Shown: piece after piece, positions 1-64,000 of the stretch | Layout: each line of letters starts with the position of its first letter | Numbering within the stretch: position 1 is the stretch's first letter | Assembly (NCBI RefSeq): GCF_000372725.1 | Contig: NW_005201286.1 | Coordinates: 124,001-188,000 of the forward strand | DNA length: 64,000 bases | DNA from: Emiliania huxleyi CCMP1516 | Taxonomy: Eukaryota | Reading direction: 5' to 3' | Notes under the pieces: generated by a model | What the model was told of the DNA's origin: nothing | Seen by the model: the letters and a program-made list of their open reading frames with translations, nothing else | The model's database searches: none | Made by a program: the position numbers and the translations under genes

Positions 1-1
1 A

Positions 2-577
2 TGCCACCGCGGAGCGCGCGCCCCGATAGTAGCCGCCGCGCACGAACGGCCGCTCTGAGGCTGTCGGAGGAACTTCACTGATGCCGACCTCGGCGTCGGT
101 GTAACCTGGCGTCGTCTCGTCGGGAACGATGTGCCCGCAGCGCTGACACTGGTTGGGGACGTACTCTGTCATCGGGTGGGCGATGACGTATGACCACAGC
201 TGCTCGCGCGAATCGCCGGAGAGCGTCTTCAGACGACTCAGACAATCACGCCAGGTCGTCGGCGAGAGGCCTCCGTACTGTTTAAGGCAGCGCGAACGCA
301 TCGCCTCTGGCAGCGCAATGTCCAGTCCAGCCTCCACATCTCCAAAACCATTGCTCTTGTCGAGGACAGCGTGCACCTTTCTTCGGAGCAGGGCGCGGCC
401 GATCGTGCGCGCTGTGTCTGGTGTGCGCCCACCGAGTCCCATCTCGAGCGTCTCGAGCGCTGGAGCCGTCAGGTGCGCAAAGGTGCGCTCGAGAGCCGTG
501 GCGTCCTTCACGTGCAGCGCGGACAGCGTGGCGTCCTTCACGTGCAGCGCGGAGAGCGCGGAGGTGCTGCAGAACAT
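2..577 (-). CDS. 5' part of a gene running off the window edge; CxxC region loosely like the zinc-binding part of peptide:N-glycanase/transglutaminase-like proteins
   Basis: Own translation from the ATG at 577 is open to position 2 (MFCSTSALSALHVKDAT...EYVPNQCQRCGHIVPDE...PPTASERPFVRGG). Absent from the ORF track because there is no stop in the window. The product guess is weak. Confidence 0.55.
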   Translation of the reverse strand, partial: MFCSTSALSALHVKDATLSALHVKDATALERTFAHLTAPALETLEMGLGGRTPDTARTIGRALLRRKVHAVLDKSNGFGDVEAGLDIALPEAMRSRCLKQYGGLSPTTWRDCLSRLKTLSGDSREQLWSYVIAHPMTEYVPNQCQRCGHIVPDETTPGYTDAEVGISEVPPTASERPFVRGGYYRGARSAVA

Positions 578-696
578 TGGACGGGACTGAGGAAAAAAAA
601 GTCGCGGCGCCGAGCAGAGGGGAGGGGGTCGAAGCAGGCTGGGCGTACGGGGTAGCCGCCACTTTCCTGCCTCACAAGGACCCTCTACCTCCACCA

Positions 697-1140
697 CACC
701 GCCGCCGCCGCCGCTCACGCCGCCGCCGCCCTCCAGCCTCCCCCACGGCCACGCCGCTGCCAGCCCCCACCTCCACCACGCCGCCGCCGCCGCCGCTCAC
801 GCCGCCGCCGCCCTCCAGCCTCCCCCACGGCCACGCCGCTGCCAGCCCCCACCTCCACCACGCCGCCGCCGCCGCCGCTCACGCCGCCGCCGCCCTCCAG
901 CCTCGCCCACGCCTCCGCCGCCCACCACCTCCACCACCCCGCCGGCACTGCCGCCCACACCTCCGCCGCCCTCCTCCTCCCCCTTGCCTCCGCCACCCTC
1001 ACGCTGCCTCCCCCGCCGCCACCCTCCCCTTCGCTTCCCCTCTCCACCACCGCCCCCCTACCCCACCCCTCGCCCTCCCCCCCGCCCTCCCCCCCGCCCT
1101 CCCGAACCACCCACCGCCGGCCCATGTCGACTTCCGCCAT
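697..1140. repeat. C-rich low-complexity tract with an ~82-bp tandem unit (about 2.5 copies)
   Basis: ctccagcctc recurs at 731, 813 and 895; (ccg)n runs. Confidence 0.75.
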
Positions 1141-1446
1141 CCCCCTTCCCGCCCCTACGCCTTCGCCATGGAAGGGTCGGTGCGTGTCGACGTGACCTCC
1201 TGGAACACCCGTACCCCCGCACCATCTCCGTCGCTTGGTTGCTTAACCTTGCCACCACCGGGAGCGGCCAGGTCCCAGGACTCATAGACTCGGTCGAGAG
1301 ACCCCAGATTGGCATCCATGCCTCTCTGGACAGGGTGGCCCGCCACAAGGACCCCAGGAATTGCGACTCGCCGCTTTTCCCGCTGTGATTCTGTGTGAGC
1401 TCTGTGTCTTGATTTGCCAACAACAAACCTACAACAAGGGCGGGGC

Positions 1447-1650
1447 CGCTGTCCCGGAAAATGAGAGAAGAAGCGCAAATCACTCTGTGTGACACATTTC
1501 TTGTTGGCTTCTAAAAATGAGAAACGCCGGGCAGCGTGGTGCACAACGAAACCTCCCATACGTGTTTGTCTCCTCCTTTCCTCGGGCTGTTCCATCTCCT
1601 CGTCTCTTTCCCACCTAGGCGGGGCGGGGGTCGGGGGGGCGGCGGGCGCG
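1447..1650 (+). repeat. Dispersed repeat, second copy at ~30427-30575
   Basis: gctgtcccggaaa, tgagaaacgccgggcagcgtg..gcacaac, cctcccatac and catctcctc.tctctttccc are shared between the two loci. Confidence 0.8.
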
Positions 1651-1709
1651 GGGTGGTGAGGGCTTAAAAAAGAAAAACGAGTGGCCTCCGTGCACTGACG
1701 GTCGGCCAG

Positions 1710-2003
1710 AAAACACGCTTCGAGGAGTTCGGCGCAATGAGCGCGGGGGTGGAGGAGCTGCTGATGCGGGTGGCTGAGGTGGCGGGCCGGAAGCTCACGT
1801 GGTGGCAGTACGACCAGACGTCGTGGTCGGCGCGCGAATGGATGCCGTTTGCGCTGCAGCGACTGTCGGTGCAGCTCTGGGTGGCGCTCGCGGACGAGGC
1901 ACAGCGCGCCATTGGTGCGGCGTCGCGCGACCGCGAGGGACCGCGGGGGAATGCTAGTGGGATGGGGGGCTCTGAGGGGAAGGGAGCGGGGGGCGCCCAG
2001 TAG
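1710..2003 (+). mobile_element. Probable 3'-terminal fragment of an RLE-type non-LTR retrotransposon ORF
   Basis: FEEFGAMSAGVEELLMRVA...FALQRLSVQLW resembles the E-x-F-G...QRLSV tail after the restriction-like endonuclease of CRE/NeSL/R2-type elements. Pattern recognition only. Confidence 0.45.
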
Positions 2004-2172
2004 GGCGCCGGCACCCCAGCGTAGAGGGCGTCGTGTAGCCCTCCTTTTGGTATGTCTATTAAAACACGCCCTCCGTGGCTCGGGTTACACCAATCCTCGC
2101 TACCCAACGCGGCCAAAGGATATCCACCTCGAGAACCTCGAGAGTGTGCATTGGCTGTCCAATTCGCGATCG

Positions 2173-3360
2173 ATGAGCGTGTGCGGCTGGGCTGTCCTGG
2201 CGGTGGCCGTGGCCCTCGGGTACCTCGTGCAGGCCAACCTCGGGACGCTCGCGTACGGCAAGGAGCTCGGCTTCGCGGCGGCGGAGGCCTGCGCTTTGCA
2301 CCAGCTCCCGACGCCTTGCGAGGACCTCACGGCCTTCCGGCCCGGGGCGCTGTTTGCCGGCGGCGGGGATCTCTGGAGCACCTTTGCCCTCGGATCGGAG
2401 CAGGCCGTGGCCGGCGCCATCTACCTCGTGGAGGGCACCAAGGTCACGCCGCTGCCGATCCTCGGCGAGCCGCCGAAGCTCGTGCTCCACGGGATCTACT
2501 TCTCGGCCAGGAGCCGCCGACTCTACGGCGTGAACCACGACGAGGCTACGGGCGAGTCGATCGAGGTCTTTGACGTGCTCGAAGAAGACGGCGTCTCGCT
2601 CAAGCACGCGGGGTCGATCCGGTCGCCGCTCTTCGCCAACTTCGCGCTCAATGACGTCGTCGAGGGCGCGGGAAAGGACGAGGTCTACGTCACCGAGTGG
2701 CAGGCGGCGGCCTTCCCTGCTGGCGGCAAGCGCGGCCTCAGCAGCGCTCCGCTCGAGCTCAGGCTCAAGCGGGCCCTCAGCTCGCCGCTCACCTTTTTCA
2801 AAGTCCCGCTCACGCGGGTCTTCCGCTGCACCGTCAGTACGCAGCGGTGCAGCGTCGCGAGCTCCGCGCGCTTCGTCGGCGCGAACGGCATCGCGATTTC
2901 GGACGACCGGCACACGGTCTTCGTGAACGATGCGCCGGCGCAGCGGCTCACGGTGCTGGCGCGCCAGCCTGACGGCTCGTTGGAGGAGGTGTCGTCCTTC
3001 GGGCTCAAGCACATCGTGGACAACCTCGAGATGACGGCGGACGGCGCGCTGCACGCTGGGACCATCCCCTTCCCGTACGCCTCCGCGAGCGTGTGCCAGG
3101 AGGCGCCGGCACTGAGCGCGTCCAAGGTCGTCAGCGGCCGGCCGGTCAGCTGCGGCGCCCAGCCCGGAGGCCTCCTTGAGATCGGGCTGCTCGGCACCGG
3201 CGAGAGCGCGAGAGGCAAGTCGTTCGTCGATGGCCGCCAGACGGACATCTTGACGCACGACGGCACGGCGCTCGACGGCGTCTCCAGTGCGCTCCGCGTC
3301 GGCGCCAAAGTCGTCCTCGGATCGCCGCACGCCAAGGGCCTCCTCTTCTGTGACGCCTGA
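2173..3360 (+). CDS. Paraoxonase/arylesterase-like six-bladed beta-propeller (SMP-30/strictosidine synthase-like superfamily) with N-terminal signal anchor
   Basis: Hydrophobic N-terminus; PCEDL, LHGI, VNH...SIEVF, LNDVV, GANGIAIS and VDNL motifs typical of PON; single exon. Confidence 0.85.
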   Translation: MSVCGWAVLAVAVALGYLVQANLGTLAYGKELGFAAAEACALHQLPTPCEDLTAFRPGALFAGGGDLWSTFALGSEQAVAGAIYLVEGTKVTPLPILGEPPKLVLHGIYFSARSRRLYGVNHDEATGESIEVFDVLEEDGVSLKHAGSIRSPLFANFALNDVVEGAGKDEVYVTEWQAAAFPAGGKRGLSSAPLELRLKRALSSPLTFFKVPLTRVFRCTVSTQRCSVASSARFVGANGIAISDDRHTVFVNDAPAQRLTVLARQPDGSLEEVSSFGLKHIVDNLEMTADGALHAGTIPFPYASASVCQEAPALSASKVVSGRPVSCGAQPGGLLEIGLLGTGESARGKSFVDGRQTDILTHDGTALDGVSSALRVGAKVVLGSPHAKGLLFCDA

Positions 3361-3391
3361 CCTCAAACGCTCACCGGCGGAAGACGGGATA

Positions 3392-4175
3392 GTCGACACC
3401 AGAAGGGGGTCGTAGGACGTTCTCAAGAGAAGACGACGTTATCGTGGACGGCCGCAATCACAGTGCTCATGTGGAGGGTACACAGTTGACGGACGACGAT
3501 CCGGGGACGCGCCCGCCACGACTTCGCCACACAGACGGCGGCTCTCCCGCGCCTCGCCGCTAAGACGGGTACACGACCGCGGCTCGTGTGCGTGTAGCCG
3601 TCTTTGTCCGGACTGAAAAGTCCAACGCACTCGTCGGTAACGGCGTCCCCGGATTTCGCCAAGCTCGGCGAACCTCGACAGCGGCACAGCGCCTTCTCGG
3701 TGGCATGCATCTCTTTGCGACTGAACCCCCTGGAGTGCAGCTCCTCTGCTGCTCACACGCTCTGCACAGATGGCACAGCCTACTGTGCGGCTGCCACAGC
3801 TGTGACAGCGATGGGCTCGCCCTCACTGGCCCTCAGTCACTTGTGCTGCGGCTTGTGTGAGCGACAAACTGCTCGGCGACTGCCGGCACACTGTGAGACC
3901 GTGGCTGGGAGGTAAAACCACAGTACCAGCGCTTGGTCACATCGGGGCCCCGAGGTCAGATCCATCTCCTCTGTTGATGACAAGACTTGTCTACTGGCTG
4001 GAGCCGAGCAGGAGGGCCCGGCGCACAACCCCTGGTCAACTCACCGCCTCCACACCCCGTACGGTAGGCGGGACCGGGAGAAGGCTAGGAGGTTAGGGAG
4101 AGAGAGTGCCTGAGGCGGGCTTTGGGCGGCCCGACGTCCCCCCCCTCGACTTAGTCGAGTAACGACGTAGTCGTA
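3392..4175 (-). mobile_element. LTR-related copy with adjacent PPT, interrupted by ~600 bp of unrelated sequence
   Basis: Both ends (3392-3466 and 4077-4170) match the LTR/PPT at 30020-30230, including caccagaagggggt, tcgtggacggccgcaatcacagtg and ccgacgtccccccccctcgacttagtcgagtaacgac. Confidence 0.75.
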
Positions 4176-4176
4176 A

Positions 4177-4272
4177 GGAGCACTTGGAGTGCAGTCATCA
4201 ACCTCACGCCCAGGACCGGGGAGCTAAGTAAGAAGCGCACCCAGTTGGCCAGACGCTCGGCATCGGGTTACG
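4177..4272 (+). repeat. Dispersed repeat, second copy at ~47667-47760
   Basis: ggagcacttggagtgcagtcatcaacc...ccggggagct...aagaagcgcacccag...ggcatcgggtt occurs at both loci. Confidence 0.85.
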
Positions 4273-5543
4273 ATAAAAGATCAAGAATTCTTTCCCTTCT
4301 TTTTCCCCGCCTCCCAACGGGATCCTCGTAGGAGCCTAGAAATCCGTTGCCACACGCGCTCGAACACCCTTGAACCCAGTTGAGTTTCCAGCGCAGCACA
4401 CGAGCACCAGGCCCTCCAAGTCGGCGGTGGCCTGTGCTTGGGCGAGGTCCATGAACGTATTCTTGCATTTTTGCTCCCGGCTAAGGGAGCAAGCAAGCCC
4501 ACTCAACCCCAAGTACTCACCGTTTTACAGTGGTGTTTTTGTCGCAGAGGCTGCAGCCTCTGCTGGGGCGGAATGCGCGGGGTTTTCGGCGCGATGCCCT
4601 CGGCGAGTACACGCTACAGCTGTGCCGCACGCTCTCCTGCGCGCGCGTGACGTGTGGGACGCGTGCGCTGCGCTCAAACGTCGCGATTTGGCAATAGGCG
4701 CTCGAGCCGGCGCACAGCGGGCGATTGCGCCGCGCAGGGGGGGTCGGAGGGGTGCGAGAGGGGGCGTGGGTCGGGCGCGCACCGGCTGGCTCCGGGAGCG
4801 GCCGTCACGTCGAGGAGTGGGGCTGTCGGCGGCTCGAGCGCCGAGGCGTGCCGCTCTGCTGCGCCGCCGACAGCCCCTCTTCCGAGCCGGCGCGTGGAGG
4901 CGAGCCGCGGCCGGTGTCGCTGGTGCGGGGGCGGCGCAGCGTTTATCCCCCCCCCCCCCCGCGCCCGCCCGCCCGCCCGCCCGCCCTCAGGCCTTGCCCC
5001 TCCGCAGGCGCGGGAGCGCTCGCCGGCGAGCACCTCCTACCTCTCGTCGCCCGGCTGCTCCCTTCCCCCGTCACCCGCCGCGCCCTCGCCCGGCCGCCTC
5101 ACCGCGCACGGAGCGCTCGGCTGCTCGCCGCCGCCGCCGCGCGTCCCGCGCCGCCACGCTTGCCCCCTCTCCTGACGCGCACCCCGCGCAGACGGCGCTC
5201 CGGGATAGACGGAGCAGCGACCGCGCGCGCGGTCGCTGCTCCGCCCCTCCGTCGCGCGCGCCGCGCGCGCGCGCTCTGCCGCCGCTGCCGCCGCGCCCCC
5301 CTCGCCGTCTGTTTCCCGCCGTACTCGAGTATGGTGTGCGGTGCGCGCACGCGCAGCGCGCACACAGCAGCACCTCCCCACACCCCACCCACCCCGTCGC
5401 GCCGCCGCCGCCGCCCCCGCCGCCGCCGCCGCCCCCGCTGTAGCGTTTGGGGGGGCGACTGGCGACGACGGCAAAAATGCAAGCCCCGCCCCTGGCCACT
5501 GTTAAAGAAAAGCACCCCGGATAAAAAACTCGGCGAAACAAAC

Positions 5544-7228
5544 ATGTCCGACCTCGGAAAGCTGCCTGGCGTCGCCGAGGCGACCTCGACCACTGAGGAG
5601 CCCAAGCCGATGTACCACAGGGACCCTTCGGACTGGGACCGGCCTGCGGTCCCGGTCACCAAGGCGTACAAGAACGAGGCGTTCCTCTCCTCCTCGCACG
5701 CGCGGCACCTGCGCATCCTGTGCGAGTACGAGGAGACGATGCAGCGGCTCCGCGCCAACGGCATACGCGCCACAATAATGTTCTTCGGCTCCGCCCGCTC
5801 CAAGGACCGCGCTCAGTACGACGACGCCCTCGCCAAGAGCCGGAAGGCGGTGGCGGAGGCGCCCGACGGGTCAAGCGAGCAGGCGCTCGCACGCGGGACG
5901 CTCGAGCGGCTGCAAAAGTCAGAGTGGATGTGCGAGTACATGGAGAAGATCCGGCAGCTCGCGCAGCGCGTGACGGAGTGGTCGATCAAGACAAAGTACT
6001 CGCTCGCCAACCAGGTCTCGGGCGTCTCGCGCGCGACCACGGCGCGGCTGATCGAGGAGGGGCGCAAGTCGCCAGCCGGGGGGCGCAAGTCAGCCTACCT
6101 GCCGCACTCGACCGACGACGCCTACCCGCGCCCGGCGGACGCGCCCGGCATCTACGTGTGTACCGGTGGCGGGCCGGGCTTCATGGAGGCGGCCAACCGC
6201 GGCGCGCATGACGCGGGCGGCAAGTCGGTCGGGATGGGGATCACGCTGCCGTTCGAGACGGGGCTCAACCCGTACGTCACGCCGGAGCTGGCCTTCGAGT
6301 TCCACTACTTCTTCACGCGCAAGTTCTCGATGGCCTACCACATGCAGGCGCTCGTGGTTGCGCCCGGCGGCTTTGGCACCTTCGACGAGCTCTTCGAGCT
6401 GATGACGCTCAAGCAGACCGGCAAGATGCAGTCGGGGCTGCCGGTGGTGCTCTTCGGAAAGCAGTTCTGGCAGGAGGTGGTCAACTGGCAGGCGCCGCGC
6501 AGAGATGCGCAGAGATGCGCAGAGATGCGCAGAGATGCGCAGAGATGCGCAGAGATGCGCAGAGAGCTGGCGAGCCCTGCTTCCCTGTCGAAAGCCCTCG
6601 CCTCGCCTCTCGACCGAGGACTCGACGCAAAAGGAGGAGGTGCCGAGTTGAGTGCCCGTCAGGCGCTCGCCGTCGGAACATCTCGCAACCTCTCGCCATC
6701 TCTCGCCACCTCTCCCCACCTCTCCCCACCTCTCGCCACCTCTCGCCACCTCTCGCCACCTCTCGCCACCTCTCGCCGTATCTCGTCAGGCGCTCGCCGA
6801 CTCGGGCACCATCAACCAGCGCGACGTCGACGAGCTGCTCTTCACCGACGACGTGGACGAGGCCTTCGCGTTCCTGACCTCGCACCTGCAGGCCAAAAGA
6901 GAGAAGACACGTCGCGACGAGCCCCCCCCCCCCACCGAGGCTAGAGACAGGACCCACTTGTCACCGGCCGATGGGTCTGCCCCCCCGCCGCCACTCGCCC
7001 TGCCAAGGGAAGCACGCCGAGACCGCACACGCACGCACGCACACGTGCACCGGACGACCCTGCACCGTTCAATGCCACGGGGCGTGGAGACGCGCCGGCG
7101 CCGGCCGCACTAGCGTGGGGAGGAGGTTGGCTCACCGCACTGTCCTTCCCCCGCAGGCGACCTCGACGCCCCACTTTGCAGAGTGCGGGCTGCCGCCCGG
7201 CATGGACCTGAGGCACACGACTAGCTGA
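5544..7228 (+). CDS. LOG-family (TIGR00730-like) nucleotide phosphoribohydrolase; predicted exons 5544-6491, 6790-6891, 7157-7228
   Basis: FFGSAR, TGGGPGFMEAANRGA, FHYFFTRK and PGGFGTFDE motifs; two predicted GC-AG introns restore the frame. Confidence 0.9.
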
Positions 7229-7869
7229 AGGCCGCCCCGACGCCCCTACGGCCTCTACGGCCGACGCGCCGATGCACGACCGGCCTCCGTCAGACGGCTC
7301 TCCGGCTGCCGAAGAGTCGCTTCCCTTCGAGCCTTATCCTCCTCGGTGCGGCGCGGGCACTGTACCCTCTTTCGACATCCGAGCCCCTCCCCCTTCCCGC
7401 ATCGGTCGGCGTCTCTCCATGCAGCGGTGACTCGGGGCCGGGCGCGTGCCAGGTGCATGCAGGATGCACAGCATCTGGGGCACGCGCTGGTAGACGCTAT
7501 TTGTACTCTCTGTTTTTTTGTACATGGATGCACCGCGCTCGTCGTATGTGATACGATATCGCGACTGGATCTCGGGGCGGTCGGCCACGCAGCTCTCGCG
7601 CCCCCCGACTGCCCGCCCGACACCGCTCTTGGGGGTTGAGCCGCGCTTGAGGGTTCACTTGTGGGCCCGGCCGCTGCTAGAGGGTCCGCAGCGTCCTAAT
7701 CTAAAATCTGAGGATTCGGGATTGAGGCATCGCTTCAGTGAGGCCAAAGTGAGTTTATGGATGGGTGAGAACGATGCGCGACACGAGGAGGCACGCGGAC
7801 CGACTCGTCGGCGACTCTGCTGCACGCCGTTTCAGAATATTTTTCTCAGCGTGAGCGCGAGACGTGGAA

Positions 7870-7985
7870 GAATGCGACAAAGCGCCGACGTGGGTCTCGA
7901 CCGAGGGGACAGGTGTGCCATGGCTGCACGTCCAGTTCGACCGGAGGCCAAAGTACTTCCACCACGAGCCGTTCCGCCGGAGGCC
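7870..7985 (+). pseudogene. Isolated fragment with a conserved WxSTxGxGVxWLH...PKY motif of an uncharacterised family
   Basis: PTWVSTEGTGVPWLHVQFDRRPKYFHHEPF; no convincing upstream exon found. Confidence 0.5.
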
Positions 7986-9633
7986 GCCGAAGCCCGACGC
8001 GCCCCGCCGCCGCATGGCGGGCAAGGGGCATCTGAGCGGGAGAGCGGCAGGCAGGGTGGGCGGCGGGGGGGGCGGGCGGGGCGGGGCTCGAACTTCCGGC
8101 CCGCACACCCAGGAATCAAAAAGCCTTGTGCGTGTTTAGAGCTCGATCTCTCTCGCTGCACAGCGACTGTGGGGCCCCAGATGACTCGCGCCTGACGATT
8201 GCCTCGTTGGTCATGTGATATACAGCAGACAGCACTGAGCGAACGAAAATTCTTTTTATCTTCGCACATGCCCCATGTGCCGATTGCCGTACCTCGCTCG
8301 TGAAAAAAAACTGTTCAGTTTTCAAAGGCAAAACACAACGCTCTGCGGTTGGTGCACCCCTCACACTGACACATTCCCCTCATCCCCGACCCTTGGCTGA
8401 GCACATCTACCTGCGAGCTAGCATCTCCGCATTTTCTCTTCCAGTCATCCGCCCGCGCCGCGCGCCATCACTGGGCGTCTAGTGCAGCCACTGACAGAGC
8501 TATTCCGAAGGAGTGGTCGACGCCTCGCCTAGAGTTCGGGTGGACTTGCGCACTGCTTAGCCCTGAGGGGGGAGTGTGTGTGAGGTGGTGTAATGTTGTC
8601 CCGTTTCAGGCGGCAGGTCAGGGGATTAGCCGGGAGGATTCGGCAGCTCAGCCAGGGGCTGAGCGTCTGCAGGCAGCCTTCCGCCCGCGCCGAAATTCAC
8701 AGCCCTCCCGGGCCGACGGGGTGCTCCTTGGATCGGGCCCCGCTCCCCGCTTTTCCTGTACCTGGACTGTCCGGGTTAGGAGGGTGAGAGTATTGGGTGG
8801 GCGAGGGCAGTACATCTGGCGGGTGGCGATTGAGGGACAGCGTGGGTTGATTGGGGGGTAATGGGCGCGCGGGCGGCGCTTCGTGGTCCTGGGCGAGCAG
8901 GGGAAGTGGTTAGGAGTCTTGGGGCCAGAGATGAGGATTGTCGAGATGTCATGCGAGAGCGGTGGGTGGGCGAAAGTAGCGCGGCTGGAGAGTGGTGTCC
9001 GAGGGACAATGGTGAGTTGTCAGTTGGGGCGCGAGACGCGCGGGAATCATACTGTGTAGGGTGCTGATTGTGAGCTGAGTGCATGGGTGTATGGGGTTCA
9101 GAAATTTGTGGCGTCGAGGTTTGTGCATTGGTGGCTGGCGTAGCGGTCAGAGGTTCGCATTCGGGCCGGTTGGCTGCGGGTTCGAGGCCGGGCGGGGGGG
9201 GAGGGGGGGGGCACACCTCACCCTCACCCCTCACCATCCTCAAATCCTCGAATCATCGAGATCATCGAGAGCGTCGTGAGCGTTGATTCCGTGCTGATTT
9301 TTGCGCGCGAGCGTCGCGATTTTTGGTCTGGTTGGTCCGTCGTGGCCGGTGCGCGGGAAACTCGCCGAAAACCCGCGCAGCCGGCCGATTGTACGACCGA
9401 GGTCGCTGAGCCTTGGCGACGCGGCGCGCGCGTCGCCAAGGAGTTCGTAAAATGTCAGAGTTTTTTTTGTACCTCGCTCGTGCGTCGTGGTCGGTCCCTG
9501 GTCGACCGGGAGACTAGCACACAGTCCACAGAGTGCCATAATGCACAGCCGGAGTGCCATAATGCGCACCGACTGTGTGCGCGGAGAGCCCGCCGGTGCG
9601 CCGCCCTACGCGCACGCTGACGCTCGAACACTC

Positions 9634-11244
9634 TCACCCAAGCCCGCTCCTCAGACCAGATCGAGAAGGCAGCGCAAGCTGCGGGTCGACCGACGCTTGC
9701 GCTGCCCGCATCGCCCGCGTGCGCTGCCGCTTGGCGTTGACGCGCTTCTGGCGCCAGAATGCGCTGTCGCCGTGCGCGTTGCAATGCGCTGGGTCGCCGC
9801 CCCGCCAGTGGCGGCACTCGGACACGCGCGCGTCGCAGATGAGGCAGTAGCAGTTGGGGCAAGCCGCCTCGTTGCCATCGACTGGCGCCGCGACCAGCCT
9901 CTCGGTTGCATGGAAGGGGTGGAGCGGGCAGAGCGCCCGCTGGTGCGGCAGGTGCTCGGGCAGCAAGCCTGTGCAGCATAGTGCTGCATTCGGTGAGACA
10001 GGGCATCTCATGGCGACTATCGACGGACGGGCGCCTGATGCAGCGGAGATCTGCACGTCGCCGCCTTCGAGCGTATCAGCGGCAGCGGCGGAGCTTTGAA
10101 GCGGCGGCGCCACCTCCTCCACCTCGTCCTCGCTCATCGCCGCCTCATCCGACGCCTCCGACTCCTCCTGCTCCACCTCCGCCTCCGCCTCCACCTCGTC
10201 GTCCTCCCCCGCCGCCTCTGGCTGCTGATCGGGCGGCAAGGGCGTAGCGTTGCTCGAGGAGGATGGCAGCGCGCCGCTACTGCTGCTGCTGCTGCCGCCG
10301 CCGCCGCCGCTGCTGCCGCCGCCGCCGCCGCTGCTGCTGCTGCCGCCGCGCCACCCGCCTCCGCCTCGCCTCTCCTCCTGCCCGGTGTCTGCCGCGCCTC
10401 GCGTCCGCTTCCCCAAGACGGCGCGCCCTCCGAATCTGCCCTTGCCAAAGTCGTACCGGAGCGGCGCAGTGTACTCGGCCGACAGCAAGGCTGCTCTCCG
10501 GAGTGCCATAGCCAGCGGAAGGAGGCCCGTGGCGGAGCGCGGCGATCCTGTGCTCGTGAGCACCCCGAGCAGCGAGCGGCACTCGCGCGCGTCCACATGC
10601 ACAAACTTGCCCGCGGAGAGCGAGGCGAGGGCGGTGTAGAAGCCGGGCTGGCCGTGCTTCGCGAGCTCGGGGCACAGCGGCTGCCCGATACCCCTATGCT
10701 TGCGCGTGAAGAGCCAGTAGATCTGCACCGCGTCGGCGACCGTGAGCGTGACCGGCGGAGCGGCGTACTTTTCAGGGTTGGACATCATGGCGCGGAGGCC
10801 CTCCACTGCCCGGCTTTTTGGGTCGAGCAGGGGCAGCGCCGCATCATCGGCGCCGTCGGCGCTGGAGAGCCCACCACCGCCGTCAAGAGACGACAGCACG
10901 TGGGCAGCTGAAGGGCTGCCCGCGGGCGGTGTTGGCGAGCATGCCTGCGCCGCCGAGGTTGTCAGCGAGGCCTCCTCACCGCCGCAGACAATCGCACAGG
11001 AGTGGGCGCAAACGGCGCAGCGCGAGGCCTCGCCGTCACCCTCGCCTCCGCCGCCGCAGACCGGCTCGACCACTCCGTCTGCCTCCGTCGCGGTGCTGGT
11101 CACTGTCGCGGTACCAATGAATTTGCCCATGCAAAAGTTGTAGAGGCGAGCGGCGAAGCCCTTAGTGCGGACTTCCTCTCTCATCATAAGCTTCGTGTGT
11201 GCGATCGACACGCGCGCTAACCCGACCCTGGGTTCCGGCTGCAT
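9634..11244 (-). CDS. Hypothetical protein with C-terminal Cys/His-rich domain like plant RIN13 (RPM1-interacting protein 13)
   Basis: LPHQRALCPLHPF...CPNCYCLICD...CRHW...HCNAH; acidic and Gly/Ser linkers. Start codon uncertain. Confidence 0.7.
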   Translation of the reverse strand: MQPEPRVGLARVSIAHTKLMMREEVRTKGFAARLYNFCMGKFIGTATVTSTATEADGVVEPVCGGGGEGDGEASRCAVCAHSCAIVCGGEEASLTTSAAQACSPTPPAGSPSAAHVLSSLDGGGGLSSADGADDAALPLLDPKSRAVEGLRAMMSNPEKYAAPPVTLTVADAVQIYWLFTRKHRGIGQPLCPELAKHGQPGFYTALASLSAGKFVHVDARECRSLLGVLTSTGSPRSATGLLPLAMALRRAALLSAEYTAPLRYDFGKGRFGGRAVLGKRTRGAADTGQEERRGGGGWRGGSSSSGGGGGSSGGGGGSSSSSSGALPSSSSNATPLPPDQQPEAAGEDDEVEAEAEVEQEESEASDEAAMSEDEVEEVAPPLQSSAAAADTLEGGDVQISAASGARPSIVAMRCPVSPNAALCCTGLLPEHLPHQRALCPLHPFHATERLVAAPVDGNEAACPNCYCLICDARVSECRHWRGGDPAHCNAHGDSAFWRQKRVNAKRQRTRAMRAAQASVDPQLALPSRSGLRSGLG

Positions 11245-11327
11245 ACAGGTAGGGGGTCTGTCCGTCTTGTTTGGCCCAAGACAGGCGTTTTTTGGACGGG
11301 CAGATCCTTCCACCCTTGATATTCAAT

Positions 11328-12167
11328 TCACAGGTGCTCGGCAAAAAAGTCAGCCGAGATCTGGAGAGCCGTCTCCACGTCTCTGGCCGTCGCCGCGTCG
11401 CTCGTGTCGCCCCGGGCCACGAAACCGTGGTGCATCTCGGGGAAGGGATGGGAGACGCACGCGAACCCGAGATCCCTCACCGCCGCGGTGACCGCGCCCT
11501 CCTCGCCGTAGTCATCGAGGCTGTCCTCCTGCGCCGGCAGGAGCAGCATCGGGCACTTGCCGGTTTTCGCCGCGAACTCGCCGGGCTGCCCCGGCTCGCC
11601 ATAGAAGCCCGCGGCCTGCAGCGAGGGGTGCGCAGAAACGCCGGCGCGGATGATGCCAGCACCGGCGGCGTGGAACACGGGAACGGCACCCCAGCACAAA
11701 CCGAATCCGCCGACGTTGGCGGACCCCATCTCGCCGGCCAGGAACGCTTTGCATCCCTCCAGCATCGGCATGTACTTGGCGGGGTTCTGCGCCGAGATCC
11801 AGCCCACCGTTTCCTCGGCGCCAGACATGAAGCCGTCCAGACCACCGAAGCCGTTGATCTCGGTTCCGGTGTAGACGTCGGGCATGATCACGTTGAAGCC
11901 GCACTTCGCAAAGGAGTCGCACACGCTCTTGATGCGCCCGCCAGAGAAGCCGAACACGTCGTACGCGACGATGAGGCCGCCGCGGGCCGTTCCCTCTGCT
12001 GCCACGACATAGTGGTTCACGTCATCAAGCTGGATCACCTGGCCGTCCAGCTCCCGGTCCTCGTCGGCAGCCAGCGCGGGCAGGGCCCCCGGAGGGCAGC
12101 AGCTGCCCGACAGGGCGCGTCTGGCGGTGCGCGAGAGCGCCGGAAGAGACGAGGAGCGAAGGAGCAT
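11328..12167 (-). CDS. Dienelactone hydrolase family protein, possible organellar presequence
   Basis: YDVFG, MPDVY, nucleophile motif GLCWGA, HPS and MHHGF; Arg/Ser-rich N-terminus. Confidence 0.9.
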   Translation of the reverse strand: MLLRSSSLPALSRTARRALSGSCCPPGALPALAADEDRELDGQVIQLDDVNHYVVAAEGTARGGLIVAYDVFGFSGGRIKSVCDSFAKCGFNVIMPDVYTGTEINGFGGLDGFMSGAEETVGWISAQNPAKYMPMLEGCKAFLAGEMGSANVGGFGLCWGAVPVFHAAGAGIIRAGVSAHPSLQAAGFYGEPGQPGEFAAKTGKCPMLLLPAQEDSLDDYGEEGAVTAAVRDLGFACVSHPFPEMHHGFVARGDTSDAATARDVETALQISADFFAEHL

Positions 12168-12360
12168 CGCTCGTGGCAGTTTGGCGTGGCTGCCGACCCG
12201 AAGGCAGGATCTAGTCTTCCAACTCGTTGCAGGTTTGGCGTGGCTGCTTGTCTACAGCAGCTGGTCGGGAACCAGGAGGCCGCAGACCGCGGCGCCATTG
12301 TTTCTTTTTTCAACACTTACTGGCAGGTTTCTTTCCCCCTCGGTCAGACACGCCGTTGTA

Positions 12361-14264
12361 TCATGCGGAACGCGGTGCGTCTGGCGGCGCCACCACCCTT
12401 GGCAGCACAAAGCCGCGCCAGAGGTCCGCCAGCTCCGGAGCCGCTCCCTCGCGGCTGTCGAAGCGCTCCTCGTCCCACGCGATCAGGTAGCCCAGCCGCA
12501 TCACCGCGACCGCCCGCTTGCGGGCCGCCTCCGGGAAGAGCTCGTGGGACTGCGGCGACCACTCCGCCGCCTTGAGGATGAGCCTGCCCACCTCCACTGC
12601 CGCGGCCGCTGGCTCCAGGTTGGCCGGCCTGAGGGAGGGCAGAGGCGTGGGGTGTCGAGAGAGAGAGCATCCGGCGAGTGGGGAAGAGACCATGGCGCGC
12701 CTCAGTGCGAGGGCCTTGGCCTCGCCCGCCACGCGCACGCCGAAGCGTCCCGTCGAAGCGCTCGCGGAGACGACGACGCCGACCTTGCCGTTCAGCGAGG
12801 GCCGCGAGACGAGAGAGTGGATCGCGACTGTGGAACCGACAGCCGCAGCTGTCGGATCCGACTCGCTCCACGAGCAGAGGACGCGCGCCCGCTCGAGGGC
12901 CGAAGGCTCGCCGGCTGAAGAGTCCGCGTCGCCGCGCAGCAGCGCCCGCGCCCGGTCGACGGTGAGCGCCTGCGGGAGGAGGGACAGTGAGCGTGAGGAC
13001 AATGCACTCACGCTACTTCAGCCGCTAGTCTCGGGCATGCCTCGAGGTGCTGGAGCGGCGTCCAGCCGCGGCTGGCGACCAGCCAAGCGGCGAGGTCGGC
13101 GTGGCCTTGGAAGTTCGCGAGCTCCTCGAGCGTTCCGGCGGGCGTTGCGGCGCGGGAGGCGCCGTAGGAGGAGAGGAGCTTGGCGACCTCGAGGTGGCCC
13201 TGGTGGCACGCAGCGAGCAGCGGCGTGACGCCGTTGTTGCGGGCTTGGCTGACCGTCGCATTGGCCTCTAGAAGCAGCCGGACGATCTCGACGTGGCCAA
13301 ACTGGCATGCGATGGACAGCGGCGTGACGCCATTCTCCTCGGCCTGGTTGATTGCCGCGTCAGCCTCGAGAAGCAGCTGGGCGATCTCGAGCTGGCCCTT
13401 CTCGCACGCGATGTATAGAGGCGTGGAGCCGTTCTCCTTGGCTTGGTTGACCGAAGCGCTGGCCTCGAGGAGCAGCTGGGTGATCTCGACGCGCCCCTGC
13501 AGGCATGCCACGAGCAGCGGCGTGACGCCGCCATCCATGAATTGGCCGACCGCTGCGCCAGCAACGCACAGTAGACGGACGATCTCGAGGTGGCCTTGCT
13601 GGCACGCGCTGAGCAGCGGCGTGAAGCCGTTGTTCGTCGCTTGGTCGATCGCCGCGTTGGCCTCGAGGAGCAGCTTGACGATCTCGAGGTGGTTGTTCTG
13701 GCACGCGATGAGCAGCGGTGTGACGCCGTCGTTGCGGGCTTGGCCGACCGCCGCGCCAGCCTCGAGAAGCAGCCGGACGATGTCAACGTGCCCCTGCTGG
13801 CACGCCATGAGCAGCGGCGTGCCGCCTTGCTTCTCGGCTTGCTTGACCGCCGCGCCCGCCTTGAGGAGCAGCCGGACGATGTCGACGTGGCCCTTCTGGC
13901 ACGCCATGATCAGCGGCGTGAAGCCATCGTGCAGGGAATGGTTGACCGCCGCGCCAGCCTGCTGGAGCAGCCGGACGCACTCGAGGTGGCCCTTCTGGCA
14001 CGCGATGTACAGCGCGGAAGCGCCGCCGCCAGTCGTCCCCCCAGCGCTCGCGCCGGCTTCGAGCAGCAGCCGCACCGCCTCGGCCTGCCCGTGACGAGCG
14101 GCCCAGGTGAGCAGCGTGTCTTGCTTCTCGGTCTTGAGCCGCGCGTCGAGCTGGGCCGTGAGCGACGTGCCGCGCGTCCCCCAACCGGATAGGACGGCGC
14201 GCAGCGAGCCCAGGTTTCCCACCGCCAGATCGGGGAGCAGAGTTGGGCTCGCGCCGCCGCTCAT
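12361..14264 (-). CDS. Ankyrin-repeat protein (~11 repeats) with an SH3-like C-terminal module; predicted exons 14264-13041, 12969-12701, 12628-12361
   Basis: GxTPLxxACxxGHxEIVxLLL repeats; after splicing, VAIHSL...LNGKVG...GRFGVRV...LRPANL; two ~70-bp GC-AG introns. Confidence 0.85.
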
Positions 14265-14461
14265 GCCGGGGAGGCGGAGATTCAAAACAAAAAAATACGC
14301 GGGAGAAAAAAAGTGTGAAGGTCAATCCTGAGACGCCTCACTACTCGGCGCCTCCCTTCCGCACCTTTTTGCAGTCCTCTGGTGAGTCCTCAGCCTCGAC
14401 CGCACCTGCATCCTCCCGCGTCGGTGCAAAGCACGCGTGCTACAGCCGGCGATGACCCGCC

Positions 14462-17377
14462 ATGACGTTGGCAAACTCACTCGCTCTTACGCTGCTGGCG
14501 GCGGCTGGCTCTTCCTCGGCGCCGCGCCTCGCCCCGCTCGCGCTCCTCCTGCTGGCGGGTCGCTGCGAGGCCGCGGGCACGATATGCGACAACAGCGTGC
14601 CATGCTTCTCCGGCTGCCCCACCGGCGTGTATGGCACGTCGCTGTGCGACGGCAACTACACGGGCACCACAGTGGGTCTGTCCAACCAAGGGCTCTCGGG
14701 GACGATCCCTCCGCAACTGGGTGACATCTCGCAGCTGCAGAGGCTTGGTCTGTCCGGCAACTCCATCTCGGGCACCATCCCTCCGGAGACGAGCAAGCTC
14801 TCGCAGCTGGAGTGGCTTAACCTGTTCAGCAACTCCATCTCGGGCACCATCCCTCCGGAGACGGGCACGCAGCTGCAGTTCCTTCGGCTGGGCAGCAACT
14901 CCATCTCGGGCACCATCCCTCCGGAGACGAGCAAGCTCTCGCAGTTGACGTACCTTGGTCTGAGCAGCACGTCCATCTCGGGCACCATCCCTGCGCAGCT
15001 GGGCAGTCTCGCCTCCCTTGCGGCGCTATACTTGTTCAACAACAAACTCGAGTACCCGCGCAGTAGTGAGGCCCGGGTCGAGTACGATCTTGCCACCCGC
15101 ATCTGCCGCGGCGTAGGAAGTGCCACGTGCCTCGGCGTCCCTCCTTGGAGCTGCAGCGCGTTTGCCGACGCGCAGCTATCTGTAACCGACCCCAACGAGT
15201 GCGTGGTCTGCGACAACCAGACTGCAAGCCTCATCATCCTCGGCGTCTGCATTCTTGTCGGCATCGTCGCCCTCGCCGCCTTCGTCCGCTTAGTCGTCCG
15301 CAACCCCTGGGCCCTCAAGCGGTGGGTCTCCTCCGCCGCGATCCTCTTCAACCACGCCCAGACGGCCAGCATCATCGCAAGCATGCGTCTCGAGTGGCCC
15401 CGCTCCCTCATCGCAATCGCCTCCGCGCTCAAGCTCGACCTGCTCATGCTGCCCAGCGCCAGCTGCCTTGTTGGGGGAGAGGATTTGTTCGAGGGGTACA
15501 CGATCTCGGCGTTTGATTCGTACACGTTCTACGCCTCCTTTGCCGTGCTTGTTTTGCTGCTCGCGCCCCTCCTCGTCAAGTACTTCGCCCTCTACCGCCG
15601 CCGGCTCGCCATCGCCGACACGGCGGAGCTCGTGCTGAGCCTGATCTACTCGCTGCTCTTCACCTTTGCATGGAGTCTCGTGCTCGATTACTTGGCCTAC
15701 GTGGTTGGCTATTTAGCGTCTATTGGCGTGGATGGGTATACATTCGACGTGTCGCAAAAGGGGTTCGAAAGCACGATGCCGGTGGCGGTGCTGGGTGCGC
15801 TGCTGCTGGTCCTCTTGCTCCGCTTCTCTGGCAACGTCCGCGCCTTCAAGCGCGGCGTCAAAAGTGGAGTGTGGCGGCGCCCGAACTCGTGCGGAGGCTC
15901 TGCCTGCTGCGGCACACGCCCCATTCCTCCCCGCCGGCTCGAGCGGCATGTCGCTTTCCTCGTTGGCCGCTTCGCTCGCCACGCTCCCCGCTGGCAGGTC
16001 GTCATCTGGCTTCGGCAGTTCATTCTCCTCCTCCTCGCCTTCGCCAGCAACGTCCTCTTTTATGCGACCACAGACAAGACCTTCAACGCCGGCCGCTACG
16101 CCATCGCCGCCCTCGCGATCGCCGTCACGCTCGTCTTTTGGCGCCTCCAGTGCCGCGCCCTGCCCTTCGCCTTCCGCTTCCAGAACGCGCTCGAGTCGTG
16201 TCTGTACGGTACCACCGCTCTCTTCCTCGCCCTCGCCATGGTTTACACCGCGCTCCCCGCCGACCCTGCCGCTGCGCGAGTGAGCAAGGCGCTCATGGCG
16301 ATCGTGCTTCTCAGCAGTCTCATCGTCGGCGCCGTCTACTCGATCCGCGAGCTGCGGCGGATGCGGCGCGCGCTCGCTGACGTCGACCTCTCCGCCATCC
16401 TCAGCGCCGCCGACTCCAAGATCGACGGCTCGCTCGCAGATCGGCTGCGCGACGGCTCGGTGCGGCTGCTCCGCTGCAGCTGGCTGGCGTCGCCCGCCTC
16501 CGACGCTTTCCTCGGCCGCGACGCCTCTGGCGCCGTCATCATGAAGAGGCAGCAGGACATGCCGGCAGAAGCGTTTGTGCCTTGCGATGAGGCGGTGGCG
16601 ATGCTGGAGCGAGGCGACCGGTCTATCCTAGCGCTCTCGTACGGCTGGCTGACGGTGTTTCACCCGGACCCTCGCGGCACTACCCTCGCCGCCGTCCGCC
16701 GCTTCCTCGATGCCGACGCGGCGGCCAGCGACACCGGGCTCTTCTGGGACTTTTGCAGCCTTCCGCAAAAGGGCCCAAACGGGGAGGAGAAGAGCGAGGA
16801 GGAGAAGGCCATGTTCGGGCGAGGCCTCAAAGTGATGGGGAATTTCTACGCCAGCGTCACGGGCACCTCCGTCATCCAGCAGCGCAACATCGACCTCCCG
16901 CCAGGCGCGACCACCGGGTTCGGACCGGGAGAGTACAACCCAACGCCGTACGAGGGCGATGGTGGCCGCGGCTGGTGCATCTTCGAGCAGGGGACCGCAA
17001 TGACGGTGCTGGCGCACCTGACGGCGGCGGAGAGGCAGGCGGAGGAGGAGGGCAAGGCGCTGCCAGAGCGCTTCCGCCGCGCGCAGGCGAGCCGCGCCAA
17101 GGTGTATGACATCGGAGGGGAGGCGCCGGTGGCGCGCGAGTGCTCTCTGCCGCCAAAGAAGGTGCTCGACGAGGCGTGCCGCGCGATCGAGAAGGCGCGC
17201 TTCACGGGCAAGGCGGACCAGGTGATGGTGCCGCAGATGCTGGCCGAGTTCGAGTGGACTTTCCGGAGCACGTTTGAGCAGGCGCTCGAGGACTATGCGA
17301 CGAGCGGCGCGACGATTGGGCGGAAGGAGCAGGAGGCGATGCAGCAGGAAACGCCGGTACGTCTGGCTGAGTGCTGA
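14462..17377 (+). CDS. Receptor-like protein: signal peptide, plant-type LRRs, multipass TM region, cytoplasmic HET/TIR-like domain
   Basis: 971-aa open frame; LxxLxLxxNxISGTIP repeats; at least 7 hydrophobic segments; LSYGW, LFWDFCSLPQ, MGNFYAS and RGWCIFE motifs. Confidence 0.9.
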   Translation: MTLANSLALTLLAAAGSSSAPRLAPLALLLLAGRCEAAGTICDNSVPCFSGCPTGVYGTSLCDGNYTGTTVGLSNQGLSGTIPPQLGDISQLQRLGLSGNSISGTIPPETSKLSQLEWLNLFSNSISGTIPPETGTQLQFLRLGSNSISGTIPPETSKLSQLTYLGLSSTSISGTIPAQLGSLASLAALYLFNNKLEYPRSSEARVEYDLATRICRGVGSATCLGVPPWSCSAFADAQLSVTDPNECVVCDNQTASLIILGVCILVGIVALAAFVRLVVRNPWALKRWVSSAAILFNHAQTASIIASMRLEWPRSLIAIASALKLDLLMLPSASCLVGGEDLFEGYTISAFDSYTFYASFAVLVLLLAPLLVKYFALYRRRLAIADTAELVLSLIYSLLFTFAWSLVLDYLAYVVGYLASIGVDGYTFDVSQKGFESTMPVAVLGALLLVLLLRFSGNVRAFKRGVKSGVWRRPNSCGGSACCGTRPIPPRRLERHVAFLVGRFARHAPRWQVVIWLRQFILLLLAFASNVLFYATTDKTFNAGRYAIAALAIAVTLVFWRLQCRALPFAFRFQNALESCLYGTTALFLALAMVYTALPADPAAARVSKALMAIVLLSSLIVGAVYSIRELRRMRRALADVDLSAILSAADSKIDGSLADRLRDGSVRLLRCSWLASPASDAFLGRDASGAVIMKRQQDMPAEAFVPCDEAVAMLERGDRSILALSYGWLTVFHPDPRGTTLAAVRRFLDADAAASDTGLFWDFCSLPQKGPNGEEKSEEEKAMFGRGLKVMGNFYASVTGTSVIQQRNIDLPPGATTGFGPGEYNPTPYEGDGGRGWCIFEQGTAMTVLAHLTAAERQAEEEGKALPERFRRAQASRAKVYDIGGEAPVARECSLPPKKVLDEACRAIEKARFTGKADQVMVPQMLAEFEWTFRSTFEQALEDYATSGATIGRKEQEAMQQETPVRLAEC

Positions 17378-18582
17378 GTGTAAGACGAGAGAGCGAGCCA
17401 CAAAAGTACCACCGGAGACAGTGGCCTACTGCAAGCACTTGAGAACAACGACATGTGTGAGTGTTAGATCTAGTATTGCGAAATCTCTCTTGTCAGTTGT
17501 GGAATCCCTGCGGGGCCTCGCAACGCTAAATAACTCAGCAGGCCTCACGCGACGTAGAGCGACCCCGTCTCCCGTCATCTGGTCCCGTCATTTCCCTACC
17601 CCCCAGGTACAATGGCTAGGACTGTGAACGCCCAACCACGTCGACTCAGGACTGTGGAAATCCCTGGTTCCGCGGCCTGGGCTCGCCAACCACCTTCAGG
17701 ACTCAGCCTGGTTACTGTCACAGTCTCAGTTAAGTTAGTTAGTCTCACCTTTTGTCTTTTCTCGATTCTCGCTCGAGAAGAATTGAATCAACAAAAACAA
17801 ACACGTAAAATTGAAAGCCACAACCGGGCCCGAAATCGCACAGAGAACTCTCTCTCACAGCACAGGCAAGCAAGCAAGAAGAATTTTACAACAAAGCGCG
17901 ATGGAGACTGCGGAGTACATGCTGCAGGAAGTCAATGGGCTTGAAACGACCGTCGTGGCTTTCGCGCGAGGAATATTGCTGGGCGATGCCGTACTGGTGC
18001 CTCTCGCCTACTCGTACGTAGCGGAGACACACATATGGCATATTAGTTGATTTACGACTGAATACTCGGTATGGTCCATCCCGCGCCGCAACTCGGAATG
18101 AGGATTCATTTCTCCTGCCGACCAATCCTGCTTGCTTGCTTCCTGCTGAGTGAGTCCGCGCGCAGCCGCTGAGATCATTCTCTCCGTAGAGATCGGGCGC
18201 GCGATGTTTTTGGCGTTGCCCCCGGGTGTTGGTTGCGCTTCAGGCAGCAGGGAGCAGGCGCGCACCCTCGCACCTTCAGGCAATAGCACCGTCAGCGCCC
18301 TCGACCAGCTGCACGAGGAGAACATGGCTCTGCGGCGGGAGAACGAGCAGCTCCGCCAGGAGACGAGACACTGCTTTTCCTTTTGCCTTCACTCATGAAA
18401 TCGTAGCGCGTAGGGTCGCTTCACGAGTTCACGAAGATCGAAGTCCCCAATGGCAATATGAATCCTTGGCAATGTGCACCGACCAATTCTTTTTAGTTTC
18501 GCCTCGGTTTCAATCTATATGTCTGAATCTGTTCACTATGCTCTATGGTGGAAACTCATATCGGCAGAACAGCGGGGAGGGG

Positions 18583-19692
18583 TCAGGCCTCGGCCTCCTG
18601 GCGCGCCGCCTCCTCGCCGCCTCCCTCGGCGCCCCGCGCCGGCGCACGACGCGGCTCAACCGTCGCCGCCTGCGCACCCTGCGCCTCACGCGGCGCCTCG
18701 GCGGTCCCTCGGCAGACCTCGCCTCCGTTGGCGCGCGCGAGCGCCTCTGCGACTAGTAGGTCCCAGTCGAGCCGCGAGAGGGCGAGGGCGAGGATGGCGC
18801 AGAGGAGGGCGTACCCGACCGCGACGCCGTAGTAGACGGCGCCGAGCGAGCGCCTCCAGTACACGACGAGCAGCGCGACCGCCGGCACCTGCCCCGCCCA
18901 CGACCCGACCAGGCCGGCGAGCAGCACCGCGCGCGTGCGGCCGGTCGCCATGAGCAGCCCCTCGAGCACGACGGCGAGGTTCATCGAGATTGTGGCGAGG
19001 CAGAGCCTAATCTCGGACGATCTCGAGTGCGCTCGGTGATCTCGGGCGATCTCGCCTCGGCGGCGAGGCAGGGCCCGAGGCGCGCGCGCACGAAGGCGTC
19101 GAGCACCGATGCGTCGGAGGAGAAGATGGCCGCGAGCGGGCGCGGCGCGGCCAGGATGAGAGCGGCGACGGCGGCGAGGGCGACGCACGCGAGGCCAAGG
19201 CCGGCAACGACGCAGCGGCGCGCGTCGTGCGGCCGCGAAGCGCCAAGGGCCTGCGCCACCTACGGTCCGGTCCGGCACACTTGTCCACACACACGAGGTA
19301 GGTGGGGCCGGGCGGCCCTCGCGACGCCACGTCTGAAAGGCAGGAGCCCCGCGCCATTCACAGTGCGAGGCTCTCTGCGCGTGGGTGAGCGGCGAGAGTG
19401 TGAGTGCGAGTGTGTTGTGTGTGTGTTGTGTGAGTGCGAGTGTGTTGTGTGAGTGAGTGAGTGAGTGTGAGTGTGTCTGTTGTGTGTGTGTGTGTCGTGT
19501 GTGTGTGTGTGTTGTGTTGTGTTGTGTTGTGTTGTGTTGTGTTGTGTTGTGTGTGTGTGTGTGTGTGTGTGTGTGAGTGCGAGTGTGTTGTGTGAGTGAG
19601 TGAGTGAGTGAGTGTGTCTGTTGTGTGTGTGTGTGTCGTGTGTGTGTGTGTGTTGTGTTGTGTTGTGTTGTGTTGTGTTCTGTTGTGTTGTG

Positions 19693-19753
<61 letters not shown>

Positions 19754-20931
19754 TGAGTGAGTGAGTGAGTGAGTGTGTGTGTCTTGTGCGCCACCTTTGA
19801 TCCCGACACCGCCGGTGAGCGAGCCAGGAAGTCTCCCCAGATCTCCCCAGATCTCCCCAGACCTCCCCCCTATCTCACCTTGATCCCGACTCCGCCGGTG
19901 AGCGAGCCAGTGAGCACGAGCGAGATCCACATCACGCGGTACGATGCGGTGAAGACGGCGAGATCGAGGGTGGAGAGCGACGCTGCGAACGCGCCGACCG
20001 CAGACATCCGCCAAAAGTCAGAGGCGATGGAGAGGGCGGCGGGGACGTACAGCTTCAGGTACTCGCGCACGCGGGATTTCGTGACAAAGGCCGGGGAGAC
20101 GCCGCACCAGCCGACTGCCTGGGGCCACCCCTGCCGCCCGTACCCGAGGCAGAGGCAAAAGAGGCCCGCAAGCGCGAGCAGCTGCAGCCACTCGACCGCA
20201 CTCGTCACGATCGGGCATGCCGGGAAGCCGTACCTGCGGAGGTGTGCGGAGGTGTGGGGAGGTGTGGGGAGAGGTGTGGGGAGGTGTGGCGCGAGGGAGC
20301 CGTACCCGCCGAAGCGCGACGGGCCGGTAGGTACGCCAAGGACAAGCAGGTAGCCGAGGAGCAGGTTGGCCGCGAGGCCGACGAGGGCGACGGCCGCGGC
20401 CGGCTTGACGATCCTCTGTGCCGAAAGGTACTGCTGCAGCTGCGAGAAGAGCACCCGCGCCGGGATGCAGGCCAGCAGCACGAGCGAAAAGTAGGAGGCG
20501 TCGGGGATCAGCGCGGCGTCCGCGCGAGTGAGGCGGAGCACGGGGCCCGTCGCCGCCCAGAGGCCCATCACGAAGCACGAAATCACGCCGAGCACCGCAA
20601 CGCTCACCTGCAGCCACTCGCCGGCGAGCTGCCACGGCGCGGTCCCCGCCTTTGCCGCGCCGACGGCGTTGCCGACAAATATGCCGAGGACGCGGCCCTG
20701 AATCAGTACACCCGAGGCCATGGTCCACAGGTCAGAGAGCGATGCCGCCGCAAGCGCGTGCGTGCCCACGTGCCCGAGGAGCGCCGTGTCTGTCACCTTC
20801 ATGCCGACCCACCCGAGCTGGCCGATGAACAGGGCAGGCGCCAGCGCGAGGATCCCGGCCGCCGTCTCTCGCCACGACGCCACGCGAGGCGGCGGCGACG
20901 GGTCGAGGAAGGGATCATGCTGGTTGTCCAT
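18583..20931 (-). CDS. MATE family transporter; predicted introns 20234-20305, 19260-19878, 19007-19074
   Basis: TDTALLGHVG...LAAASL, QQYLSAQRIVKP, YLKLYVPAAL, EGLLMATGRT; many TM helices; splicing gives a continuous frame. Confidence 0.88.
19385..19782. repeat. Compound microsatellite (GT)n/(GTGTT)n/(GAGT)n within MATE intron 2
   Basis: Directly visible. Confidence 0.95.
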
Positions 20932-21880
20932 AAGGCACGGATGGCTGCGGTTCGGGGTGGGGTTGGGTTGGGCTGTCTGCTAGCCTATCGGTGCCAGCCT
21001 ATCGGTGCCGCGTAAAAAAAGAATTCAAAAATCGCGGCACAGCGGACGGTGCGGGGCGTGCCGCAGGTTGGAGGACGCCGTCACCGACGAGCGCGTTGGA
21101 GTATCCACTCCGGAGGGCTTTCAACGGGCTCGTCGGTGGCGGCTTCCCTGAACCTGCGCCGCGCTCGGCGAACCTCGACAGCGCCTTCCCCCTTCTTGTA
21201 TGCTTTGCACATGCGACAGCCTGTCGGCGCTGCTGACCGTGCCATGATGCACAATTGATCACCTGCATAGCTCGCGGCCTTAGTATCAAGCATTCACAGT
21301 GACGACCTGATCGTACGGCCAGTAGGAAGGTGTCCTTCCATCGTGTGCACGCTTCTGGCGCAATGAGCGCGTCGCCTCGGATTGGCTGCTGGCCCTCTCG
21401 AGGCTATGCCTACACAGCCTCGCGCGCATGGGACCACGCACCTTCTCAGGAGTCAGGACAGCGCCGGTGCCTCTCTCTTGGACCGGCAAACGTGGTGGTC
21501 TCGTGTCACCAATGTGGGACCAGTCAGTGCGGCATCGCGCCATCGACAGCTCTGAACTGCGCCTCACCACTGACCGGGAAGGCCGCCAAGTGGGCCAGCA
21601 CTGTCGCACATTGTGGCAGCAGTCAGCAGTGCATGTCTGATAGCTAGAGCAGCAGCGTCAGGGTCGCAGGGTCGGATCGTGTCAAGCCTCTCGCCCGGCC
21701 GGCCGCGTGCAGACGTCGGGGCACCTGTCTGCTGTCTGCTGCCTGGAGTGATCCACCCCGGCAGAGGGAATGGATCCACCAGCGAGTGCATGGGTGAAAA
21801 GTTGAAATACGTGATTTCTATGCTATCAAAAAGTCTTAGAGACAGGTACCGACGTCTCGGAACCGGGCCGGCCCCGCTTC

Positions 21881-22321
21881 TCACAGCGCATTCTGCTCCT
21901 CGAGGATCTTGACCATGTCGTCGAGCGGCGGGTCCCACGTCGACGCGATGCCCTTCTCCTTGTTGAAGTAGTAAGTGTCTCCCGAGGCGGGGTCCTGCGC
22001 GCAGCCCCAGCCGTCGGGAAGGTTGCCCGCCTCCGCCGCTTTTCGAGCCATTGCGACGTACCGAGTGCGTTTCGTCGCCTTGTCAAAGGCCTCTGGGTCT
22101 CGCCGCGCCGCCTGCATGTCCTTCATCGCCTGCCACTGCGCCTCCTTGGCCGCTTCCCGCTCCTTGGCCGCCTTTTGGAAGCCGTCAAACAGGCCGGCGT
22201 TCACGGCTGCGCGGGGCCGGCGGCAGCTGTGGCGAGCGGCGGGCGTGGCGAGCGAGAACGCCTCGGACCCGCGAATCAGGCTCGCGCACGCAGCGAACAG
22301 TACGAGCGCTTTGGCCAGCAT
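21881..22321 (-). CDS. Small WW-domain protein with a probable bipartite plastid-targeting presequence
   Basis: MLAKALVLFAACASLIRGSEA|FSLA signal peptide plus transit-like region; LPDGW...DPASGDTYYFN...STWDPP WW domain. Confidence 0.8.
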   Translation of the reverse strand: MLAKALVLFAACASLIRGSEAFSLATPAARHSCRRPRAAVNAGLFDGFQKAAKEREAAKEAQWQAMKDMQAARRDPEAFDKATKRTRYVAMARKAAEAGNLPDGWGCAQDPASGDTYYFNKEKGIASTWDPPLDDMVKILEEQNAL

Positions 22322-22480
22322 GCTTCGCCTGCGGGGGCGGCGGCCGCGAGGGTCAGGTCTGGGACACAACACGGAGCAGCTCGAGGCTTCGCCGCGATCC
22401 TGCACACCCTGGTGCCTTCGCAAAAAAGAAGAAAAATCGGCGGGTTTTCTCATTCTTGGCATGCGGCACGCCGGCACACG

Positions 22481-25058
22481 ATGAGCAGCACGACGCACAC
22501 CGTCGCGGCGAGCGGCGGGCCGCAGGAGGTCCGCCTGGGCGAGGACGTGATGACGGTCCTGCCACTCGGCAGCGGCTGCGAGGTCGGCCGCTCTGCCGTC
22601 GTGGTCAAATTCAAGGGCTCGACCGTCATGTTTGACTGCGGCGTGCACCCGGGCCGCACCGGCTACGACGCGCTGCCCTTCTTCGACGAGATCGACCCGA
22701 CGGAGGTGGACCTGCTGCTGGTGACCCACTTCCACATGGACCACTGCGGCGCGCTCCCATTCTTCCTGCAAAAGACGGGCTTCGGCGGCCGCACCTTCAT
22801 GACGCACCCGACCAAGGCGGTGTGCAAGCTGCTGCTGCACGACTCGGTCAAGATCGGGCACGACGACGGCCGCATGTGGGACGAGGCCGACCTCGTCGCC
22901 GCCATGGACCGCATCGAGCTCATCAACTACCACCAGGCCGCCGTGCACTAGTGCCTCCCTTGGACACTCTGGTGGACACACCGTGGCGCCTCTTCGAGAC
23001 TCTGAACTCTCTCTCAGAGGCGGACACTAGTGCCACACTCGTAGGCACTCTGTGCGAGACGGCCGCCTGGGGGCACCGCCTCGGGTGCTGACTCCTAATC
23101 TAGCACCGACTCCAATGTAGCACCGACTCTGGCACAGATACGCAGGTGCTCTCGCACAAGTGCATCGGGAACCCTCCCCTACCAGCCCGGTACCCTACCC
23201 CCCCCTACCCCACCAGGTGCTCTCGCACAAGGGCATCCGGTTCTGGTGCTACAACGCGGGCCACGTGCTCGGCGCGGCTATGTTCATGATCGAGGTTGGT
23301 AATAATAATAATATAATAATAATAATAATAATAATAAGCGGCCATGTTCATGATCGAGGTTGGCGGCGTGCGCGTCCTCTACACCGGCGACTTCTCGCGC
23401 CAGCCCGACCGGCACCTGCTCGGCGACTTCCTAGACACTTCCGAGACACTTCGAACACTTCCGAGACACTTCCTAAACACTCCCTAGACACTTCCGAGAC
23501 ACTCCCGAGACACTTCAGAGACACTCCTGAGACACTTCCGAGACACTTCCGAGACACCCCCGAGACACCCCCGAGACACTTCCTAGCCCGGCCGCCGCTC
23601 GCTCGGCGTCGAGACGCCGACACATCCACCGCCCTTGCTTGGGCCGTCCGCGAACCCTGTCGGAACCTTCCTCCCGGTACCGTCCGGTCTGCGCACGTTC
23701 CGCGAACCTTCCGCGACCCTTCCGCGACCCTTCCGCGACCCTTCCGCGACCCTTCCGCGACCCTTCCGCGACCCTTCCGAGAACCTTCCGAGACCCTTCC
23801 GAGACCCTTCCGCGACCCTTCCGCGACCCTTCCCGCGGCAGGTGCCGAGACGCCGACGGACCCGCCGCATGTGCTCATCGTCGAGTCGACGTACGGGGTG
23901 TGCTGTCGCCTAGACACTTCCGAGACACTTCCTAGAGTCGACGTACGGGGTGTGCTGTCGCACGCGCGAGCTGCGAGAGCTGCGCTCGCCTAGGAGGTGT
24001 CTCGGAGGTGTCTCGGAAGTGTCTAGGTGATGTCGCACGAGCCGCGCGAGCTGCGAGAGCTGCGCTTCACCGCCGCCGTGCACGCGATCTTGCAGCGCGG
24101 TGGAAAGTGCCTCATCCCGGTCTTTGCGCTGGGGCGGTCGCAGGAGCTGCTGCTCATCCTCGACGCCTACTGGCGCGATCACCCCGAGCTGCACAAGGTG
24201 CCTCTGTACTATGCGTCTGGCATCGCCAAGCGCTGCATGCGCATCTACCAGACGTACATCAACATGATGAACGAGAACATCCGCGACGCACACGCGACGG
24301 GCCGCAACCCGTGGGAGTTTGAGTTTGTGCGCAACTTGCCCTCGTCTGCCCAGTTCAACGACTCGCAGCCGATGGTCGTGATGGCGTCGCCAGGCATGCT
24401 GCAGCAAGGCCTGTCTCGGGAGCTCTTTGAGCTTTGGTGCTCCGACCGGCGGAACGGGCTCGTAATGCCGGGCTACTCCGTCGTCGGCACGCTGGCCAAC
24501 CACCTCCTCTCCGAGCCAAAAGAGATCCAGACGAGCGGCGGCGACTGGGTCGCCGTCAACCTCACCATCACCTACGTGTCCTTCTCTGCGCACTCCGACT
24601 TTACGCAGACGTCCGAGTTCATCTCCGCCACGCGGCCACGCCACGTCATCCACGTGCACGGCGGCGAGGAGGAGATGAAGCGCCTCGCCCGCGCGCTCGC
24701 CAAGCAGTACAGCCCGAAGGAGGTCGAGTTCCTGACGCCTCAGAACTGCCAGCCCGTGCAGCTTCGCTTCCCGGGAGAGAAGATTGCGCGTGTCGTCGGC
24801 TCGCTGGCGGAGGAGGAGCCGTCGGACGGCGCGCCGCTCGAGGCGCTTCTCCTGCTCAAGGAGAACAAGTACACCCTGCTCGCCCCCGCGGACCTCCACA
24901 CGGCCACCGACCTCGCGACCACGCGGCTGCTGCAGCGGCCCCGCTTCCGGTTCGAGCGGCCGCCCGCCGCGCTCCTCTCGGCCGTCGGTCGTATCTTTGA
25001 GGTGGGGCCGCCGCAGCCAGCCCTGCTCCTCGCGGAGGGGGGAGGAGGCGGAGGTGGA

Positions 25059-25093
<35 letters not shown>

Positions 25094-25643
25094 AGAAGGA
25101 GGAGGAGGCGGCGGTGGTGGCGGAGGCGGGGCTGTCGAGACGGGAGGGGAGCAGGCGGGGGAGGAGGCGGCAGAGGAGGGCGGGCCTTCGGCGTTGGCAC
25201 GCCGGTGGCTGGTGCAGGGGCTGGTGGCGGTGGAGGTGTCGCCGGCGAGCAGCCTGGCGGTGCTGGAGTGGGAGGCGGACCCGATCGCCGACACAGTCGC
25301 TGACGCGGTGTCGGCGCTGCTGCTGCAGCTGCAGGCCCAGCAGTTGCCCGAGGTGGCGGCGGCGGAGGAGCCCGCGGGAGGCGGCGGCGGCGGCGAGGGA
25401 GGCGGCGGCGGCGCAGGGGGCGGGCTCGACTTCGCCTTGCGGGTGCTCGCAGAGCAGTTTGGCGCGGTGGAGGAGGAGGAGGCGGGCGGGGCAAGGCGGC
25501 TGCAGGTCGCCGGCCACGCTGTCCGGCTGCACGGCGCGTCGCTGCCGTTCGAGCGCATCGAGAGCGAGAGTGAGTTCGCGCTGCAGCGCGTGCGCGACGT
25601 GCTCGCGCGGGCGCTGGACGCTTGCCGGCCCGTGGCGGCGTGA
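22481..25643 (+). CDS. CPSF3: Cleavage and polyadenylation specificity factor 73 kDa subunit (MBL/beta-CASP endonuclease); predicted exons 22481-22936, 23217-23294, 23359-23422, 23842-23897, 24027-25643
   Basis: [65 protein letters not shown] and SFSAHSD motifs; C-terminal W...P.ADTVADAV motif. Confidence 0.95.
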
Positions 25644-25920
25644 TTCCGCGCCACTCTCGACATCTCGCGCGCCCACAGCGCAACGCAATGAACATTCGCC
25701 CCCTCCACACACCGGGAACCCTCGAGCTGCGTCCGTGCACCGTGGCGTACAGTCGATCATTCTCTTGGCGCTCGCGACACACTTTGTTTGGGTTAAAAAT
25801 CAGCCGACACGCGACACACACCGCGCAACACGTAGTAGCTATGACAGGGACCGCGGCCGCGGACCCGGCGGCGGACGGGGCTGGCGCGCAAGCGCCGGCC
25901 AGACCGTCGTGCCGCCGGGG

Positions 25921-26676
25921 ATGCGCAGCGGACGCTGGAATAGCTCCGATCGCGCGCAACTGGAGGACGCGGTGAGTGTCGCAAGGTTGTTCGGTGCGTC
26001 TTGTGTCAGGGTGATAAGGCCTGGCTACGCGACCATCGAGGTCGACCTGAAGCACGAGAAGGCCGCGGGCGACCGCGAGTCGGTGCAGGCGGCGGAGCGC
26101 TCGTACGTCGAGCGCACCGCGCCGAAGAAGAAGGAGCCCACCAAGGAGCAGCTCGCGGCTCGAGCCGCGGCACGCAAGGCCAAGAAGAACCGGCAGAAGG
26201 AGCGCCGGGCGACGGAGGCTGGCGAGCGCGCCGCGAGCGAGGCCGAGCGCGCGGAGGCCCCGCGGGCGCAGCTGCGCGAGAACATCCAGTACGTGATGGC
26301 CGGGCTGCGGTCTGCAGCTGCGCAGGCGCGCAGCCAGGCCGGGTCCAAAATGGGGGTCGAATACTCGCTGCCCCCGGAGAGGGACGACGGGTATCGACGC
26401 GGCCCCAGCAAGGTGTACGCCACAGTTCCCCAGGGGACCGTGGCGACGACCGTCGCCTCGGACTGGCTCGCGAACGAGCTGGCCGAGCACGGAGAGATCG
26501 ATGCGGCATACCGCGACCGCATAGTCATGCACCTGATGACGGCCGCCGGCGCCTCGGCGCCGGCCGACGCCGTGTTCAGGTTCACGGCTGGCGACGCGAT
26601 GCAGACCGAGGACGACGACGAGGACGCCGACCGCTCCGAGGATTATTCCGACGACGGGAGGGCGTCCGACTTGTAG
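25921..26676 (+). CDS. Hypothetical basic/coiled-coil protein, possibly carried by a retroposed element ending at ~27002
   Basis: Intronless 251-aa ORF with coding-like codon use; its downstream region ends in a repeated module with a (TTACC)n tail. Confidence 0.55.
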   Translation: MRSGRWNSSDRAQLEDAVSVARLFGASCVRVIRPGYATIEVDLKHEKAAGDRESVQAAERSYVERTAPKKKEPTKEQLAARAAARKAKKNRQKERRATEAGERAASEAERAEAPRAQLRENIQYVMAGLRSAAAQARSQAGSKMGVEYSLPPERDDGYRRGPSKVYATVPQGTVATTVASDWLANELAEHGEIDAAYRDRIVMHLMTAAGASAPADAVFRFTAGDAMQTEDDDEDADRSEDYSDDGRASDL

Positions 26677-26871
26677 CTGGCCTCACCCATATCTTACCCT
26701 CTGCCCCCCCTCCTGCTACCCCCCAGGCTAGATGGTCACAGATAGCCCCACACAGCCCCTTACCCCTTCACCCTCGCCTCGCTGGTGTTTCTGAACACGT
26801 AGACGACCACGCTGTGGGGGTTGTGTTATAGGAGTAGGAGAGTGGGGTGCAGGTTGCTCACCCACGGCACC

Positions 26872-27002
26872 GGGCCGGTGCTTGCACTTTGAATGCCGTG
26901 GGGCTCCTGCCCGTGTCCCGGGCGTGGAGATGCGAGGGTCGCCCCCCCTTGCCCCACCACTTTGTGTGTGTGGAGACGTTTACCTTACCTTACCTTACCT
27001 TA
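26872..27002 (+). mobile_element. Retroelement-like 3' module with (TTACC)n tail
   Basis: ~130 bp similar to the reverse complement of 32786-32916; both end in ttacc repeats. Confidence 0.7.
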
Positions 27003-27112
27003 AGCTAGCGAGTGGCACAGGACTCACACACGCTCGGACTCAACACACGCTCGGACCCTCGGTGCTCGGACAGTGCGACACTCACTCACGGTGTGTGACT
27101 CACACTGGACAC

Positions 27113-28750
27113 TCACTGCCGCTTCTTGGCGCGGTCCTCGGCTGCCGCGCTTCCTCTCTTGCAGCAGCGCCCGCAGAAGCAGCGGCCGACGCAGCAACAC
27201 GCCAGGAGCGTGAGCGAGATTGCGCCGACGCATATCGCCAGACTGAGCCATTGCACCAGGTCCTGCGGCTCTAGAAAGAATGGATCGACCTCATTCATCT
27301 TGGCGTGGACCTCGGCGTCCGGCTTCACGTACGTCCCCTCTGCGGCGGCCTCGATGATCTCTAGGGCCCGAGGCAAGCCCCCGTAGGTACGGAGGGTCTC
27401 GCCCGCAGCCTTTGAGGCCGCGGCGAACGTCGGGTCATGCAGCAACAGCTTCGTGCTCTCGACGAGATTTGAGAAGTCCTCCTCCAATATCACTCCGGCG
27501 CCGGCCTCCTGAAGCATCCGCGCGTTGGTGAACTGGTCCTGCATCCCAGGGTATCCTAAGACGGGGATACCGGCTCTGATGGTGTCTGTCACGCCGCCCC
27601 AGCCGCAGTGCGAAAGAAATATCTTCACGGCGGCGTGCTGCAGGACCTCCGGCTGGGGCGTGAACTTGTCGATTCGCACGAGCTCGCCCTGTGCAGGCAG
27701 GTACGCACGGAGCGTCTCCTGCTGAGACGCCCTCAGCGACCACAGGAAGCGAACGCCGAGTGAAGTCGCCATCTCGTCGAGCAGCGCACTCAGCCTCGTG
27801 CAGGTATTCTCGTGAAGCTCGTACTTGGTGCCCATCGACACGTACACGACTGGAGCTCCCGCGTCGCGAGCGGCGTCGAGCCAGCCGAGCATGCCTGCTG
27901 GGATAACATCCGGCTGGGGCCGGTCTATCACGCCCAGCACGTGGATATTCTCCTTCAGCTCGACATTGTGGCTGAGAGGAGGACCGCCGAGCAGCATCAG
28001 CGAAGGCGCGCTCGTGATCATTTGGAGCAGGCCATCTCCCATGCTCAGACCTCGGGCGTCAAACAGAGCGCGCATCTCGCGGTCGGCAAAGACCATGTAT
28101 GTCTGCAGGAAGCGGCACACCATGTGGTTCTTCACGCGCGCCACTAGAGACTGCTTCAGCTCGGTGACCGGAGGCGGCTTCATGTAGTTGGGATATCGGC
28201 AGACCCGATCGTCATCATGCTCGAGGAACAGAGGCAGTGGCGGAACCGAGAAGTAGCTTACCCATGGGATTCCAGACGCCGCTACGACGGGGACGCTACC
28301 GAAAGATGCCGCGTGGAGGAGCACCGCATCGACCCCCGCACGTGCGAGCCACGGACCCAGCTCGTCATGCATGCTAAACATCGGCACGTCGAGCGTCGAT
28401 CGGTAGGTTGAAAGCACCTTTGCGAAGAGGAGTGGCTTCTTGTACCACGGCAGGTTTTTGAAGTCGTACTCGGGGCCACTGAACAGCGTGTCAAAAGCCC
28501 AGTCCTCTGTCCCGAGGAAGACCATCGTGGCCGAGCCCACGCCTTTGGGGAAGTAGGACCTATGCTCCGTAGTGTTTGGCACCACGAAAGAGACATCGTG
28601 GCCATGCTCGAGCAGGCCCTCGATCAGCGGGACGACGGTGAGGTGGTGGCTCCTCATCATGCCGCCAAAGACCGCGACGTGCTTGCCCGCTGCGGCCAGC
28701 GCCAAAACGCTGAACATCGTCAAGCAGTAGAGAGGGCCGGGCGCAGCCAT
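27113..28750 (-). CDS. UDP-glycosyltransferase (GT1, UDPGT family), ER-membrane type
   Basis: Signal peptide, catalytic-His region RSHH, VVYVSMGT, FTPQPEVLQH...FLSHCGWGG...DQFTNA signature, C-terminal TM and KKRQ end. Confidence 0.93.
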   Translation of the reverse strand: MAAPGPLYCLTMFSVLALAAAGKHVAVFGGMMRSHHLTVVPLIEGLLEHGHDVSFVVPNTTEHRSYFPKGVGSATMVFLGTEDWAFDTLFSGPEYDFKNLPWYKKPLLFAKVLSTYRSTLDVPMFSMHDELGPWLARAGVDAVLLHAASFGSVPVVAASGIPWVSYFSVPPLPLFLEHDDDRVCRYPNYMKPPPVTELKQSLVARVKNHMVCRFLQTYMVFADREMRALFDARGLSMGDGLLQMITSAPSLMLLGGPPLSHNVELKENIHVLGVIDRPQPDVIPAGMLGWLDAARDAGAPVVYVSMGTKYELHENTCTRLSALLDEMATSLGVRFLWSLRASQQETLRAYLPAQGELVRIDKFTPQPEVLQHAAVKIFLSHCGWGGVTDTIRAGIPVLGYPGMQDQFTNARMLQEAGAGVILEEDFSNLVESTKLLLHDPTFAAASKAAGETLRTYGGLPRALEIIEAAAEGTYVKPDAEVHAKMNEVDPFFLEPQDLVQWLSLAICVGAISLTLLACCCVGRCFCGRCCKRGSAAAEDRAKKRQ

Positions 28751-29106
28751 TGTGATCAGGGCGAGTGATCAGGCGAGGCCAACGCGAGCGAGTCGTCCCG
28801 CGCAAGGCGCGATAGACAGATATTTTCTTCTCTTTAACACGGCTGTGAACAGTGAAGTCGCTGGGACGACGCGGTTTTTTATCAGCCCACTCTTTCCTTT
28901 GCACCTGATGCTACAGGGGGCCGCTGGCAGCGAAATGACATCTCCCCGTGGGAGGGAGCCCATCGCACCACCAGGTGGAAGAGAAGAAGGTAGTAGCAAG
29001 GTGCACCGGATAAAGCACGCGTCACGTACACAACAGCAACTCACTGACCCAGCTCTATGCATAGCTCGCAGAATCAGAAGGGGTGAACACACGTCGCACA
29101 AACGAA

Positions 29107-29835
29107 TCAGAAGCATTGGGACACCTCGACATTCACGGGGTACCGACCCGTGGCGTCGGTACCGCCGGAGCACACCACGCCGGGCAGGCGGCAGGGGAGC
29201 CATGGGTACGCCTCCTCCGGCGGTTGGGGAGGGGGCGGTGAGGATGGGCTCAGTCTCGAGATTGCGACCCAGTGGGGTGCCGGAGGCGGCGAGGAGGAGG
29301 TCTTGGCGGGCGGAAGCTCTCCTTTCACCAGGCCGCCGGTGAGGGCAGAGGCGGACATGGTGGAGGCGGGGACGTCGGCAGAGACGGCGATGGCGCCTGC
29401 GGCGATGGCGGAGGCGAGAGCGGCCGAGGGAGAGACGGCCAATGGCGTCGCAGCTGTGTTGGCCGGAGGAGGCTGCGCTTTGGTAGAATTTGTCGGCCGC
29501 TTCGGTTGCTGTTTGGGAGACGCATCGAAGCTCGGTAGTGGGGGCATTTGCAGTTGAGGCATTTGCGGCTCTGGAAGCTGCGGACCTCTGAGCTCTGGCA
29601 AAGAAAATTCCTGGAAGTGCGGCATGCCAAAGTCTGGCATGAGCTCCTCCCGGATCCGTGCTGTCACCCGCGACGCCTTTGGTCCGAGGCCTGCCTCTGG
29701 CGGAAAACTACCCGGCATCGCACGGCCTGCGGCAGCACTCCGCGCGAGGACCAGCACGACGGTCAGCGAGAGCGTCAAAGCGACGGAGCACGAGACGACA
29801 CGCGCACGCGACGGCGAGGGCTGAAGAGCGATCAT
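29107..29835 (-). CDS. Hypothetical Pro/Ala-rich protein with an N-terminal hydrophobic segment
   Basis: VVSCSVALTLSLTVVLVLA; low complexity; 3' end uncertain. Confidence 0.4.
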   Translation of the reverse strand: MIALQPSPSRARVVSCSVALTLSLTVVLVLARSAAAGRAMPGSFPPEAGLGPKASRVTARIREELMPDFGMPHFQEFSLPELRGPQLPEPQMPQLQMPPLPSFDASPKQQPKRPTNSTKAQPPPANTAATPLAVSPSAALASAIAAGAIAVSADVPASTMSASALTGGLVKGELPPAKTSSSPPPAPHWVAISRLSPSSPPPPQPPEEAYPWLPCRLPGVVCSGGTDATGRYPVNVEVSQCF

Positions 29836-29957
29836 TGGCGGCGCAAGAGAGCAGGAAGGCAGCTCTCGAGGCCGACCTAGTCGTAGCCGATTGCATATTC
29901 CGCAGGCCCGATTTCCGTCCCCTCCATTTCTTTTCTCTCTGGGAGAGCGGCTTAGTC

Positions 29958-29993
29958 CCTGGCTGTTCTTCACCTTTCTACCTACCTACCTAC
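29958..29993 (+). repeat. Short 3'-end copy of the (CTAC)n-tailed repeat family
   Basis: cctggctgttcttcacctttctacctacctac is the reverse complement of the sequence at ~63535-63566. Confidence 0.75.
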
Positions 29994-30019
29994 GTCCGGC
30001 CGTGCCCCGCGGGGGCGCG

Positions 30020-30395
30020 GTCGGCACCAGAAGGGGGTTGATACGTTCTCTAGAGACGACGTAGTCGTGGACGGCCGCAATCACAGTGGACGGACACGAC
30101 GAGACGAGTGTGAAAGCACGGAGGCAACAAAACACACTAGGGTTCGGGAGAAGGCTAGGGTTAGGGAGAGAGTGCCTGACGGGCTTCGGCCCGACGTCCC
30201 CCCCCTCGACTTAGTCGAGTAACGACATAGTCGAGTAACCGTGCACTCTCGGATCACGATGCGTTAGGGAACGTGATATTCATGACCGGAGATTTGATGT
30301 TCATGATCTTGTCACGAAGTTCGAAGAACCGTTTGGGCTTGAGGGGCTTCGTGAAGAAGTCGGCGAGGTTGGCGTCGCTACGCACGAAGGGGTAG
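30020..30395 (-). mobile_element. Ty1/copia remnant: RNase H C-terminus, PPT and ~176-bp 3' LTR
   Basis: Minus-strand PFVRSDANLADFFTKPL...FFELRDKIMN (ADxxTK motif), stop at 30254, G-tract PPT at ~30197-30206, LTR 30020-30195 bounded by gtcgg...ccgac. Confidence 0.85.
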
Positions 30396-31135
30396 TCGTC
30401 ACACCCTACTGCCTCGAAAGGGCGGGGCTGTCCCGGAAAGTGAGAAACGCCGGGCAGCGTGACGCACAACTTTACCCTCCCATACTTACGTGTTTGAGGC
30501 TTCCTGCTTCGCTGTCCCCCGCATCTCCTCATCTCTTTCCCGCCTGGGCGCGGGGCGGCGGGCGGGCGCGCGGTGCGGAGCGGCGTGTGCGTGTGTGTGA
30601 CTGCGACAAGTGTGACTGCGACACGGGACCACAGGGCCGAGCGTTTTTGATCTCTCGGTAAGTGGGGGGCCGAGCCGCCTCGGGGTGGCGGGCGGGCGGG
30701 CGTGTTGAAAAACAGAAAACAGAAAACAAGAGGGGGCCCGGGGGCCCAGGCCCCCCACTGGGAGTAGAAAATACGCCCAGGGGGGCCAAGGAGGCGGCGC
30801 GGGGAAGCAGCATCAGGTGAGAGCAGGAAGGATGGCGCTTAGGGTCGGATTTGAACAAGGGTTTCCAGGTTTTAGATCAGTATTGTGTCGGCACACATCC
30901 CCACATGAGGTCAGCGGCGCGCAGCTATCCTAATAGTTGAGGTTAGTGTCCCGCACAAAAAAACTGTTCCTCAGTGTTACGAAAAAGGGAGCTACCTGTT
31001 CCGGCGACAGTAGGGACTCGGGCCTGATCCCGCACAAAACATCTCCACACTCTCCCCTCTCCTCTATGACACGCCTCTCCGACCCGTGGAATAGCACACA
31101 TATTACAATAACGATCGTGATAAGCATAATAGTGT

Positions 31136-31214
31136 TAGTGTTAGTTAGTTAGGAAGGTGAAGAACAGCCAGGCTCGGACTGGACACCAACGCGGTATGGG
31201 TGGACGCTAGACAG
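31136..31214 (-). repeat. Dispersed 61-bp module plus tetranucleotide tail
   Basis: 31154-31214 is identical to 63548-63608; adjacent (ttag)n here versus (tagg)n there. Confidence 0.9.
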
Positions 31215-31437
31215 CATATATGCCTTGGATATTGTGTGTTTCTTTTGCAACCTTGTATTTTAAGAACTCTTTTGCAACCTTGTTTTTTTGGCGGGATCGT
31301 GTGTGGCATGTGCGCATGTGGAGGCTCCAATGCGCAATATGGGGGCCATTTATGTACTTTTACTTAGTACGGTAGCCCGGAATCGGTCGCACAGCCCCGC
31401 CGCAAGCACTAGAAACGGTGAACAATTAATTCAAGCC

Positions 31438-32480
31438 TCATGAGCCCGACAGCAGGCCTGCGGCGAGGAAAGCGGGGATCGAGTGCTCCTCCTCCAAGAA
31501 GCGCCTGACGCGCGGGTCGCCCAGCAAGTCGGCGGCAAGCGGCGACTCGAGCATCTCGAAGTCGCCTTGCGGCGTGCGCCGGAAGCGGAGCACGCCGCGC
31601 GCCCCGAGGTGGAGATGGTAGCACGAGCCCTCGTGCAGGTCGACGCGGTATCCCATCAGGGACTGGACCGCCTGCGAGTGGGAGGGAGGGGCGGGGAGCA
31701 CGTGAGACGGCGGCGAGAGCCGAGGCGATTGCCAGCAGCCGCACCTTCCGGAACTCCTCAATCTTGGCCTTAAACACGGACGCGAGGCGCCTGTGGAGCG
31801 ACTCACGGGCGCGTCAGAGGGCGGGTCGTGGATTGGTCCCTCCTCGCGAGCGGCACGCGCGTATTCTGCTTTGCCACGGTGGCGAGCTGCGCCCGCAGCG
31901 CGTCGATCTCCTCCGGCGGCGCATCCCGCACGCCACCGCCCTGGCCGCACGCAGGTTCGCGCACAGCCGCCGCCGCCACTGCCGCAGCCGCCGTCGCCGC
32001 TGCCGTCACCGCTGCCGCCGCCGCCGTCGCCGCGGGGTTCTGCCGCATGTGCAGCACTTTTGCAAGCGCAGAGGCAGGAGGCTCGCCACTCGATGTGCCC
32101 TGTGGTGGAGGTGGCTGCTGAGGCGGCGGCGGCAGAGGAGGAGGCGGCGGCGGCGGTGGCGGTGATGGCGGCGGCAGCGGCGCGGCGAAACGTGACGATT
32201 CGTGCGCATGCACAAGACCGTCGATTCCGCGCGTTTCGGCCAGGACTCGAGCGCGGCAGTCGGCGAGCCGACGCAAGCCTTGCTCCAGCTGCAGATCATG
32301 CGCTTGAGGCTCGAGGCTCGCCTGCTGGAGGGAGGACTGCGCCGCAGCGAGCTGCGAGTCTAGCCCGTCGAGCTGGCTGCGCAGCGCGAGCAGGTGGCGC
32401 GATGCCTCCTCGCGGATCTCGCCCAAGCGCTCAACGACTGAGCGAGCGGTGGCTTCGATGCCGTTGGTTATAAGCGACAT
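31438..32480 (-). CDS. Short protein with a MAD1 C-terminal domain; predicted exons 32480-31861, 31790-31745, 31671-31438
   Basis: The spliced product RLASVFKAKIEEFRKAVQSLMGYRVD...EMLES...SIPAFLA matches the MAD1 pattern RLKEVF...EFR...L.GY..D...SIPAFL. Confidence 0.8.
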
Positions 32481-32785
32481 GAGCACATATGGCGGCGCGC
32501 AAAGAAAAACCACCAGTATTCGCTCGACGGATCTTCTTGGGCGGGTGTTCCGGTGGGGGGGGGAGGACTACCTCGTCAACGACATTCACCAGGACCGACA
32601 CCGTCGGGGGGGCAGGCGATGATGGCATACACACGCCTGCTGTGTGTGAAGAGGCGAGTGGCGTCGGCGGGCCCGTTGTCCGAACACAACTCGGCCTTCG
32701 ATATTCGGGCAGTGCGGGAGTGGATCGAGGGAGATCGGGCGAATGAGGAAGCGACGCGACTGATGCACAGCCTACGACCTAGCGA

Positions 32786-32929
32786 AGGGTAAGGTAAGGT
32801 AAGGTAAGGTAAACTTCTCCACACACACACGAGGTGGTGGGGCAAGGGGGGGCAACCCTCGCGTCTCCACGTCTAACGACAGGAGCCCCACGGCATTTAA
32901 AGTGCAAGGCCCGGTGCGCGTGGGTGAGC

Positions 32930-32998
<69 letters not shown>
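32786..32998 (-). mobile_element. Second copy of the (TTACC)n-tailed module, preceded by a (CA)n microsatellite
   Basis: Reverse-complement similarity to 26872-27002; (GT)n at 32931-32998. Confidence 0.7.
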
Positions 32999-33000
<2 letters not shown>

Positions 33001-33479
33001 CGAAGGGGAGGAGAGGCGGGGCCAGCGGCGAGTCCGCGTCCTGCCCCCCTCCCTCCTCGTGGGGAAGCAAGGGCTAGTCCCCCCCCCCCCCCCCCTGGAG
33101 TGCGGTAGACGATCGGCGCGTGGAGCCGCGGCTGGAACGGCCGCAGGGTCATGGGGCCGCCCCCGAGGCTCTACACCAGGTGTTGCGCCGCCGCCAGTAC
33201 CGCCACCGTACCCGCCCCCCCCGCCACCGCCTCCGCCCCCGCCGCTGGCGTGGCCGTCACCGCTCGGACCCACACGGACCTTGGGGAACCCGGAACCGCC
33301 CCGTCGGAGGCTGGATTACCCGAGGGAGGGGACCGAGGGAGGGGAGGTGCCGCGAGACGACAGCGGGTCTGCCGGCGAACCGGAAGGCCAAGACCGGAGG
33401 GCCCCGGGTGAGGCCTGGAGTCAACTGTCGGAGGAGGTGAGAGACGAGCTGACTAGGCCTCTGCGAGTGGAGTCGGGGC

Positions 33480-33790
33480 ATACGAGCTCGCCGGGGGTAG
33501 ACCCGTCGCGGCGGCAACCGGACCATCGTGAACTACGACAAGGGGGGCCACGCCTCCCCGAGCTCGACGAGGAGTCGGCGGAAGGAGGGGGCGAGCCGAG
33601 TACGATAGAGAGACCGCGGGTGCGGGCGCGATTCGTCGACCAGGGAGAGGCGGCTCGACCTCCCGAGGGAGGGAGGCGACACGACCCAATGCCGCCGCCC
33701 TCTCGCCCGGGGAGTCGGGCACGGGATCGCCGTCGGCGGAATCAACAGGATCACGCAGAGGAGACGAGACGGCGGCGGGGCCGCAACCGA
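33480..33790 (+). repeat. Dispersed repeat, inverted copy at ~48030-48360
   Basis: Conceptual translations QPDHRELRQGGPRLPE...GGGEPSTIERPR and QPDHRDLRQGGPRLPE...GGGEPGTIERPR align. Confidence 0.8.
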
Positions 33791-33909
33791 AAAGGGCTAG
33801 GAGGGGAAGTCGGGCCCCGCAATCGGCGCGGCCCCCCCCCGCCCCGCCCTCGCCCCCCCCCCCACACACACTCATCCACATCCCCTGTCGTCGTCGTCAA
33901 GCTCCCCCG

Positions 33910-36900
33910 CTACAAGGCAACGCGCGCCCTCGCCTGGACACATCGCTTGAGGCGCAGCGCACGCTGGATGCGCGTTGCCGCATGCGCCCTTTGCGTGTGC
34001 AGGCGAATGGCCAGCATGCGCTCTCGCACTTCCATCCCCGAGACTGGCGAAGCAGTCGTCGCCACACGCATGATGCTCTGCGAGCGGCTCATGTCGTAGC
34101 CGAGCAGGCCGAGTGAGTGCCTTGGCCACCAGTCGGCGACCGTCTTGCCCATCTCGTGGAAAATCACGAAGAAGGCGCAGAGGCGCTGCAACGCGTCGAA
34201 GCGCGTCTCCGACAGCACCTGCACCAGCTGCTGCCGCCGCATCAGCTCATCCACGCCGAGTGTGGCCAAGTCCGGGCGGCGCACCATCCACGCGCCAAGG
34301 TAGGGCTCCGCCAGCGGCTCGACTGTAAAGCTTGTGCGCGCGAGCGGAAAGGCGTCGCGCCGGCCGGCTGCGCGTTCGAAGTGCTTGCGGCTGCGCCGGC
34401 CGACTTGCGTAAACGTCGCCTTCATCACACTGGGCGCGCAGTCGGCGCCGCCACTGCTGTGCGTATTCCGCCCGATGGAGAGCTCCTCTAGCCCGTGCGA
34501 CCGCAGCGACCGCCTCCGCCTCCGCACGTCTGCATGCACGCGCTCCACGAGCGAGCGGAGCTTCGCCCGGCCGTCCATGCTCACCGACGCCCTGCTCTCT
34601 GACAGGGGTGCTAGCTGTCGATTGGAAGCTGACGAGGAGGCAGCAAGAGCCGCACAAGCAGCTTCGCTCAGTGAGACTGCAGCGGTCCGCGGCCGCTCTG
34701 CGGGCAGGTCGCCGCCGAGCGTGAGCTGCCCGAGGAGTGTCTGGCGTGGCACATAGCCCTCCACCGACGGCTGCGACAGCCAGGAGGTGAGCCAGGAGTT
34801 GCCGTGAGACGACGCGTCTCGTGAGCAGCCGCCGTGGCTTGAGGCGTCACGCGAGCGCGCACAACCACCGTGCAGTGATGCGTCGCGCGAGTTGCGGTGG
34901 CGACCAGCGTGGCCATCGGCATTGAGAGCCTTGGCGCATCCGCCGTGCACCGAAGTGCTCGGCGTGGGCGGGAGTGAACAGGCCCTCGAGGAGGCGGGCG
35001 ATGCCACACCGTCTACCTCTCGCATGACCTCGCACATGAAGCGCGGGCGATGCGTCGGCAGCACAAGGTGCTTCGCGGAGAGCGGCAGTTCGAACGGGTT
35101 GTGACCGAGCGTCACGCTCTCACACGTCACGCCCAAGTTCTGTATCGAGGACGCCTGATTCACCGAGAGGACACACGCCGCCTCCGCCGTCGTGAGGGCG
35201 TTGACGCGCCCGTCCGGTCGCCCGATTGCAAGCAGCGAGCCGCGCACAACGCGGTGCGTGTGTCGGTGTACAAGGTGGTCTGCCGGGTTAGCGGAGGCGA
35301 ACGAGCACGAGGCGATCGAGTAGGAGAGAGCGAAGAGCTTGCTTGCAAAAGCCTCCGCCGCCTGTGACACCCATGGCACGTCGCCAATCAGCACTGATCG
35401 GCCGGCCACGCGGTGCAGCAACGGCCGCCCCTGCAGCAGTCGCAGTACTACGGTCGTCCACCACGCGAGGAAGGCGTAGATGGCCACATCGGCTATGGCG
35501 ACGACGTAGACGGCCGCGGGCGACACGTTGCCAGTAGCGTGGCTGCATAGGGCGCTCAGGGGGGTCACTCCTGCTATCACGGTCGCCGCGATGTAGACGA
35601 CGCTAAGCACCCACGCAATCGGTCCCTCAAGCTGCGTCGGGGAGGGGGAGGGGGAGCAGGGCGGTGCCGTGGGGAGGGTGTGTATGTGTCAGTGCTTGTG
35701 AGTCGGTGGGGGTGGGGCGGGGGGGGGGGGGGGGGGCCGTCAGGGTGGGGCCCCCCGTGCTGCGCCCAGACTTTCCCCTGGCGGCGCAGCGCGGCCGACG
35801 TTTGCGTGGTCCCAACGATTTCGGCGATCGCCGCGGGCTGTTGCCGACTGAGCGTCGCCAGCTCACGCGCCTCCTCAAACGTAAAGGACGAGCCGCAGAT
35901 CGATACATGATCGTAATCGCCGTCGTCGCCACGCATGCCGCCGTCATCAGCAAGGCGCCTTTGGTGCTCGGAGTGCGCGAGGTAGGCCATGGCGAAAATG
36001 AGCAGCTTTGTGAGCAGGTGGTGCATCGCCACCAGTGAGACCGAGCACGGCTCGGCAGACCGAAAGCCCGCATGGGTGGTGAAAACGAACTGCGACTCGA
36101 GGTCGAGGAAGGGCGGGGCGTTTGAGCCCAGGCTGTCGATTCTCGCCTTTGCGGACGCCGACGCGCCCGAGGTGCGCACAACGGCTGCCGCCTGTGTATC
36201 GAGGTCGGACGTCACCACGAAGAGCATCTCGGTGTAGCCCTTGAGCAGCGAGCAGCACGCGAGCGGCGCAAACGTCGAACCCGAGTGAGTCAACACCAGG
36301 GCCACGGTGCCGCGAAAGTCGTGCGAGCGCTCGTTGAAGCGGTGGCCGAGCTGTGGGATGGGCATCGCGTTGCCGAGCTGCCCGAGCAGCTTGTTGGAGG
36401 AGAGCACCACAATCGACAGCTTTGGGTAGAGCAGCTGCAAGTCGGACGCGAACTGCTCGCCCACCCATAGGCTCACCTCGCATCCGGTGATCAGGACGTC
36501 GACTGAGCCGTCGTGTGCGCCGTCGCGGTGCATCCGCAGCCGCCGGCGCAGCTGACTCGTAAGCGTCCACGCAGCGACTCGGTTCGGTGAGGGCTGCTCC
36601 GTGTCAAAATCGGCGTTCAGGCGCGACAGCACCGCAGGGATGGCGCGCAAGTCGGCACCAACAGGGTCCTTCTCGACCAGCGGCGGCGGCGGACTGAGCA
36701 GCGGGTTGGCGTTGAGCGCTAATCTACCCCTCCACATTGGTGGCAGCGCATCTTCGCCGCCGCCACTGCCGTCAGCGTCACGGTCCAGCACGTTGACGAC
36801 AAACAGGCTGCGTGCGGTGCTGCTACTTGAGCGCACAGAGCCTGCCTCTGGGTCCAGGGACGCGGCGGCGGCGGCGCCTGCAGGCGCGCTGACGCTGGCC

Positions 36901-38282
36901 GGATCGTATCGGAAGGCCTCCGCGGCTGTGCGCGGCTCACCCGCGCAACAGATGCGCGCCGTCTGCCAAGGCGGAGGCGGGCTGGGCTGCGGCGGCGGCG
37001 GCTCGTCCCATCTGAGTAGCACCGTCTCCCCGCGCACATCGTCGAGGTCGTAGCGGTACGCCGGTTGCGCCGGTTGGTCGGCCCCCCCCACCACGTCCTC
37101 TTGCATCGGCACCTTTGTGGCTGTCGCCTCCGAGCCGAACGCGACGAGGCCGCGCCGGGGGTAGAAGGCGAGCGACATCGTCTGCCCGCGAGCCGCGACC
37201 ACCACCTCGCGCCCCGCATCGAGCGAGCTTGAGAGCACGAGTCCGAACGAGCCATCGGCGCCGCGCAGCAGCTCGAGCGCAGCACGCAGCAGGTCACCAA
37301 AGAGAAAGGCGGAGACGGCACACTCGATGAGCCGAACAGCCGCGGCTTGCTGCCACTGCGCCTCTCCCGTGTGCTGCCGCCCGCTGCCAGGTGACAGCTC
37401 GGCCTGCAGCAGCGGCAGCATGCCGGCTAGCGGGGCATTTGCGAAACGCTCCTGCATGCGCTCCACCATTCTCTTGCCAAGCGCCTCGAGGAGGACGCAT
37501 TCGGCGGAGGCGGCGTCTGCCGTGCCGCTGGAGGCGCGCGTGCACTGCGAAGCGGCGGTCAGCTCCTCGTTCGACGCAACGAGCGCTTGCCACTGCTTCT
37601 CGAAGGCATCGGCGAGCTGTTCGAGCTGTGCGGCGCTCGCGAGCTCATGGCAGCGGCCGTGCAGGGATCCGGCGGTCGAAAGGGCGCCGAAAAGGTAGCC
37701 ATAGCGCACAGAGGCCAGCCAGACGCCCTTGGTTCGTAGCATGTCTAGTAGGCCTGCCACACACGCAGAGTCGACGTCGCTCGGAATCGGGTGGCCCAGA
37801 AGGCGGACGAGGAGGAGCTGCAGGTCTGCGATGGCATAAGTGTTGCCGTGGATGGTGAAGGCGTCGCAGTCGCCGTTGTGCGTGATGAAGCTCTCGACGC
37901 TGCGGCGCTCGCAAACAAAGCGGTAGGCTGGGTTTGTTGCGAGCCTCCACGCCATCTGCTTTGATCGCGGTAGCCACTGATGCGGGTGGCAGCCAGCGAT
38001 GTTGCAGACGGAAGACGTTGCGAAGCGGGTGTGGCCCTGAAACAGACCGCAGGTCATGTCGGCGTACGAGCGCGAAAACCTTTTGAACAGCACGTCCTCG
38101 AGGTCAGTCCGCTTGCCATTCACGACTCTGCAGCGCAAGCCCACGCCGGAGCGATCGTACGTCGCTATCCCAGCCGACTGCGCCCCGCGTATCATGGTGA
38201 TGCGTAGCATCTTGCGCAGCAGGCGAAGCGTCGCGCGGCGATGCGCGGGGAGGAGGAGCAGGAGGCCGAAGTTTCCGCACAT
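33910..38282 (-). CDS. Large atypical GlmS-like protein: class II glutamine amidotransferase, SIS-like domain, TM segments, C-terminal IQ-like motif; one intron at ~35632-35755
   Basis: MCGNFG N-terminal nucleophile, RGAQSAG, GHTRFATSS, CHPH, THNGD, DS; LITGCEVSLWVGEQF, HSGSTF; AATRIQRALR. The donor site is unclear (poly-G region). Confidence 0.82.
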
Positions 38283-38620
38283 GGAGTAGGAGGAGAGGCG
38301 GGCGGCGAAGGCTCAAGGGCCGTCCACTGCCACCGAAGGGGTCTCAAAATGGACGAGACGAGACCGAAATCGTGACGAGGCCCGAATGACACGGGACCCC
38401 CCCCCCCCCCCCGCTGGAGCAGCAAACAACCTCTGTATGGAAATCTGGGATTTTTTCGGAAATATAGGTACATACCGGACCGAAGAGTCGGGGACCGCCC
38501 ACACACACGCGCCTTGCCCAACAAGCTGGCCGTGAGCAGGAGTCGGGGCGAGCCAGGGCCGGAGAGGAGCTAGGTCCCTGGAGAGCCCGGATCTCGGCCT
38601 TCCAGAGGCAGCTGCGACCC

Positions 38621-38720
38621 NNNNNNNNNNNNNNNNNNNNNNNNNNNNNNNNNNNNNNNNNNNNNNNNNNNNNNNNNNNNNNNNNNNNNNNNNNNNNNNN
38701 NNNNNNNNNNNNNNNNNNNN
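38621..38720. other. Assembly gap (100 N)
   Basis: Run of N. Confidence 1.
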
Positions 38721-39508
38721 TCGGCGGGGTCGCAGCTGCCTCTGCGCGTCCTGGGGAGGTACAATAGTGTCGCCGCCGGAGACGACTCGACGCCGAAAGA
38801 TCGGAGATCAAGCTCTGACAGGTCGCACGTCGCTCCTTTGACGCCGACGTGACTCACCCGTGCAGAGCGCATCAGGACACGGTCTCGACGCGCTCGGTAC
38901 GACGCCTGCGACCCGTCTCGGGTCAGGTGGCACGACGCTCATCGCGCCTGCCAGCGCTGCCGTGCAAGTTGCCACGACGAGGTCGATCACGCTTCTATAC
39001 GCTCGTCCAGCCTTCCTTTCCATCCCATTAGGCAGCCTGGGAACGGTGGCGAGCAGAGGCAAAGCCTACGAGGGGTGGTGGAACCACATGTCACGCCTAC
39101 TCTGCCGGCTCGACCCTAGCCTCCGACGGCTGACTTTGAGGCACCATCATCGGACGAAGGATGTCGACGTGTTGGTCGCTCTCGCGGTAGCCAGATGACC
39201 TCCCATACTAGTATCATCGGCCATGGCCGCAGGAAGCGCGGGGGAGCGGGGAGAGCGCTGGGAGCAACACGGAGCTCCGTTGGACGCGTTTTCAAGACAC
39301 AAGAGATTAGCGGGTCAGAGAGTGAATTGGACTAGCCTTTGTTTCTTTCTTAATTTATCTCGACGTGCTCCACAGGTGCTCCACCGCACACATACTATAC
39401 ACAGAGTGGTGTGGCGCAAAGCGGGGCAACCCTCCGCCTCGTGACCGCACACCGGCTTAAATACAAAAGAACACCCGCCGCCCAAGCCCCCGCGCGCAAT
39501 GAATCTCG

Positions 39509-40995
39509 TTAGGCGCCGCCGGCTTCGAAATATTCGCGCAAGCGGCCCGCCTCCCACCCGAGCGCCCCCGGCGGCGGCTCGACGTCGTCGCAAAAGTACT
39601 CGCCCTGCAGCTGGGCCACGAGCGACGCCTGCAGCGCCTGGATCTGCTTTAAAGTCTCCTCGACGCCGCCTCCGCCGCCGCCTGCTCCGTTGCCGCCGCC
39701 GCCGCCGCCACCGGCCGCCGCGCGCGCCTGCAGGCTGCACGAACCCTCCAGGCACTCGGCCGGCGACAGCTCGAGGCGCTCGTCGCCGCCGAAGCCTCCG
39801 ATGGGGCGCGAGGGGAGCCTGTCGAGCATCGCGCACTTTGCGGTGCAGGTGATCACCTCCTCGTCGCCTTGGGTGAGGATCCTGCCAGAGACGGTGACGA
39901 GCGGCGGCGAGACGTCGACGATGGCCGCCTCCGCCTTGTAGACCACGCCGGGCGAGGACGGCTTCTTGAAGCGGACCGTCATCTCGCTCGTCACCATGTC
40001 GGGCGCGATGTTGATCTTCATCACCTCCGCCGTCAGCTCGTCCAGCACCGCCTCGAGCAGCCCGCCGTGCACCAGCGTCGAGCGCCACCGCGTCGACGTC
40101 TCATCCTCCACCGCCGACCAGCCGCCGACCGCCTTTTGGGAGTACGCGACCGCCGCGACCACCTTGAGCGTCGACGAGTCCCAAAAGTAGCGCAGGTCGA
40201 GCCCGCGGCCGGCGCAGGCCGAGTCGCCGTGCGTGTAGCCCTCGTCCGCGTGCAGCGCGACGCTGCGGCTCTCGCCGTCGGCGCCGCCCTTGATGTGCGG
40301 TTGGCTGCTCTCCCAGAAGAGGATGTGCTTCTCGAAGGGCAGGATGTGCTTGGCCTTGTGCAGCTGGCGGAAGTGGGGGTCGTCGGCGGGGATGAGGCCG
40401 TGCGGCCGGTCGGGGATGCCGCGCGCGAGCGCCGCGTCGCGGTACACGCCCGCCTTTTGCCGGTCGAGCTCGGTCACCTTCTCCCACCACGGCGCCTTTT
40501 GCGCCGCCTCTCGCGCGAGCTCGAGCGCGGCGTCCGCTTCGATCTGCGCCGGGCTGCGCAGGTCATGCTTGGCCTCCAGCTCGCGCGCCGCCGCGCGCAG
40601 CTTCGGGTTGGGCGGCGGCGTGATCTGGCCTGCGACGAGACAAGCGCGCGAGACGTGTGCTCTGCGCGATATGGGCTTGCGAAAGCGCGCGAGACGTGTG
40701 CTCTGCGCGATATGGGCTTGCGACGAGACAAGCGCCACGGACCCGAGCGTGACGTTCTGTCTATACGTGCGGTGCAAATGGACGGCGCGCTTCGGTGGAG
40801 AGAGGCGTGGCGGGAGAGGCGGCATGGGGTGGAGCGCGGACCGCCACTCGCAAAGAACATTTGCAGCTCGGCCTCGGACCACTCGCTCTTGGCCTCGTCC
40901 GGGAGCGCTGTGGCGTCGCCGTTGAACTGCGCAGCGAGCTCCTCGGCGAGCTCGTCAAAGTCGGTGAACGGCTCGCCACGGGGAGGCGGGCGCAT
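39509..40995 (-). CDS. Hotdog-fold (PaaI/THEM4-like) thioesterase; predicted exons 40995-40842, 40629-39509
   Basis: LVHGGLLEAVLDE...VTSEMTVRFKKP motif; a GT-AG intron restores the frame. Confidence 0.85.
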
Positions 40996-41249
40996 CGTGT
41001 GGAGGGAAGTCTGGCGCGACGGCCGACGACGCAGTTTCGCACCACAAGCTACAGCAAGCTGGGTTCCAACTTTTGCGGGGTATGGTATGGTCCGATCGCG
41101 GCCCAAAGGGTGGGGGGGGGGGGGGGTATGGTCCTGACCGCCCAAGAGTAGCCCTCGACAGGGGTGGGGGGGTATGGTCCCTCGGCCTCTACTGCCGCCG
41201 CCCCCCCCCGAGCATCGTGTGTGGCGAAACGGGAAAATTCACGTGCCGA

Positions 41250-41649
41250 CAGGTGGCGTTTATTTTTGCTTGGCCGGACATCATGATGAAATTCTGCAAA
41301 AACCTGACCGGCCCCTGCCCTGCCCCTACCTACCTACCTACCTACCTACCTTACTTATGGGAAACTAAAAAAGAAATCACGGGGTGGGTGAAGGTGGGGT
41401 ACTATACCAACTAAAGTGATGGCTGGTGGTACTATCCTGCAACCACAGTCCTTCCTGTGACATGGCAACTCTCAAGCCCTACAAAGATCAACGACTTGGG
41501 GAGGGTTGACATCGTGATTTGGGCGGAAAAATTCTTTTTCTGCTGTGAAAATTCCGGCGTGAGAGAGGGAAAAACCCGACGGGAGGGCCCAGACCCTACC
41601 CTACCTACCCCATCATGATGTCCGGCCAAGCAAAAATAATATACACCTG
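41250..41649. mobile_element. 400-bp MITE with ~39-bp TIRs and a 7-bp TSD
   Basis: TIRs caggtg...ttatttttgcttggccggacatcatgatg and catcatgatgtccggccaagcaaaaataa...cacctg; gtgccga flanks both sides. Confidence 0.92.
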
Positions 41650-42288
41650 GTGCCGAGAGAGATTTTTAGCAATACCAAACATGCCGCGGACAAAGTTGGT
41701 TTTCTAAAATCTCTTCAAAGGGACAATCGAGAGCGCTACATCACACACGCGTGCACGGCGCTCGCGCGCGCGCGGCTGTCATCAATGTACGTCCTTTTAG
41801 CTTACTGGGAGAAGCGGGAGAGGGGCCCCTCTCTCATGTATGACCCCGGGCACCGTCACCACAGATGACGACGGAACCCCCGCGACCCCCCTCGGCGAAA
41901 GCGACGCGGCGCGCGGGAGTTGGAAGGTGCCCGCAAGGACTTTTTTGGGCAGGCGCTGCGAGAGTGTCGAGTTCCGGCGGTGCGAGCCGACCCCTCTCGC
42001 GCGGTCCCGCCGACACACGCCCTGCCGCCTCGGACCGCTCGCTCGCCCCACCCTGCCGCCGCACTCCTCGCCGCGCCGTGTCGCGCGCCACACCACCGCT
42101 CGAACGTCTCCCGGATCACTTCAGCCCGGGGCCGCGCACTCGGCCACCACCTGCTAGCGATGGCCCTCCACACCCCACGTCCGGCGCCCCCGCGAGACTG
42201 CGCCGGCCCGCCACTTCACTTTGTGCGCGACACATCATCGCCACTGTTCCCCGCCCGTCCCAGGCAGCACCGGGGAGCGAGCGGCGCG

Positions 42289-43064
42289 ATGGCGCCGGTG
42301 GCCATGCCGGGCATCTCCAAGGGCCGCTGGACGCCCGACGCGGAGGGCCGCGCTCTCCTCGAGACGATCTTTCAGGCAGACAATTTTCCGGCGCGGCCGG
42401 TGAGGCTGCAGCTGGCCGAGGCGCTTAAGGTGAACCAGCGGCAGATACAGGCGCGGCTCGCGCCCGACGCCCCTCCCTCCCTCTCCCTGTCGCCCTCCCC
42501 TCTCCTCTTCCATCAGCGCGCCAGCGCGAGGGCTCCCTTTCGAAGCGCCGCCCAGCTCCTGCCGCCGCCGCGCAGGTATGGTTTCAGAACCGGCGGCAGC
42601 GGCTCAAGCGAGAGCAGGAGGGGGGGTTGGGAGGCGAGGGGGCGGCGGGCGAGGGGGCAGGGAGCGAGCTCGGCGGCAGCGGCCCGCGGGGTGAGGAGAC
42701 GCCACCTCCGGGCAGCGCGCCGCTGTTTGGGATGCAGGCGCATCCGGGCGCCGGCAGCAGCAGCGTGGAGGGCGGAGGCGGAGGGCGGAGAGAGGCGACG
42801 CGGTGCCTCGCGCGGCTCCTCGAGTCCCGCAGCGGCGCCCGAGCGCTGCGCGGCGCGGCGCGTGCGATGCTGCACAACAACCCGCTGATGAGGCACCCGC
42901 GGGCGCCGTGCCACCGCCTGCTCGCGCAGCTCTCGACGCTCGAGATCGAGGCCGAGGCGGAGGGGGAGGGGGCGCCGCCGCTGCAGAGCGCGCCGACCGA
43001 CGTCGAGGCGCTGGAGGGGCTCTCGTCCCTCTTCTACAGCAAGGGTGGCAAACCCTCCAGCTAA
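42289..43064 (+). CDS. Homeobox transcription factor; predicted exons 42289-42450, 42576-43064
   Basis: GRWTP...LLETIF...FP...RLQLAEALKVNQRQIQ|VWFQNRRQR; GC-AG intron in helix 3. Confidence 0.9.
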
Positions 43065-43420
43065 GGGGGCGCGCTTCCCTTCGAGCGCCTTCGCCTCCGC
43101 TCGGTTTCCGCTGCATGCTTGCGCGCCGGGGCGACCACACCTGTATCATGCGCCCCCTTCCTCTCCCACCCACCGCCCTCCCCGTGTCTTGTCTCTGTCG
43201 CCACGCTCCCGTATGCGCCTCTGTTGAGAGGTGGCTGGAGATCAGTGTCCGAACCCTCGCGCGCCCCGTGCACGCAGTGTCCCGCTCTCTCGAGCGCTCT
43301 CTCGCTTATCAGGCCGCCCGCGCAACCGCGGCCCCTCATACCATGTGCCTATTAGGAATCTCTCACTCTGTGTGTTTCGCACGTCGCTACTCACTCGCTC
43401 GTATATTTAGGTGTCTCTGT

Positions 43421-45583
43421 CTAGACGATCTCGGGAAAAGCTGGTAAGCTCACATACCGTTTTGTGCGTTTTACACACCCGGGGAGGGCGGGGGGACCCG
43501 GGGGACGAGGGCCGAGGCGGGCCCTCCCGAGGGGGCAGAGCGCCCTCTGTATAGCGCGCCCACCTACGGAAAGCCGTGTAGCCCGTTGGGCGTTGGGCCG
43601 TTGCAGAGAGCACACACCCGGCAGACACCGTGTGGAACGGTACCGCGCAACGCACACACGCGTGAGGGGATGTCTCATCTGTCGAGTGGTCCTCTGGGTC
43701 CATACACAGTAGACAATACACTGTTCGAAACTGTGTGGCGCTGGCCACGACCCCCAAGGCCCTGCCCAGCCGAGCGCGATCAAGCCCGCGCCTGCTGCCA
43801 CTCCCGGACCATCCGGCGCCTCGCCCGTCATCGGGCTCGTCGACTTGGTCGCGAGCCAGCGCTCGATCGCCGACCGCTCGTACGAATGCCCGTCCGCCGC
43901 CATCACCGGGTCACTCATGAGCTCGGTCGTGATCGGGCAGATGAAGTCGGCCGGCGGCTCCTCCTCCCTCGGAGCCGGCGCCTCTGCAGCCGAGGACGGC
44001 CCTTGCGCCTCCGCCGCCCGCCTCCCCTGCCTCCTCCAGCCTCGCGCTCTCCTCGAGCGCAGCTCCGCCTCCTCCGCCGCCGCCTTGGGCTCTTGCGACG
44101 GCCCAGCACCGCCCCCGCCGCCCTTCTTCTTGCCCTTCTTCTTGCCCTTCTTGCTCTCCTTGGCGCGCTTCTCCGCCACCTCCTCCGCCAGCAGCTCCTC
44201 TGCGTGCCGCACCGCATCTGCCTCCCGCGCCGCCGCAGCCTCCTCGGCGGCCCTCTCGGCCTCCACCCTCTCGGCCGCCGCCCTCTCGGCCACTGCCCTC
44301 TCCACCCTCGCCTCAATCTCCGCTCTCTTCGCCTCCCTCGCCGCCGCCTCAAGGGCGCACACGCACTCGGTGTGGCCGTTCTCCTTGGCCCACTGCAGCG
44401 CCGTACGCCCGGCCGAGGTGCGCGCCGCTGTGTCAGCGCCCGCCCGCAGCAGGCAGAGCACGACGGCGGGGTGGCCATGGTAGCACGCAATGTGCAGCGG
44501 CGTGAAGCCGTCCTCCTCGGCCTGGTCGACCGCCGCGCTGGCTCCGACAAGCAGCCGGACGATGTCGACGTGGCCCTCCTGGCACGCGACGTACAGCGGC
44601 GTGGCGCCACGGCCTGTGGCGTGGTCGACCGCCGCGCCGGCCTCGAGAAGCAGCCGGGCGATCTCGAGGTGTCCCTTCTGGCACGCCATGAACAGCGGCG
44701 TGAAGCCGTCCGCAGTGTCTGCTTGGTTGACCGCCGCGCTGGCAGCGACAAGCAGCATGGCGATCTCGAGGTGGCCCTTGTAACACGCGACGTACAGCGG
44801 CGTGGCGCCGTCGTCCTTGGCTTGGTTGACCGCCGCGCCGGCCTCGAGGAGTAGCCGGACGCACTCGAGGCGGCCCTCCTCGCACGCGATGTACAGCGGC
44901 GTGAAGCCGCGGCCTGTGGCGTGGTCGACCGCCGCGCCGGCCTCGAGGATCAGCCGGGAGATCTCGAGGTGGCCCTCCTGGCATGCGGCGGACAGCGGCG
45001 TGAAACCGCCGTCCTCGGCTTGGTCGACCGCTGCGCTAGCCTCGAGGAGCAGCCGCGCGATCTCGAGGTGGCCCTTCTGGCACGCCATATACAGCGGCGT
45101 GGTGCCGTCGTTCCTGGCTCTTGGTCGACCGCCGCGCTGGCCTCGAGGAGCAGCCGGACGCACTCGAGGTGGCCTTCCTGGCACGCGATGAGCAGCGGCG
45201 TGAAGCCACTCTGCTTGGCTTGGTTGACCGCCGCGCTGGCAGCGACAAGCAGCATGGCGATCTCGAGGTGGCCCTTGTAACACGCCACGTACACGGTACA
45301 GCGGCGTGGCGCCGTTGACGTTGGCTTGGCTGACCGCCGTGCCGGCCTCGAGGAGCAGCTGGGCGCACTCGAGGCGGCCGTTCCAGCACGCGATGGACAG
45401 CGGCGTCCAGCCGTCCCCCTTGGCCTGGTCGACCGCCGCGCAAGCATTGACAAGCAGCCGGGCGATCTCGAGGTGGCCCTTCTGGCACGCGACGTACAGC
45501 GGGGAGAGGTGCGTGGAATCAGATGTGCAGGGCGAGACTCGATCGATCGACGCACCACGCCGGCCGGCCGGAGGGAGACTCAC
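43421..45583 (-). pseudogene. Ankyrin-repeat plus U-box protein with two compensating frameshifts and an apparently truncated U-box
   Basis: ~11 ankyrin repeats; [34 protein letters not shown]...SPMTGE; indels at ~45295 and ~45120. Start and end uncertain. Confidence 0.75.
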
Positions 45584-45948
45584 AAACGCGTCGCACTACG
45601 TACGCGGCGCTACCTCCATCGATCGATCGACCCCGGCCGCGAGCGCACCTACACATGCATGCCAAGAGGGGAAGAAGATCTCTCTCACACACACATGCCA
45701 GGGAGGGACGGATTTAGATACCAGGACTAGCCCCCTCCCCCCCTTGGCTGTTTCCGGTCTGCGTGTCGGCCCTTGTTTTCTTCCTCCCGGTGCTTGATTT
45801 CTTCTACTCTCGTGAGCTGTGAACAGACGCAAGTAAACCCGCTAGATTTCTTCCACCCCCGCCCTTTTGGCTCACCGGCTCACCGGCCGCTGCAGGGGGC
45901 CTGCGCTAAAAAAGGGCTGCTGCCAGATCGTACTCGAGGGTGCTGGCC

Positions 45949-47382
45949 ATGGCTCCTCCTCCGGCTGCGGTCGCGCCGACGCTGGAGGCCGCCGGCGAGG
46001 ACTCGATCCGTGTGGCGTGGGCGGTGCCGCAAGGCGTCGCCGAGCCACAGAGTTTTGCCGCCGTTAGCCTGCGACCCGAGGGCTCATCGCGGTGGCTGCG
46101 GGTCGACGCACGGTCAGGAAAGCTGGACGAGCCGGACGCTCTGCCGCTGCCGCTCAAAACGACGAGCTGCGTGGTCAAGGGCGTCGACCCGAAGGCCACG
46201 TACGTCGCTCGAGTCCGCCTCGGAGACCACGAGTCTGGCTGGGGCCCCGACTCGCCCGCCAGCAAGTCGCTGACGCTGGCCTCCCTTGCTCCGTCTGCTC
46301 CCGCCGCTCCACTTCTCGAGGCGGTTAACAAGACGAGCCTGCGAGTGCACTTCACGCTGCCTCCAGTCCGGCCGGACGCATCGGCACATGGCATCGTGAC
46401 CGTTCATGTCAAGGCCGGCAATGGAGCGTGGCATTCTGTGGACGCCACGTCGTCAACTCTCACACCTGCGGATGGCTCTGGCACGGCCCACCGGGCAGAT
46501 TCGCGGGTTGCTCTCGTCAAGGGGCTGGTGGAGGGTCTGAGCTACCGCGCTAAGGTCAGTGCGAAGAATGCCTGCGGCTGGGGTGCCTACTCGCCTGTCA
46601 GCGAGCCGCTTACCCTCGGCGCGGCGGCACTCAGGCCGATCGCCCCTGCTGCACCGCTTCTCGAGGCGGTCGACTCGACGAGCCTACGCGTGCACTTCTC
46701 GCCGCCACCAGTCAGGCCGGGCGATCCAGCGCTTGACTTTGTGGCGGTTTATGTCAGCGACGGCGGCGCGTGGCAGACTGTGGACGCCGCGGCTTCGACT
46801 CTCAAGCCGCTTGGACGGGCCTTCCGGGCAGGCGTCGAGTCTGCACTCGTCAAGGGGCTGTCCGAGGGGGTGACCTACCGCGCCAAGGTCAGCGTGCGGA
46901 ACATCCACGGCTGGGGTGCTCATTCGCCGTCCAGCGAGCCGCTGCAGCTGCCGGAGCCAGCGTCACCAGTGTCGGGGCCAGCGTCACCAGTGTCGGGGCC
47001 AGTGTCGGGGCCAGCGTCACCAGAAGTGGAGATCACGGGCAGCAAGTCGCGCGAGGAGCGCGACGCTGAGCTCCGCAAGCGCTCGGTGGACGTCGACGCG
47101 GAGGATGACGCGGCCCCCGCCTCGCCGCGCTCCAAGCGGTCGAAGAAGGAGGGCGAGGCGGGGGCCGAGGCGGAGGGCGAGGCGGGAGAGGAGGGCGAGG
47201 CTGGCGGGGAGGGCGAGGAAATCGAGTGGCTGTCATCCATCGAATTGGAGAGCTCAGCGGAGGTGGAGGCGGACGGGCTCGGCACATCCAGCCTCGGACA
47301 GATGCTTCTCGACAAGGAGGGGCGCAAGCGCTGGACCGAGGTGACGGACGACTCCGAGACGGAGTCCACGGACCACGAGTAG
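45949..47382 (+). CDS. Protein with three fibronectin type III-like repeats and an acidic tail
   Basis: APxLEA...SLRVxF/W...VKGL...YRAKVS.xN..GWGxxS three times; no signal peptide; RSKRSKK basic cluster. Confidence 0.85.
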   Translation: MAPPPAAVAPTLEAAGEDSIRVAWAVPQGVAEPQSFAAVSLRPEGSSRWLRVDARSGKLDEPDALPLPLKTTSCVVKGVDPKATYVARVRLGDHESGWGPDSPASKSLTLASLAPSAPAAPLLEAVNKTSLRVHFTLPPVRPDASAHGIVTVHVKAGNGAWHSVDATSSTLTPADGSGTAHRADSRVALVKGLVEGLSYRAKVSAKNACGWGAYSPVSEPLTLGAAALRPIAPAAPLLEAVDSTSLRVHFSPPPVRPGDPALDFVAVYVSDGGAWQTVDAAASTLKPLGRAFRAGVESALVKGLSEGVTYRAKVSVRNIHGWGAHSPSSEPLQLPEPASPVSGPASPVSGPVSGPASPEVEITGSKSREERDAELRKRSVDVDAEDDAAPASPRSKRSKKEGEAGAEAEGEAGEEGEAGGEGEEIEWLSSIELESSAEVEADGLGTSSLGQMLLDKEGRKRWTEVTDDSETESTDHE

Positions 47383-47666
47383 TCGTAGTGAAGAGCGGAT
47401 GCTCCTCACTGGCGACATTCTACGTACTACGAGACTCCTTTGTACGTGGTGGGAGCTCCCACCACGACGTGTTCTTGCTCTTTCATCTCTCTCGTATGAT
47501 TGCCGTCTGTCTTTACGCGCATGTGTACGTACGGTACAGAGACTCTGAGAGACGTGAAAGCTAAAAAGCAAGTGTATCAGACAGAGGCACACTGAATCAT
47601 TGCTCGGATACGGCTTTACCCCCCCTCTTGGCAGGAGCCGCCCAGCTTTCTTCAACGGTCGTACTT

Positions 47667-47760
47667 GGAGCACTTGGAGTGCAGTCATCAACCGCACGTC
47701 CAGGGCCGGGGAGCTCTAAGAAGCGCACCCAGCGGGCCGGATGAATGGCATCGGGTTGCG
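47667..47760 (+). repeat. Dispersed repeat, copy of 4177-4272
   Basis: Direct sequence similarity. Confidence 0.85.
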
Positions 47761-48029
47761 GGCAAGAGAGCCCTAGCCCCGGGGGTGCGCGTTCGCAGGA
47801 AAAGGGCCATAAAGTAAACACGGTTCTCCGAGGGTTGGTCTGCGCTTTGGGTTTCCCCTAAGCTGCGGAGCGCCCCCTCTACTCGGAGCTATATAATGGA
47901 CACCAGACACGCACACGACGTACATCCCAACTAGACGTCACCCCTCAGGCCTCTGGGGCTCTCCTATCCTCCCGGTCCTCCCCCCGGCTCGCTTTCCGCT
48001 GGTCGGGCAGCAGCTGCGGAGCCCGCCTT

Positions 48030-48360
48030 CCCCTCTTATGATTCTTCGGCCGCGGCCCCACCGCCGTCTCGTCTTTTCTGCCTGATCCCGTTGACTCCGC
48101 CTCCGGCGATCCCGCGCCCGACTCCCCGGGCAAAGGCGGTGGCAAAGGGTCGCGTCGCCTCTCCGCCCAGGGAGGTCGGGCCGGCTCTCCCTGGTCGACG
48201 AGTCGCGCCCGCATCCGCGGCCTCTCTATAGTCCCTGGCTCGCCCCCCCCTTCCGCCGGCTCCTCTCCAGGCTCGGGGAGGCGTGGCCCTCCCTGTCGAA
48301 GGTCGCGGTGGTCCGGTTGCCCCTGCAACTGGTCACTTCCCCCGGTGAGCTCGTACGTCC
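48030..48360 (-). repeat. Dispersed repeat, inverted copy of 33480-33790
   Basis: Reverse-complement similarity. Confidence 0.8.
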
Positions 48361-49103
48361 CAGAGCTGCGTCACTCATGTACGCGACGGCAACACGCCCC
48401 CAGCTCGCCGACGGCGAGAGAGATGCCACGAGGGGTCGCGGTGGCGTCCATCGCCAGGCTCCCTAGCTCAACCGACGACCCTCGTGCCTCGGGATCGACG
48501 GCCGATCGTCATTGTCTGTCGAGTACGCGACGGCAACACGCGAACGGGCATGCTCCGGGGCAGATGAATCGTGCGAGGGTGCATGCCACCACCCGCCACA
48601 CCGCTGCCTGTACCTCTTGCGCCCGTTGCCCCCCAAACCCATTGCAGCAGCACAGGCGAGATGCAGCGCGCAGCCCGTAATCTCATCCTGGACGCCTTGC
48701 TACAGGTGCGCTGACGGGCTGCGCGTGAGGCTGCGACCGAGAGGTCATCCTCACGCTCGACTTTGAGCCGAGCCCACCAGCCCTGTCCTGGGGTGTTGTA
48801 GTGATCTGGTGGGTAATATCAATCCGCTCCTGCTCGCGGGTTGGCCGGCTGCGCCAGCGGCGCAATCTCGGGGGACTTGTAGTACATCCCGAACTCGGCG
48901 ACATTGAGGCCCTCCGCGACCAGAAGGGTGTCGGCGAGTGGAGCGTGGAGCAGCTGCAGCAGCTCTCTCTGCGACACGGGCGCGTGCTCCTACCTCATGG
49001 CGCTGCGGGCTCGGCGGCAGTAGAGGGAGCGGCGATTCCCTGCGCTTTCCGACCAAACCCCGCAAAAAGTCCGAACCCAGAACTCTGGCCGCGCCGACAC
49101 TGC

Positions 49104-49541
49104 ATGCAGAGCGCGCCCCAGAGCGACGCGCGAGCGGTGCCGACGCTGCAGGAGCTCGCCTCGGCGGTGGTCGCGCGCAGGATCGAACACTATGACTGCC
49201 CATCGCTGCCTTATGGAGCCGGTCCTGACTTCATTCGGCGCCTCGCTGCGGACCGGCGGTTGCGCGCCGAGACGCTCGCGCCGCTGCTGCGGTCTGCCCA
49301 GGCGGTCGACGACATGGAGAAGTGCCTGGGCGCGCCACTCGCCCGGATGGCGCTCGGCTGCCACGGCGCGGCCGCGCTGGCGGCGCAACTGCTGGCGTCC
49401 CGCGAGGCGCTGGCTGAGCGGAGGAGGGAGGGACGGGTCGCGCAGCAGCTGCCTGATGGCACGCGCCTGGCCGTACCGTCGCCCGGTGCCGTACCTTGGG
49501 ATCATGGGAGCTGCGATTTGCGCGTGGAGGCGCGACGATGA
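49104..49541 (+). CDS. Small hypothetical protein with a BC-box-like N-terminal motif
   Basis: ATG follows an A-rich leader; VPTLQELASAVVA resembles (S/T)LxxxC/A; coding-like codon use. Confidence 0.6.
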   Translation: MQSAPQSDARAVPTLQELASAVVARRIEHYDCPSLPYGAGPDFIRRLAADRRLRAETLAPLLRSAQAVDDMEKCLGAPLARMALGCHGAAALAAQLLASREALAERRREGRVAQQLPDGTRLAVPSPGAVPWDHGSCDLRVEARR

Positions 49542-49809
49542 GACGGGCAGGGCATCTGCTGAGTATGGATGTATGGTATGTGTCAATTTACGCTCTCTGA
49601 CGCGTTGTGGAGCATGTTGCAACATGCAGCTGTACAGCCTGCGTGCGGCTAGTACACGGCAATACAAAATTCACCCCGCGTCGCAATCTGCAATCTCAGC
49701 TCCTTAGTCCTTACGGAGGCGTACGTAACTCTCGTCTCTCCGCAGCGCACAGGGACTTGGAGCCGGTGGAGCGGCAGCGGGGGACAGGATCAAAAGAGAT
49801 TGATCCATC

Positions 49810-51714
49810 TCAGTCGACGTTGCTCACTCGCTCCACCGCCCGCGTCACCATGTTTGGATACGCCTCCGCGCCGTACTTGCCAGTCGCGGGCCGCTTCCAT
49901 AAGTCGCTCGTCACGTAGCTCTTGACGAGCCAGCGATCGTTGCCGTCGAGCTTCGGCTCGAACGCCGTCCGGCCGTGGCAGCAGCGCACGTTGTTGAGGA
50001 TGAGGCAATCGCCCGCCTGGAGGTCGACGTAATCGGCAACCTCGAGCCCGACCGCCATCATGCGCTCCCACGCCGCCTCCACCTCCGCGCCGCCCTCCGG
50101 ACTGACCATCCGACCGACGGCGCCCTCGCCGTGCGCGCCGGCGTCGGGCACAAAGAGCGTCGCGGCGGCGGCGCGGCCCTCCCGCGGTGCGATCGGCAGG
50201 AAGGGCGCGCCCTGGTCGACTGCCGTGCCGTTGGGCAGCACCACCTGCGCCTGCATCTCGTGCTTCGAGAGCAGCGCCACGTCGGCGGCGGAGAGGCTCG
50301 CGATCAGCTTCTCGGAGTCAACCACCACCGTCCGCGCGACGTGCGACGGGTCCCCGCGCACAGCGACCAGCAGGAAGGTCTCCGGCTCGGGGAAGGGAGC
50401 GAAGACGCTCGCCGGGAAGTCCCTATGCAGCCCGAGCAGGCCGCACAAGTTCTCGACGCCGGGCACGGGAACCATGTCGCGGACGAGGCCGCCGCGGTGG
50501 CCCTTGTCGAAGAAGGGAGGCACAAAGGGGTGGCCGAGCAGCCGCGCGAGGCCGAGAGTCCACGACTCGGCCACCGGCACGCGCGGCTGTGCGAGCTCCG
50601 TGCCGATGCCGTGGACCGCCGAGACGATCGGAGTGTCGGGCGGCGCCTCATCGACCGGCAGCCCGGAGAGGAGTAGGGCCGCGGGCGCGTCGGCGCTGAA
50701 GGGGAAGTCGAGCAGCTCCGACACGACGTCGCTCGGCAGCCACTTTGTAGCGTGCGCAAACGACGCGGCGACGGCGCGCGCGGCGCCGGCCGGGTCCTCC
50801 CTCGCATTGTAGCTGTGGATCTCGTGGCTCGGGGGGAAGTGCGACCGCCACGACTTGTGGAAGCCGTCGACGTCCTCCGGCCGGATCTGCAGCCGGCGGA
50901 CAGACTCGCGCTCTGGTGACGCGGCCGCTGCGGCTGCGGCTGCCGCCGAGACTGCGCCGTCTGCCGCCGGGAGCACGTCGACCGTGTAGCCTGCGCCGCT
51001 CTCGCTGAGGCCGAGGGCGCTCCCTTCGGCGCACGCCTCGGCCCACGCCGTCAGGTGCGGAAGCACCGCCTCGATCCCCGCGTCGGCCTGGTACGGCTTC
51101 CAGCCTTGAGTCGCGAGGACGCGGCGTGGCGCGGCCGCCGCGGGCGTGGCGTCGAGGAAGCCCTTGGCGCGCGGCACGTCCGACTCAGGCATGACGAGGG
51201 TGATCGGGCAGAGCGGCTGCGGAGGGCAGTCGCCCGCAGCGAGGTCCAGGATCTCCTGCGCCCACGGCCACCCCACCCGAACGCCGGGGCCCATCTCGCG
51301 AACGCCCTCCTCGCGCCACGCCGCCATCCCGTCCTCGTCGACAAAGAGAGGCAGGTTGGCCTTCATGTCGAGCGCGGGCCCGAGCAGGAAGAGTCGGCTC
51401 ACTTTCTCCGGATGCCTGGCCGCGAAGAGCAGCGCAACGAATGCGCCAAAGGAGCTGGCGCAAATCGAGACGGGACCCTCCTCGGCCTCGCAGCAGGAGT
51501 GGAGCACACGCAGAGCGGCACTGATGGTGCACTGCTCGTAGGAGTCGCCGCCGCCGGTGATGTCGGGCGCGACCACCTCCACGCCATGAACGGCCTCGCG
51601 GACCTTTGCGAGGCGCGGGTGAGCCGGGCCCTCTGGACTGACACCATGCACGTACACGAGCCGGAGGGCGGCCGCGCGTGCGAGCAGCGCGACGACGAGG
51701 AAGGCCGAGCGCAT
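49810..51714 (-). CDS. Fusion of a YqiA/YcfP-like alpha/beta esterase and a clavaminate-synthase/TauD-like Fe(II)/2OG oxygenase, with signal peptide
   Basis: VYVHG, ASSFGAFVA, LFLLGPA; LLLSGLPVD, LGLHRD (HxD), PEPETFLL, LQAGDCLILNN...HGRTAF...DRWL. Confidence 0.85.
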   Translation of the reverse strand: MRSAFLVVALLARAAALRLVYVHGVSPEGPAHPRLAKVREAVHGVEVVAPDITGGGDSYEQCTISAALRVLHSCCEAEEGPVSICASSFGAFVALLFAARHPEKVSRLFLLGPALDMKANLPLFVDEDGMAAWREEGVREMGPGVRVGWPWAQEILDLAAGDCPPQPLCPITLVMPESDVPRAKGFLDATPAAAAPRRVLATQGWKPYQADAGIEAVLPHLTAWAEACAEGSALGLSESGAGYTVDVLPAADGAVSAAAAAAAAASPERESVRRLQIRPEDVDGFHKSWRSHFPPSHEIHSYNAREDPAGAARAVAASFAHATKWLPSDVVSELLDFPFSADAPAALLLSGLPVDEAPPDTPIVSAVHGIGTELAQPRVPVAESWTLGLARLLGHPFVPPFFDKGHRGGLVRDMVPVPGVENLCGLLGLHRDFPASVFAPFPEPETFLLVAVRGDPSHVARTVVVDSEKLIASLSAADVALLSKHEMQAQVVLPNGTAVDQGAPFLPIAPREGRAAAATLFVPDAGAHGEGAVGRMVSPEGGAEVEAAWERMMAVGLEVADYVDLQAGDCLILNNVRCCHGRTAFEPKLDGNDRWLVKSYVTSDLWKRPATGKYGAEAYPNMVTRAVERVSNVD

Positions 51715-51995
51715 TCTTCGACGGGCCCGCTGGAAAGTCAGGCGGCGATCCAAGGAGGGTGGCGAAGAGGTCGACCGCGCTGAGGGGTATGCGCGCTGGA
51801 GCGGCACGTCTGAGAGCGGCGCCTGAGGGGGTATGGCGAGGGAATCCTCCCGGAAACCGGCGTTTTTTCAGTGTCTCTTACGTATTTTTCATGTGAGATC
51901 AAGCCGCCGAGCTCCGCCAATCCCCGCGGGAGGAAAGCGGCGGGTCGGAAAAATTGGTCGGCTTTGGTTTTCGAGAAAAAAAATCAGCCGCCGGC

Positions 51996-53132
51996 ATGAG
52001 CGGCGCCAGCCGCCGCGCCAGCCTCCTCCTCGCGTCCCTCCCGCTCTCCGCTGGTCTCTGGGCGCAGCGGCCCGTGAGGCCTCGCGGCGAGCCTCGCGGC
52101 CGCACACCGCGTGCGGAGCACGCGGCAGAGGCGGAGGACGTCGTTCGCTGCGTGCGCGGGAGCGTCGACGTCGAAGGCGTGAGCATCCCAGTCGCGGTGT
52201 GGTGCCAGGATTCGAGGCGGCCGACCGGCGGTGGCGGCGCGTGGGTGCCGACGGAGGAGTACGGCTACACGGTTGACATTGGCCGGATCGCCTCCAAGCT
52301 CCGCGTCGGTTGGCTATCTTGGCTGCCGTCGAGGACCTACTCGCTCGCTCCGGCGGGAGTGCCTCCCTGGCGCGGCGCGGCTTGCGCGTCCCAGGCGCGC
52401 GCCGGCGACGCGCTCCTCTTCGCGCACGGCTTTCTCGGCTCGCCGTTCGACATGGCGCACGCTTGCGAGGCGCTGGCGAGCGACGGGTTTGTCGTCGCGG
52501 CGCCGGAGCTGCCCGAGTCGCTCGCCGCGTCGTACGAGGCGCGGGAGGGCGTGACGCGCGAGGCCATCGTCGCCGCGACGCAGGCGGCTCTAGGCGACGA
52601 GCCGCGGCGCTGGGGCATTTGGGGCCACTCGGCGGGGAGCGGCACGGCGCTCTCCCAGCCGGGCGAGTTCGCACTCGGCCGCGCGTGTCTCGCGTGCCCT
52701 CTCGGCCGCGCGCTCGAGGCGCGCGTCAGCGATCCGCTCTTCCTCTGCGCGTCGGAGGGCGACGGCTGCAACCGCTTCTCGGAGACGTCGCCCGCGGACT
52801 CGCTCACCCTGGCGGCCGTGAACAAGGCGCCGCCCTTCTCGACCTTTGAGAGCGCCGACCTGGCCTACGCTGGCCCGAGCCTGCCCCGCCGCGGCGTCCT
52901 CCTCTTTCGCGAGGGCGACGCCCTGCTGCCCAACCACATCAGCTTCCTCTGGACGCGCACCAACGAGGCGCTCTTCGACCTGCTCTCCGCCTTCCTGCCG
53001 CTCGCAAAGGCGCTCAACCTCTTCCTGCTCGACTTTGACACGGAGAAGGAGGCGCGACTCGCCGCGCCCACCGCCGCGAAGGTCGTGCCGGCCCTGCGCC
53101 GCTTCTTTGGCAGGAATGCGGTCGGCGGGTAG
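51996..53132 (+). CDS. Alpha/beta hydrolase (chlorophyllase/PAF-AH-like) with an N-terminal targeting peptide
   Basis: LLFAHGFLG, LASDGFVVAAPE, WGHSAG (GxSxG), DGC and PNHISF. Confidence 0.85.
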   Translation: MSGASRRASLLLASLPLSAGLWAQRPVRPRGEPRGRTPRAEHAAEAEDVVRCVRGSVDVEGVSIPVAVWCQDSRRPTGGGGAWVPTEEYGYTVDIGRIASKLRVGWLSWLPSRTYSLAPAGVPPWRGAACASQARAGDALLFAHGFLGSPFDMAHACEALASDGFVVAAPELPESLAASYEAREGVTREAIVAATQAALGDEPRRWGIWGHSAGSGTALSQPGEFALGRACLACPLGRALEARVSDPLFLCASEGDGCNRFSETSPADSLTLAAVNKAPPFSTFESADLAYAGPSLPRRGVLLFREGDALLPNHISFLWTRTNEALFDLLSAFLPLAKALNLFLLDFDTEKEARLAAPTAAKVVPALRRFFGRNAVGG

Positions 53133-53266
53133 GCGAAAAAAAGAAACTACTTCACAACGAAGCAAAAGGGCAAAAATAATTCTTTTTCGCGCGAGCCGTA
53201 ATTCTTTTTCTGACGGCGCATTCGGGTGCTTGGTGGCCAGTGTGGAGCCTCGGGTTCTACACCCTG

Positions 53267-55280
53267 ATGTCCTCGCGACGCACGCAGCGCTCGGCGCCCA
53301 CCCCGCCGCCGCCGCAGTTCAGCTCCTACGGCGTCTCCGCTGCCATGTACAACCTGGACGTGGCGTCCCAGCAGACCGCGACACTACCCTCGCTCCCGCT
53401 GCGCATTCCTGCCGCCCTCGCCCCCGACCCGGACGGCGTCGCGCGCTCCAGCTTGATAGCGAGGCTTCCAGCGAACAGCGCGGCGCCTCCGCCAGTGAGT
53501 GATCCAGCGCAATCGTCGCCCGCCGTGATCGCGGCGCAAGAGCGCCACGTGCGCGCTGCAGAAGCGCACACGGCGGCTCAGGCGGCCATCAAGGCTGCAC
53601 AGGCGAGAAATGCAGCCGCCCGAGAGGACTCGCCTGCTAGCACGGACGAGAGGCCACACGCACACCGGGAAGTACGCGCAACTTCATCTCTGGGGGCGAG
53701 ATGCGGAGCAGGGACCCGTCTCGCCCGACTCCCACCGCCCAGGCGAGCTGCACGCCCGCGCACAATTCGCTCGGCCTCCCTCTCGAGGAGAGGCTGCCTC
53801 CTCCGCCGCTGCTCGGCGCTGAGAGGCTGGTGGCGGTGCGGCTGCGCGTCGACGGCGCCGCCCTCTCGCCGCCCCACCCGGAGGCTGTGTTTGAGGACGA
53901 GCTGCTCTGGAATGCCGCCGGCCCCGTAGATGCGGAATCTAGATGCCGGCATCTGGATGCGGTGACGCGTTCAAGCCTGCGGCGACGCCTTGCCTGAGAC
54001 CGCACCACACAACCCGTGCGCCCGTGCCTGCCCCGCGTGTGCGTGTGCTCCTCCTCTCCCTCCCGTGCTAGGACTCTGCTCCCCGATATGTTCCGCGTAG
54101 GCCGGCGACACCTCGCTCTCGCCCTCCGACTTTGCGGCGGAGAAGGAAACGTCTTGCTCCCATCAACGAGCCGAGGGGTGAGTGCCCCGGTGGGTGGGCG
54201 GACTATAGGCGCGCGCGGCGGAGGAGCTGTCGCTGCCTCCACCTTTCGCGGCCGCCATCGCCACTGAACTCACCGCCCAGGTCGCCGCCGCTGAAAAGGC
54301 CGCACCGCCACAAGAAGCCACACACACACGCCCCCGCCCCCGAGGGCGGCTGCCCGTCTCTTCGTCTCACTCCTTCCGGGACGTGAGCAGGCGGCGCGCG
54401 CCGCCGCAAAGGCTGCCGCCGCGGATGCCTCCCCGGTCGAGGTGAGCTGGCAGGCGCACAGGCGCGGGCTCGAGCTGAGCGACCGGCTGCTGTGGCCGCC
54501 AGGCGGATCCTAGAGGGAGCCACAGGAGGCGGGAGGAGATCGCCGCAGCCCGACCCGCGTCTCCACACCCGCGCGGAGCCCCGGGCGCACGTGAACGAGG
54601 GCACACCGCCGCACACCGCCGCATACCGCCGCATACCGCCGCATCCTCGCACCGCGCCCGCCCTGTGCGTCCTCCCAGTCCTCTCCCTCTCTCCCTCCCG
54701 CCCTCTCCCTCAGGCGGCGGCGGCCTGACGCCGGAGGAGTACGCGCGGCAGATGGCGCGCGAGCTCCGCCTCCCTCCAGACTTGCAGGCGAGGCAGCGCC
54801 ACCGCGCCAACCAAAGCTATGCAAGCCCAGGCCCCCGCCCCAGTCCTGCTGCCCCGCCGCTTCGCTCGCCGTGCCGACGCGTCCGCCCATTGGCCGATTG
54901 CTTCACCCCCCCGCCGCCTCTCGCCCGCCCCAGGCGGCCGCCGCGCTCGCTCTCCGCAGGGAGACGCAGGGCCTCCTCCGACCTGCCGCCGGCCTGTCCG
55001 AGCCGCTAGTGCCGCTTCACGCGCCCTCGGTGCGGCGGATAGGCGGCGCCGGCGCCGGCACGGCCGCCGAGTCCGACCCGCCGGTGAGCCTCGGGCGAAG
55101 GGCGCCGCGTGGCGCGTGGCGAGGCTGTTCACAGCGCGCACTCGCTGTGAACAGGTCCGGCCGGAGAGGGAGGCGCTGCTGTGGAGCGTCGCGCTGCAGC
55201 CCGCCGGCACCAAGCGAGGCGTGAGCGAGGCGGACTTGTCTGCGGCCGACCGGCGCGACCGCTACCGAAAGCGGCAGTGA
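53267..55280 (+). CDS. SNF5/SMARCB1-repeat-like protein, multi-exon (structure approximate)
   Basis: ERLVAVRLRVD...FEDELLWN (53820-53925) followed by LTPEEYARQMARELRLP (54725-54780) mirrors the SNF5 repeat LVPIRL...D.F.WN...TPE.FA...DL.LP. Confidence 0.6.
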
Positions 55281-55568
55281 GGAGGGAGGGCCGCGGGTTG
55301 GCATATTAGCGGCGGAGTTGCTTGTCAGCCGCATCCGCGCGCGTTGGGCTCGCGAAGCTCACGTGTGCGCGGTTGGGGCTGCGCTTCGGACCCGCTTCGG
55401 CATGCGATTCTTGGTCGATGATGTATTGTTTTGAACTTTGTTGGGCGCCCATGCACAAGAAACGTACGTACGTGAGCGTGTGTACTCGCTGTAACTTGTG
55501 ACTTCACACTGGCGTTTGAAGCCCTGTGCGGGTGTGGGCCCCGCCGCTGTCGCCTCAATTCACATAGT

Positions 55569-56374
55569 TCATAGCTCGCGCTTCGGCCCTCGCTTGCCCT
55601 CGCTCGCGGCGGCTTGCGCCTCACTGCGGCCGGTGCCGGCGCTCCCCCTCAGCGCCTCCCTCCATTCGGCAAAGGCTTGCGACGCCTCCTTTCCCGACAT
55701 GGGCTTGCCGTTGACCGTGATGGTCGCGCCCTCGGCGTTCTCCATCGCCCGCTGCAGCAGCGGCTTTGCTGCGGCGGCGAGCCCCTTCAGTGCGCGCTTG
55801 AGCAGCCACTTCGCCGGGTTCATACCCACCGGACCGATGAGCCGCTCGACGAGCTCAGTCAGCGGGTCCTCCGCCGCAAACAAGTCGTCGAGCACCTTGC
55901 CCAGCATCTCCTCGGCGCGGCGCAGCGCCTGTAAGGGCGAGCGGTCATAGGCCTGTGCAATCGGGCATCTCTCGGCCATCTCTTGCACGCTCGCGCTCGC
56001 GGCGCTCCCACCTCCGCCATCGCCGCCTCTGCCTGCGCCCGCATCTGCGCCTCCTCCTGCTCGCTCATCGCTGCACCGCCACCACTGTCACCGCCCCGGC
56101 CGCCACCTGCACGTTCACCGCCAAAGCCGCTGCCGCTCGGCTGCTTTCGCCCGCTCAGGATCTCGTACGCCTCGGACACGCGCAGGAAGGCTTCCGGCGA
56201 CCCGCCCTTGTCCGGATGCGTGGCGATGGCGCGGGCGCGATATGCACGCTTGAGGTCCCCGCCGTCGTACCCGGCTCGGAGATCCAGCTCCTTCAGCGCC
56301 TGCTGCCGCGACATGGCTGCGGCGGCGTGCACGAGAACACAGAGCAGGCCCGCGTGGAGATGGAGCGATTTCAT
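55569..56374 (-). CDS. DnaJ-domain protein with signal peptide; predicted intron 55929-56011
   Basis: LKRAYRARAIATHPDKGG...FLRVSEAYEILS; hydrophobic N-terminus; GT-AG intron in phase 0. Confidence 0.9.
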
Positions 56375-56872
56375 GAGGCGACGCTGTGCGAAGCCCGAAG
56401 CTCACATGCGGCTGAAACGCGCGAAGAGGAATTTTCCGAGCTCACTCACCGGGACTGGCGGTCTCGCAGGAAAAAGAATTTTAGGAAGCTAAGTCAGCTA
56501 GGCACGGTGGCGGCGTGCCGTCCTCCCATCCCTCCCTTGGGCTGTCTGTTTTCTTTCTTTCTTTCTTTTGACACTAGGCACGGGACTGGCGCGCACTGGC
56601 ACTAACACAGGTACACCACGGGAGCCGCCTAAGCGACTCCTGCGAGGACGGCGAGGCAATAAGGTCCGTGCACTCGACCGCCCTCGCCGCAGGCGGAGCT
56701 GCGGCGCCGAAAGGCGAAAGAAGCCGAGAGAACAAGGGAACGGCAGGCGGCGGCGGCGGCGCAGAACGAGGCAGAGGAGAGCGACGCGACAGAGGAAGAA
56801 GCGACAAGCGAGAGCACGACGAGAAGGGGGCGACCGCGAGGTGGCATGAAGGTTGCAGCGAGAAGCGGCGAG

Positions 56873-57002
56873 AGACTGCGAAGAGAGATAGGAAGAGGCA
56901 GACTCCCAAGGGTGGGCGACGGCTAGCGCACCACACCCCTCTCCTTAAAAACCCCTGTGTGGTGGCGGCGTGCCGTCCTCCCATCCCTCCCTTGGGTTGT
57001 CC
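56873..57002 (+). repeat. Repeat upstream of the retroelement ORF; partial direct copy at 56505-56546 and inverted copy at 63047-63197
   Basis: ggtggcggcgtgccgtcctcccatccc and gactgcgaagagagataggaagaggcagac are shared. Confidence 0.9.
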
Positions 57003-57065
57003 GTTTTCCATCCGCCCTCCGCGCGGGAGGACCGCCGCCGAAAGCACGACGACGATGAGGACGAG

Positions 57066-59918
57066 ATGCCCGTCGACACCGCGGTCGACACCGCGGGTGG
57101 CGGCGCCGTCGCCGCGGAGGACGGCGGCGGCGGCGAGAGCGGCGTGGCGGCGGCGGGCGACCACAGCGCCACCGCAGGCCCTCGGGCTGAGAAGCCCCGC
57201 TTCCAGAAGGACGAGCATGTCGTCTACGCGAGTGAACACCCGGATGCGGACGCCGTCGTGCTTGAGGTCCATGCCGACGATTCGACCGAGTACTAGGGTA
57301 CCCACTACTACACGATCATGCTGGAGGGCGCCGCCGGCGAGCGCCAGGTGCTTGAAGGCAGGCTGCGACCCACGGAGAGCGACGGTGGCGAGGCCCGAGG
57401 CGCGGCTCTGCACGACAACGCCAGCGACGCGGGCGGGCCGCGGCCAGCGGGAGGGGGGGGGGGTGGCGCTCGCCTCTGGGAGATGGACTCGATCCGTGCC
57501 CTCAGAGAGGCCCTGTCCCTGCTCACCGCGTCCGGTGCTCACTACGCGACCGTCGGCCCGTCCGAGCGGCTCGGGGTCTGCTCGCGGAGCTTCCCACTAC
57601 TAGCCCGCGCTCTGGAGGACAAACACAACCCGCCCCTTGGCTGCGAGGACTGCCAATGGAGGGCGGCGGACCTAGACGCGACCGGCGACTGCATGATTGC
57701 CGCGTGCGCATGGCAGCTCCGCAAACTGCTACCAGAGAGCGTCCTGATCTCGCACGGGCTGCTGTCCATGCGCCAGCGCAGGCCTGGGACGCCAAGCGAG
57801 CCAGCGACAGGCTGCGCAGGGCGGTGGCCGACCACCTCCAGAAGCCAGGAGTGCTGAGTCGGCAACCCCGCCAGCCTTTTGCCCCGCCTGGCCAGGGGGA
57901 CCCCACGACAGTGCGGAAGCTGCTGCTGTCGGTACACAGAGCCGGCTTCTCATCGGATGCGCCTATGAACGATACGCGCGACCTCAGCGATTTCATCCAC
58001 GGGGTCCGAACCAACGCGGGGGGATGCGATGGATTTCTACTGGGTGTCGCCGACCTCTTCGGCGTCCCGATTATCGTCGACTCCATCAAGTTCGACTCGG
58101 ACGAGCGGTGCATGGCGCAGATCACGTGGCCGACGGCGGCGGCGACGCCACAACACGTGCTCCACCTCTTCCTCCAGCACGACAAGCACTGCGTCGCCAT
58201 CGCCAGGGTGGCCGCTGCTGCTGACGGGCTGGGCAATCGGCACCTCAGACCGAAGGGGAACGCACCGCCGCCCCCGGCCAACGCGCCACCGGCCGCTGCT
58301 CCAGAAGCGGCGATGGACAGCGGCGGCGAGGAGCCCCCGGCGGACGACGACGAGGGGCCCGTGTGCGAGATCATCAACGACGGCGCCCCGGGCGTTCCTC
58401 AGATCCCCGAGGTGCTGTGCGCGTACCCTCCCGGAGATCGGAGGGACACACCCGGGGCTCGGTGCTCGCGCTGCGGGCTGCAGGGGCCGCGGGGCTTCGG
58501 GCTGGCAAACCAATCCAAGTCCTTCAAGGCGATGGGCAAGCACATGAACGAGGAGCGGCAGGTGCACCAGCTTGGCTCCGATGTGCTGGAGTCGGACCTG
58601 TACGACGCCGGAGTCTTTCCCTGCCCGGTGGAGGGCTGCGACGCAATAGCCTGATTCAGCACATCGAGAAGGACCACCCGCGCTGGGACGGCGTCGACAC
58701 CGCGGGCAAGAAGTGGGAGGGCGGGCGCTCCGAGTTCCTTCGCCACCTGCACCAGTCGGCCGCGGTCGGGTCGCCTGCTCACTACTACAACTCCGTCTGC
58801 TACAGGAGCAAGAAGCAGACGGCGGACGGGCTCCGGACCAACCACAGTAGGTGGGTTAAGACGGTCCAGCGCGCGGCCGCCAAAGAGGCCAGCGACGGAC
58901 GGAGCGCCGAGGAGCGCCTCAGGGCCAGGGCGGCGGCGGACGAGGCGCGGCGGGCTGCCTTCCGCGACCGCGGGTCGAGATACCACATATCGAGCCCGGG
59001 CATCAACTACGACTACGAGTGGCTCCGCCCTTGGGCCGATGATCCCCGACTCCTCGCCGCGGTTAACACCGTCCGCCTCCGCCCCGACCGCCGAAGTGTG
59101 CGAGGCGAGAGTACTACCACATGCTTTACCACGCGATGAAGTACCAGCGAGACAACATGTCCAACCGCAACTGCGCCCTCGGCATCGCTTTTCTCGCCCT
59201 CGCCAAGATGGTGACCCTCAACCATTTACGAGAGGGCGGCAAGGCACGCACGGGGCAGGAGATCAAGGGGCGGGTGCGCATGGTGATGCAGGGTGGCCTG
59301 GAGCGGCTGGTCGAGGAGATGCAGCAGGAGGCCGCCGAGGCGGAGGAGGCGAGGCGGGCTCGCGTGAAGCAGGAACGCGCCGCAGCAGAACAGGAGCAGC
59401 AGCGGCGGGCGGCGGCGGGCCTGCCGGCGACGGAGGGTGGCGGAGCCGGCCGCAGCGCGAAGGCGGGGCCTGACCACGACGCTCACCTCCTCGCCGTCGT
59501 CCTCAGCCTCGCCAACTCCGGCTACCTCTCAAAGGCCTGCGCGCGCGCTTTTCCACCAACCCGATCGCCGACACGGGCCTCTTCGACGACGGACACGCAG
59601 ACGGCACGCTCTCCGAAGAGCAGGCGCTGGCGCGCAACACGCTCCGCTCCCTCCATCCTCAACGAGACGGGCCGCCGCCTCCCAGCACCTTCGAGCCGGT
59701 ACCTGAGCCCCTCAGGCGGCGTGAAGCGCTACGCGACCAACTCCGCCGAGTACAGGAAGGCCTTCTGGGAGGTCTTCCACTCTGTCCCCAAGGCGCGCGC
59801 CATGTCCGTGGACGGCGTCAGCTACGAGGAGCTCGAGTTCCTGCACTACTCGGGCCCGGATGTGAGGGAGATCCTGTTCGACATCGTGGCCGCCCTTCCG
59901 GGCACCCCGTTTCGGTAG
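57066..59918 (+). mobile_element. Decayed 5' half of a CRE-like non-LTR retrotransposon: SH3-like module, OTU-like protease, two C2H2 fingers, start of the RT region
   Basis: In-frame stop at 57294 and several frameshifts; DATGDCMIAACAWQL...VADLFGVPIIV...LHLFLQHDKH; CSRC...MGKHMNEERQVH; CPVEGC...LIQHIEKDH; ANSGYLSKA and AMSVDGVSYEEL. Confidence 0.7.
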
Positions 59919-60286
59919 CCGTTTTGCATTTAGGGGTTTAAGCTCTCTCTCACAACAGGCACACGCCAAGTACCTTTATTTGCAGAAAATGCACAGGCCA
60001 AAAACAGACAGACTTTCTTTCACGACCGTCTCGACTCTCGTGTACTGAACTCACGGCTTCCCCTTCCTCACTGTCCCAACCCCCACGCCTCGACCTTCGG
60101 CTTTGGCAGCAGCACAACCTGCTCAAGATCGCCGTGCCCCAAATCCGACCAAAGGCTCCACCGCGCCGGAGCTCCACACAGCGCTGACGAGATTGGCTGC
60201 GGAAGCCTCCAGTCGAAACTGCGAAACAGCGAGATAACGCGCGCCCGTGTTCGAACCATGCGTGCAGTGTGCTCCCAAGCAGCTCT

Positions 60287-62233
60287 CTATGAGCGCTGGG
60301 CCGCCTCCGCCGCCATCCTGGCTGCCGCTGCCTTGGCCCTCGCCGTCGCCACCGACGCGCGCCTCGCCTTGGCGGCGGCGATTGCGGCCTCCATCGCCGC
60401 CTCCTCCGCCGCCAACGCAGCCTCTTCCTCCGCCGCGGCCTCCTCCGCCGCCTCCGCCGCCGCACTCCAACGCGCGGCCTCGGCCGCCTCGGCCTCGCGC
60501 GCCGCCGCAGCCTGCCCCTCCGCCGTCTCCTCCTCGCTCGCCTCGCTCGCCGCCTCGGCCGCCGCCTCGGCCGCCGCCTCGGCCGCCGCCTCGGCCGCCT
60601 CCTCCGCCTCCGCCTCCTCCTCCGCCTCGTCCGCCGCAGCGTCCAAGCGCGCAGCTTCGGCCACCTCTGCCGACGCCGCTGCCTGGCTCTCCGGCGTGAT
60701 GCCGAACCGGATCCTCTCCTCGGTGAGCGTCTCGAGAAGCAGGAGAAGCCTCGCCTCCTCGGCCTTCTTCGCCGCCTCGGCTGCGTCTGCCTCCGACGGC
60801 GCCTCGGCACCCTCCTCGGGCTCCTGCGACGAACCCGCCCCGCCCGCCCCGCCGCCCTGCTTCTTCTTCTTCTTGCCCTTCTTCCCCTTAGCGCGCTTCT
60901 CCGCCTCGACCTCCGCCAGCAGCTCCTCGGCGTGCCGCGCCGCCTCCTTCTCCTCTGCCGCCCTCTGCGCCGCCCTCTCCGCCGCTCCCGCGGCCCACGC
61001 CGCCTCCGCCGCAGCCTTCTCCGCCGCCTCCGCAGCCTTCTTCGCTGCCTCCGCCGCCGCCTTCTCCGCTGCCGCATGCTCCTCGAGGGCACGCACGCAC
61101 TTGGCGTGGCCCTCCCCCTTGGCCCACTGCAGCGCCGTCTTGCCGTACTCATCGCGCAACGTCATGTCTGCGCCGTGCCGCAACGCCAACTCGACCAGCT
61201 TCTCGAAGCCGCACGAGGCGGCGATACTCAGCGCGGTGCTGCCGCCTCTGGTCTGCAACGAGACATCCGCACCGCGCTGGAGCAGCGCCTCGGCCAGCCC
61301 CTCGCGGCCGTAGGCCATCGCGATCATCAGCAGCGTCATGCCGCTAAAAGAGCCGTCCGAAAAGGCGCACACGAACCTCTCGTCGACCCGCCCGTCGCCG
61401 TCGAGCCACGTCAGCACCGCCTCCTCGTCGCCTCGCTGAGCCGCTTGCACAACCTCTTCTGTCGGCTCGGCCTCCTTGCCACCCTCGCCGCTCGAAGCAG
61501 AGGCCGCGGCACTCGCACCCACCGCCGCGTCTCCGCCGCCTGCCTCGGCCGACGGCGCCTTGCTCCGGACCGCCGCCACCGCCCCGAGGTACGTCCTGAA
61601 GGCCTCGACGCACTCAGCGAGGCCCCTCTCCTTGGCCCACTGCAGCGCCGTCTTGCCGTACGCATCGCGCAACGTCATGTCCGCGCCCGCCCGCAGCAAG
61701 CGCAGCACGACGGCGGGGCGGTTGAAGTAGGCGGCGTGCATCAGCGCGGTGCCACCGTTCTCGTCTTGCTGGTCGATGTCCGCGCCACGCCGCAGCAGCA
61801 GGTCGACCACCCGCTCTTTGCCGCCCTGGGCAGCCGCTGTCAGCGTCGTCCCGATCTCCGCGCCGTGCTGCAGCAGCACGTCCACCACCCGCTCGCGGCC
61901 ACAGTTGGCTGCAGCGTTGAGCGCTGTGGTGCCGAGACTGTTCTGCAGGTTGATGTCTGCGCCACGCTTCAGGAGGAGCTCGACAGTCTGCACGTGCCCG
62001 TTCTGCGCGGAGAGGATGAGCAGGGTGCATGGAATTATCTTGCCGGCCTCAGAGGGTCCCTCAGCGAGAGTGTCCGCCTTCCCGCCTTCATTCAGCCACT
62101 GTCGCACCGGTCCCACGCGGCCGTCCGTAGCCGCCTTCAGGACGTTCTTTTGGACTTCACCACCCGGCGCGCTGCCAGCAGACGGCAGAGGCGTGCGGAG
62201 CACGGCGGAGGCGCGGAAGGGCGCGGCGGGCAT
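60287..62233 (-). CDS. Ankyrin-repeat protein with an Ala/Glu-rich coiled-coil tail
   Basis: Two ankyrin clusters, each ending ADMTLRDx[12 protein letters not shown]-rich tail. Confidence 0.88.
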   Translation of the reverse strand: MPAAPFRASAVLRTPLPSAGSAPGGEVQKNVLKAATDGRVGPVRQWLNEGGKADTLAEGPSEAGKIIPCTLLILSAQNGHVQTVELLLKRGADINLQNSLGTTALNAAANCGRERVVDVLLQHGAEIGTTLTAAAQGGKERVVDLLLRRGADIDQQDENGGTALMHAAYFNRPAVVLRLLRAGADMTLRDAYGKTALQWAKERGLAECVEAFRTYLGAVAAVRSKAPSAEAGGGDAAVGASAAASASSGEGGKEAEPTEEVVQAAQRGDEEAVLTWLDGDGRVDERFVCAFSDGSFSGMTLLMIAMAYGREGLAEALLQRGADVSLQTRGGSTALSIAASCGFEKLVELALRHGADMTLRDEYGKTALQWAKGEGHAKCVRALEEHAAAEKAAAEAAKKAAEAAEKAAAEAAWAAGAAERAAQRAAEEKEAARHAEELLAEVEAEKRAKGKKGKKKKKQGGGAGGAGSSQEPEEGAEAPSEADAAEAAKKAEEARLLLLLETLTEERIRFGITPESQAAASAEVAEAARLDAAADEAEEEAEAEEAAEAAAEAAAEAAAEAASEASEEETAEGQAAAAREAEAAEAARWSAAAEAAEEAAAEEEAALAAEEAAMEAAIAAAKARRASVATARAKAAAARMAAEAAQRS

Positions 62234-62439
62234 GACGTCTTGGCGGCTAGCGGCGGCAAGCGAGCCCAGCACGATGGGTTTTGCGGACCGATTTCTTTTT
62301 TCCCAATTCAGATCAAGCGGAGGCAGAGCCTCGTGGCGCAGTGCCTTCCAGTTGCGCTCCAAGTGCGCTCCAGTGGGCTCCAAGCTACTCGCCACGAGAA
62401 GGCAGCATGTGCGGCGCAACGGCGCACGCCCTGAGCGAG

Positions 62440-62887
62440 TTGGCCTGTCCGAGGGTTTCCTCTCGCACCCTACCTGGTTTCCTTTCCGTGTTTCCTGCTC
62501 GTTTCCCTACAACACCCTCTAGTTTCCTCGGGAAACCCCGGGGAAACTCCGTGGAATTCGTCATTTTGGGGGGGCTCTGAGCCGTGTCTGAGGCTGTTTT
62601 GGGGCCAAAATCGGCAAAATACCGGGTATTTTGCGGGTATACCTGGAAAACCCCGGTATACCTGGAAAATACCTGGGTATCGTGCCGATTTCCTCAATTT
62701 TGCCCCAGATTTTGCCCCAGACCAGCTCTCAGACTCAGGGAAACTCGCGAGTTTCCCGAGGGAAACTCGAGAGAAACAGAATGGAGCACCAAACACCCTC
62801 TGGTTTCCCTGGAAACTTCCGGAAACGCAAAGTGCTGGGGACCCTCTGGTTTCCCTCTGGGTTGCCGGAAACCCTCGGACAGGCCAA
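62440..62887. mobile_element. 448-bp hAT-like MITE with 21-bp perfect TIRs, 8-bp TSD and an internal ~150-bp palindromic segment
   Basis: TIRs ttggcctgtccgagggtttcc and ggaaaccctcggacaggccaa; tgagcgag at 62432-62439 and 62888-62895. Confidence 0.93.
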
Positions 62888-63046
62888 TGAGCGAGGCGTC
62901 GCGGACGCGGTCCATCCAGTGCTTTATTTATCGATGGCGATCTGAGCGACACGATGACACCGTTTGTCGTGCGGCAGGCCGCCGGCATGTCCTCCCAGCT
63001 CCGCCTGGCGAGAGGGAAAGATCAAAGAAAGAAGAAAGCGCGGCAC

Positions 63047-63197
63047 GGACAACCCAAGGCAGGGATGCCGGGATGGGAGGACGGCACGCCGCCACCACAC
63101 AGCTCACAGGGATTTTAAGAAGAGGTGTGTGGTGCGCTATCCGTCGCCCACCCTTGCGCCTTGGGCGTCTGCCTCTTCCTATCTCTCTTCGCAGTCC
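63047..63197 (-). repeat. Inverted copy of the 56873-57002 repeat
   Basis: Reverse-complement similarity with small insertions. Confidence 0.9.
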
Positions 63198-63531
63198 CTA
63201 GAGGGAAGGCAAGCGCCAGGAGGACGAAGAATTCTTTTTGCCCCCCCCCCCCCTCTCTGACGGAAAGCGCGCGCGAGATTTCTTTTTTATGGCTGGAAAG
63301 AAAAGGGCGAAGAGTAGTTGTCAAATTCACCCATGGGTTTCTTGCCGTCGTCCCTGGGCACTCCCAGCGGAGTCCGGAGGAATAAAATCGCGCCGGGACG
63401 CGGGAGAAGGTTTTTTCCCTCTAGCCCGATGCCGCCGATCATCCGGCCCGCTGGGTGCGCTTCTGCCTTCTCGCAGCTCCCCGGCCCTGGGTGTGAGGTT
63501 GCCAACCGCACTCCACACATTGGGCTACAAC

Positions 63532-63608
63532 TAGGTAGGTAGGTAGAAAGGTGAAGAACAGCCAGGCTCGGACTGGACACCAACGCGGTATGGGTGGACG
63601 CTAGACAG
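63532..63608 (-). repeat. 61-bp module plus (CTAC)n tail, copy of 31154-31214
   Basis: Exact 61-bp identity. Confidence 0.9.
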
Positions 63609-64000
63609 ATGATGACGACACGCACGAGCGACACACAGACACAAACAAGCTCACAAGACACACAGCCAGCGGGCTGCCACACACCCTGAGTCGGCTTACA
63701 CATAACTCAAGGCCATACATATCCTCCCTGTCGCCCCCCCCAGCACTCCACGGTGCCAAGAGAAACAAACAAGGGCACAACGACACAACAGACGACAGGA
63801 AGTGACATGCGAGGCTAGAGCAGGCTTGCTCTACCTCCAGCAATCTCTCCGGCCGGCGAGGCACGGACGAGACCGTGTGTGGGGTCTAAGTGAGGTGTCT
63901 ATGGACGCTCTCCTCACGGGCTAGCTGCCTGCGGCTAGCCCTATCTCGCACTCACGGGCAGTGACAATTCAATGGGGGAGTGTTTGCGAGCAGAGGCGCG

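What the first reader, a model, noticed from the sequence alone, without database searches (positions are those of the whole stretch)
14462..17377. LRR-multipass-membrane receptor fused to a HET/TIR-like domain: candidate algal immune or cell-death receptor
Seen: one 971-aa intronless ORF with a signal peptide, ~6 plant-style LRRs (xISGTIP), a Cys-rich juxtamembrane segment, at least 7 hydrophobic helices, then a C-terminal domain with ILALSYGW, HPDP, LFWDFCSLPQ, MGNFYAS and RGWCIFEQ. Known: these follow the order and spacing of the fungal HET domain motifs (LSYxWG, WxDxxCIxQ, MxxIY, RxWxxQE). HET is a TIR-related cell-death effector normally found on cytosolic NLR-like proteins. Inference: an extracellular sensor wired across a GPCR-like bundle directly to a putative NAD-consuming or death effector, with no kinase. 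This is a Toll-like logic in an architecture I do not recognise as characterised.
Basis: partly seen in the sequence, partly recalled or inferred. Interest (0 to 1): 0.85.

Follow-up and report, generated by a model that had tools for sequence, protein, structure and literature searches.

The report
Algal LRR receptor with HET-like domain
A haptophyte-type alga carries one gene for a membrane protein with leucine-rich repeats predicted to face outward, nine predicted membrane helices and an inner domain that appears distantly related to the fungal HET cell-death domain, so it likely works as a surface immune-type receptor of a design not yet described.

Summary
Window 14462-17377 (+) is one 971-codon ORF with a signal-peptide-like start, five full xSGTIP plant-type LRRs plus a partial sixth, a module of five conserved cysteines, nine (not seven) conserved hydrophobic helices, and a 330-residue C-terminal domain.

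That domain belongs to a very large unnamed protist family (1859 representative clusters). Pfam's HET and TIR models hit none of the 96 family proteins scanned.

A profile-profile comparison with 13 verified HET domains aligns all four motif blocks in order. It scores 27.6 (P 0.003), against at most 16.9 for 60 shuffled, one reversed and seven unrelated-pair controls.

W838 and E842 form a WxxxE motif at a helix start, conserved in 140 and 142 of 144 copies. In seven relatives the domain sits N-terminal to NACHT, the effector position of NLRs.

Charge alternation across the loops places the domain in the cytosol. Transcriptome-derived homologues carry all parts on one mRNA.

The "GPCR-like" reading is unsupported, and function is untested. 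The scan has flagged related families in dinoflagellates before.

The parts
14462..17377 (+). Whole ORF, 971 codons plus stop, with no interruption.
   Evidence: Transcriptome-derived homologues are collinear with it.
14462..14575 (+). Signal-peptide-like N-terminus (aa 1-38), with a hydrophobic core at aa 23-33.
   Evidence: hydropathy only; no dedicated predictor was available.
14576..15085 (+). Cys-containing N-cap and plant-type LRR ectodomain (aa 39-208): five xSGTIP repeats plus a partial sixth.
   Evidence: Pfam LRR_1, LRR_8 and LRR_4 above their cut-offs. Repeat positions.
15086..15223 (+). Juxtamembrane module with five conserved cysteines (aa 209-254; C215, C223, C231, C247, C250).
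   Evidence: Conserved in 9 of 9 to 10 of 10 full-length homologues.
15224..16357 (+). Membrane region (aa 255-632) with nine conserved hydrophobic segments, at about aa 255-277, 315-337, 355-377, 388-410, 435-455, 513-535, 543-564, 576-598 and 610-630.
   Evidence: Hydropathy of the protein and of 10 aligned homologues. No Pfam family matches it.
15827..15997 (+). Strongly basic loop between helices 5 and 6 (aa 456-512; 14 K+R, 1 D+E). It anchors the cytosolic side.
   Evidence: Homologue-averaged net charge is +8.2.
16358..16585 (+). Basic stop-transfer stretch, a long helix that follows the last membrane helix, and a small N-terminal extension of the domain (aa 633-708).
   Evidence: Model 1: helix at domain residues 4-25, pLDDT 90-98.
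16586..17314 (+). Alpha/beta core of the HET-like, TIR-like domain (aa 709-951).
   Evidence: Model 2: pLDDT 95.6, pTM 0.92. Structural neighbours. hhalign to HET.
16625..16648 (+). Block 1, ILALSYGW (first strand of the core). Aligns with HET ALSYxWG.
   Evidence: S726 is S in 148 of 163 copies and W729 is W in 159 of 164.
16661..16672 (+). HPDP motif in the loop after the first strand. It is specific to this family and has no HET counterpart.
   Evidence: D736 is D in 154 of 164 copies (the other 10 are E), and G739 is G in 163 of 166.
16739..16768 (+). Block 2, LFWDFCSLPQ. Aligns with HET LWIDAxCINQ.
   Evidence: D763 is D in 143 of 161 copies and Q769 is Q in 142 of 150.
16835..16855 (+). 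Block 3, MGNFYAS. Aligns with HET M..IY..A.
   Evidence: M792 is M in 146 of 156 copies, Y796 is Y in 150 of 156 and S798 is S in 152 of 155.
16967..16990 (+). Block 4, RGWCIFEQ: a WxxxE motif at the start of the long helix after the third strand. E842 is the candidate catalytic residue. Aligns with HET RxWxxQE.
   Evidence: mact 0.1 alignment. The helix starts at core residue 129. W838 is W in 140 of 144 copies and E842 is E in 142 of 144.

Best explanation
The 971-codon ORF encodes one protein with a signal-peptide-like start, plant-type LRRs, a five-cysteine module, nine predicted membrane helices and a 330-residue C-terminal domain that is predicted to lie in the cytosol and is likely a remote relative of the fungal HET (TIR-like) cell-death domain.

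Shown directly:
- the ORF and its parts;
- membership of the domain in a very large unnamed protist family;
- a collinear four-block profile match to verified HET domains;
- near-invariance of D736, W838 and E842;
- the position of the same domain N-terminal to NACHT(-LRR) in relatives.

Inferred mechanism:
1. The LRR ectodomain would bind an external ligand, such as a microbial, viral or algal surface molecule.
2. The signal would pass through the nine-helix bundle and the helix that follows the last membrane segment, probably by clustering or a change of conformation.
3. This would switch on the cytosolic domain.
4. By analogy with TIR and nucleoside-deoxyribosyltransferase folds, the domain would use Glu842 (in W838-x3-E842) to cleave the N-glycosidic bond of NAD+ or a related nucleotide. 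That would either make a signalling nucleotide or deplete the substrate, and so start a defence or cell-death programme without a kinase.
For: Architecture.

One mRNA: the MMETSP transcript P0004 (82% identity) spans aa 308-952. The Haptolina brevifila transcript P0016 is collinear from the LRRs through the Cys module and membrane region into the domain.

Topology: there are nine conserved hydrophobic segments. Homologue-averaged loop charges alternate in sign at every loop: -2.6, +1.9, -2.0, +0.7, -0.5, +8.2, -0.5, +1.2, -1.4, +1.5. The domain lies four helices after the +8.2 loop, so it is on the same side.

Family size: 1859 representative clusters at E<=1e-3.

HET link:
- 15 of 15 bacterial ORFs fetched by motif are Pfam HET at 50-117 bits.
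- hhalign of the family (48 sequences) against 13 of them gives P 0.0022, score 30.4 over blocks 1-3.
- With the family alignment trimmed, the score is 27.6 (P 0.0032), and at mact 0.1 the alignment runs through RGWcxFE / RvWviQE.
- Controls: 60 column shuffles have mean 12.2, sd 2.0, max 16.9, and the reversed profile scores 16.4. Seven pairings of either profile with TIR_2, NACHT, TM-module or LRR profiles score 10.2-16.2.
- The family HMM ranks 9 HET sequences above the first TIR among 13 HET + 18 TIR sequences.

Fold:
- Models have pLDDT 92.9 and 95.6.
- For the core model, 8 of the 10 best of 48,161 chains are TIR, SEFIR-complex or nucleoside deoxyribosyltransferase. The other two are unannotated structural-genomics proteins.

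Active-site-like conservation: E842 in 142 of 144 copies, W838 in 140 of 144, D736 in 154 of 164. E842 lies in the first turns of the helix after the third strand.

Context: the domain is N-terminal to NACHT in P0037, P0107, P0157, P0175, P0176, P0180 and P0181. NACHT is above the Pfam cut-off in P0175 and P0180. P0176 and P0180 also have LRR_6 repeats.

Literature (passages read): HET homologues exist in Haptophyceae, and HET is remotely TIR-like (PMC4986451).
Against: - Pfam HET and TIR models match none of the 96 family proteins scanned: the window's own (whole and C-terminal part) at E<=10, 52 at E<=0.01, 32 more at E<=10 and 11 more at E<=10.
- hhalign's own probability is only 10-13%.
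- Foldseek gives no match at E<=1e-3 in the PDB (two models) or in BFVD.
- PDB sequence and profile searches find nothing.
- The family against a TIR_2 profile is not significant (score 15.8, P 0.12). The same set-up also fails on the published HET-TIR link (15.0, P 0.19), so it is uninformative.
- There is no evidence of catalysis, of ligand binding or of regulation by infection. The nearest CCMP1516 paralogue is absent from the infection table of PMC12489294.
- The family is also fused to kinase, PDZ, MORN, EF-hand and PP2A-B56 modules. That fits general signalling as well as immunity.
- Topology rests on hydropathy and the positive-inside rule only, and the second segment is weakly hydrophobic (1.43-1.57).
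Confidence: 0.5

Rival explanations
1. The architecture and the HET/TIR-superfamily fold are as described, but the domain is a non-catalytic assembly or adaptor module, like the TIR domains of animal Toll-like receptors. It would signal by recruiting other copies of the same domain, for instance the many soluble family members.
For: The family is huge and includes many short soluble members and tandem double copies. That would suit homotypic recruitment. Dyrka et al. proposed such an adaptor role for HET (PMC4986451, passages). From memory, not tested here: animal TLR TIR domains keep a similar W-C-x-x-E stretch without known NADase activity.
Against: D736, W838, E842 and K880 are nearly invariant across very divergent copies. 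That pattern is more typical of an active site than of an interface. The closest folds include true enzymes.
Confidence: 0.2
2. The protein is a receptor for something other than pathogens, such as mating or cell-cell recognition, or sensing of nutrients or the environment. The domain would be a general signalling output of haptophytes and alveolates, not an immune or death effector.
For: The domain is fused to kinases, PDZ, MORN, EF-hand and PP2A-B56 modules. No infection-linked expression was found for this gene or its nearest annotated paralogue.
Against: Seven relatives place the domain in the effector position of NACHT proteins, two of them with C-terminal LRRs. One relative (P0037) also has TCAD9 and a near-threshold NUDIX hit. 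Pfam-HET transmembrane genes of the same alga respond to virus infection or resistance (PMC12489294, Table S2 rows).
Confidence: 0.2
3. The resemblance to HET and TIR is coincidental. The domain is an unrelated alpha/beta enzyme or binding module whose short motifs happen to fall in the same order.
Against: All four blocks align collinearly, at about 7.7 sd above 60 shuffles and above all seven unrelated-family pairings. The top structural neighbours are consistently TIR, SEFIR or deoxyribosyltransferase in two independent searches. The NLR context is shared with HET and TIR.
Confidence: 0.08
4. The ORF is a gene-model artefact: two genes or a pseudogene read as one frame in GC-rich DNA.
For: GC-rich DNA gives many long spurious frames: 96 stop-free frames of at least 220 codons in the window. 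No single RNA contig spans the ORF.
Against: Homologues from transcriptomes and other assemblies are collinear over all parts. Every part is conserved at the protein level. RNA-library contigs cover most of the ORF without canonical splice joints.
Confidence: 0.02

Closest known systems
Fungal HET domain (Pfam PF06985; HET-E/D/R, TOL, HET-6, BH1)
   Same: All four conserved blocks align in the same order: ALSYxWG, WxDxxCIxQ, M..IY..A and RxWxxQE. Relatives carry the domain in the N-terminal effector position of NACHT proteins. The size is similar: a 2025 review gives HET as about 220-240 aa (PMC12881547, passages).
   Different: The domain is below detection by the Pfam model in all 96 family proteins scanned. 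The block-2 Cys is mostly replaced (SLPQ in place of CINQ). There is an extra, nearly invariant HPDPxG loop. There is also an added N-terminal helix and long C-terminal helices. Here the domain sits at the C-terminus of a multi-pass membrane receptor, in an alga.
TIR domains (bacterial SpbK and ThsB, SARM1, plant TNL TIRs, MyD88/TIRAP)
   Different: There is no Pfam TIR match, and Foldseek is silent. A 29-residue loop precedes the Glu helix, and in paralogues this loop holds an RRM-like insert. The domain is about twice the length of a TIR. No NADase activity has been shown.
Toll-like receptors
   Same: The same logic: LRR sensor outside, TIR-superfamily module inside, no kinase.
   Different: TLRs cross the membrane once; this protein is predicted to cross nine times. 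Its LRRs are of the plant xSGxIP type. The inner domain is HET-like rather than a canonical TIR. This is most likely an independent assembly of parts.
Plant LRR receptor kinases and receptor-like proteins
   Same: A 24-residue plant-specific LRR consensus with xSGTIP, with Cys-containing caps on both sides of the repeats.
   Different: It has no kinase, and nine membrane segments instead of one. A distant relative of the membrane module (P0186) does carry a kinase instead of this domain.
Transmembrane Pfam-HET and membrane TIR genes of Gephyrocapsa (Emiliania) huxleyi in PMC12489294
   Same: The alga is closely related. Four of the five Pfam-HET genes in Table S2 are flagged transmembrane, and one has a C-type lectin domain. 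The text describes TIR proteins with an extracellular region or several membrane helices, induced early in infection.
   Different: Those genes are detectable by the Pfam HET or TIR models. The authors state that their TIR genes carry no LRR or NBS. The HET genes are not discussed in the main text ('HET' as a whole word occurs 0 times). The family described here is invisible to those models.
Nucleoside 2-deoxyribosyltransferase and related N-glycosidases (1f8x, MilB, LOG)
   Different: There is no sequence relationship, and residue equivalence could not be checked.

Membership tests
Pfam HET (PF06985) | Match to the family HMM at or above the gathering score (22.5 bits). | tested here: not met
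   No HET hit for the window's protein or its C-terminal part at E<=10, for 52 members at E<=0.01, for 33 members at E<=10 or for 10 more at E<=10. Positive control: 15 of 15 bacterial HET ORFs score 50-117 bits.
Pfam HET (PF06985) | Four conserved blocks in order: ALSYxWG, WxDxxCIxQ, M..IY..A, RxWxxQE. | tested here: met
   hhalign aligns LSYGW, LFWDFxSLPQ, M..YAS and RGWcxFE to these blocks collinearly. The blocks themselves were defined from 13 verified HET domains. The block-2 Cys is not conserved in this family.
Pfam HET (PF06985) | Profile-profile similarity above background. | tested here: met
   Score 27.6, P 0.0032. Controls: 60 shuffles with max 16.9, reversed profile 16.4, unrelated real families 10.2-16.2. 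Caveat: the hhalign probability is 10-13%, the HET set is small and bacterial only, and the HET loci were picked by a block-2 motif.
Pfam HET (PF06985) | Occurs as the N-terminal effector of NACHT/STAND proteins. | tested here: met
   This holds for relatives, not for this protein. In P0037, P0107, P0157, P0175, P0176, P0180 and P0181 the domain lies N-terminal to NACHT.
Pfam HET (PF06985) | Expression of the domain induces cell death. | not testable with these tools
   This needs expression of aa 633-971 in a host cell.
TIR superfamily | Match to a Pfam TIR model or to the sequence of a solved TIR. | tested here: not met
   No TIR family appears. No PDB chain is found by sequence or by profile.
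TIR superfamily | Flavodoxin-like alpha/beta core that superposes on solved TIR domains. | tested here: inconclusive
TIR superfamily | Conserved Glu in the helix after the third strand (the catalytic Glu of NADase TIRs). | tested here: inconclusive
   E842 sits in the first turns of that helix and is E in 142 of 144 copies. It aligns with the near-invariant Glu of 18 TIR_2 domains only in a non-significant local alignment (P 0.12). A residue-level structural superposition was not available.
TIR superfamily | NAD+ (or nucleic acid) cleaving activity. | not testable with these tools
   This needs a biochemical assay.
Toll-like receptor / plant LRR-RLK type receptors | Extracellular LRR domain followed by a single membrane helix. 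| tested here: not met
   The LRRs are present, but nine conserved hydrophobic segments follow them.
7TM / GPCR families | Seven membrane helices and a match to a 7TM family. | tested here: not met
   There are nine segments. The window's protein matches no 7TM Pfam family at E<=10. Single weak 7tm_3 and Srh hits (E 0.06-0.12) occur in one member each of 33.

The most novel reading that the evidence does not exclude
This is the first example of an independently evolved 'Toll-like' receptor class of marine algae. An extracellular LRR sensor is wired through a nine-helix membrane module directly to a catalytic HET/TIR-superfamily domain, which makes or destroys a nucleotide signal. The same Pfam-invisible domain is the main effector head of haptophyte and alveolate NLRs. 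Together they would define a large, unexplored innate-immune and cell-death network in bloom-forming phytoplankton.
Probability: 0.3. Interest if true: 0.85.

Novelty: new variant of a known kind. Interest (0 to 1): 0.66.

Why it matters
Coccolithophore blooms end through viral and bacterial attack, yet the receptors and death effectors of these algae are almost unknown. A 2010 census even listed E. huxleyi as having no LRR receptors (PMC2939053, passage).

This gene shows a surface LRR receptor joined to a domain of the HET/TIR kind. That kind of domain drives cell death in fungi, and drives NAD-based immune signalling in plants, animals and bacteria.

The domain family is very large (1859 clusters at 50% identity) and escapes Pfam. 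Current annotation-based surveys of algal immunity therefore miss it.

How HET domains kill is still unknown (PMC10890737 and PMC12881547, passages). A compact, confidently modelled relative with one obvious Glu to mutate gives a direct test. It would also extend the link between fungal, plant, animal and bacterial death machinery to haptophytes and alveolates.

Tried and rejected
- Foldseek against the PDB with the whole domain and with the core, and against BFVD: no match at E<=1e-3.
- PDB sequence search with the single sequence and with the profile: only chance-level rows.
- Pfam HET, TIR or 7TM on the window's protein and its relatives: none.
- ESM Atlas. For the domain, only unnamed haptophyte and other clusters. 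For the membrane part, weak leads to TRP (PF06011) and Ephrin_rec_like clusters at 0.86-0.87, which I did not follow up.
- Relatives in IMG/VR viral contigs and in prokaryote genomes: pattern matches only, none confirmed.
- The window's own genome: not held.
- Paralogues in the window: none by tblastn.
- hhalign of the family against TIR_2: not significant. The same set-up also misses HET against TIR_2, so it decides nothing.
- Public reads. 14 runs hold at most 0.35 of the sampled words. Contigs from four runs cover the ORF in fragments. Three non-canonical 'skips' (AC..AG, CG..GC, GC..CC) are probably from paralogues or the repeated LRR units. No contig spans the gene, and strand and transcript ends are not visible. 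This neither proves nor disproves a single transcript, so I relied on transcriptome-derived homologues instead.
- EMIHUDRAFT_195665 in Table S2 of PMC12489294: absent.
- Self-association of the core by complex prediction: the tool's queue was full and nothing was folded.
- Earlier scan notes looked up by sequence: none.
- Literature searches for a description of this family or architecture found none. Subscription journals are not covered.
- Quick domain tree (the careful search did not finish). The window's copy lies in a supported clade (SH-aLRT 99) of LRR-membrane proteins. Four of the five NACHT-linked copies lie in another clade (SH-aLRT 91). The deeper order is unresolved and most rows are fragments of unknown architecture, so I draw no conclusion about domain shuffling.
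Full report
**What is there**

Window 14462-17377 on the + strand is a single ATG-to-stop frame of 971 codons. It lies in the longest stop-free frame of the 64-kb window.

The parts of the protein, from the N-terminus:

| Part | Residues | Evidence |
|---|---|---|
| Hydrophobic, signal-peptide-like core | 23-33 | |
| Cys-containing cap, five 22-24-residue xSGTIP repeats and a partial sixth | 39-208 | Pfam LRR_1 46.1 bits, LRR_8 45.7 bits; repeat positions |
| Five cysteines (C215, C223, C231, C247, C250) | 209-254 | conserved in 9 of 9 to 10 of 10 full-length homologues |
| Nine hydrophobic segments | 255-632 | conserved across 10 homologues |
| C-terminal domain | about 633-960 | |

The surrounding genes are ordinary nuclear genes: ankyrin-repeat proteins, a CPSF73-like gene, a glycosyltransferase and a LOG-like gene. 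There is no second copy of the domain in the window. No whole genome is held for this window. The exact protein is not in the public protein collection. The best relatives are unnamed assemblies at 90% identity in the domain and an Emiliania huxleyi CCMP1516 'hypothetical protein' at 62%.

**One gene, one transcript?**

Contigs from four public runs, two of them recorded as metatranscriptomes, cover most of the ORF in pieces. They show no canonical splice joints, but none spans the gene.

Transcriptome-derived homologues give better evidence:
- An MMETSP transcript product (P0004) is 82% identical over aa 308-952.
- A Haptolina brevifila transcript product (P0016) is collinear from the LRRs through the Cys module and the membrane region into the domain.

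I take the fused architecture as real.

**Topology**

The homologue-averaged net charge of the loops alternates in sign at every step: -2.6 (ectodomain side), +1.9, -2.0, +0.7, -0.5, +8.2, -0.5, +1.2, -1.4, +1.5.

The very basic loop at aa 456-512 (14 K+R against 1 D+E) should be cytosolic by the positive-inside rule. The C-terminal domain follows four helices later, so it is on the same side. The LRRs are on the other side.

This is an inference from hydropathy; no dedicated predictor was available. Nine segments and the absence of any 7TM family match give no support to the 'GPCR-like' label. Weak language-model leads to TRP-type membrane proteins were not followed up.

**The C-terminal domain is a big unnamed family**

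An exhaustive HMMER search with aa 640-971 finds 1859 representative clusters at E<=1e-3, 738 at E<=1e-10 and 80 at E<=1e-30. Named members come from these organisms:
- Emiliania huxleyi
- Chrysochromulina tobinii
- Haptolina brevifila
- Chromera velia
- Noctiluca scintillans

I found no relative in viral contigs or in prokaryote genomes. Pfam gives nothing for this domain in the window's protein or in the other members scanned.

Across all copies I hold, a handful of residues are almost invariant:

| Residue | Conserved in |
|---|---|
| S726 | 148 of 163 |
| W729 | 159 of 164 |
| D736 | 154 of 164 (the other 10 are Glu) |
| G739 | 163 of 166 |
| Q769 | 142 of 150 |
| Y796 | 150 of 156 |
| S798 | 152 of 155 |
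| G837 | 139 of 144 |
| W838 | 140 of 144 |
| E842 | 142 of 144 |
| K880 | 132 of 136 |

**Is it HET?**

By the family's own definition it is not, because the Pfam HET model never matches.

To test remote homology I fetched real HET domains. A degenerate DNA pattern for the recalled block-2 motif found 27 loci in prokaryote genomes. All 15 ORFs I tested are Pfam HET at 50-117 bits. Thirteen of them give an alignment with invariant ALSYxWG, WxDxxCIxQ, M..IY..A and RxWxxQE.

hhalign results:
- The algal family against this profile aligns LSYGW, LFWDFxSLPQ and M..YAS with the first three blocks (P 0.0022, score 30.4).
- With the family alignment trimmed, the score is 27.6 (P 0.0032). At a lower alignment threshold it runs on collinearly through RGWcxFE / RvWviQE.

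Controls under the same settings:

| Control | Score |
|---|---|
| 60 column-shuffled HET profiles | mean 12.2, sd 2.0, max 16.9 |
| Reversed HET profile | 16.4 |
| Either profile against TIR_2, NACHT, membrane-module or LRR profiles (seven pairings) | 10.2-16.2 |

The family HMM also ranks nine HET sequences above the first TIR sequence, though at trivial bit scores.

hhalign's own probability is only 10-13%. The HET set is small, bacterial, and chosen through block 2.

My reading is that this is a genuine but remote relative of HET, a sister family rather than a member.

**Is it TIR-like?**

AlphaFold2 models are very confident: pLDDT 92.9 for aa 640-971 and 95.6 for the core aa 709-951. The core is an alpha/beta sandwich. 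The strands are at ILALSY, LFW, TSVIQQ and KVYDI. A 29-residue loop precedes a long helix that begins at G837-W838, so E842 lies in its first turns.

Foldseek finds nothing in the PDB.

The independent aligner, run against 48,161 chains, puts the Bacillus SpbK TIR filament first for both models:

A nucleoside 2-deoxyribosyltransferase ties with it for the core. Of the ten best rows for the core, eight are TIR, a SEFIR-containing complex, or deoxyribosyltransferases. The other two are unannotated structural-genomics proteins. Further down come MyD88, TIRAP, MAL, SARM1, IL-1RAcP, Hydra TRR-2, TRIF, ThsB and MilB.

A profile comparison with 18 bacterial TIR_2 domains is not significant (P 0.12). 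Its best local stretch does put W838 and E842 on the TIR W and near-invariant Glu. The same set-up fails to see the published HET-TIR link, so it decides nothing.

From memory, not from a call: plant and animal TIR domains carry a W-C-x-x-E stretch at the same helix, and its Glu is the catalytic residue of NADase TIRs.

**Context in relatives**

The same domain lies N-terminal to a NACHT NTPase in seven proteins: P0037, P0107, P0157, P0175, P0176, P0180 and P0181. NACHT is above the Pfam cut-off in P0175 and P0180. P0176 and P0180 also have C-terminal LRR_6 repeats. This is the tripartite NLR layout in which HET and TIR occur in fungi and plants.

P0037 adds a TCAD9 domain and a near-threshold NUDIX hit.

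Other fusions are to kinases (often with two tandem copies of the domain), PDZ, MORN, EF-hand and PP2A-B56 modules. The membrane module recurs mostly with this domain, and once, distantly, with a kinase instead.

**What is known**

I read passages, not whole papers.
- Dyrka et al. 2014 (PMC4986451) found HET homologues in Haptophyceae and proposed that HET is remotely TIR-like.
- A 2024 paper and a 2025 review state that how HET kills is unknown, and that no structure or biochemistry is available.
- A 2025 study of G. huxleyi (PMC12489294) reports membrane-anchored TIR proteins induced early in infection. It states that its TIR genes have no LRR or NBS.
- Its Table S2 lists five Pfam-HET genes. 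Four are flagged transmembrane and one has a C-type lectin domain. Several change on infection or in resistant cells (only the returned rows were seen).
- A 2010 census reported no LRR receptors in E. huxleyi.
- My four searches found no description of this family or architecture.
- This scan has twice noted related unnamed HET-like families in dinoflagellates.

**Verdict**

The most likely reading (about 0.5) is a surface receptor whose cytosolic output is a HET/TIR-superfamily domain acting through Glu842. An immune or death role is suggested by the NLR context but is untested. Rivals are a non-catalytic adaptor, a non-immune signalling role, or a chance resemblance.

It is a new variant of a known kind, and of real interest for algal immunity and for the open question of what HET domains do.

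Noticed in passing
Relatives P0009, P0015, P0016, P0019, P0023, P0037, P0064, P0107, P0157, P0175, P0176 and P0180, at the family HMM position about 201-203.: Many paralogues carry an insert of roughly 50-150 residues in the loop just before the RGWxxFE helix. The insert gives weak RRM-type hits: RRM_1 at E 0.005 in P0023 and 0.009 in P0180, and RBD_RDR6 at E 0.002 in P0064. The window's copy has only the short 29-residue loop.
   Followed up: partly
P0165-P0173 (about 1800-2600 aa), including two Chrysochromulina tobinii 'kinase' proteins.: These proteins hold two tandem copies of the domain. In the second copy the blocks are spread far apart. Three also have LRRs and a C-terminal protein kinase.
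   Followed up: partly
P0037 (1682 aa).: One relative combines a near-threshold NUDIX hit (20.5 bits against a cut-off of 21.1), this domain, TCAD9 (47.7 bits, above its cut-off) and a NACHT-type NTPase. That hints at a link to ADP-ribose or nucleotide metabolism in a conflict-system setting.
   Followed up: no
L001, L002, L004, L005, L007, L008, L014, L017-L020 and L022-L026 (one Deltaproteobacteria MAG).: 16 of the 27 prokaryote loci that match the HET block-2 pattern come from a single deltaproteobacterial MAG. All 11 of its ORFs that I tested are Pfam HET. This is a large HET expansion in a bacterium.
   Followed up: partly
G002 (the genome holding L003, a Candidatus Accumulibacter MAG).: This genome has a Pfam HET gene and 20 TIR_2 matches, most of them on proteins of 400-1460 aa.
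   Followed up: no
window 13011-14321 (-), 43424-45595 (-), 60290-62506 (-).: There are three ankyrin-repeat genes in the 64-kb window. The first is divergently placed about 140-200 bases upstream of the receptor gene, and the second has a U-box.
   Followed up: no
window 4698-6941 (+) and 21815-25640 (+).: A LOG / 'possible lysine decarboxylase' (SLOG) domain gene, and a CPSF73-like gene split over at least two frames, presumably by introns.
   Followed up: no
PMC2939053 compared with window 14462-17377.: A 2010 census states that LRR-receptor genes are completely absent from Emiliania huxleyi. This gene and its CCMP1516 paralogue EMIHUDRAFT_195665 (LRRs, membrane region and domain) do not fit that statement.
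   Followed up: partly

What the first reader, a model, noticed from the sequence alone, without database searches (positions are those of the whole stretch)
19260..19878. MATE intron 2 also holds a ~40-bp copy of the spliced exon-exon junction
Seen on the minus strand: the spliced junction is ctggctcgctcaccggcggagtcgggatcaag|gtggcgca, and ctggctcgctcaccggcggtgtcgggatcaaaggtggcgca lies inside the intron (~19787-19827). It sits between a 10-nt (gagatctggg) array and a 400-bp compound microsatellite. This is an independent instance, in a different gene, of the pattern exon / repeat array / junction copy / repeat array / exon.
Basis: seen in the sequence. Interest (0 to 1): 0.7.

Follow-up and report, generated by a model that had tools for sequence, protein, structure and literature searches.

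The report
Mobile-element-born intron with duplicated splice junction
An intron in a transporter gene of the alga Emiliania huxleyi holds a near-perfect copy of its own splice junction, most likely a by-product of two stacked DNA insertions: a small mobile-element-like repeat that probably created the intron, and a probably later repeat insertion that duplicated the exon end.

Summary
MATE intron 2 (19878-19260) holds a 41-nt copy matching the spliced junction at 39 of 41 columns. RNA contigs join exon 2 to exon 3 as read, and an independent metagenome contig carries the same copy, so it is neither exonic nor a misassembly.

The copy is most likely not one templated piece but two overlapping duplications. 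(1) The microsatellite plus the 130-nt tail is a dispersed repeat ((CA)n head, short-repeat tail) with two more copies in the window. It sits between 10-nt direct repeats containing AG|GT, and one other copy also has a 10-nt repeat. This is the signature of a transposon insertion that makes a precise intron. (2) A 48-nt 10-mer array was inserted with a 35-nt duplication of the exon end, giving today's donor.

All 8 modelled introns in three neighbouring genes carry flank duplications. In CPSF3 intron D the copy follows the DNA boundary, not the mRNA. The steps are known kinds; this element family and the density of such introns were not found in 10 literature searches. The scan earlier noted related cases on other DNA (mirage repeats; a telomere-repeat intron), but not this one.

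The parts
19879..20233 (-). MATE exon 2; its last 32 nt plus the first 3 intron bases (19910-19876) are the template of the 35-nt duplication
19260..19878 (-). MATE intron 2, 619 nt, GT..AG, spliced from first donor to last acceptor in the RNA contigs seen
19828..19875 (-). 48-nt insert, mostly a 10-nt array (19832-19868); same family as the intron 1 array but in the opposite orientation
19792..19827 (-). Duplicate of the exon 2 end plus 3 nt (36 nt; one substitution, one extra A); the substituted site differs between alleles
   Evidence: third allele inferred from contig breaks
19787..19827 (-). The apparent 'junction copy' (41 nt): overlap of the 35-nt duplicate and the upstream 10-nt direct repeat
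19787..19796 (-). Upstream copy of the 10-nt direct repeat (likely target-site duplication) containing AG|GT; inferred original donor at 19794
19262..19786 (-). Dispersed repeat element, 525 nt: expanded CA-rich head (19782-19398), about 125-nt body, degenerate 5-nt-unit tail; no terminal inverted repeats seen
19252..19261 (-). Downstream copy of the 10-nt direct repeat; supplies the acceptor AG and the first 8 nt of exon 3
32790..32997 (-). Second copy of the element (B): (CA)34 head, body, (CCTTA)n tail, 10-nt direct repeats at 33007-32998 and 32789-32780
26856..27002 (+). Third copy of the element (A): body and (CCTTA)n tail, no CA head, no direct repeat found
20234..20305 (-). MATE intron 1: 10-nt array; its start repeats the next exon's start (10 of 11 nt)
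19007..19074 (-). MATE intron 3 (GC..AG, from homologous proteins): degenerate 10-nt array; its start repeats the next exon's start (12 of 13 nt)
22937..24026 (+). CPSF3 introns A 22937-23216, B 23295-23358, C 23423-23841, D 23898-24026, all with duplicated flank sequence (comparison cases)
6492..6789 (+). Candidate intron of a LOG / lysine-decarboxylase-family gene with an internal copy of its own acceptor and next-exon start between two 10-nt arrays (comparison case)

Best explanation
The junction copy is likely a by-product of two stacked DNA insertions, each of which duplicated its target site, and the intron is spliced from its first donor to its last acceptor in the RNA contigs seen. Step 1 (inferred): a SINE-like dispersed element ((CA)n head, about 125-nt body, short-repeat tail) inserted into uninterrupted coding sequence and duplicated 10 nt containing AG|GT. 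That gave a donor upstream and an acceptor downstream, so the insert is removed exactly: a new intron whose first 8 nt equal the next exon's first 8 nt. Step 2 (inferred): a 48-nt piece of the genome's common 10-mer repeat was inserted at that donor with a 35-nt duplication of the exon end, as staggered-break repair would leave. The upstream copy became today's donor; the old exon end and old donor were pushed into the intron, where together they read like the spliced junction. Shown: anatomy, both direct repeats, the other element copies, the splice product, presence in another allele. Inferred: the insertion events, their order, the retroposon nature of the element, and lack of function.
For: Element: the intron's 3' 130 nt match two other window loci (100 of 130 and 93 of 129 identical; those two match each other at 118 of 133). 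The MATE copy and copy B each sit exactly between 10-nt direct repeats; 26 of 20,000 random position pairs gave a repeat that long at two fixed ends. Removing the element plus one repeat, then the 84-nt first module, gives exactly the spliced sequence. This is the transposon-into-AGGT route (PMC3443670, section read), and a second staggered insertion is a class described in Daphnia (PMC4202315, section read). Neighbours: all 8 modelled introns in MATE, CPSF3 and the LOG-family gene repeat flanking sequence; 5 with unanchored p of 0.0015 or less, LOG 0.026, and MATE 1 and 3 only in the anchored test (p 0.0004 and below 0.0001). CPSF3 D holds an exact 27-nt duplicate of exon end plus intron start, with a run of 12 nt matching the intron start against 3 matching the next exon; CPSF3 C and LOG lean the same way, weakly. 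The copy looks unconstrained: T in the window, C in L001, A inferred in X1 and X3 from contig breaks; the extra A puts a retained copy out of frame except from one alternative acceptor.
Against: No empty-site or element-only allele was found. Genomic homologues without the intron at this site (L004, L005, L007) are only 44-46% identical, and the closer uninterrupted ones (L002, L003) may be transcripts. The reverse order of the two steps gives the same sequence; only relative divergence favours element first. MATE alone cannot tell a DNA template from an RNA template. The element rests on 3 copies in 64 kb: copy A has no direct repeat and no CA head, no partner reverse-transcriptase gene was found among 13 ORFs scanned, and Rfam gave nothing near a gathering score for copy B. 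One base at a repeat edge is ambiguous, so the duplication may be 9 nt. CPSF3 and LOG boundaries come from protein homology or an open frame, not RNA.
Confidence: 0.75

Rival explanations
1. Same origin, but the copy works: the intron would be removed in two steps (recursive splicing). The 84-nt first module is itself GT..AG, and its removal would regenerate the old AG|GT donor for the second step.
For: The internal AG|GT is in register and removal of module 1 is exact. The extra A keeps the AG in both full alleles seen. CPSF3 A and the LOG intron also have internal AG|G sites. E. huxleyi acceptors can be purine-rich exon copies (CPSF3 B).
Against: CPSF3 C and D have the same layout with no AG before the internal site, so the layout does not require it. 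An AG|G here follows from the duplication anyway. The three joined contigs seen (X10, X12, X6) all use the first donor and last acceptor, which fits both routes.
Confidence: 0.12
2. One complex repair event in an intronless allele would have stitched in the array, a templated copy of the local sequence and the element together (template-switching or polymerase-theta-type insertion).
For: The copy equals the intronless sequence across the junction. The 10-mer array matches the intron 1 array 350 nt away in reverse orientation, and the two arrays of CPSF3 D are near reverse complements of each other, as local templating would give.
Against: The element has its own 10-nt repeat like copy B elsewhere. 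The element is 23-28% diverged from its relatives while the 35-nt duplicate has 2 changes. CPSF3 D shares derived changes between intron start and copy, which implies time between two events. The 10-mer family is abundant (2,035 contigs of X1 laid on this stretch, by depth mostly on the arrays), so local templating is not needed.
Confidence: 0.08
3. The copy would be captured from spliced mRNA or its cDNA during break repair or retroposition.
For: It matches the spliced junction at 39 of 41 columns, and a retroposon-like element lies directly beside it.
Against: Only 8 nt come from exon 3, and these are accounted for by the direct repeat. None of the 5 compound introns favours the mRNA where DNA and mRNA differ, and CPSF3 D clearly favours DNA.
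Confidence: 0.04
4. Assembly artefact or wrong splice sites.
For: Repeat-rich region; microsatellite length differs between the window and L001 (intron 619 against 456 nt).
Against: An independent contig spans the intron with the copy; X3 holds it without gaps; RNA contigs and the P0002 protein confirm the junction.
Confidence: 0.01

Closest known systems
Intron gain by transposon insertion into an AGGT protosplice site (Yenerall and Zhou 2012, PMC3443670; section on transposon insertion and passages read)
   Same: A dispersed element flanked by a duplicated target containing AG|GT; removal is exact and leaves the protein unchanged.
   Different: Here a second insertion has moved the donor 84 nt upstream and left the first donor inside the intron as a junction look-alike. 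The element looks like a retroposon, without terminal inverted repeats.
Daphnia pulex new introns, 'staggered-then-staggered' class (Li et al. 2014, PMC4202315; abstract, passages and section 19 read)
   Same: Introns with direct repeats of adjacent exon sequence; serial insertions that build compound introns.
   Different: Daphnia exon-shared repeats are 4-12 bp and the inserts mostly of unknown source. Here duplications reach about 35 nt (about 40 nt of next-exon sequence in CPSF3 D) and the inserts are 10-11-nt arrays or an identifiable element.
Introners (Gozashti et al., 10.1101/2022.06.06.494994, passages; review PMC11282704, passages)
   Same: Element-derived intron whose splice site is co-opted from a target-site duplication. 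Chrysochromulina sp. introners are reported with 4-bp duplications and no inverted repeats.
   Different: Introners are families of many similar introns, mostly DNA transposons. Here one intronic copy is known, the duplication is 9-10 nt, and the element has a simple-repeat head and tail. The word Emiliania occurs 0 times in the main texts of both Gozashti papers; their supplements were not seen.
SINE-like non-LTR retroposons with short-repeat 3' tails (general knowledge, recalled)
   Same: Short non-coding element, tandem-repeat tail, target-site duplication, no inverted repeats.
   Different: No tRNA-like or Rfam-matching head (the head is a CA repeat) and no partner LINE identified.
'Mirage' minisatellites and F7-type junction VNTRs
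   Same: Exon-edge sequence with a splice signal copied into the intron; the normal site is the one used.
   Different: Those are head-to-tail arrays of the boundary itself. This is a single copy set off by an unrelated array.

Membership tests
Transposon-derived intron (protosplice-site insertion) | Insert is a dispersed repeated element | tested here: met
   3 full-body copies in the window, 72-89% identical
Transposon-derived intron (protosplice-site insertion) | Target-site duplication containing AG|GT at both ends | tested here: met
   10-nt repeat at 19796-19787 and 19261-19252; 26 of 20,000 by chance
Transposon-derived intron (protosplice-site insertion) | Exact removal restores the coding sequence and is seen in RNA | tested here: met
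   the acceptor is the one used, while the donor used now is the one made by the other insertion
Transposon-derived intron (protosplice-site insertion) | Empty site in a close relative or allele | tested here: inconclusive
   Only 44-46% identical genomic homologues lack it; closer ones may be transcripts
SINE / non-LTR retroposon | 3' simple-repeat tail, target-site duplication, no terminal inverted repeats | tested here: met
   Tail in 3 of 3 copies (degenerate in MATE), duplication in 2 of 3, no inverted repeats in the 2 copies checked
SINE / non-LTR retroposon | Head derived from a polymerase III RNA (tRNA, 7SL, 5S) | tested here: not met
   Head is (CA)n; Rfam on copy B gave 5 matches, all far below gathering score and outside the element body
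SINE / non-LTR retroposon | Autonomous LINE partner sharing the 3' end | not testable with these tools
   No genome held; 13 window ORFs scanned, none with a reverse transcriptase family
Introner family | Many sequence-similar introns at unrelated sites | not testable with these tools
   Only the MATE copy is shown to be intronic; no gene models were built around copies A and B
Recursive splice site | Internal AG|GT that regenerates a donor | tested here: met
   19796-19793; the 84-nt module is removable in register
Recursive splice site | Splicing intermediate or lariat at that site | not testable with these tools
   Only assembled contigs were available; they drop rare forms
Mirage minisatellite | Head-to-tail tandem copies of the exon-intron boundary | tested here: not met
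   One copy only; the tandem units are unrelated to the boundary
mRNA-templated insertion | Copy follows the mRNA where mRNA and DNA boundary differ | tested here: not met
   CPSF3 D follows DNA (12 against 3 nt); C and LOG lean to DNA; MATE and CPSF3 A are uninformative

The most novel reading that the evidence does not exclude
Emiliania and other haptophytes build and rebuild introns on a large scale by inserting simple-repeat DNA (10-11-nt arrays, telomere-like arrays, or a SINE-like element) with long target-site duplications. Insertions strike existing splice sites again and again, renewing donors and acceptors and leaving fossil junctions that record the order of events. The CA-headed element would be an undescribed retroposon-type intron maker.
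Probability: 0.35. Interest if true: 0.75.

Novelty: new variant of a known kind. Interest (0 to 1): 0.5.

Why it matters
The source of most newly gained introns is still unknown. Here the source of one intron is visible, a small repeat element with its duplicated target still in place, and a second event that replaced its donor can be read from the sequence. All eight modelled introns nearby carry the same kind of scar, and a related haptophyte shows it with telomere-like arrays. A species complex with many sequenced strains would let the mechanism be tested by counting empty, single-step and two-step alleles. The junction copy itself is probably functionless.

Tried and rejected
RNA cover over the copy: bin 19783-19823 had depth 0 in X10 and X12; contigs drop rare forms, so this is no evidence of absence. 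X2 and X4 gave only the exon-side contig and none over the copy; low depth and record filters make that uninformative about a copy-less allele. X1 had no contig left of 19798. Cassette exon: of 3 AG sites in the first module only one (48 nt) keeps the frame, and it reads the copy out of its original frame; rejected as a likely product. The whole microsatellite could not be examined with reads, so the 619 against 456 nt difference may be allelic or an assembly collapse. Folding of the element body: z -2.35, -1.75 and -0.41 with differing structures, so no conserved fold is claimed. A weak fourth nhmmer match at 39434-39397 (E 0.004) was not counted. Copy A: the longest upstream match to its right flank was 6 nt. 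Two array-less candidate introns in an ankyrin gene (13040-12970, 12700-12629; no homology or RNA support) show no flank duplication (scores 17 and 12); the first was mis-placed by one base, and the LOG intron by one base; both were corrected later. Literature: 10 searches and passages of PMC2784329, PMC4028052, PMC10290126, 10.1101/2024.05.26.595999, PMC12480563, PMC11347835, PMC8775090 and PMC12130899 gave no description of these duplications or this element in haptophytes. The 2013 E. huxleyi genome paper is not held; I recall that it reports 10-11-bp repeats enriched in introns. Its supplement, repeat libraries and introner supplements were not seen and may list the element. Scan notes by place and by sequence returned nothing.

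Full report
Host and gene. The window is from Emiliania (Gephyrocapsa) huxleyi or a very close relative: exon 1 is 100% identical to EMIHUDRAFT_440504, and the E. huxleyi protein P0002 covers the whole query. No whole genome was held. A four-exon model on the minus strand gives a 529-aa MATE protein (Pfam MatE on P0002). GC donors and retained introns are common in this species (PMC4028052, abstract and passages), which fits the GC donor of intron 3 and its retention in P0002.

Observation. The 41-nt copy at 19827-19787 matches the spliced junction at 39 of 41 columns and lies between a 10-nt array and a 385-nt microsatellite. Of 24,930 window 90-mers, the 66 that scored 40 or more against the intron all came from two regions explained below. 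Contigs of two RNA studies, and of run X6 whose kind is not on record, join exon 2 to exon 3. The copy is in other DNA: L001 spans the whole intron (456 nt, shorter microsatellite, 3 differences in 1,053 nt of exon 1 to exon 2, none in the last 138 nt of the intron), and X3 covers 19771-19826 in one contig.

The second half of the intron is a dispersed element. The high null scores came from 26856-27002 (+) and 32790-32997 (-). Both align with the 130 nt between the microsatellite and the acceptor (100 of 130 and 93 of 129 identical) and both end in (CCTTA)n. Copy B starts with (CA)34, as the MATE copy starts with its expanded CA tract. nhmmer finds these three copies, the L001 allele and one weak partial match. 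The MATE copy lies exactly between 10-nt direct repeats, and so does copy B with a different 10-mer; random position pairs give this 26 times in 20,000. The MATE repeat contains AG|GT. Insertion of an element into AGGT with duplication of the target makes a precisely removable intron (PMC3443670, section read). It also makes the first 8 nt of that intron equal to the first 8 nt of the next exon, which is the exon-3 half of the 'junction copy'. A simple-repeat tail, target duplication and no inverted ends are what a SINE-like retroposon shows (recalled), but there is no polymerase III-type head and no partner was found. So it looks like a retroposon insertion but is not filed as a SINE.

The first 84 nt are a second insertion. 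The last 32 nt of exon 2 plus 3 nt are repeated 83 nt downstream with one substitution and one extra A, with a 48-nt array insert between. This is the same layout as the whole of CPSF3 intron B (26-nt duplication around a TAA repeat). Taking out the element with one direct repeat and then this module restores the spliced sequence exactly. The donor used today reads GTGAGA and the stranded one GTGGCG; the first is closer to the usual donor consensus (recalled), so the second insertion may have improved splicing. That is speculation. The order is inferred from divergence only: element 23-28% from its relatives, duplicate 2 changes in 35 nt.

The neighbours test the template. I modelled 8 introns: MATE 1-3, CPSF3 A-D (best GT/GC..AG choice against P0122 and P0123) and one in a LOG-family gene (open frame and Pfam domain only). 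All 8 repeat flanking sequence. MATE 2 and CPSF3 A-D have unanchored p of 0.0015 or less, LOG 0.026, and MATE 1 and 3 are significant only when anchored at the intron start. Five are compound with an internal copy. In CPSF3 D the copy is an exact 27-nt duplicate of exon end plus intron start and carries changes absent from the next exon (run of 12 against 3). CPSF3 C shares the GC-donor variant with the intron start (3 against 1) although it matches the next exon at 14 of 16. The LOG copy extends into the intron's own acceptor (6 against 3). CPSF3 A and MATE are uninformative. None favours an mRNA template.

Function. The substituted site in the copy is T in the window and C in L001. In X1 and X3 contigs break exactly as expected if copy and exon share a 31-mer, which implies A there (inferred, not read directly). 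Such variation and the frame-breaking A argue against a coding role. Recursive splicing stays open because the first module is GT..AG in register, but CPSF3 C and D have no such AG and contigs cannot show intermediates.

Relatives. Twelve loci were returned from 202 pattern matches. The genomic haptophyte-like homologues L010 and L011 lack MATE intron 1 but do not reach the intron 2 site; the genomic homologues that lack intron 2 are only 44-46% identical. L011 has an intron at another site that starts with 12 nt of the next exon's start (judged from L003 and L010; the contig ends 7 nt after the AG), followed by telomere-like arrays in both orientations, and L010 has no intron there. The repeat-plus-duplication route may therefore be wider than Emiliania; this rests on one case.

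Known and new. Transposon-made introns, introners with co-opted target duplications and serial staggered insertions in Daphnia introns cover each step. Direct repeats near splice sites are reported broadly (PMC11782384, abstract only), and in Drosophila repeats of 5 bp or more flank old and new introns equally (PMC3443670, passage), so short repeats alone prove little; the ones here are longer and were tested against nulls. Ten searches and the passages listed under Tried and rejected gave no account of this element or of long flank duplications in haptophyte introns; the 2013 genome paper and relevant supplements could not be seen. Verdict: real, most likely a functionless composite of two duplications, and a new variant of known intron-gain routes. 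Interest 0.5, carried by the identifiable source element and the density of such scars, not by the junction copy.

Noticed in passing
window 26856-27002 (+), 32790-32997 (-), 19786-19262 (-): A short dispersed element with CA-repeat head, about 125-nt body and (CCTTA)n tail; two of three copies have 10-nt direct repeats. No description found.
   Followed up: yes
L011:1056-1129: In a related haptophyte-like MATE gene an intron starts with a 12-nt copy of the next exon's start, followed by telomere-like arrays in both orientations; L010 lacks the intron at that site.
   Followed up: partly
window 23898-24026 and 23423-23586: The two 11-nt arrays of CPSF3 intron D are near reverse complements of each other and of the same family as the first array of intron C, about 400 nt upstream, hinting at local templating.
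   Followed up: partly
table 5c (contigs of X1, X3, X10, X12 laid on 19830-19871): Contigs from other loci show the same 10-nt array on both sides of 10-37 unique letters, 4 of the 12 rows shown starting with CAG-G; these may be further internal acceptor copies or micro-exons.
   Followed up: no
window 20234-20305: MATE intron 1 is 72 nt, in frame and without a stop, yet is spliced in both RNA runs; it is absent from genomic homologues L010 and L011.
   Followed up: partly
L003:745-816 and L011:915-992: A roughly 24-nt coding segment is repeated three times in tandem just upstream of the position of MATE intron 1 in a related species.
   Followed up: no
window 12179-12247, 41120-41180, 48379-48541, 56506-56996, 62795-62856: Further local direct repeats of 15-36 nt with unrelated sequence between them, outside the modelled genes; possibly more insertions with duplicated targets.
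   Followed up: no
window 38621-38720: A 100-N assembly gap, 19 kb from the finding.
   Followed up: no

Follow-up and report, generated by a model that had tools for sequence, protein, structure and literature searches.

An intron of a CPSF73-type gene in Emiliania huxleyi with the probable footprint of nested minisatellite insertions and long target duplications

The origin of new spliceosomal introns is a long-standing question, and few organisms have gains fresh enough for the mechanism to be read. Introners are described as introns that derive from transposons in marine algae and other eukaryotes, with target duplications of 3–9 bp and, in many families, terminal inverted repeats and near-identical full-length copies (PMC9860276). 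The neointrons of Daphnia pulex are ascribed to staggered double-strand break repair, and are described as having repeats of 4–12 bp and an AT-rich filler of unknown source (PMC4202315). The 'mirages' of amphioxus are presented as minisatellite-like tandem duplications of exon-intron boundaries (PMC3087553), and Rogers' model, as cited in the same paper, has introns gained by tandem duplication of an exon segment with AGGT. The introns of a CPSF73-type gene described here differ from Introners, Daphnia neointrons and mirages in combining long, variable duplications with a minisatellite filler. In the literature consulted, which consisted mostly of abstracts, we found no description of haptophyte introns with long target duplications around minisatellite inserts.

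The CPSF73-type gene, which belongs to mRNA 3'-end processing, lies at positions 22481–25643 on the forward strand of a 64-kb stretch of DNA (the window, by which we mean the whole stretch analysed). It comprises 756 codons in five exons, with all four introns in its first half; the spliced reading frame is uninterrupted from ATG to TGA, and splice joints of the gene are present in RNA contigs. The predicted product matches the Pfam families Lactamase_B (E = 2e-11), Beta-Casp (E = 6.2e-29), RMMBL (E = 2e-11), and CPSF73-100_C (E = 3.1e-16), the domain set of a CPSF73 endonuclease.

Intron 4 (23898–24026, forward strand, 129 nt) is a GT..AG intron. A joint from 23896/7 to 24026/7, skipping 129 nt, is present in four RNA runs from three studies (runs X6, X7, X8, and X9, with X6 being a run of RNA data), and 23898–24026 is the sole canonical (GT..AG) placement of this joint, bearing out the splice sites that the first-pass annotation had read from the sequence. 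The preceding exon 4, in its canonical placement, is the 56-nt segment 23842–23897 (forward strand), and RNA contig pieces in runs X7, X8, and X6 span 23841–23896.

Within intron 4, copies of exon sequence alternate with minisatellite blocks, all given here on the forward strand. The first copy of a duplicated segment, X (23884–23909), straddles the exon-intron boundary, with 14 nt in exon 4 and 12 nt in intron 4, and bears the donor that is used. Adjoining it is the left arm (23910–23935), a 26-nt block made of two units of an 11-nt minisatellite, with CTAG at each end. The second copy of X (23936–23961) repeats the exon end and the intron start, and carries a decoy donor GT at 23950, 52 nt downstream of the real donor; 26–27 of the 27 positions compared between the copies (23883/4–23909 versus 23935/6–23961) are identical. 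The decoy GT also opens a relic, Y' (23950–23989), which duplicates ~40 nt from the start of exon 5. Then follow the right arm (23990–24026), 37 nt made up of three oppositely oriented units of the same minisatellite, and Y (24027–24066), the exon 5 start that is the parent of the relic (right copy 24031–24066). Alignment with the exon 5 start shows 2 nt gained and 5 nt lost near the beginning of the relic, after which 24 of 24 positions are identical (23963–23986 equals 24043–24066). The right arm had been proposed to supply the AG acceptor, and its final AG, at the arm end 24026, coincides with the acceptor defined by RNA. None of the RNA joints listed uses the decoy donor at 23950.

The first-pass annotation described intron 4 as holding a copy of its own spliced junction between inverted repeat arms, and this description stands. 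The interior (23935–23986) aligns to the spliced junction (45 nt from each side) with a score of 75, as compared with a mean of 15.6 and a maximum of 20 for 2000 control exon pieces taken from the 64-kb window, none of which reaches 75. The arms (23910–23935 and 23990–24026) are reverse-complementary over 31 nt at 90% and over 27 nt at 89%. The further reading of the interior as the exon 4 end followed by the exon 5 start holds only in part: the interior does align to the junction, but its first 26–27 nt are the exon end together with the first 12 nt of the intron. The match to the junction is real, but is better read as a remnant of the exon before it was split, produced by two target duplications that overlap, than as a copy of the junction in spliced RNA.

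A fragment of spliced mRNA that had been reverse-transcribed and inserted between the arms would likewise read as the exon 4 end joined to the exon 5 start, and intron-derived RNA is reported as abundant in what is likely the same alga, with 89% of 535 introns inspected having reads throughout (PMC4028052). We nevertheless consider such an origin highly improbable, because each half of the interior adjoins a repeat block at the very position predicted by a target duplication, because the same flank duplications occur at loci with only one side copied, and because poly(A) and other marks of reverse transcription are absent. Furthermore, intron 4 opens with 12 nt that equal those of the relic and are similar to the exon 5 start; these nucleotides, which include the 2-nt gain absent from the mRNA, are shared by the interior, as predicted by duplication but not by an RNA-copy origin. 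A processed copy is expected to match the mRNA and to have ends unrelated to the insertions; the interior was not classed as one, its ends coinciding with the block borders.

We think it probable that the junction copy is the original unsplit exon, stranded between two nested minisatellite insertions that each duplicated a long stretch of the target. In the first step, the three-unit block (now 23990–24026) would have entered coding sequence with a ~40-nt target duplication (Y); the upstream copy of Y, which starts with GT, would have provided the donor, the CTAG end of the block would have provided the AG acceptor, and splicing out the resulting ~80-nt proto-intron would give back the original message exactly. 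In the second step, the two-unit block (23910–23935) would have entered 12 nt inside the proto-intron and duplicated 26 nt (X), of which 14 nt belong to exon 4, so that the donor would have been copied and the decoy left 52 nt downstream. In the third step, the 52-nt unit consisting of X and the block would have acted as a tandem repeat of variable copy number. The right arm would thus be the older insertion and the left arm the younger, with duplication and insertion presumably occurring in one step each. By sequence inspection, insertion of the left arm alone into intact coding sequence leaves no GT/GC..AG pair that restores the frame, and the left arm could therefore not have come first. 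The order of events is insecure, because the X copies may owe their identity to homogenisation within a tandem array of changing copy number and need not be young. As for the enzymology, our best guess is repair of breaks or of stalled synthesis that captures or copies abundant minisatellite DNA, sometimes at microhomology, with the flank being filled in or re-copied.

The structure recurs in other DNA. DNA contigs of runs X1, X3, and X5, from three studies, contain 23883–23961 with no differences and 23932/58–24019/21 with 0–2 differences, and metagenome contigs L004 and L014 have the same layout as intron 4. L004 equals the window sequence with one more 52-nt unit, and in L014 the left arm occurs at least three times, i.e. 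at least two extra units; the 52-nt unit, which includes 14 nt of exon 4 and the donor, varies in copy number between samples. The DNA unitigs terminate exactly at the borders of X, and the copy number of the unit in the assembly may therefore be collapsed. These unitig ends, and the single unit in the window as opposed to two and at least three in the metagenome contigs, are features that an assembly artefact could produce; however, an artefact would have to account for the same order (X, block, X, relic, block) in contigs of three DNA studies and two metagenomes, and the chance that the duplication is not real in the organism is in our estimation minimal. Many joints and loose ends near 23449–23562 and 23907–23936 belong to repeat copies elsewhere in the genome and were excluded. 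Among the joints listed for X2, X3, X5, and X6, none represents an intermediate allele with the older insertion alone (predicted intron of 77 nt) or an intron-less allele at the intron 4 site, in a search limited by the loss of rare variants from contigs.

In its boundary-spanning repeat of variable copy number (one extra unit in L004, at least two in L014), intron 4 resembles the amphioxus mirages as they are described: a unit of exon end, donor, and block is iterated one, two, or at least three times depending on the sample, and cryptic splice signals are carried with normal splicing undisturbed. Unlike mirages, which are described as plain tandem copies of a boundary, the first duplication here appears to have come with a foreign block, and the relic includes sequence from the exons on either side.

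An exact-match scan of ocean metagenome contigs for the 26-nt block, in which loci were selected solely for bearing it, returned 14 loci that represent 11 independent sites, intron 4 included. In 11 of 11 sites, the block lies between direct target duplications (23–41 nt, scores 43–82). Cross-locus control pairs (n = 110) have a mean score of 16.9, and the one pair that reaches 43 does so through the block itself. This regularity supports the earlier proposal that intron 4 arose by local duplication or templated insertion at the site together with a minisatellite. The inserts at the 11 sites are 26–52 nt long, break off at differing phases of the unit, and consist of direct tandem units without terminal inverted repeats of their own. 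Seven of the ten other independent loci have a single block and a single duplication, and two, L006 and L009, have the nested layout of intron 4, in which X, insert, XY, insert, and Y succeed one another. In L009, the target 'CGAGACG' adjoins the block in register with 'CGAGACA' of the unit, constituting microhomology, and L008 has microhomology of the same kind. Pfam searches gave no family for L008:208–330, and a weak GTP_EFTU match (E = 0.0062, below the curated cut-off) for L005:44–163. Contigs matching the repeat sum to ~1000x the flanking depth, a rough sign of abundance only. Splicing of the inserts is shown at the CPSF73-type gene only, and the copies vary in length and phase.

Like Introners as described, an abundant dispersed sequence here enters coding DNA, and one or both splice sites are recruited from a target duplication. 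The three arrangements described for Introners all have counterparts here: a donor from the duplication with an acceptor from the insert corresponds to intron 4, the reverse to a candidate intron at 19792–19910, and derivation of both sites from the duplication to intron 2. In intron 4, a splice site comes from the target duplication and the mRNA is unchanged, as in Introners, with the spliced frame intact. The fixed 3–9-bp duplication and the terminal inverted repeats of Introners are not found; instead, duplications vary from 23 to 41 nt, and the inserts are 26–52-nt pieces of tandem repeat with arbitrary end phases and no inverted termini. Furthermore, unlike in Introners, the same flanks here also surround other simple repeats, among them (TAA)n and other 10-nt units. 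The earlier suggestion of a mechanism distinct from Introners is upheld by these differences.

The prediction that intron 4 can fold into a hairpin is supported computationally: the predicted fold has an energy of −74.7 kcal/mol (z = −5.85), a stability that none of 200 shuffled sequences attains, with a predicted stem of 23 bp between the arms. Selection may have kept the arms if the hairpin draws the splice sites close to each other and hides the decoy donor, a possibility that is compatible with any origin; it agrees with the predicted stem and with use of the upstream donor in RNA contigs. We nonetheless regard it as unlikely, because intron 3, L006, and L009 are nested without inverted arms, because the left arm varies in copy number in nature, and because the stem would bury the acceptor AG as well. 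Since the nested layout occurs without them in those three cases, the inverted orientation of the arms looks like an incidental by-product.

Introns 1–3 of the CPSF73-type gene, all on the forward strand, bear the same signature as intron 4. Intron 1 (22937–23216, GC..AG, 280 nt, with RNA joints) contains a 27-nt copy (23143–23169) of its own acceptor and exon 2 start (23214–23240), the two lying around a C-rich insert; its own-junction score is 44 against a control maximum of 23 (2000 controls, none as high). In intron 2 (23295–23358, GT..AG, 64 nt, with RNA contig pieces), (TAA)13 is flanked by two 26-nt copies of the exon site (23274–23299 and 23338–23363), with the donor inside the first copy and the acceptor inside the second; its own-junction score is 37 against a control maximum of 15 (2000 controls, none as high). 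Intron 3 (23423–23841, GC..AG, 419 nt, with RNA joints) has an 11-nt array at 23426–23583, of the same family as the intron 4 arms, a copy of its own exon-exon junction that runs for 48 nt without gaps at 23584–23632 (score 41, control maximum 23, none of 2000 controls as high), and a second 11-nt array at 23698–23833. As to possible local templating of the arms from the intron 3 array, the longest exact stretches shared between the two are 23 and 21 nt, and the 26-mer is also common elsewhere. The four introns are a biased sample, because the gene was chosen for this very feature.

An exon repeat across inserted DNA, as in Daphnia neointrons, is found in introns 1, 2, and 4 and in 11 of 11 loci from the metagenome scan. 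As in the Daphnia description, the exon end recurs as a direct repeat on the opposite side of the new intron, and, as in the 'staggered then staggered' case, repeated rounds would build internal repeats and lengthen the intron. Unlike in Daphnia, as described, the repeats here are three- to fourfold longer, and the filler can be identified as a highly abundant, GC-rich minisatellite. Intron 2 also recalls Rogers' model, as cited, in that its splice sites come from two copies of a duplicated GAG|GTTGG segment; it departs from the model in having the (TAA)13 filler between the copies, and intron 4 departs in having its acceptor from the insert and not from a duplicated AGGT.

The nested layout could also have been laid down at once, as X, block, XY, block, Y, by several template switches at one break or stalled fork, running from the minisatellite to the homologous site, then to the minisatellite on the other strand, and then home. 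The recurrence of this layout in introns 3 and 4, L006, and L009 favours such an event, as do microhomology at some junctions and the confinement of the 11-nt minisatellite family, within the 64-kb window, to introns 3 and 4 of the CPSF73-type gene, which would place a template 400 nt away. Duplications within a locus are similarly preserved, the two of each nested pair in L006 and L009 being about equally so, and the two halves of the intron 3 relic are about equally diverged; on these grounds, a single complex event fits as well as two. Against it, the intron 4 start and the relic share the 2-nt gain absent from exon 5, which requires an older Y duplication or later conversion, and the seven of ten other loci with a single block and a single duplication establish that single events exist and can recur. 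Taking both sides together, we give the single complex event a minority chance, well below that of two nested insertions.

Elsewhere in the window, flank duplications are absent at most tandem arrays. Of 145 arrays, 13 exceed the 99th percentile of controls for flank duplication and six score at least 33, four of the six being inside the CPSF73-type gene; among arrays of period 9–12, 3 of 24 are strong. A LOG-like gene has a duplication at 6657/6784, its Pfam match ending at the exon end, and its intron at 6492–6789 scores only marginally above controls when aligned to its own junction (27, control maximum 26). At 19792/19876, a duplication of ~36 nt lies around a 10-nt array. The corresponding intron, 19792–19910, stays a candidate because the adjoining exon (19879–20238, minus strand) has no Pfam family. 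Restoration of a frame by deleting a repeat copy and the insert is uninformative, because DNA of 66% G+C gives long open frames by chance.

The footprints are unusually legible here, with long near-perfect target duplications and filler of identifiable source: one gene shows three ways of recruiting splice sites, and a natural allele series differs in copy number. Minisatellite insertion with flank duplication is likely to be one way in which this alga gains introns, and the mechanism is directly testable with existing genomes, transcriptomes, and population data. Annotators should be wary of introns in this genome, which harbour decoy splice sites and relics resembling exons. The 2013 Emiliania genome paper reportedly mentions repeat-rich introns. 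More tentatively, we suggest a transposase-free intron factory, in which pieces of dispersed 10–11-nt minisatellites would be captured or copied into breaks in coding DNA with 20–40-nt target duplications, the duplication and the CTAG end would provide GY and AG and thereby immediate splicing, and repeated hits would lengthen introns and leave exon relics. Such a factory, rather than classical Introners, might explain much of the lineage-specific intron load and the repeat-filled introns of coccolithophore-type genomes. Introns of the Emiliania/Gephyrocapsa group are reported to have no detectable positions in common with other eukaryotes (PMC3174169), and a concrete mechanism of gain would help explain this absence of shared positions.

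The host gene of intron 4 has a 756-codon open frame on the forward strand, from the ATG at 22481 to the TGA at 25641–25643, after removal of four introns. It is assigned as a CPSF73-type endonuclease gene because Pfam places a Lactamase_B match in exon 1 and Beta-Casp, RMMBL and CPSF73-100_C matches in exon 5. In canonical placement, all on the forward strand, the introns are intron 1 (22937–23216, GC..AG), intron 2 (23295–23358, GT..AG), intron 3 (23423–23841, GC..AG) and intron 4 (23898–24026, GT..AG), the first-pass annotation having located the last of these exactly at its RNA-supported splice sites. Among the joints listed, all four introns are spliced in RNA contigs of runs X7 and X8 (one study) and X6 (a further study of unstated kind, with a fully spliced contig), and those of the metatranscriptome X9 have the same joints minus that of intron 3. 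Intron 1 varies among samples, with small insertions and substitutions at 22976–22989 and 23161 (for example, 8 nt added behind 22976 in X5 and X3), and the exons are nearly invariant.

Intron 4 opens with the 12 nt GTGTGCTGTCGC (from 23898) and, as we read the sequence, continues with a left block, a 54-nt coding-like stretch and a right block. The left block (23910–23935, 26 nt) is a CTAG-bounded pair of units of an 11-nt repeat, while the right block (23990–24026, 37 nt) has three units of that repeat, oppositely oriented, its final AG adjoining exon 5. A repeat finder reports the blocks as inverted arms, with 90% complementarity over 31 nt and 89% over 27 nt, together with two exact direct repeats, one of 27 nt (23883–23909 and 23935–23961) and one of 24 nt (23963–23986 and 24043–24066). 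The interior had been described as the end of exon 4 joined to the start of exon 5. The exon 5 part of this description stands, save for two indels (2 nt gained, 5 nt lost), but the first 26–27 nt combine the exon 4 end with the intron's own first 12 nt; those 12 nt therefore duplicate, in diverged form, the first 10 nt of exon 5. With X denoting the 26-nt duplicate (23884–23909 and 23936–23961), Y the start of exon 5 (24027–24066) and Y′ its older diverged duplicate (23950–23989), the layout exon…X / block / X Y′ / block / Y…exon reads as the leftover of two overlapping target duplications.

Each intron was aligned in full to the spliced junction that its removal creates (45 nt per side), and 2000 pieces of 90 nt drawn at random from exons of the window served as controls. 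Intron 4 scores 75 against a control maximum of 20, verifying the junction copy proposed for it. Introns 1, 2 and 3 score 44, 37 and 41 against control maxima of 23, 15 and 23, and for each of the four introns 0/2000 controls reach the intron's score. In intron 3, the match is an ungapped 48-nt copy across the exon–exon junction (23584–23632), positioned between two different 11-nt arrays.

A scan of metagenome contigs, with an exact match to the 26-nt left arm as the sole selection criterion, returned 14 loci, which represent 11 independent sites after merging of L002 with L010 and of L005 with L008, and assignment of L004 and L014 to the CPSF73-type gene. The block lies between direct flank duplications of 23–41 nt (alignment scores 43–82) at all 11 sites; cross-locus control pairs (n = 110) have a mean score of 16.9 (sd 6.1), and the only pair that reaches 43 matches the block itself. 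The inserted pieces are 26–52 nt long, start and end at varied phases of the 11-nt unit, and were found to carry no inverted termini. At L009 and L008, the target end (CGAGACG and CCAGACG, respectively) runs in register into the repeat unit, constituting microhomology. The nesting seen in introns 3 and 4 recurs at L009 and L006, where two inserts enclose a remnant of the uninterrupted site. In our translation, the flanks of L009 read as coding; one of its duplications opens with a GC donor, which pairs with the CAG that ends the second insert. Because the 11-nt family is confined within the window to introns 3 and 4 of the CPSF73-type gene, a nearby template for the blocks of intron 4 is possible, although the 26-mer is common elsewhere, in metagenome contigs.

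The insertion of repeat pieces is thus coupled to a long, variable target duplication, and the target duplication and the insert end serve as splice sites, bearing out the proposed origin by local duplication or insertion plus a minisatellite. The variable duplication length, arbitrary insert phase, occasional microhomology, and presence of the footprint at unrelated simple repeats argue against a dedicated transposase and favour a repair or replication process. Staggered breaks might capture filler as they are filled in, or synthesis might switch to a repeat and then re-enter upstream of the break.

The concern that the duplication is an assembly artefact is dispelled by DNA contigs of X1, X3 and X5 (three studies, X3 being a marine metagenome), which cover 23883–23961 with 0 differences and 23932/58–24019/21 with 0–2 differences; among the pieces listed, X2 has none for this region. 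L004 matches the window across intron 4 and the start of exon 5, plus one additional 52-nt unit (the 26-nt X and the left arm), while L014, whose contig starts within the first block, has at least three left arms. Since unitigs of X1, X3 and X5 stop exactly at the borders of X, we infer that these samples also hold alleles with more than one copy of the 52-nt unit. At L005/L008 and at L001, a unit of flank duplication and block likewise occurs in tandem, two or more times, so higher-order repeats also grow at loci other than the CPSF73 gene.

The right block, with a ~40-nt target duplication (Y), would have entered coding sequence first. At that stage, the upstream Y copy would begin with GT and the block finish with AG, creating a ~80-nt intron whose removal restores the original message. 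In our reading, a left block alone in intact coding sequence offers no GT/GC..AG pair that restores the frame. Because only the right block and Y alone could splice to the original message, the right block is probably the older. The left block would then have entered the young intron, copying the donor and leaving a decoy 52 nt downstream of it. A frameshift would follow if splicing began at the decoy; among the RNA joints listed, the upstream donor is the only one used, and none starts from the decoy.

The predicted RNA fold of intron 4 has an energy of −74.7 kcal/mol, compared with −50.95 ± 4.06 for shuffles (z = −5.85; 0/200 shuffles as stable). In this fold, a 23-bp stem joins the arms and the junction-like relic sits in the loop, agreeing, as a prediction, with the suggestion that a hairpin loops out the decoy junction. 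We regard the hairpin as a likely by-product, since other nested sites lack inverted arms and the left-arm count varies; it may or may not aid donor choice.

Neighbouring introns show the same footprint. In intron 2 (64 nt), 26-nt copies of the exon site flank (TAA)13 on both sides, with the donor in the first and the acceptor in the second, both splice sites deriving from duplicated GAG/GTTGG; this AT-only filler is conspicuous against DNA of 66% G+C. At the 3′ end of intron 1, a C-rich insert lies between two 27-nt copies of the acceptor and exon 2 start. In a LOG-like gene, whose PF03641 match ends at profile position 100/131, the exon end, the GC..AG intron 6492–6789 contains two different 10-nt arrays with a 16-nt copy of the acceptor and exon start (6657–6672) between them, and the 16-nt repeat (6657/6784) flanks one array; its match to its own junction is marginal (27 versus a control maximum of 26). 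A ~36-nt repeat (19792–19827 and 19876–19910) flanks another 10-nt array, and on the minus strand the insert opens with GTGAGA and the second copy closes with AG. Since Pfam gives no family for the neighbouring exon, 19792–19910 (minus) stays a candidate intron, of mirror-image type. Directly upstream of the 19792 duplication is a 385-nt impure (GT)n tract (19398–19782) with internal 140–170-nt higher-order repeats. A very short candidate intron lies at 12179–12247, where a 15-nt direct repeat beginning with GT recurs at 54 nt and the 39-nt insert ends with CAG and holds a CTAG-plus-TTCC word reminiscent of the 11-nt unit.

The window has 145 tandem arrays; the flanks of 13 score higher than 23, the 99th percentile of the controls (~1.5 expected), and those of 6 score at least 33, with 4 of these arrays inside the CPSF73-type gene. 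For arrays of period 9–12 with at least 2.5 copies, flanks are strong in 3/24 and not in 21/24; the long intron 3 arrays have scores of 23 and 10. In the metagenome sample, every short block of the 11-nt family has the footprint, but it is invisible at most window arrays, an absence that could result from decay and array growth, or from other origins. Exact repeats of at least 14 nt at short range comprise 75 direct and 3 inverted events; most of the direct ones are coding repeats or arrays, and we read about a dozen as unique repeats flanking an insert. The bulk consists of long coding-type repeats, with a 99-nt period at 13184–14021 and 44483–45502 (units of 198 and 399 nt) and a 66–72-nt period at 14727–15005. 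Unique direct repeats also occur at 48379–48541 (19 nt, distance 144), 56506–56996 (36 nt, distance 455) and 61117–61681 (32+19 nt, distance 513 nt), and an assembly gap of 100 N (38621–38720) has an 18-nt inverted repeat on either side (38603 and 38731).

The window sequence is present in marine runs. Its G+C content (~66%), GC donors (3/5 examined introns) and introns rich in 10–11-nt repeats are consistent with values in two Emiliania huxleyi reports: GC-AG in 56% of 241 junctions (PMC4028052), and 65.67% G+C with 64% repeats (PMC8379373). The literature searched, to which the 2013 genome paper does not belong, holds no account of such a footprint in haptophytes. Introners also recruit splice sites from target duplications, in three ways like those here, but their duplications are 3–9 bp and many have inverted termini (PMC9860276); the 23–41-nt duplications and inserts without inverted termini found here agree with the first-pass suggestion of a mechanism distinct from classical Introners. 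Daphnia neointrons (PMC4202315) have repeats of 4–12 bp, likewise shorter than those here, ascribed to staggered breaks, and internal repeats in 55/90, ascribed to repeated rounds. The variable 52-nt unit of intron 4 is of the kind of the amphioxus 'mirages', which PMC3087553 describes as variable tandem copies of exon–intron boundaries that leave splicing undisturbed. The difference here lies in the combination of 23–41-nt duplications, an identifiable and abundant minisatellite filler, nesting that leaves an exon relic, and recurrence at unrelated genes.
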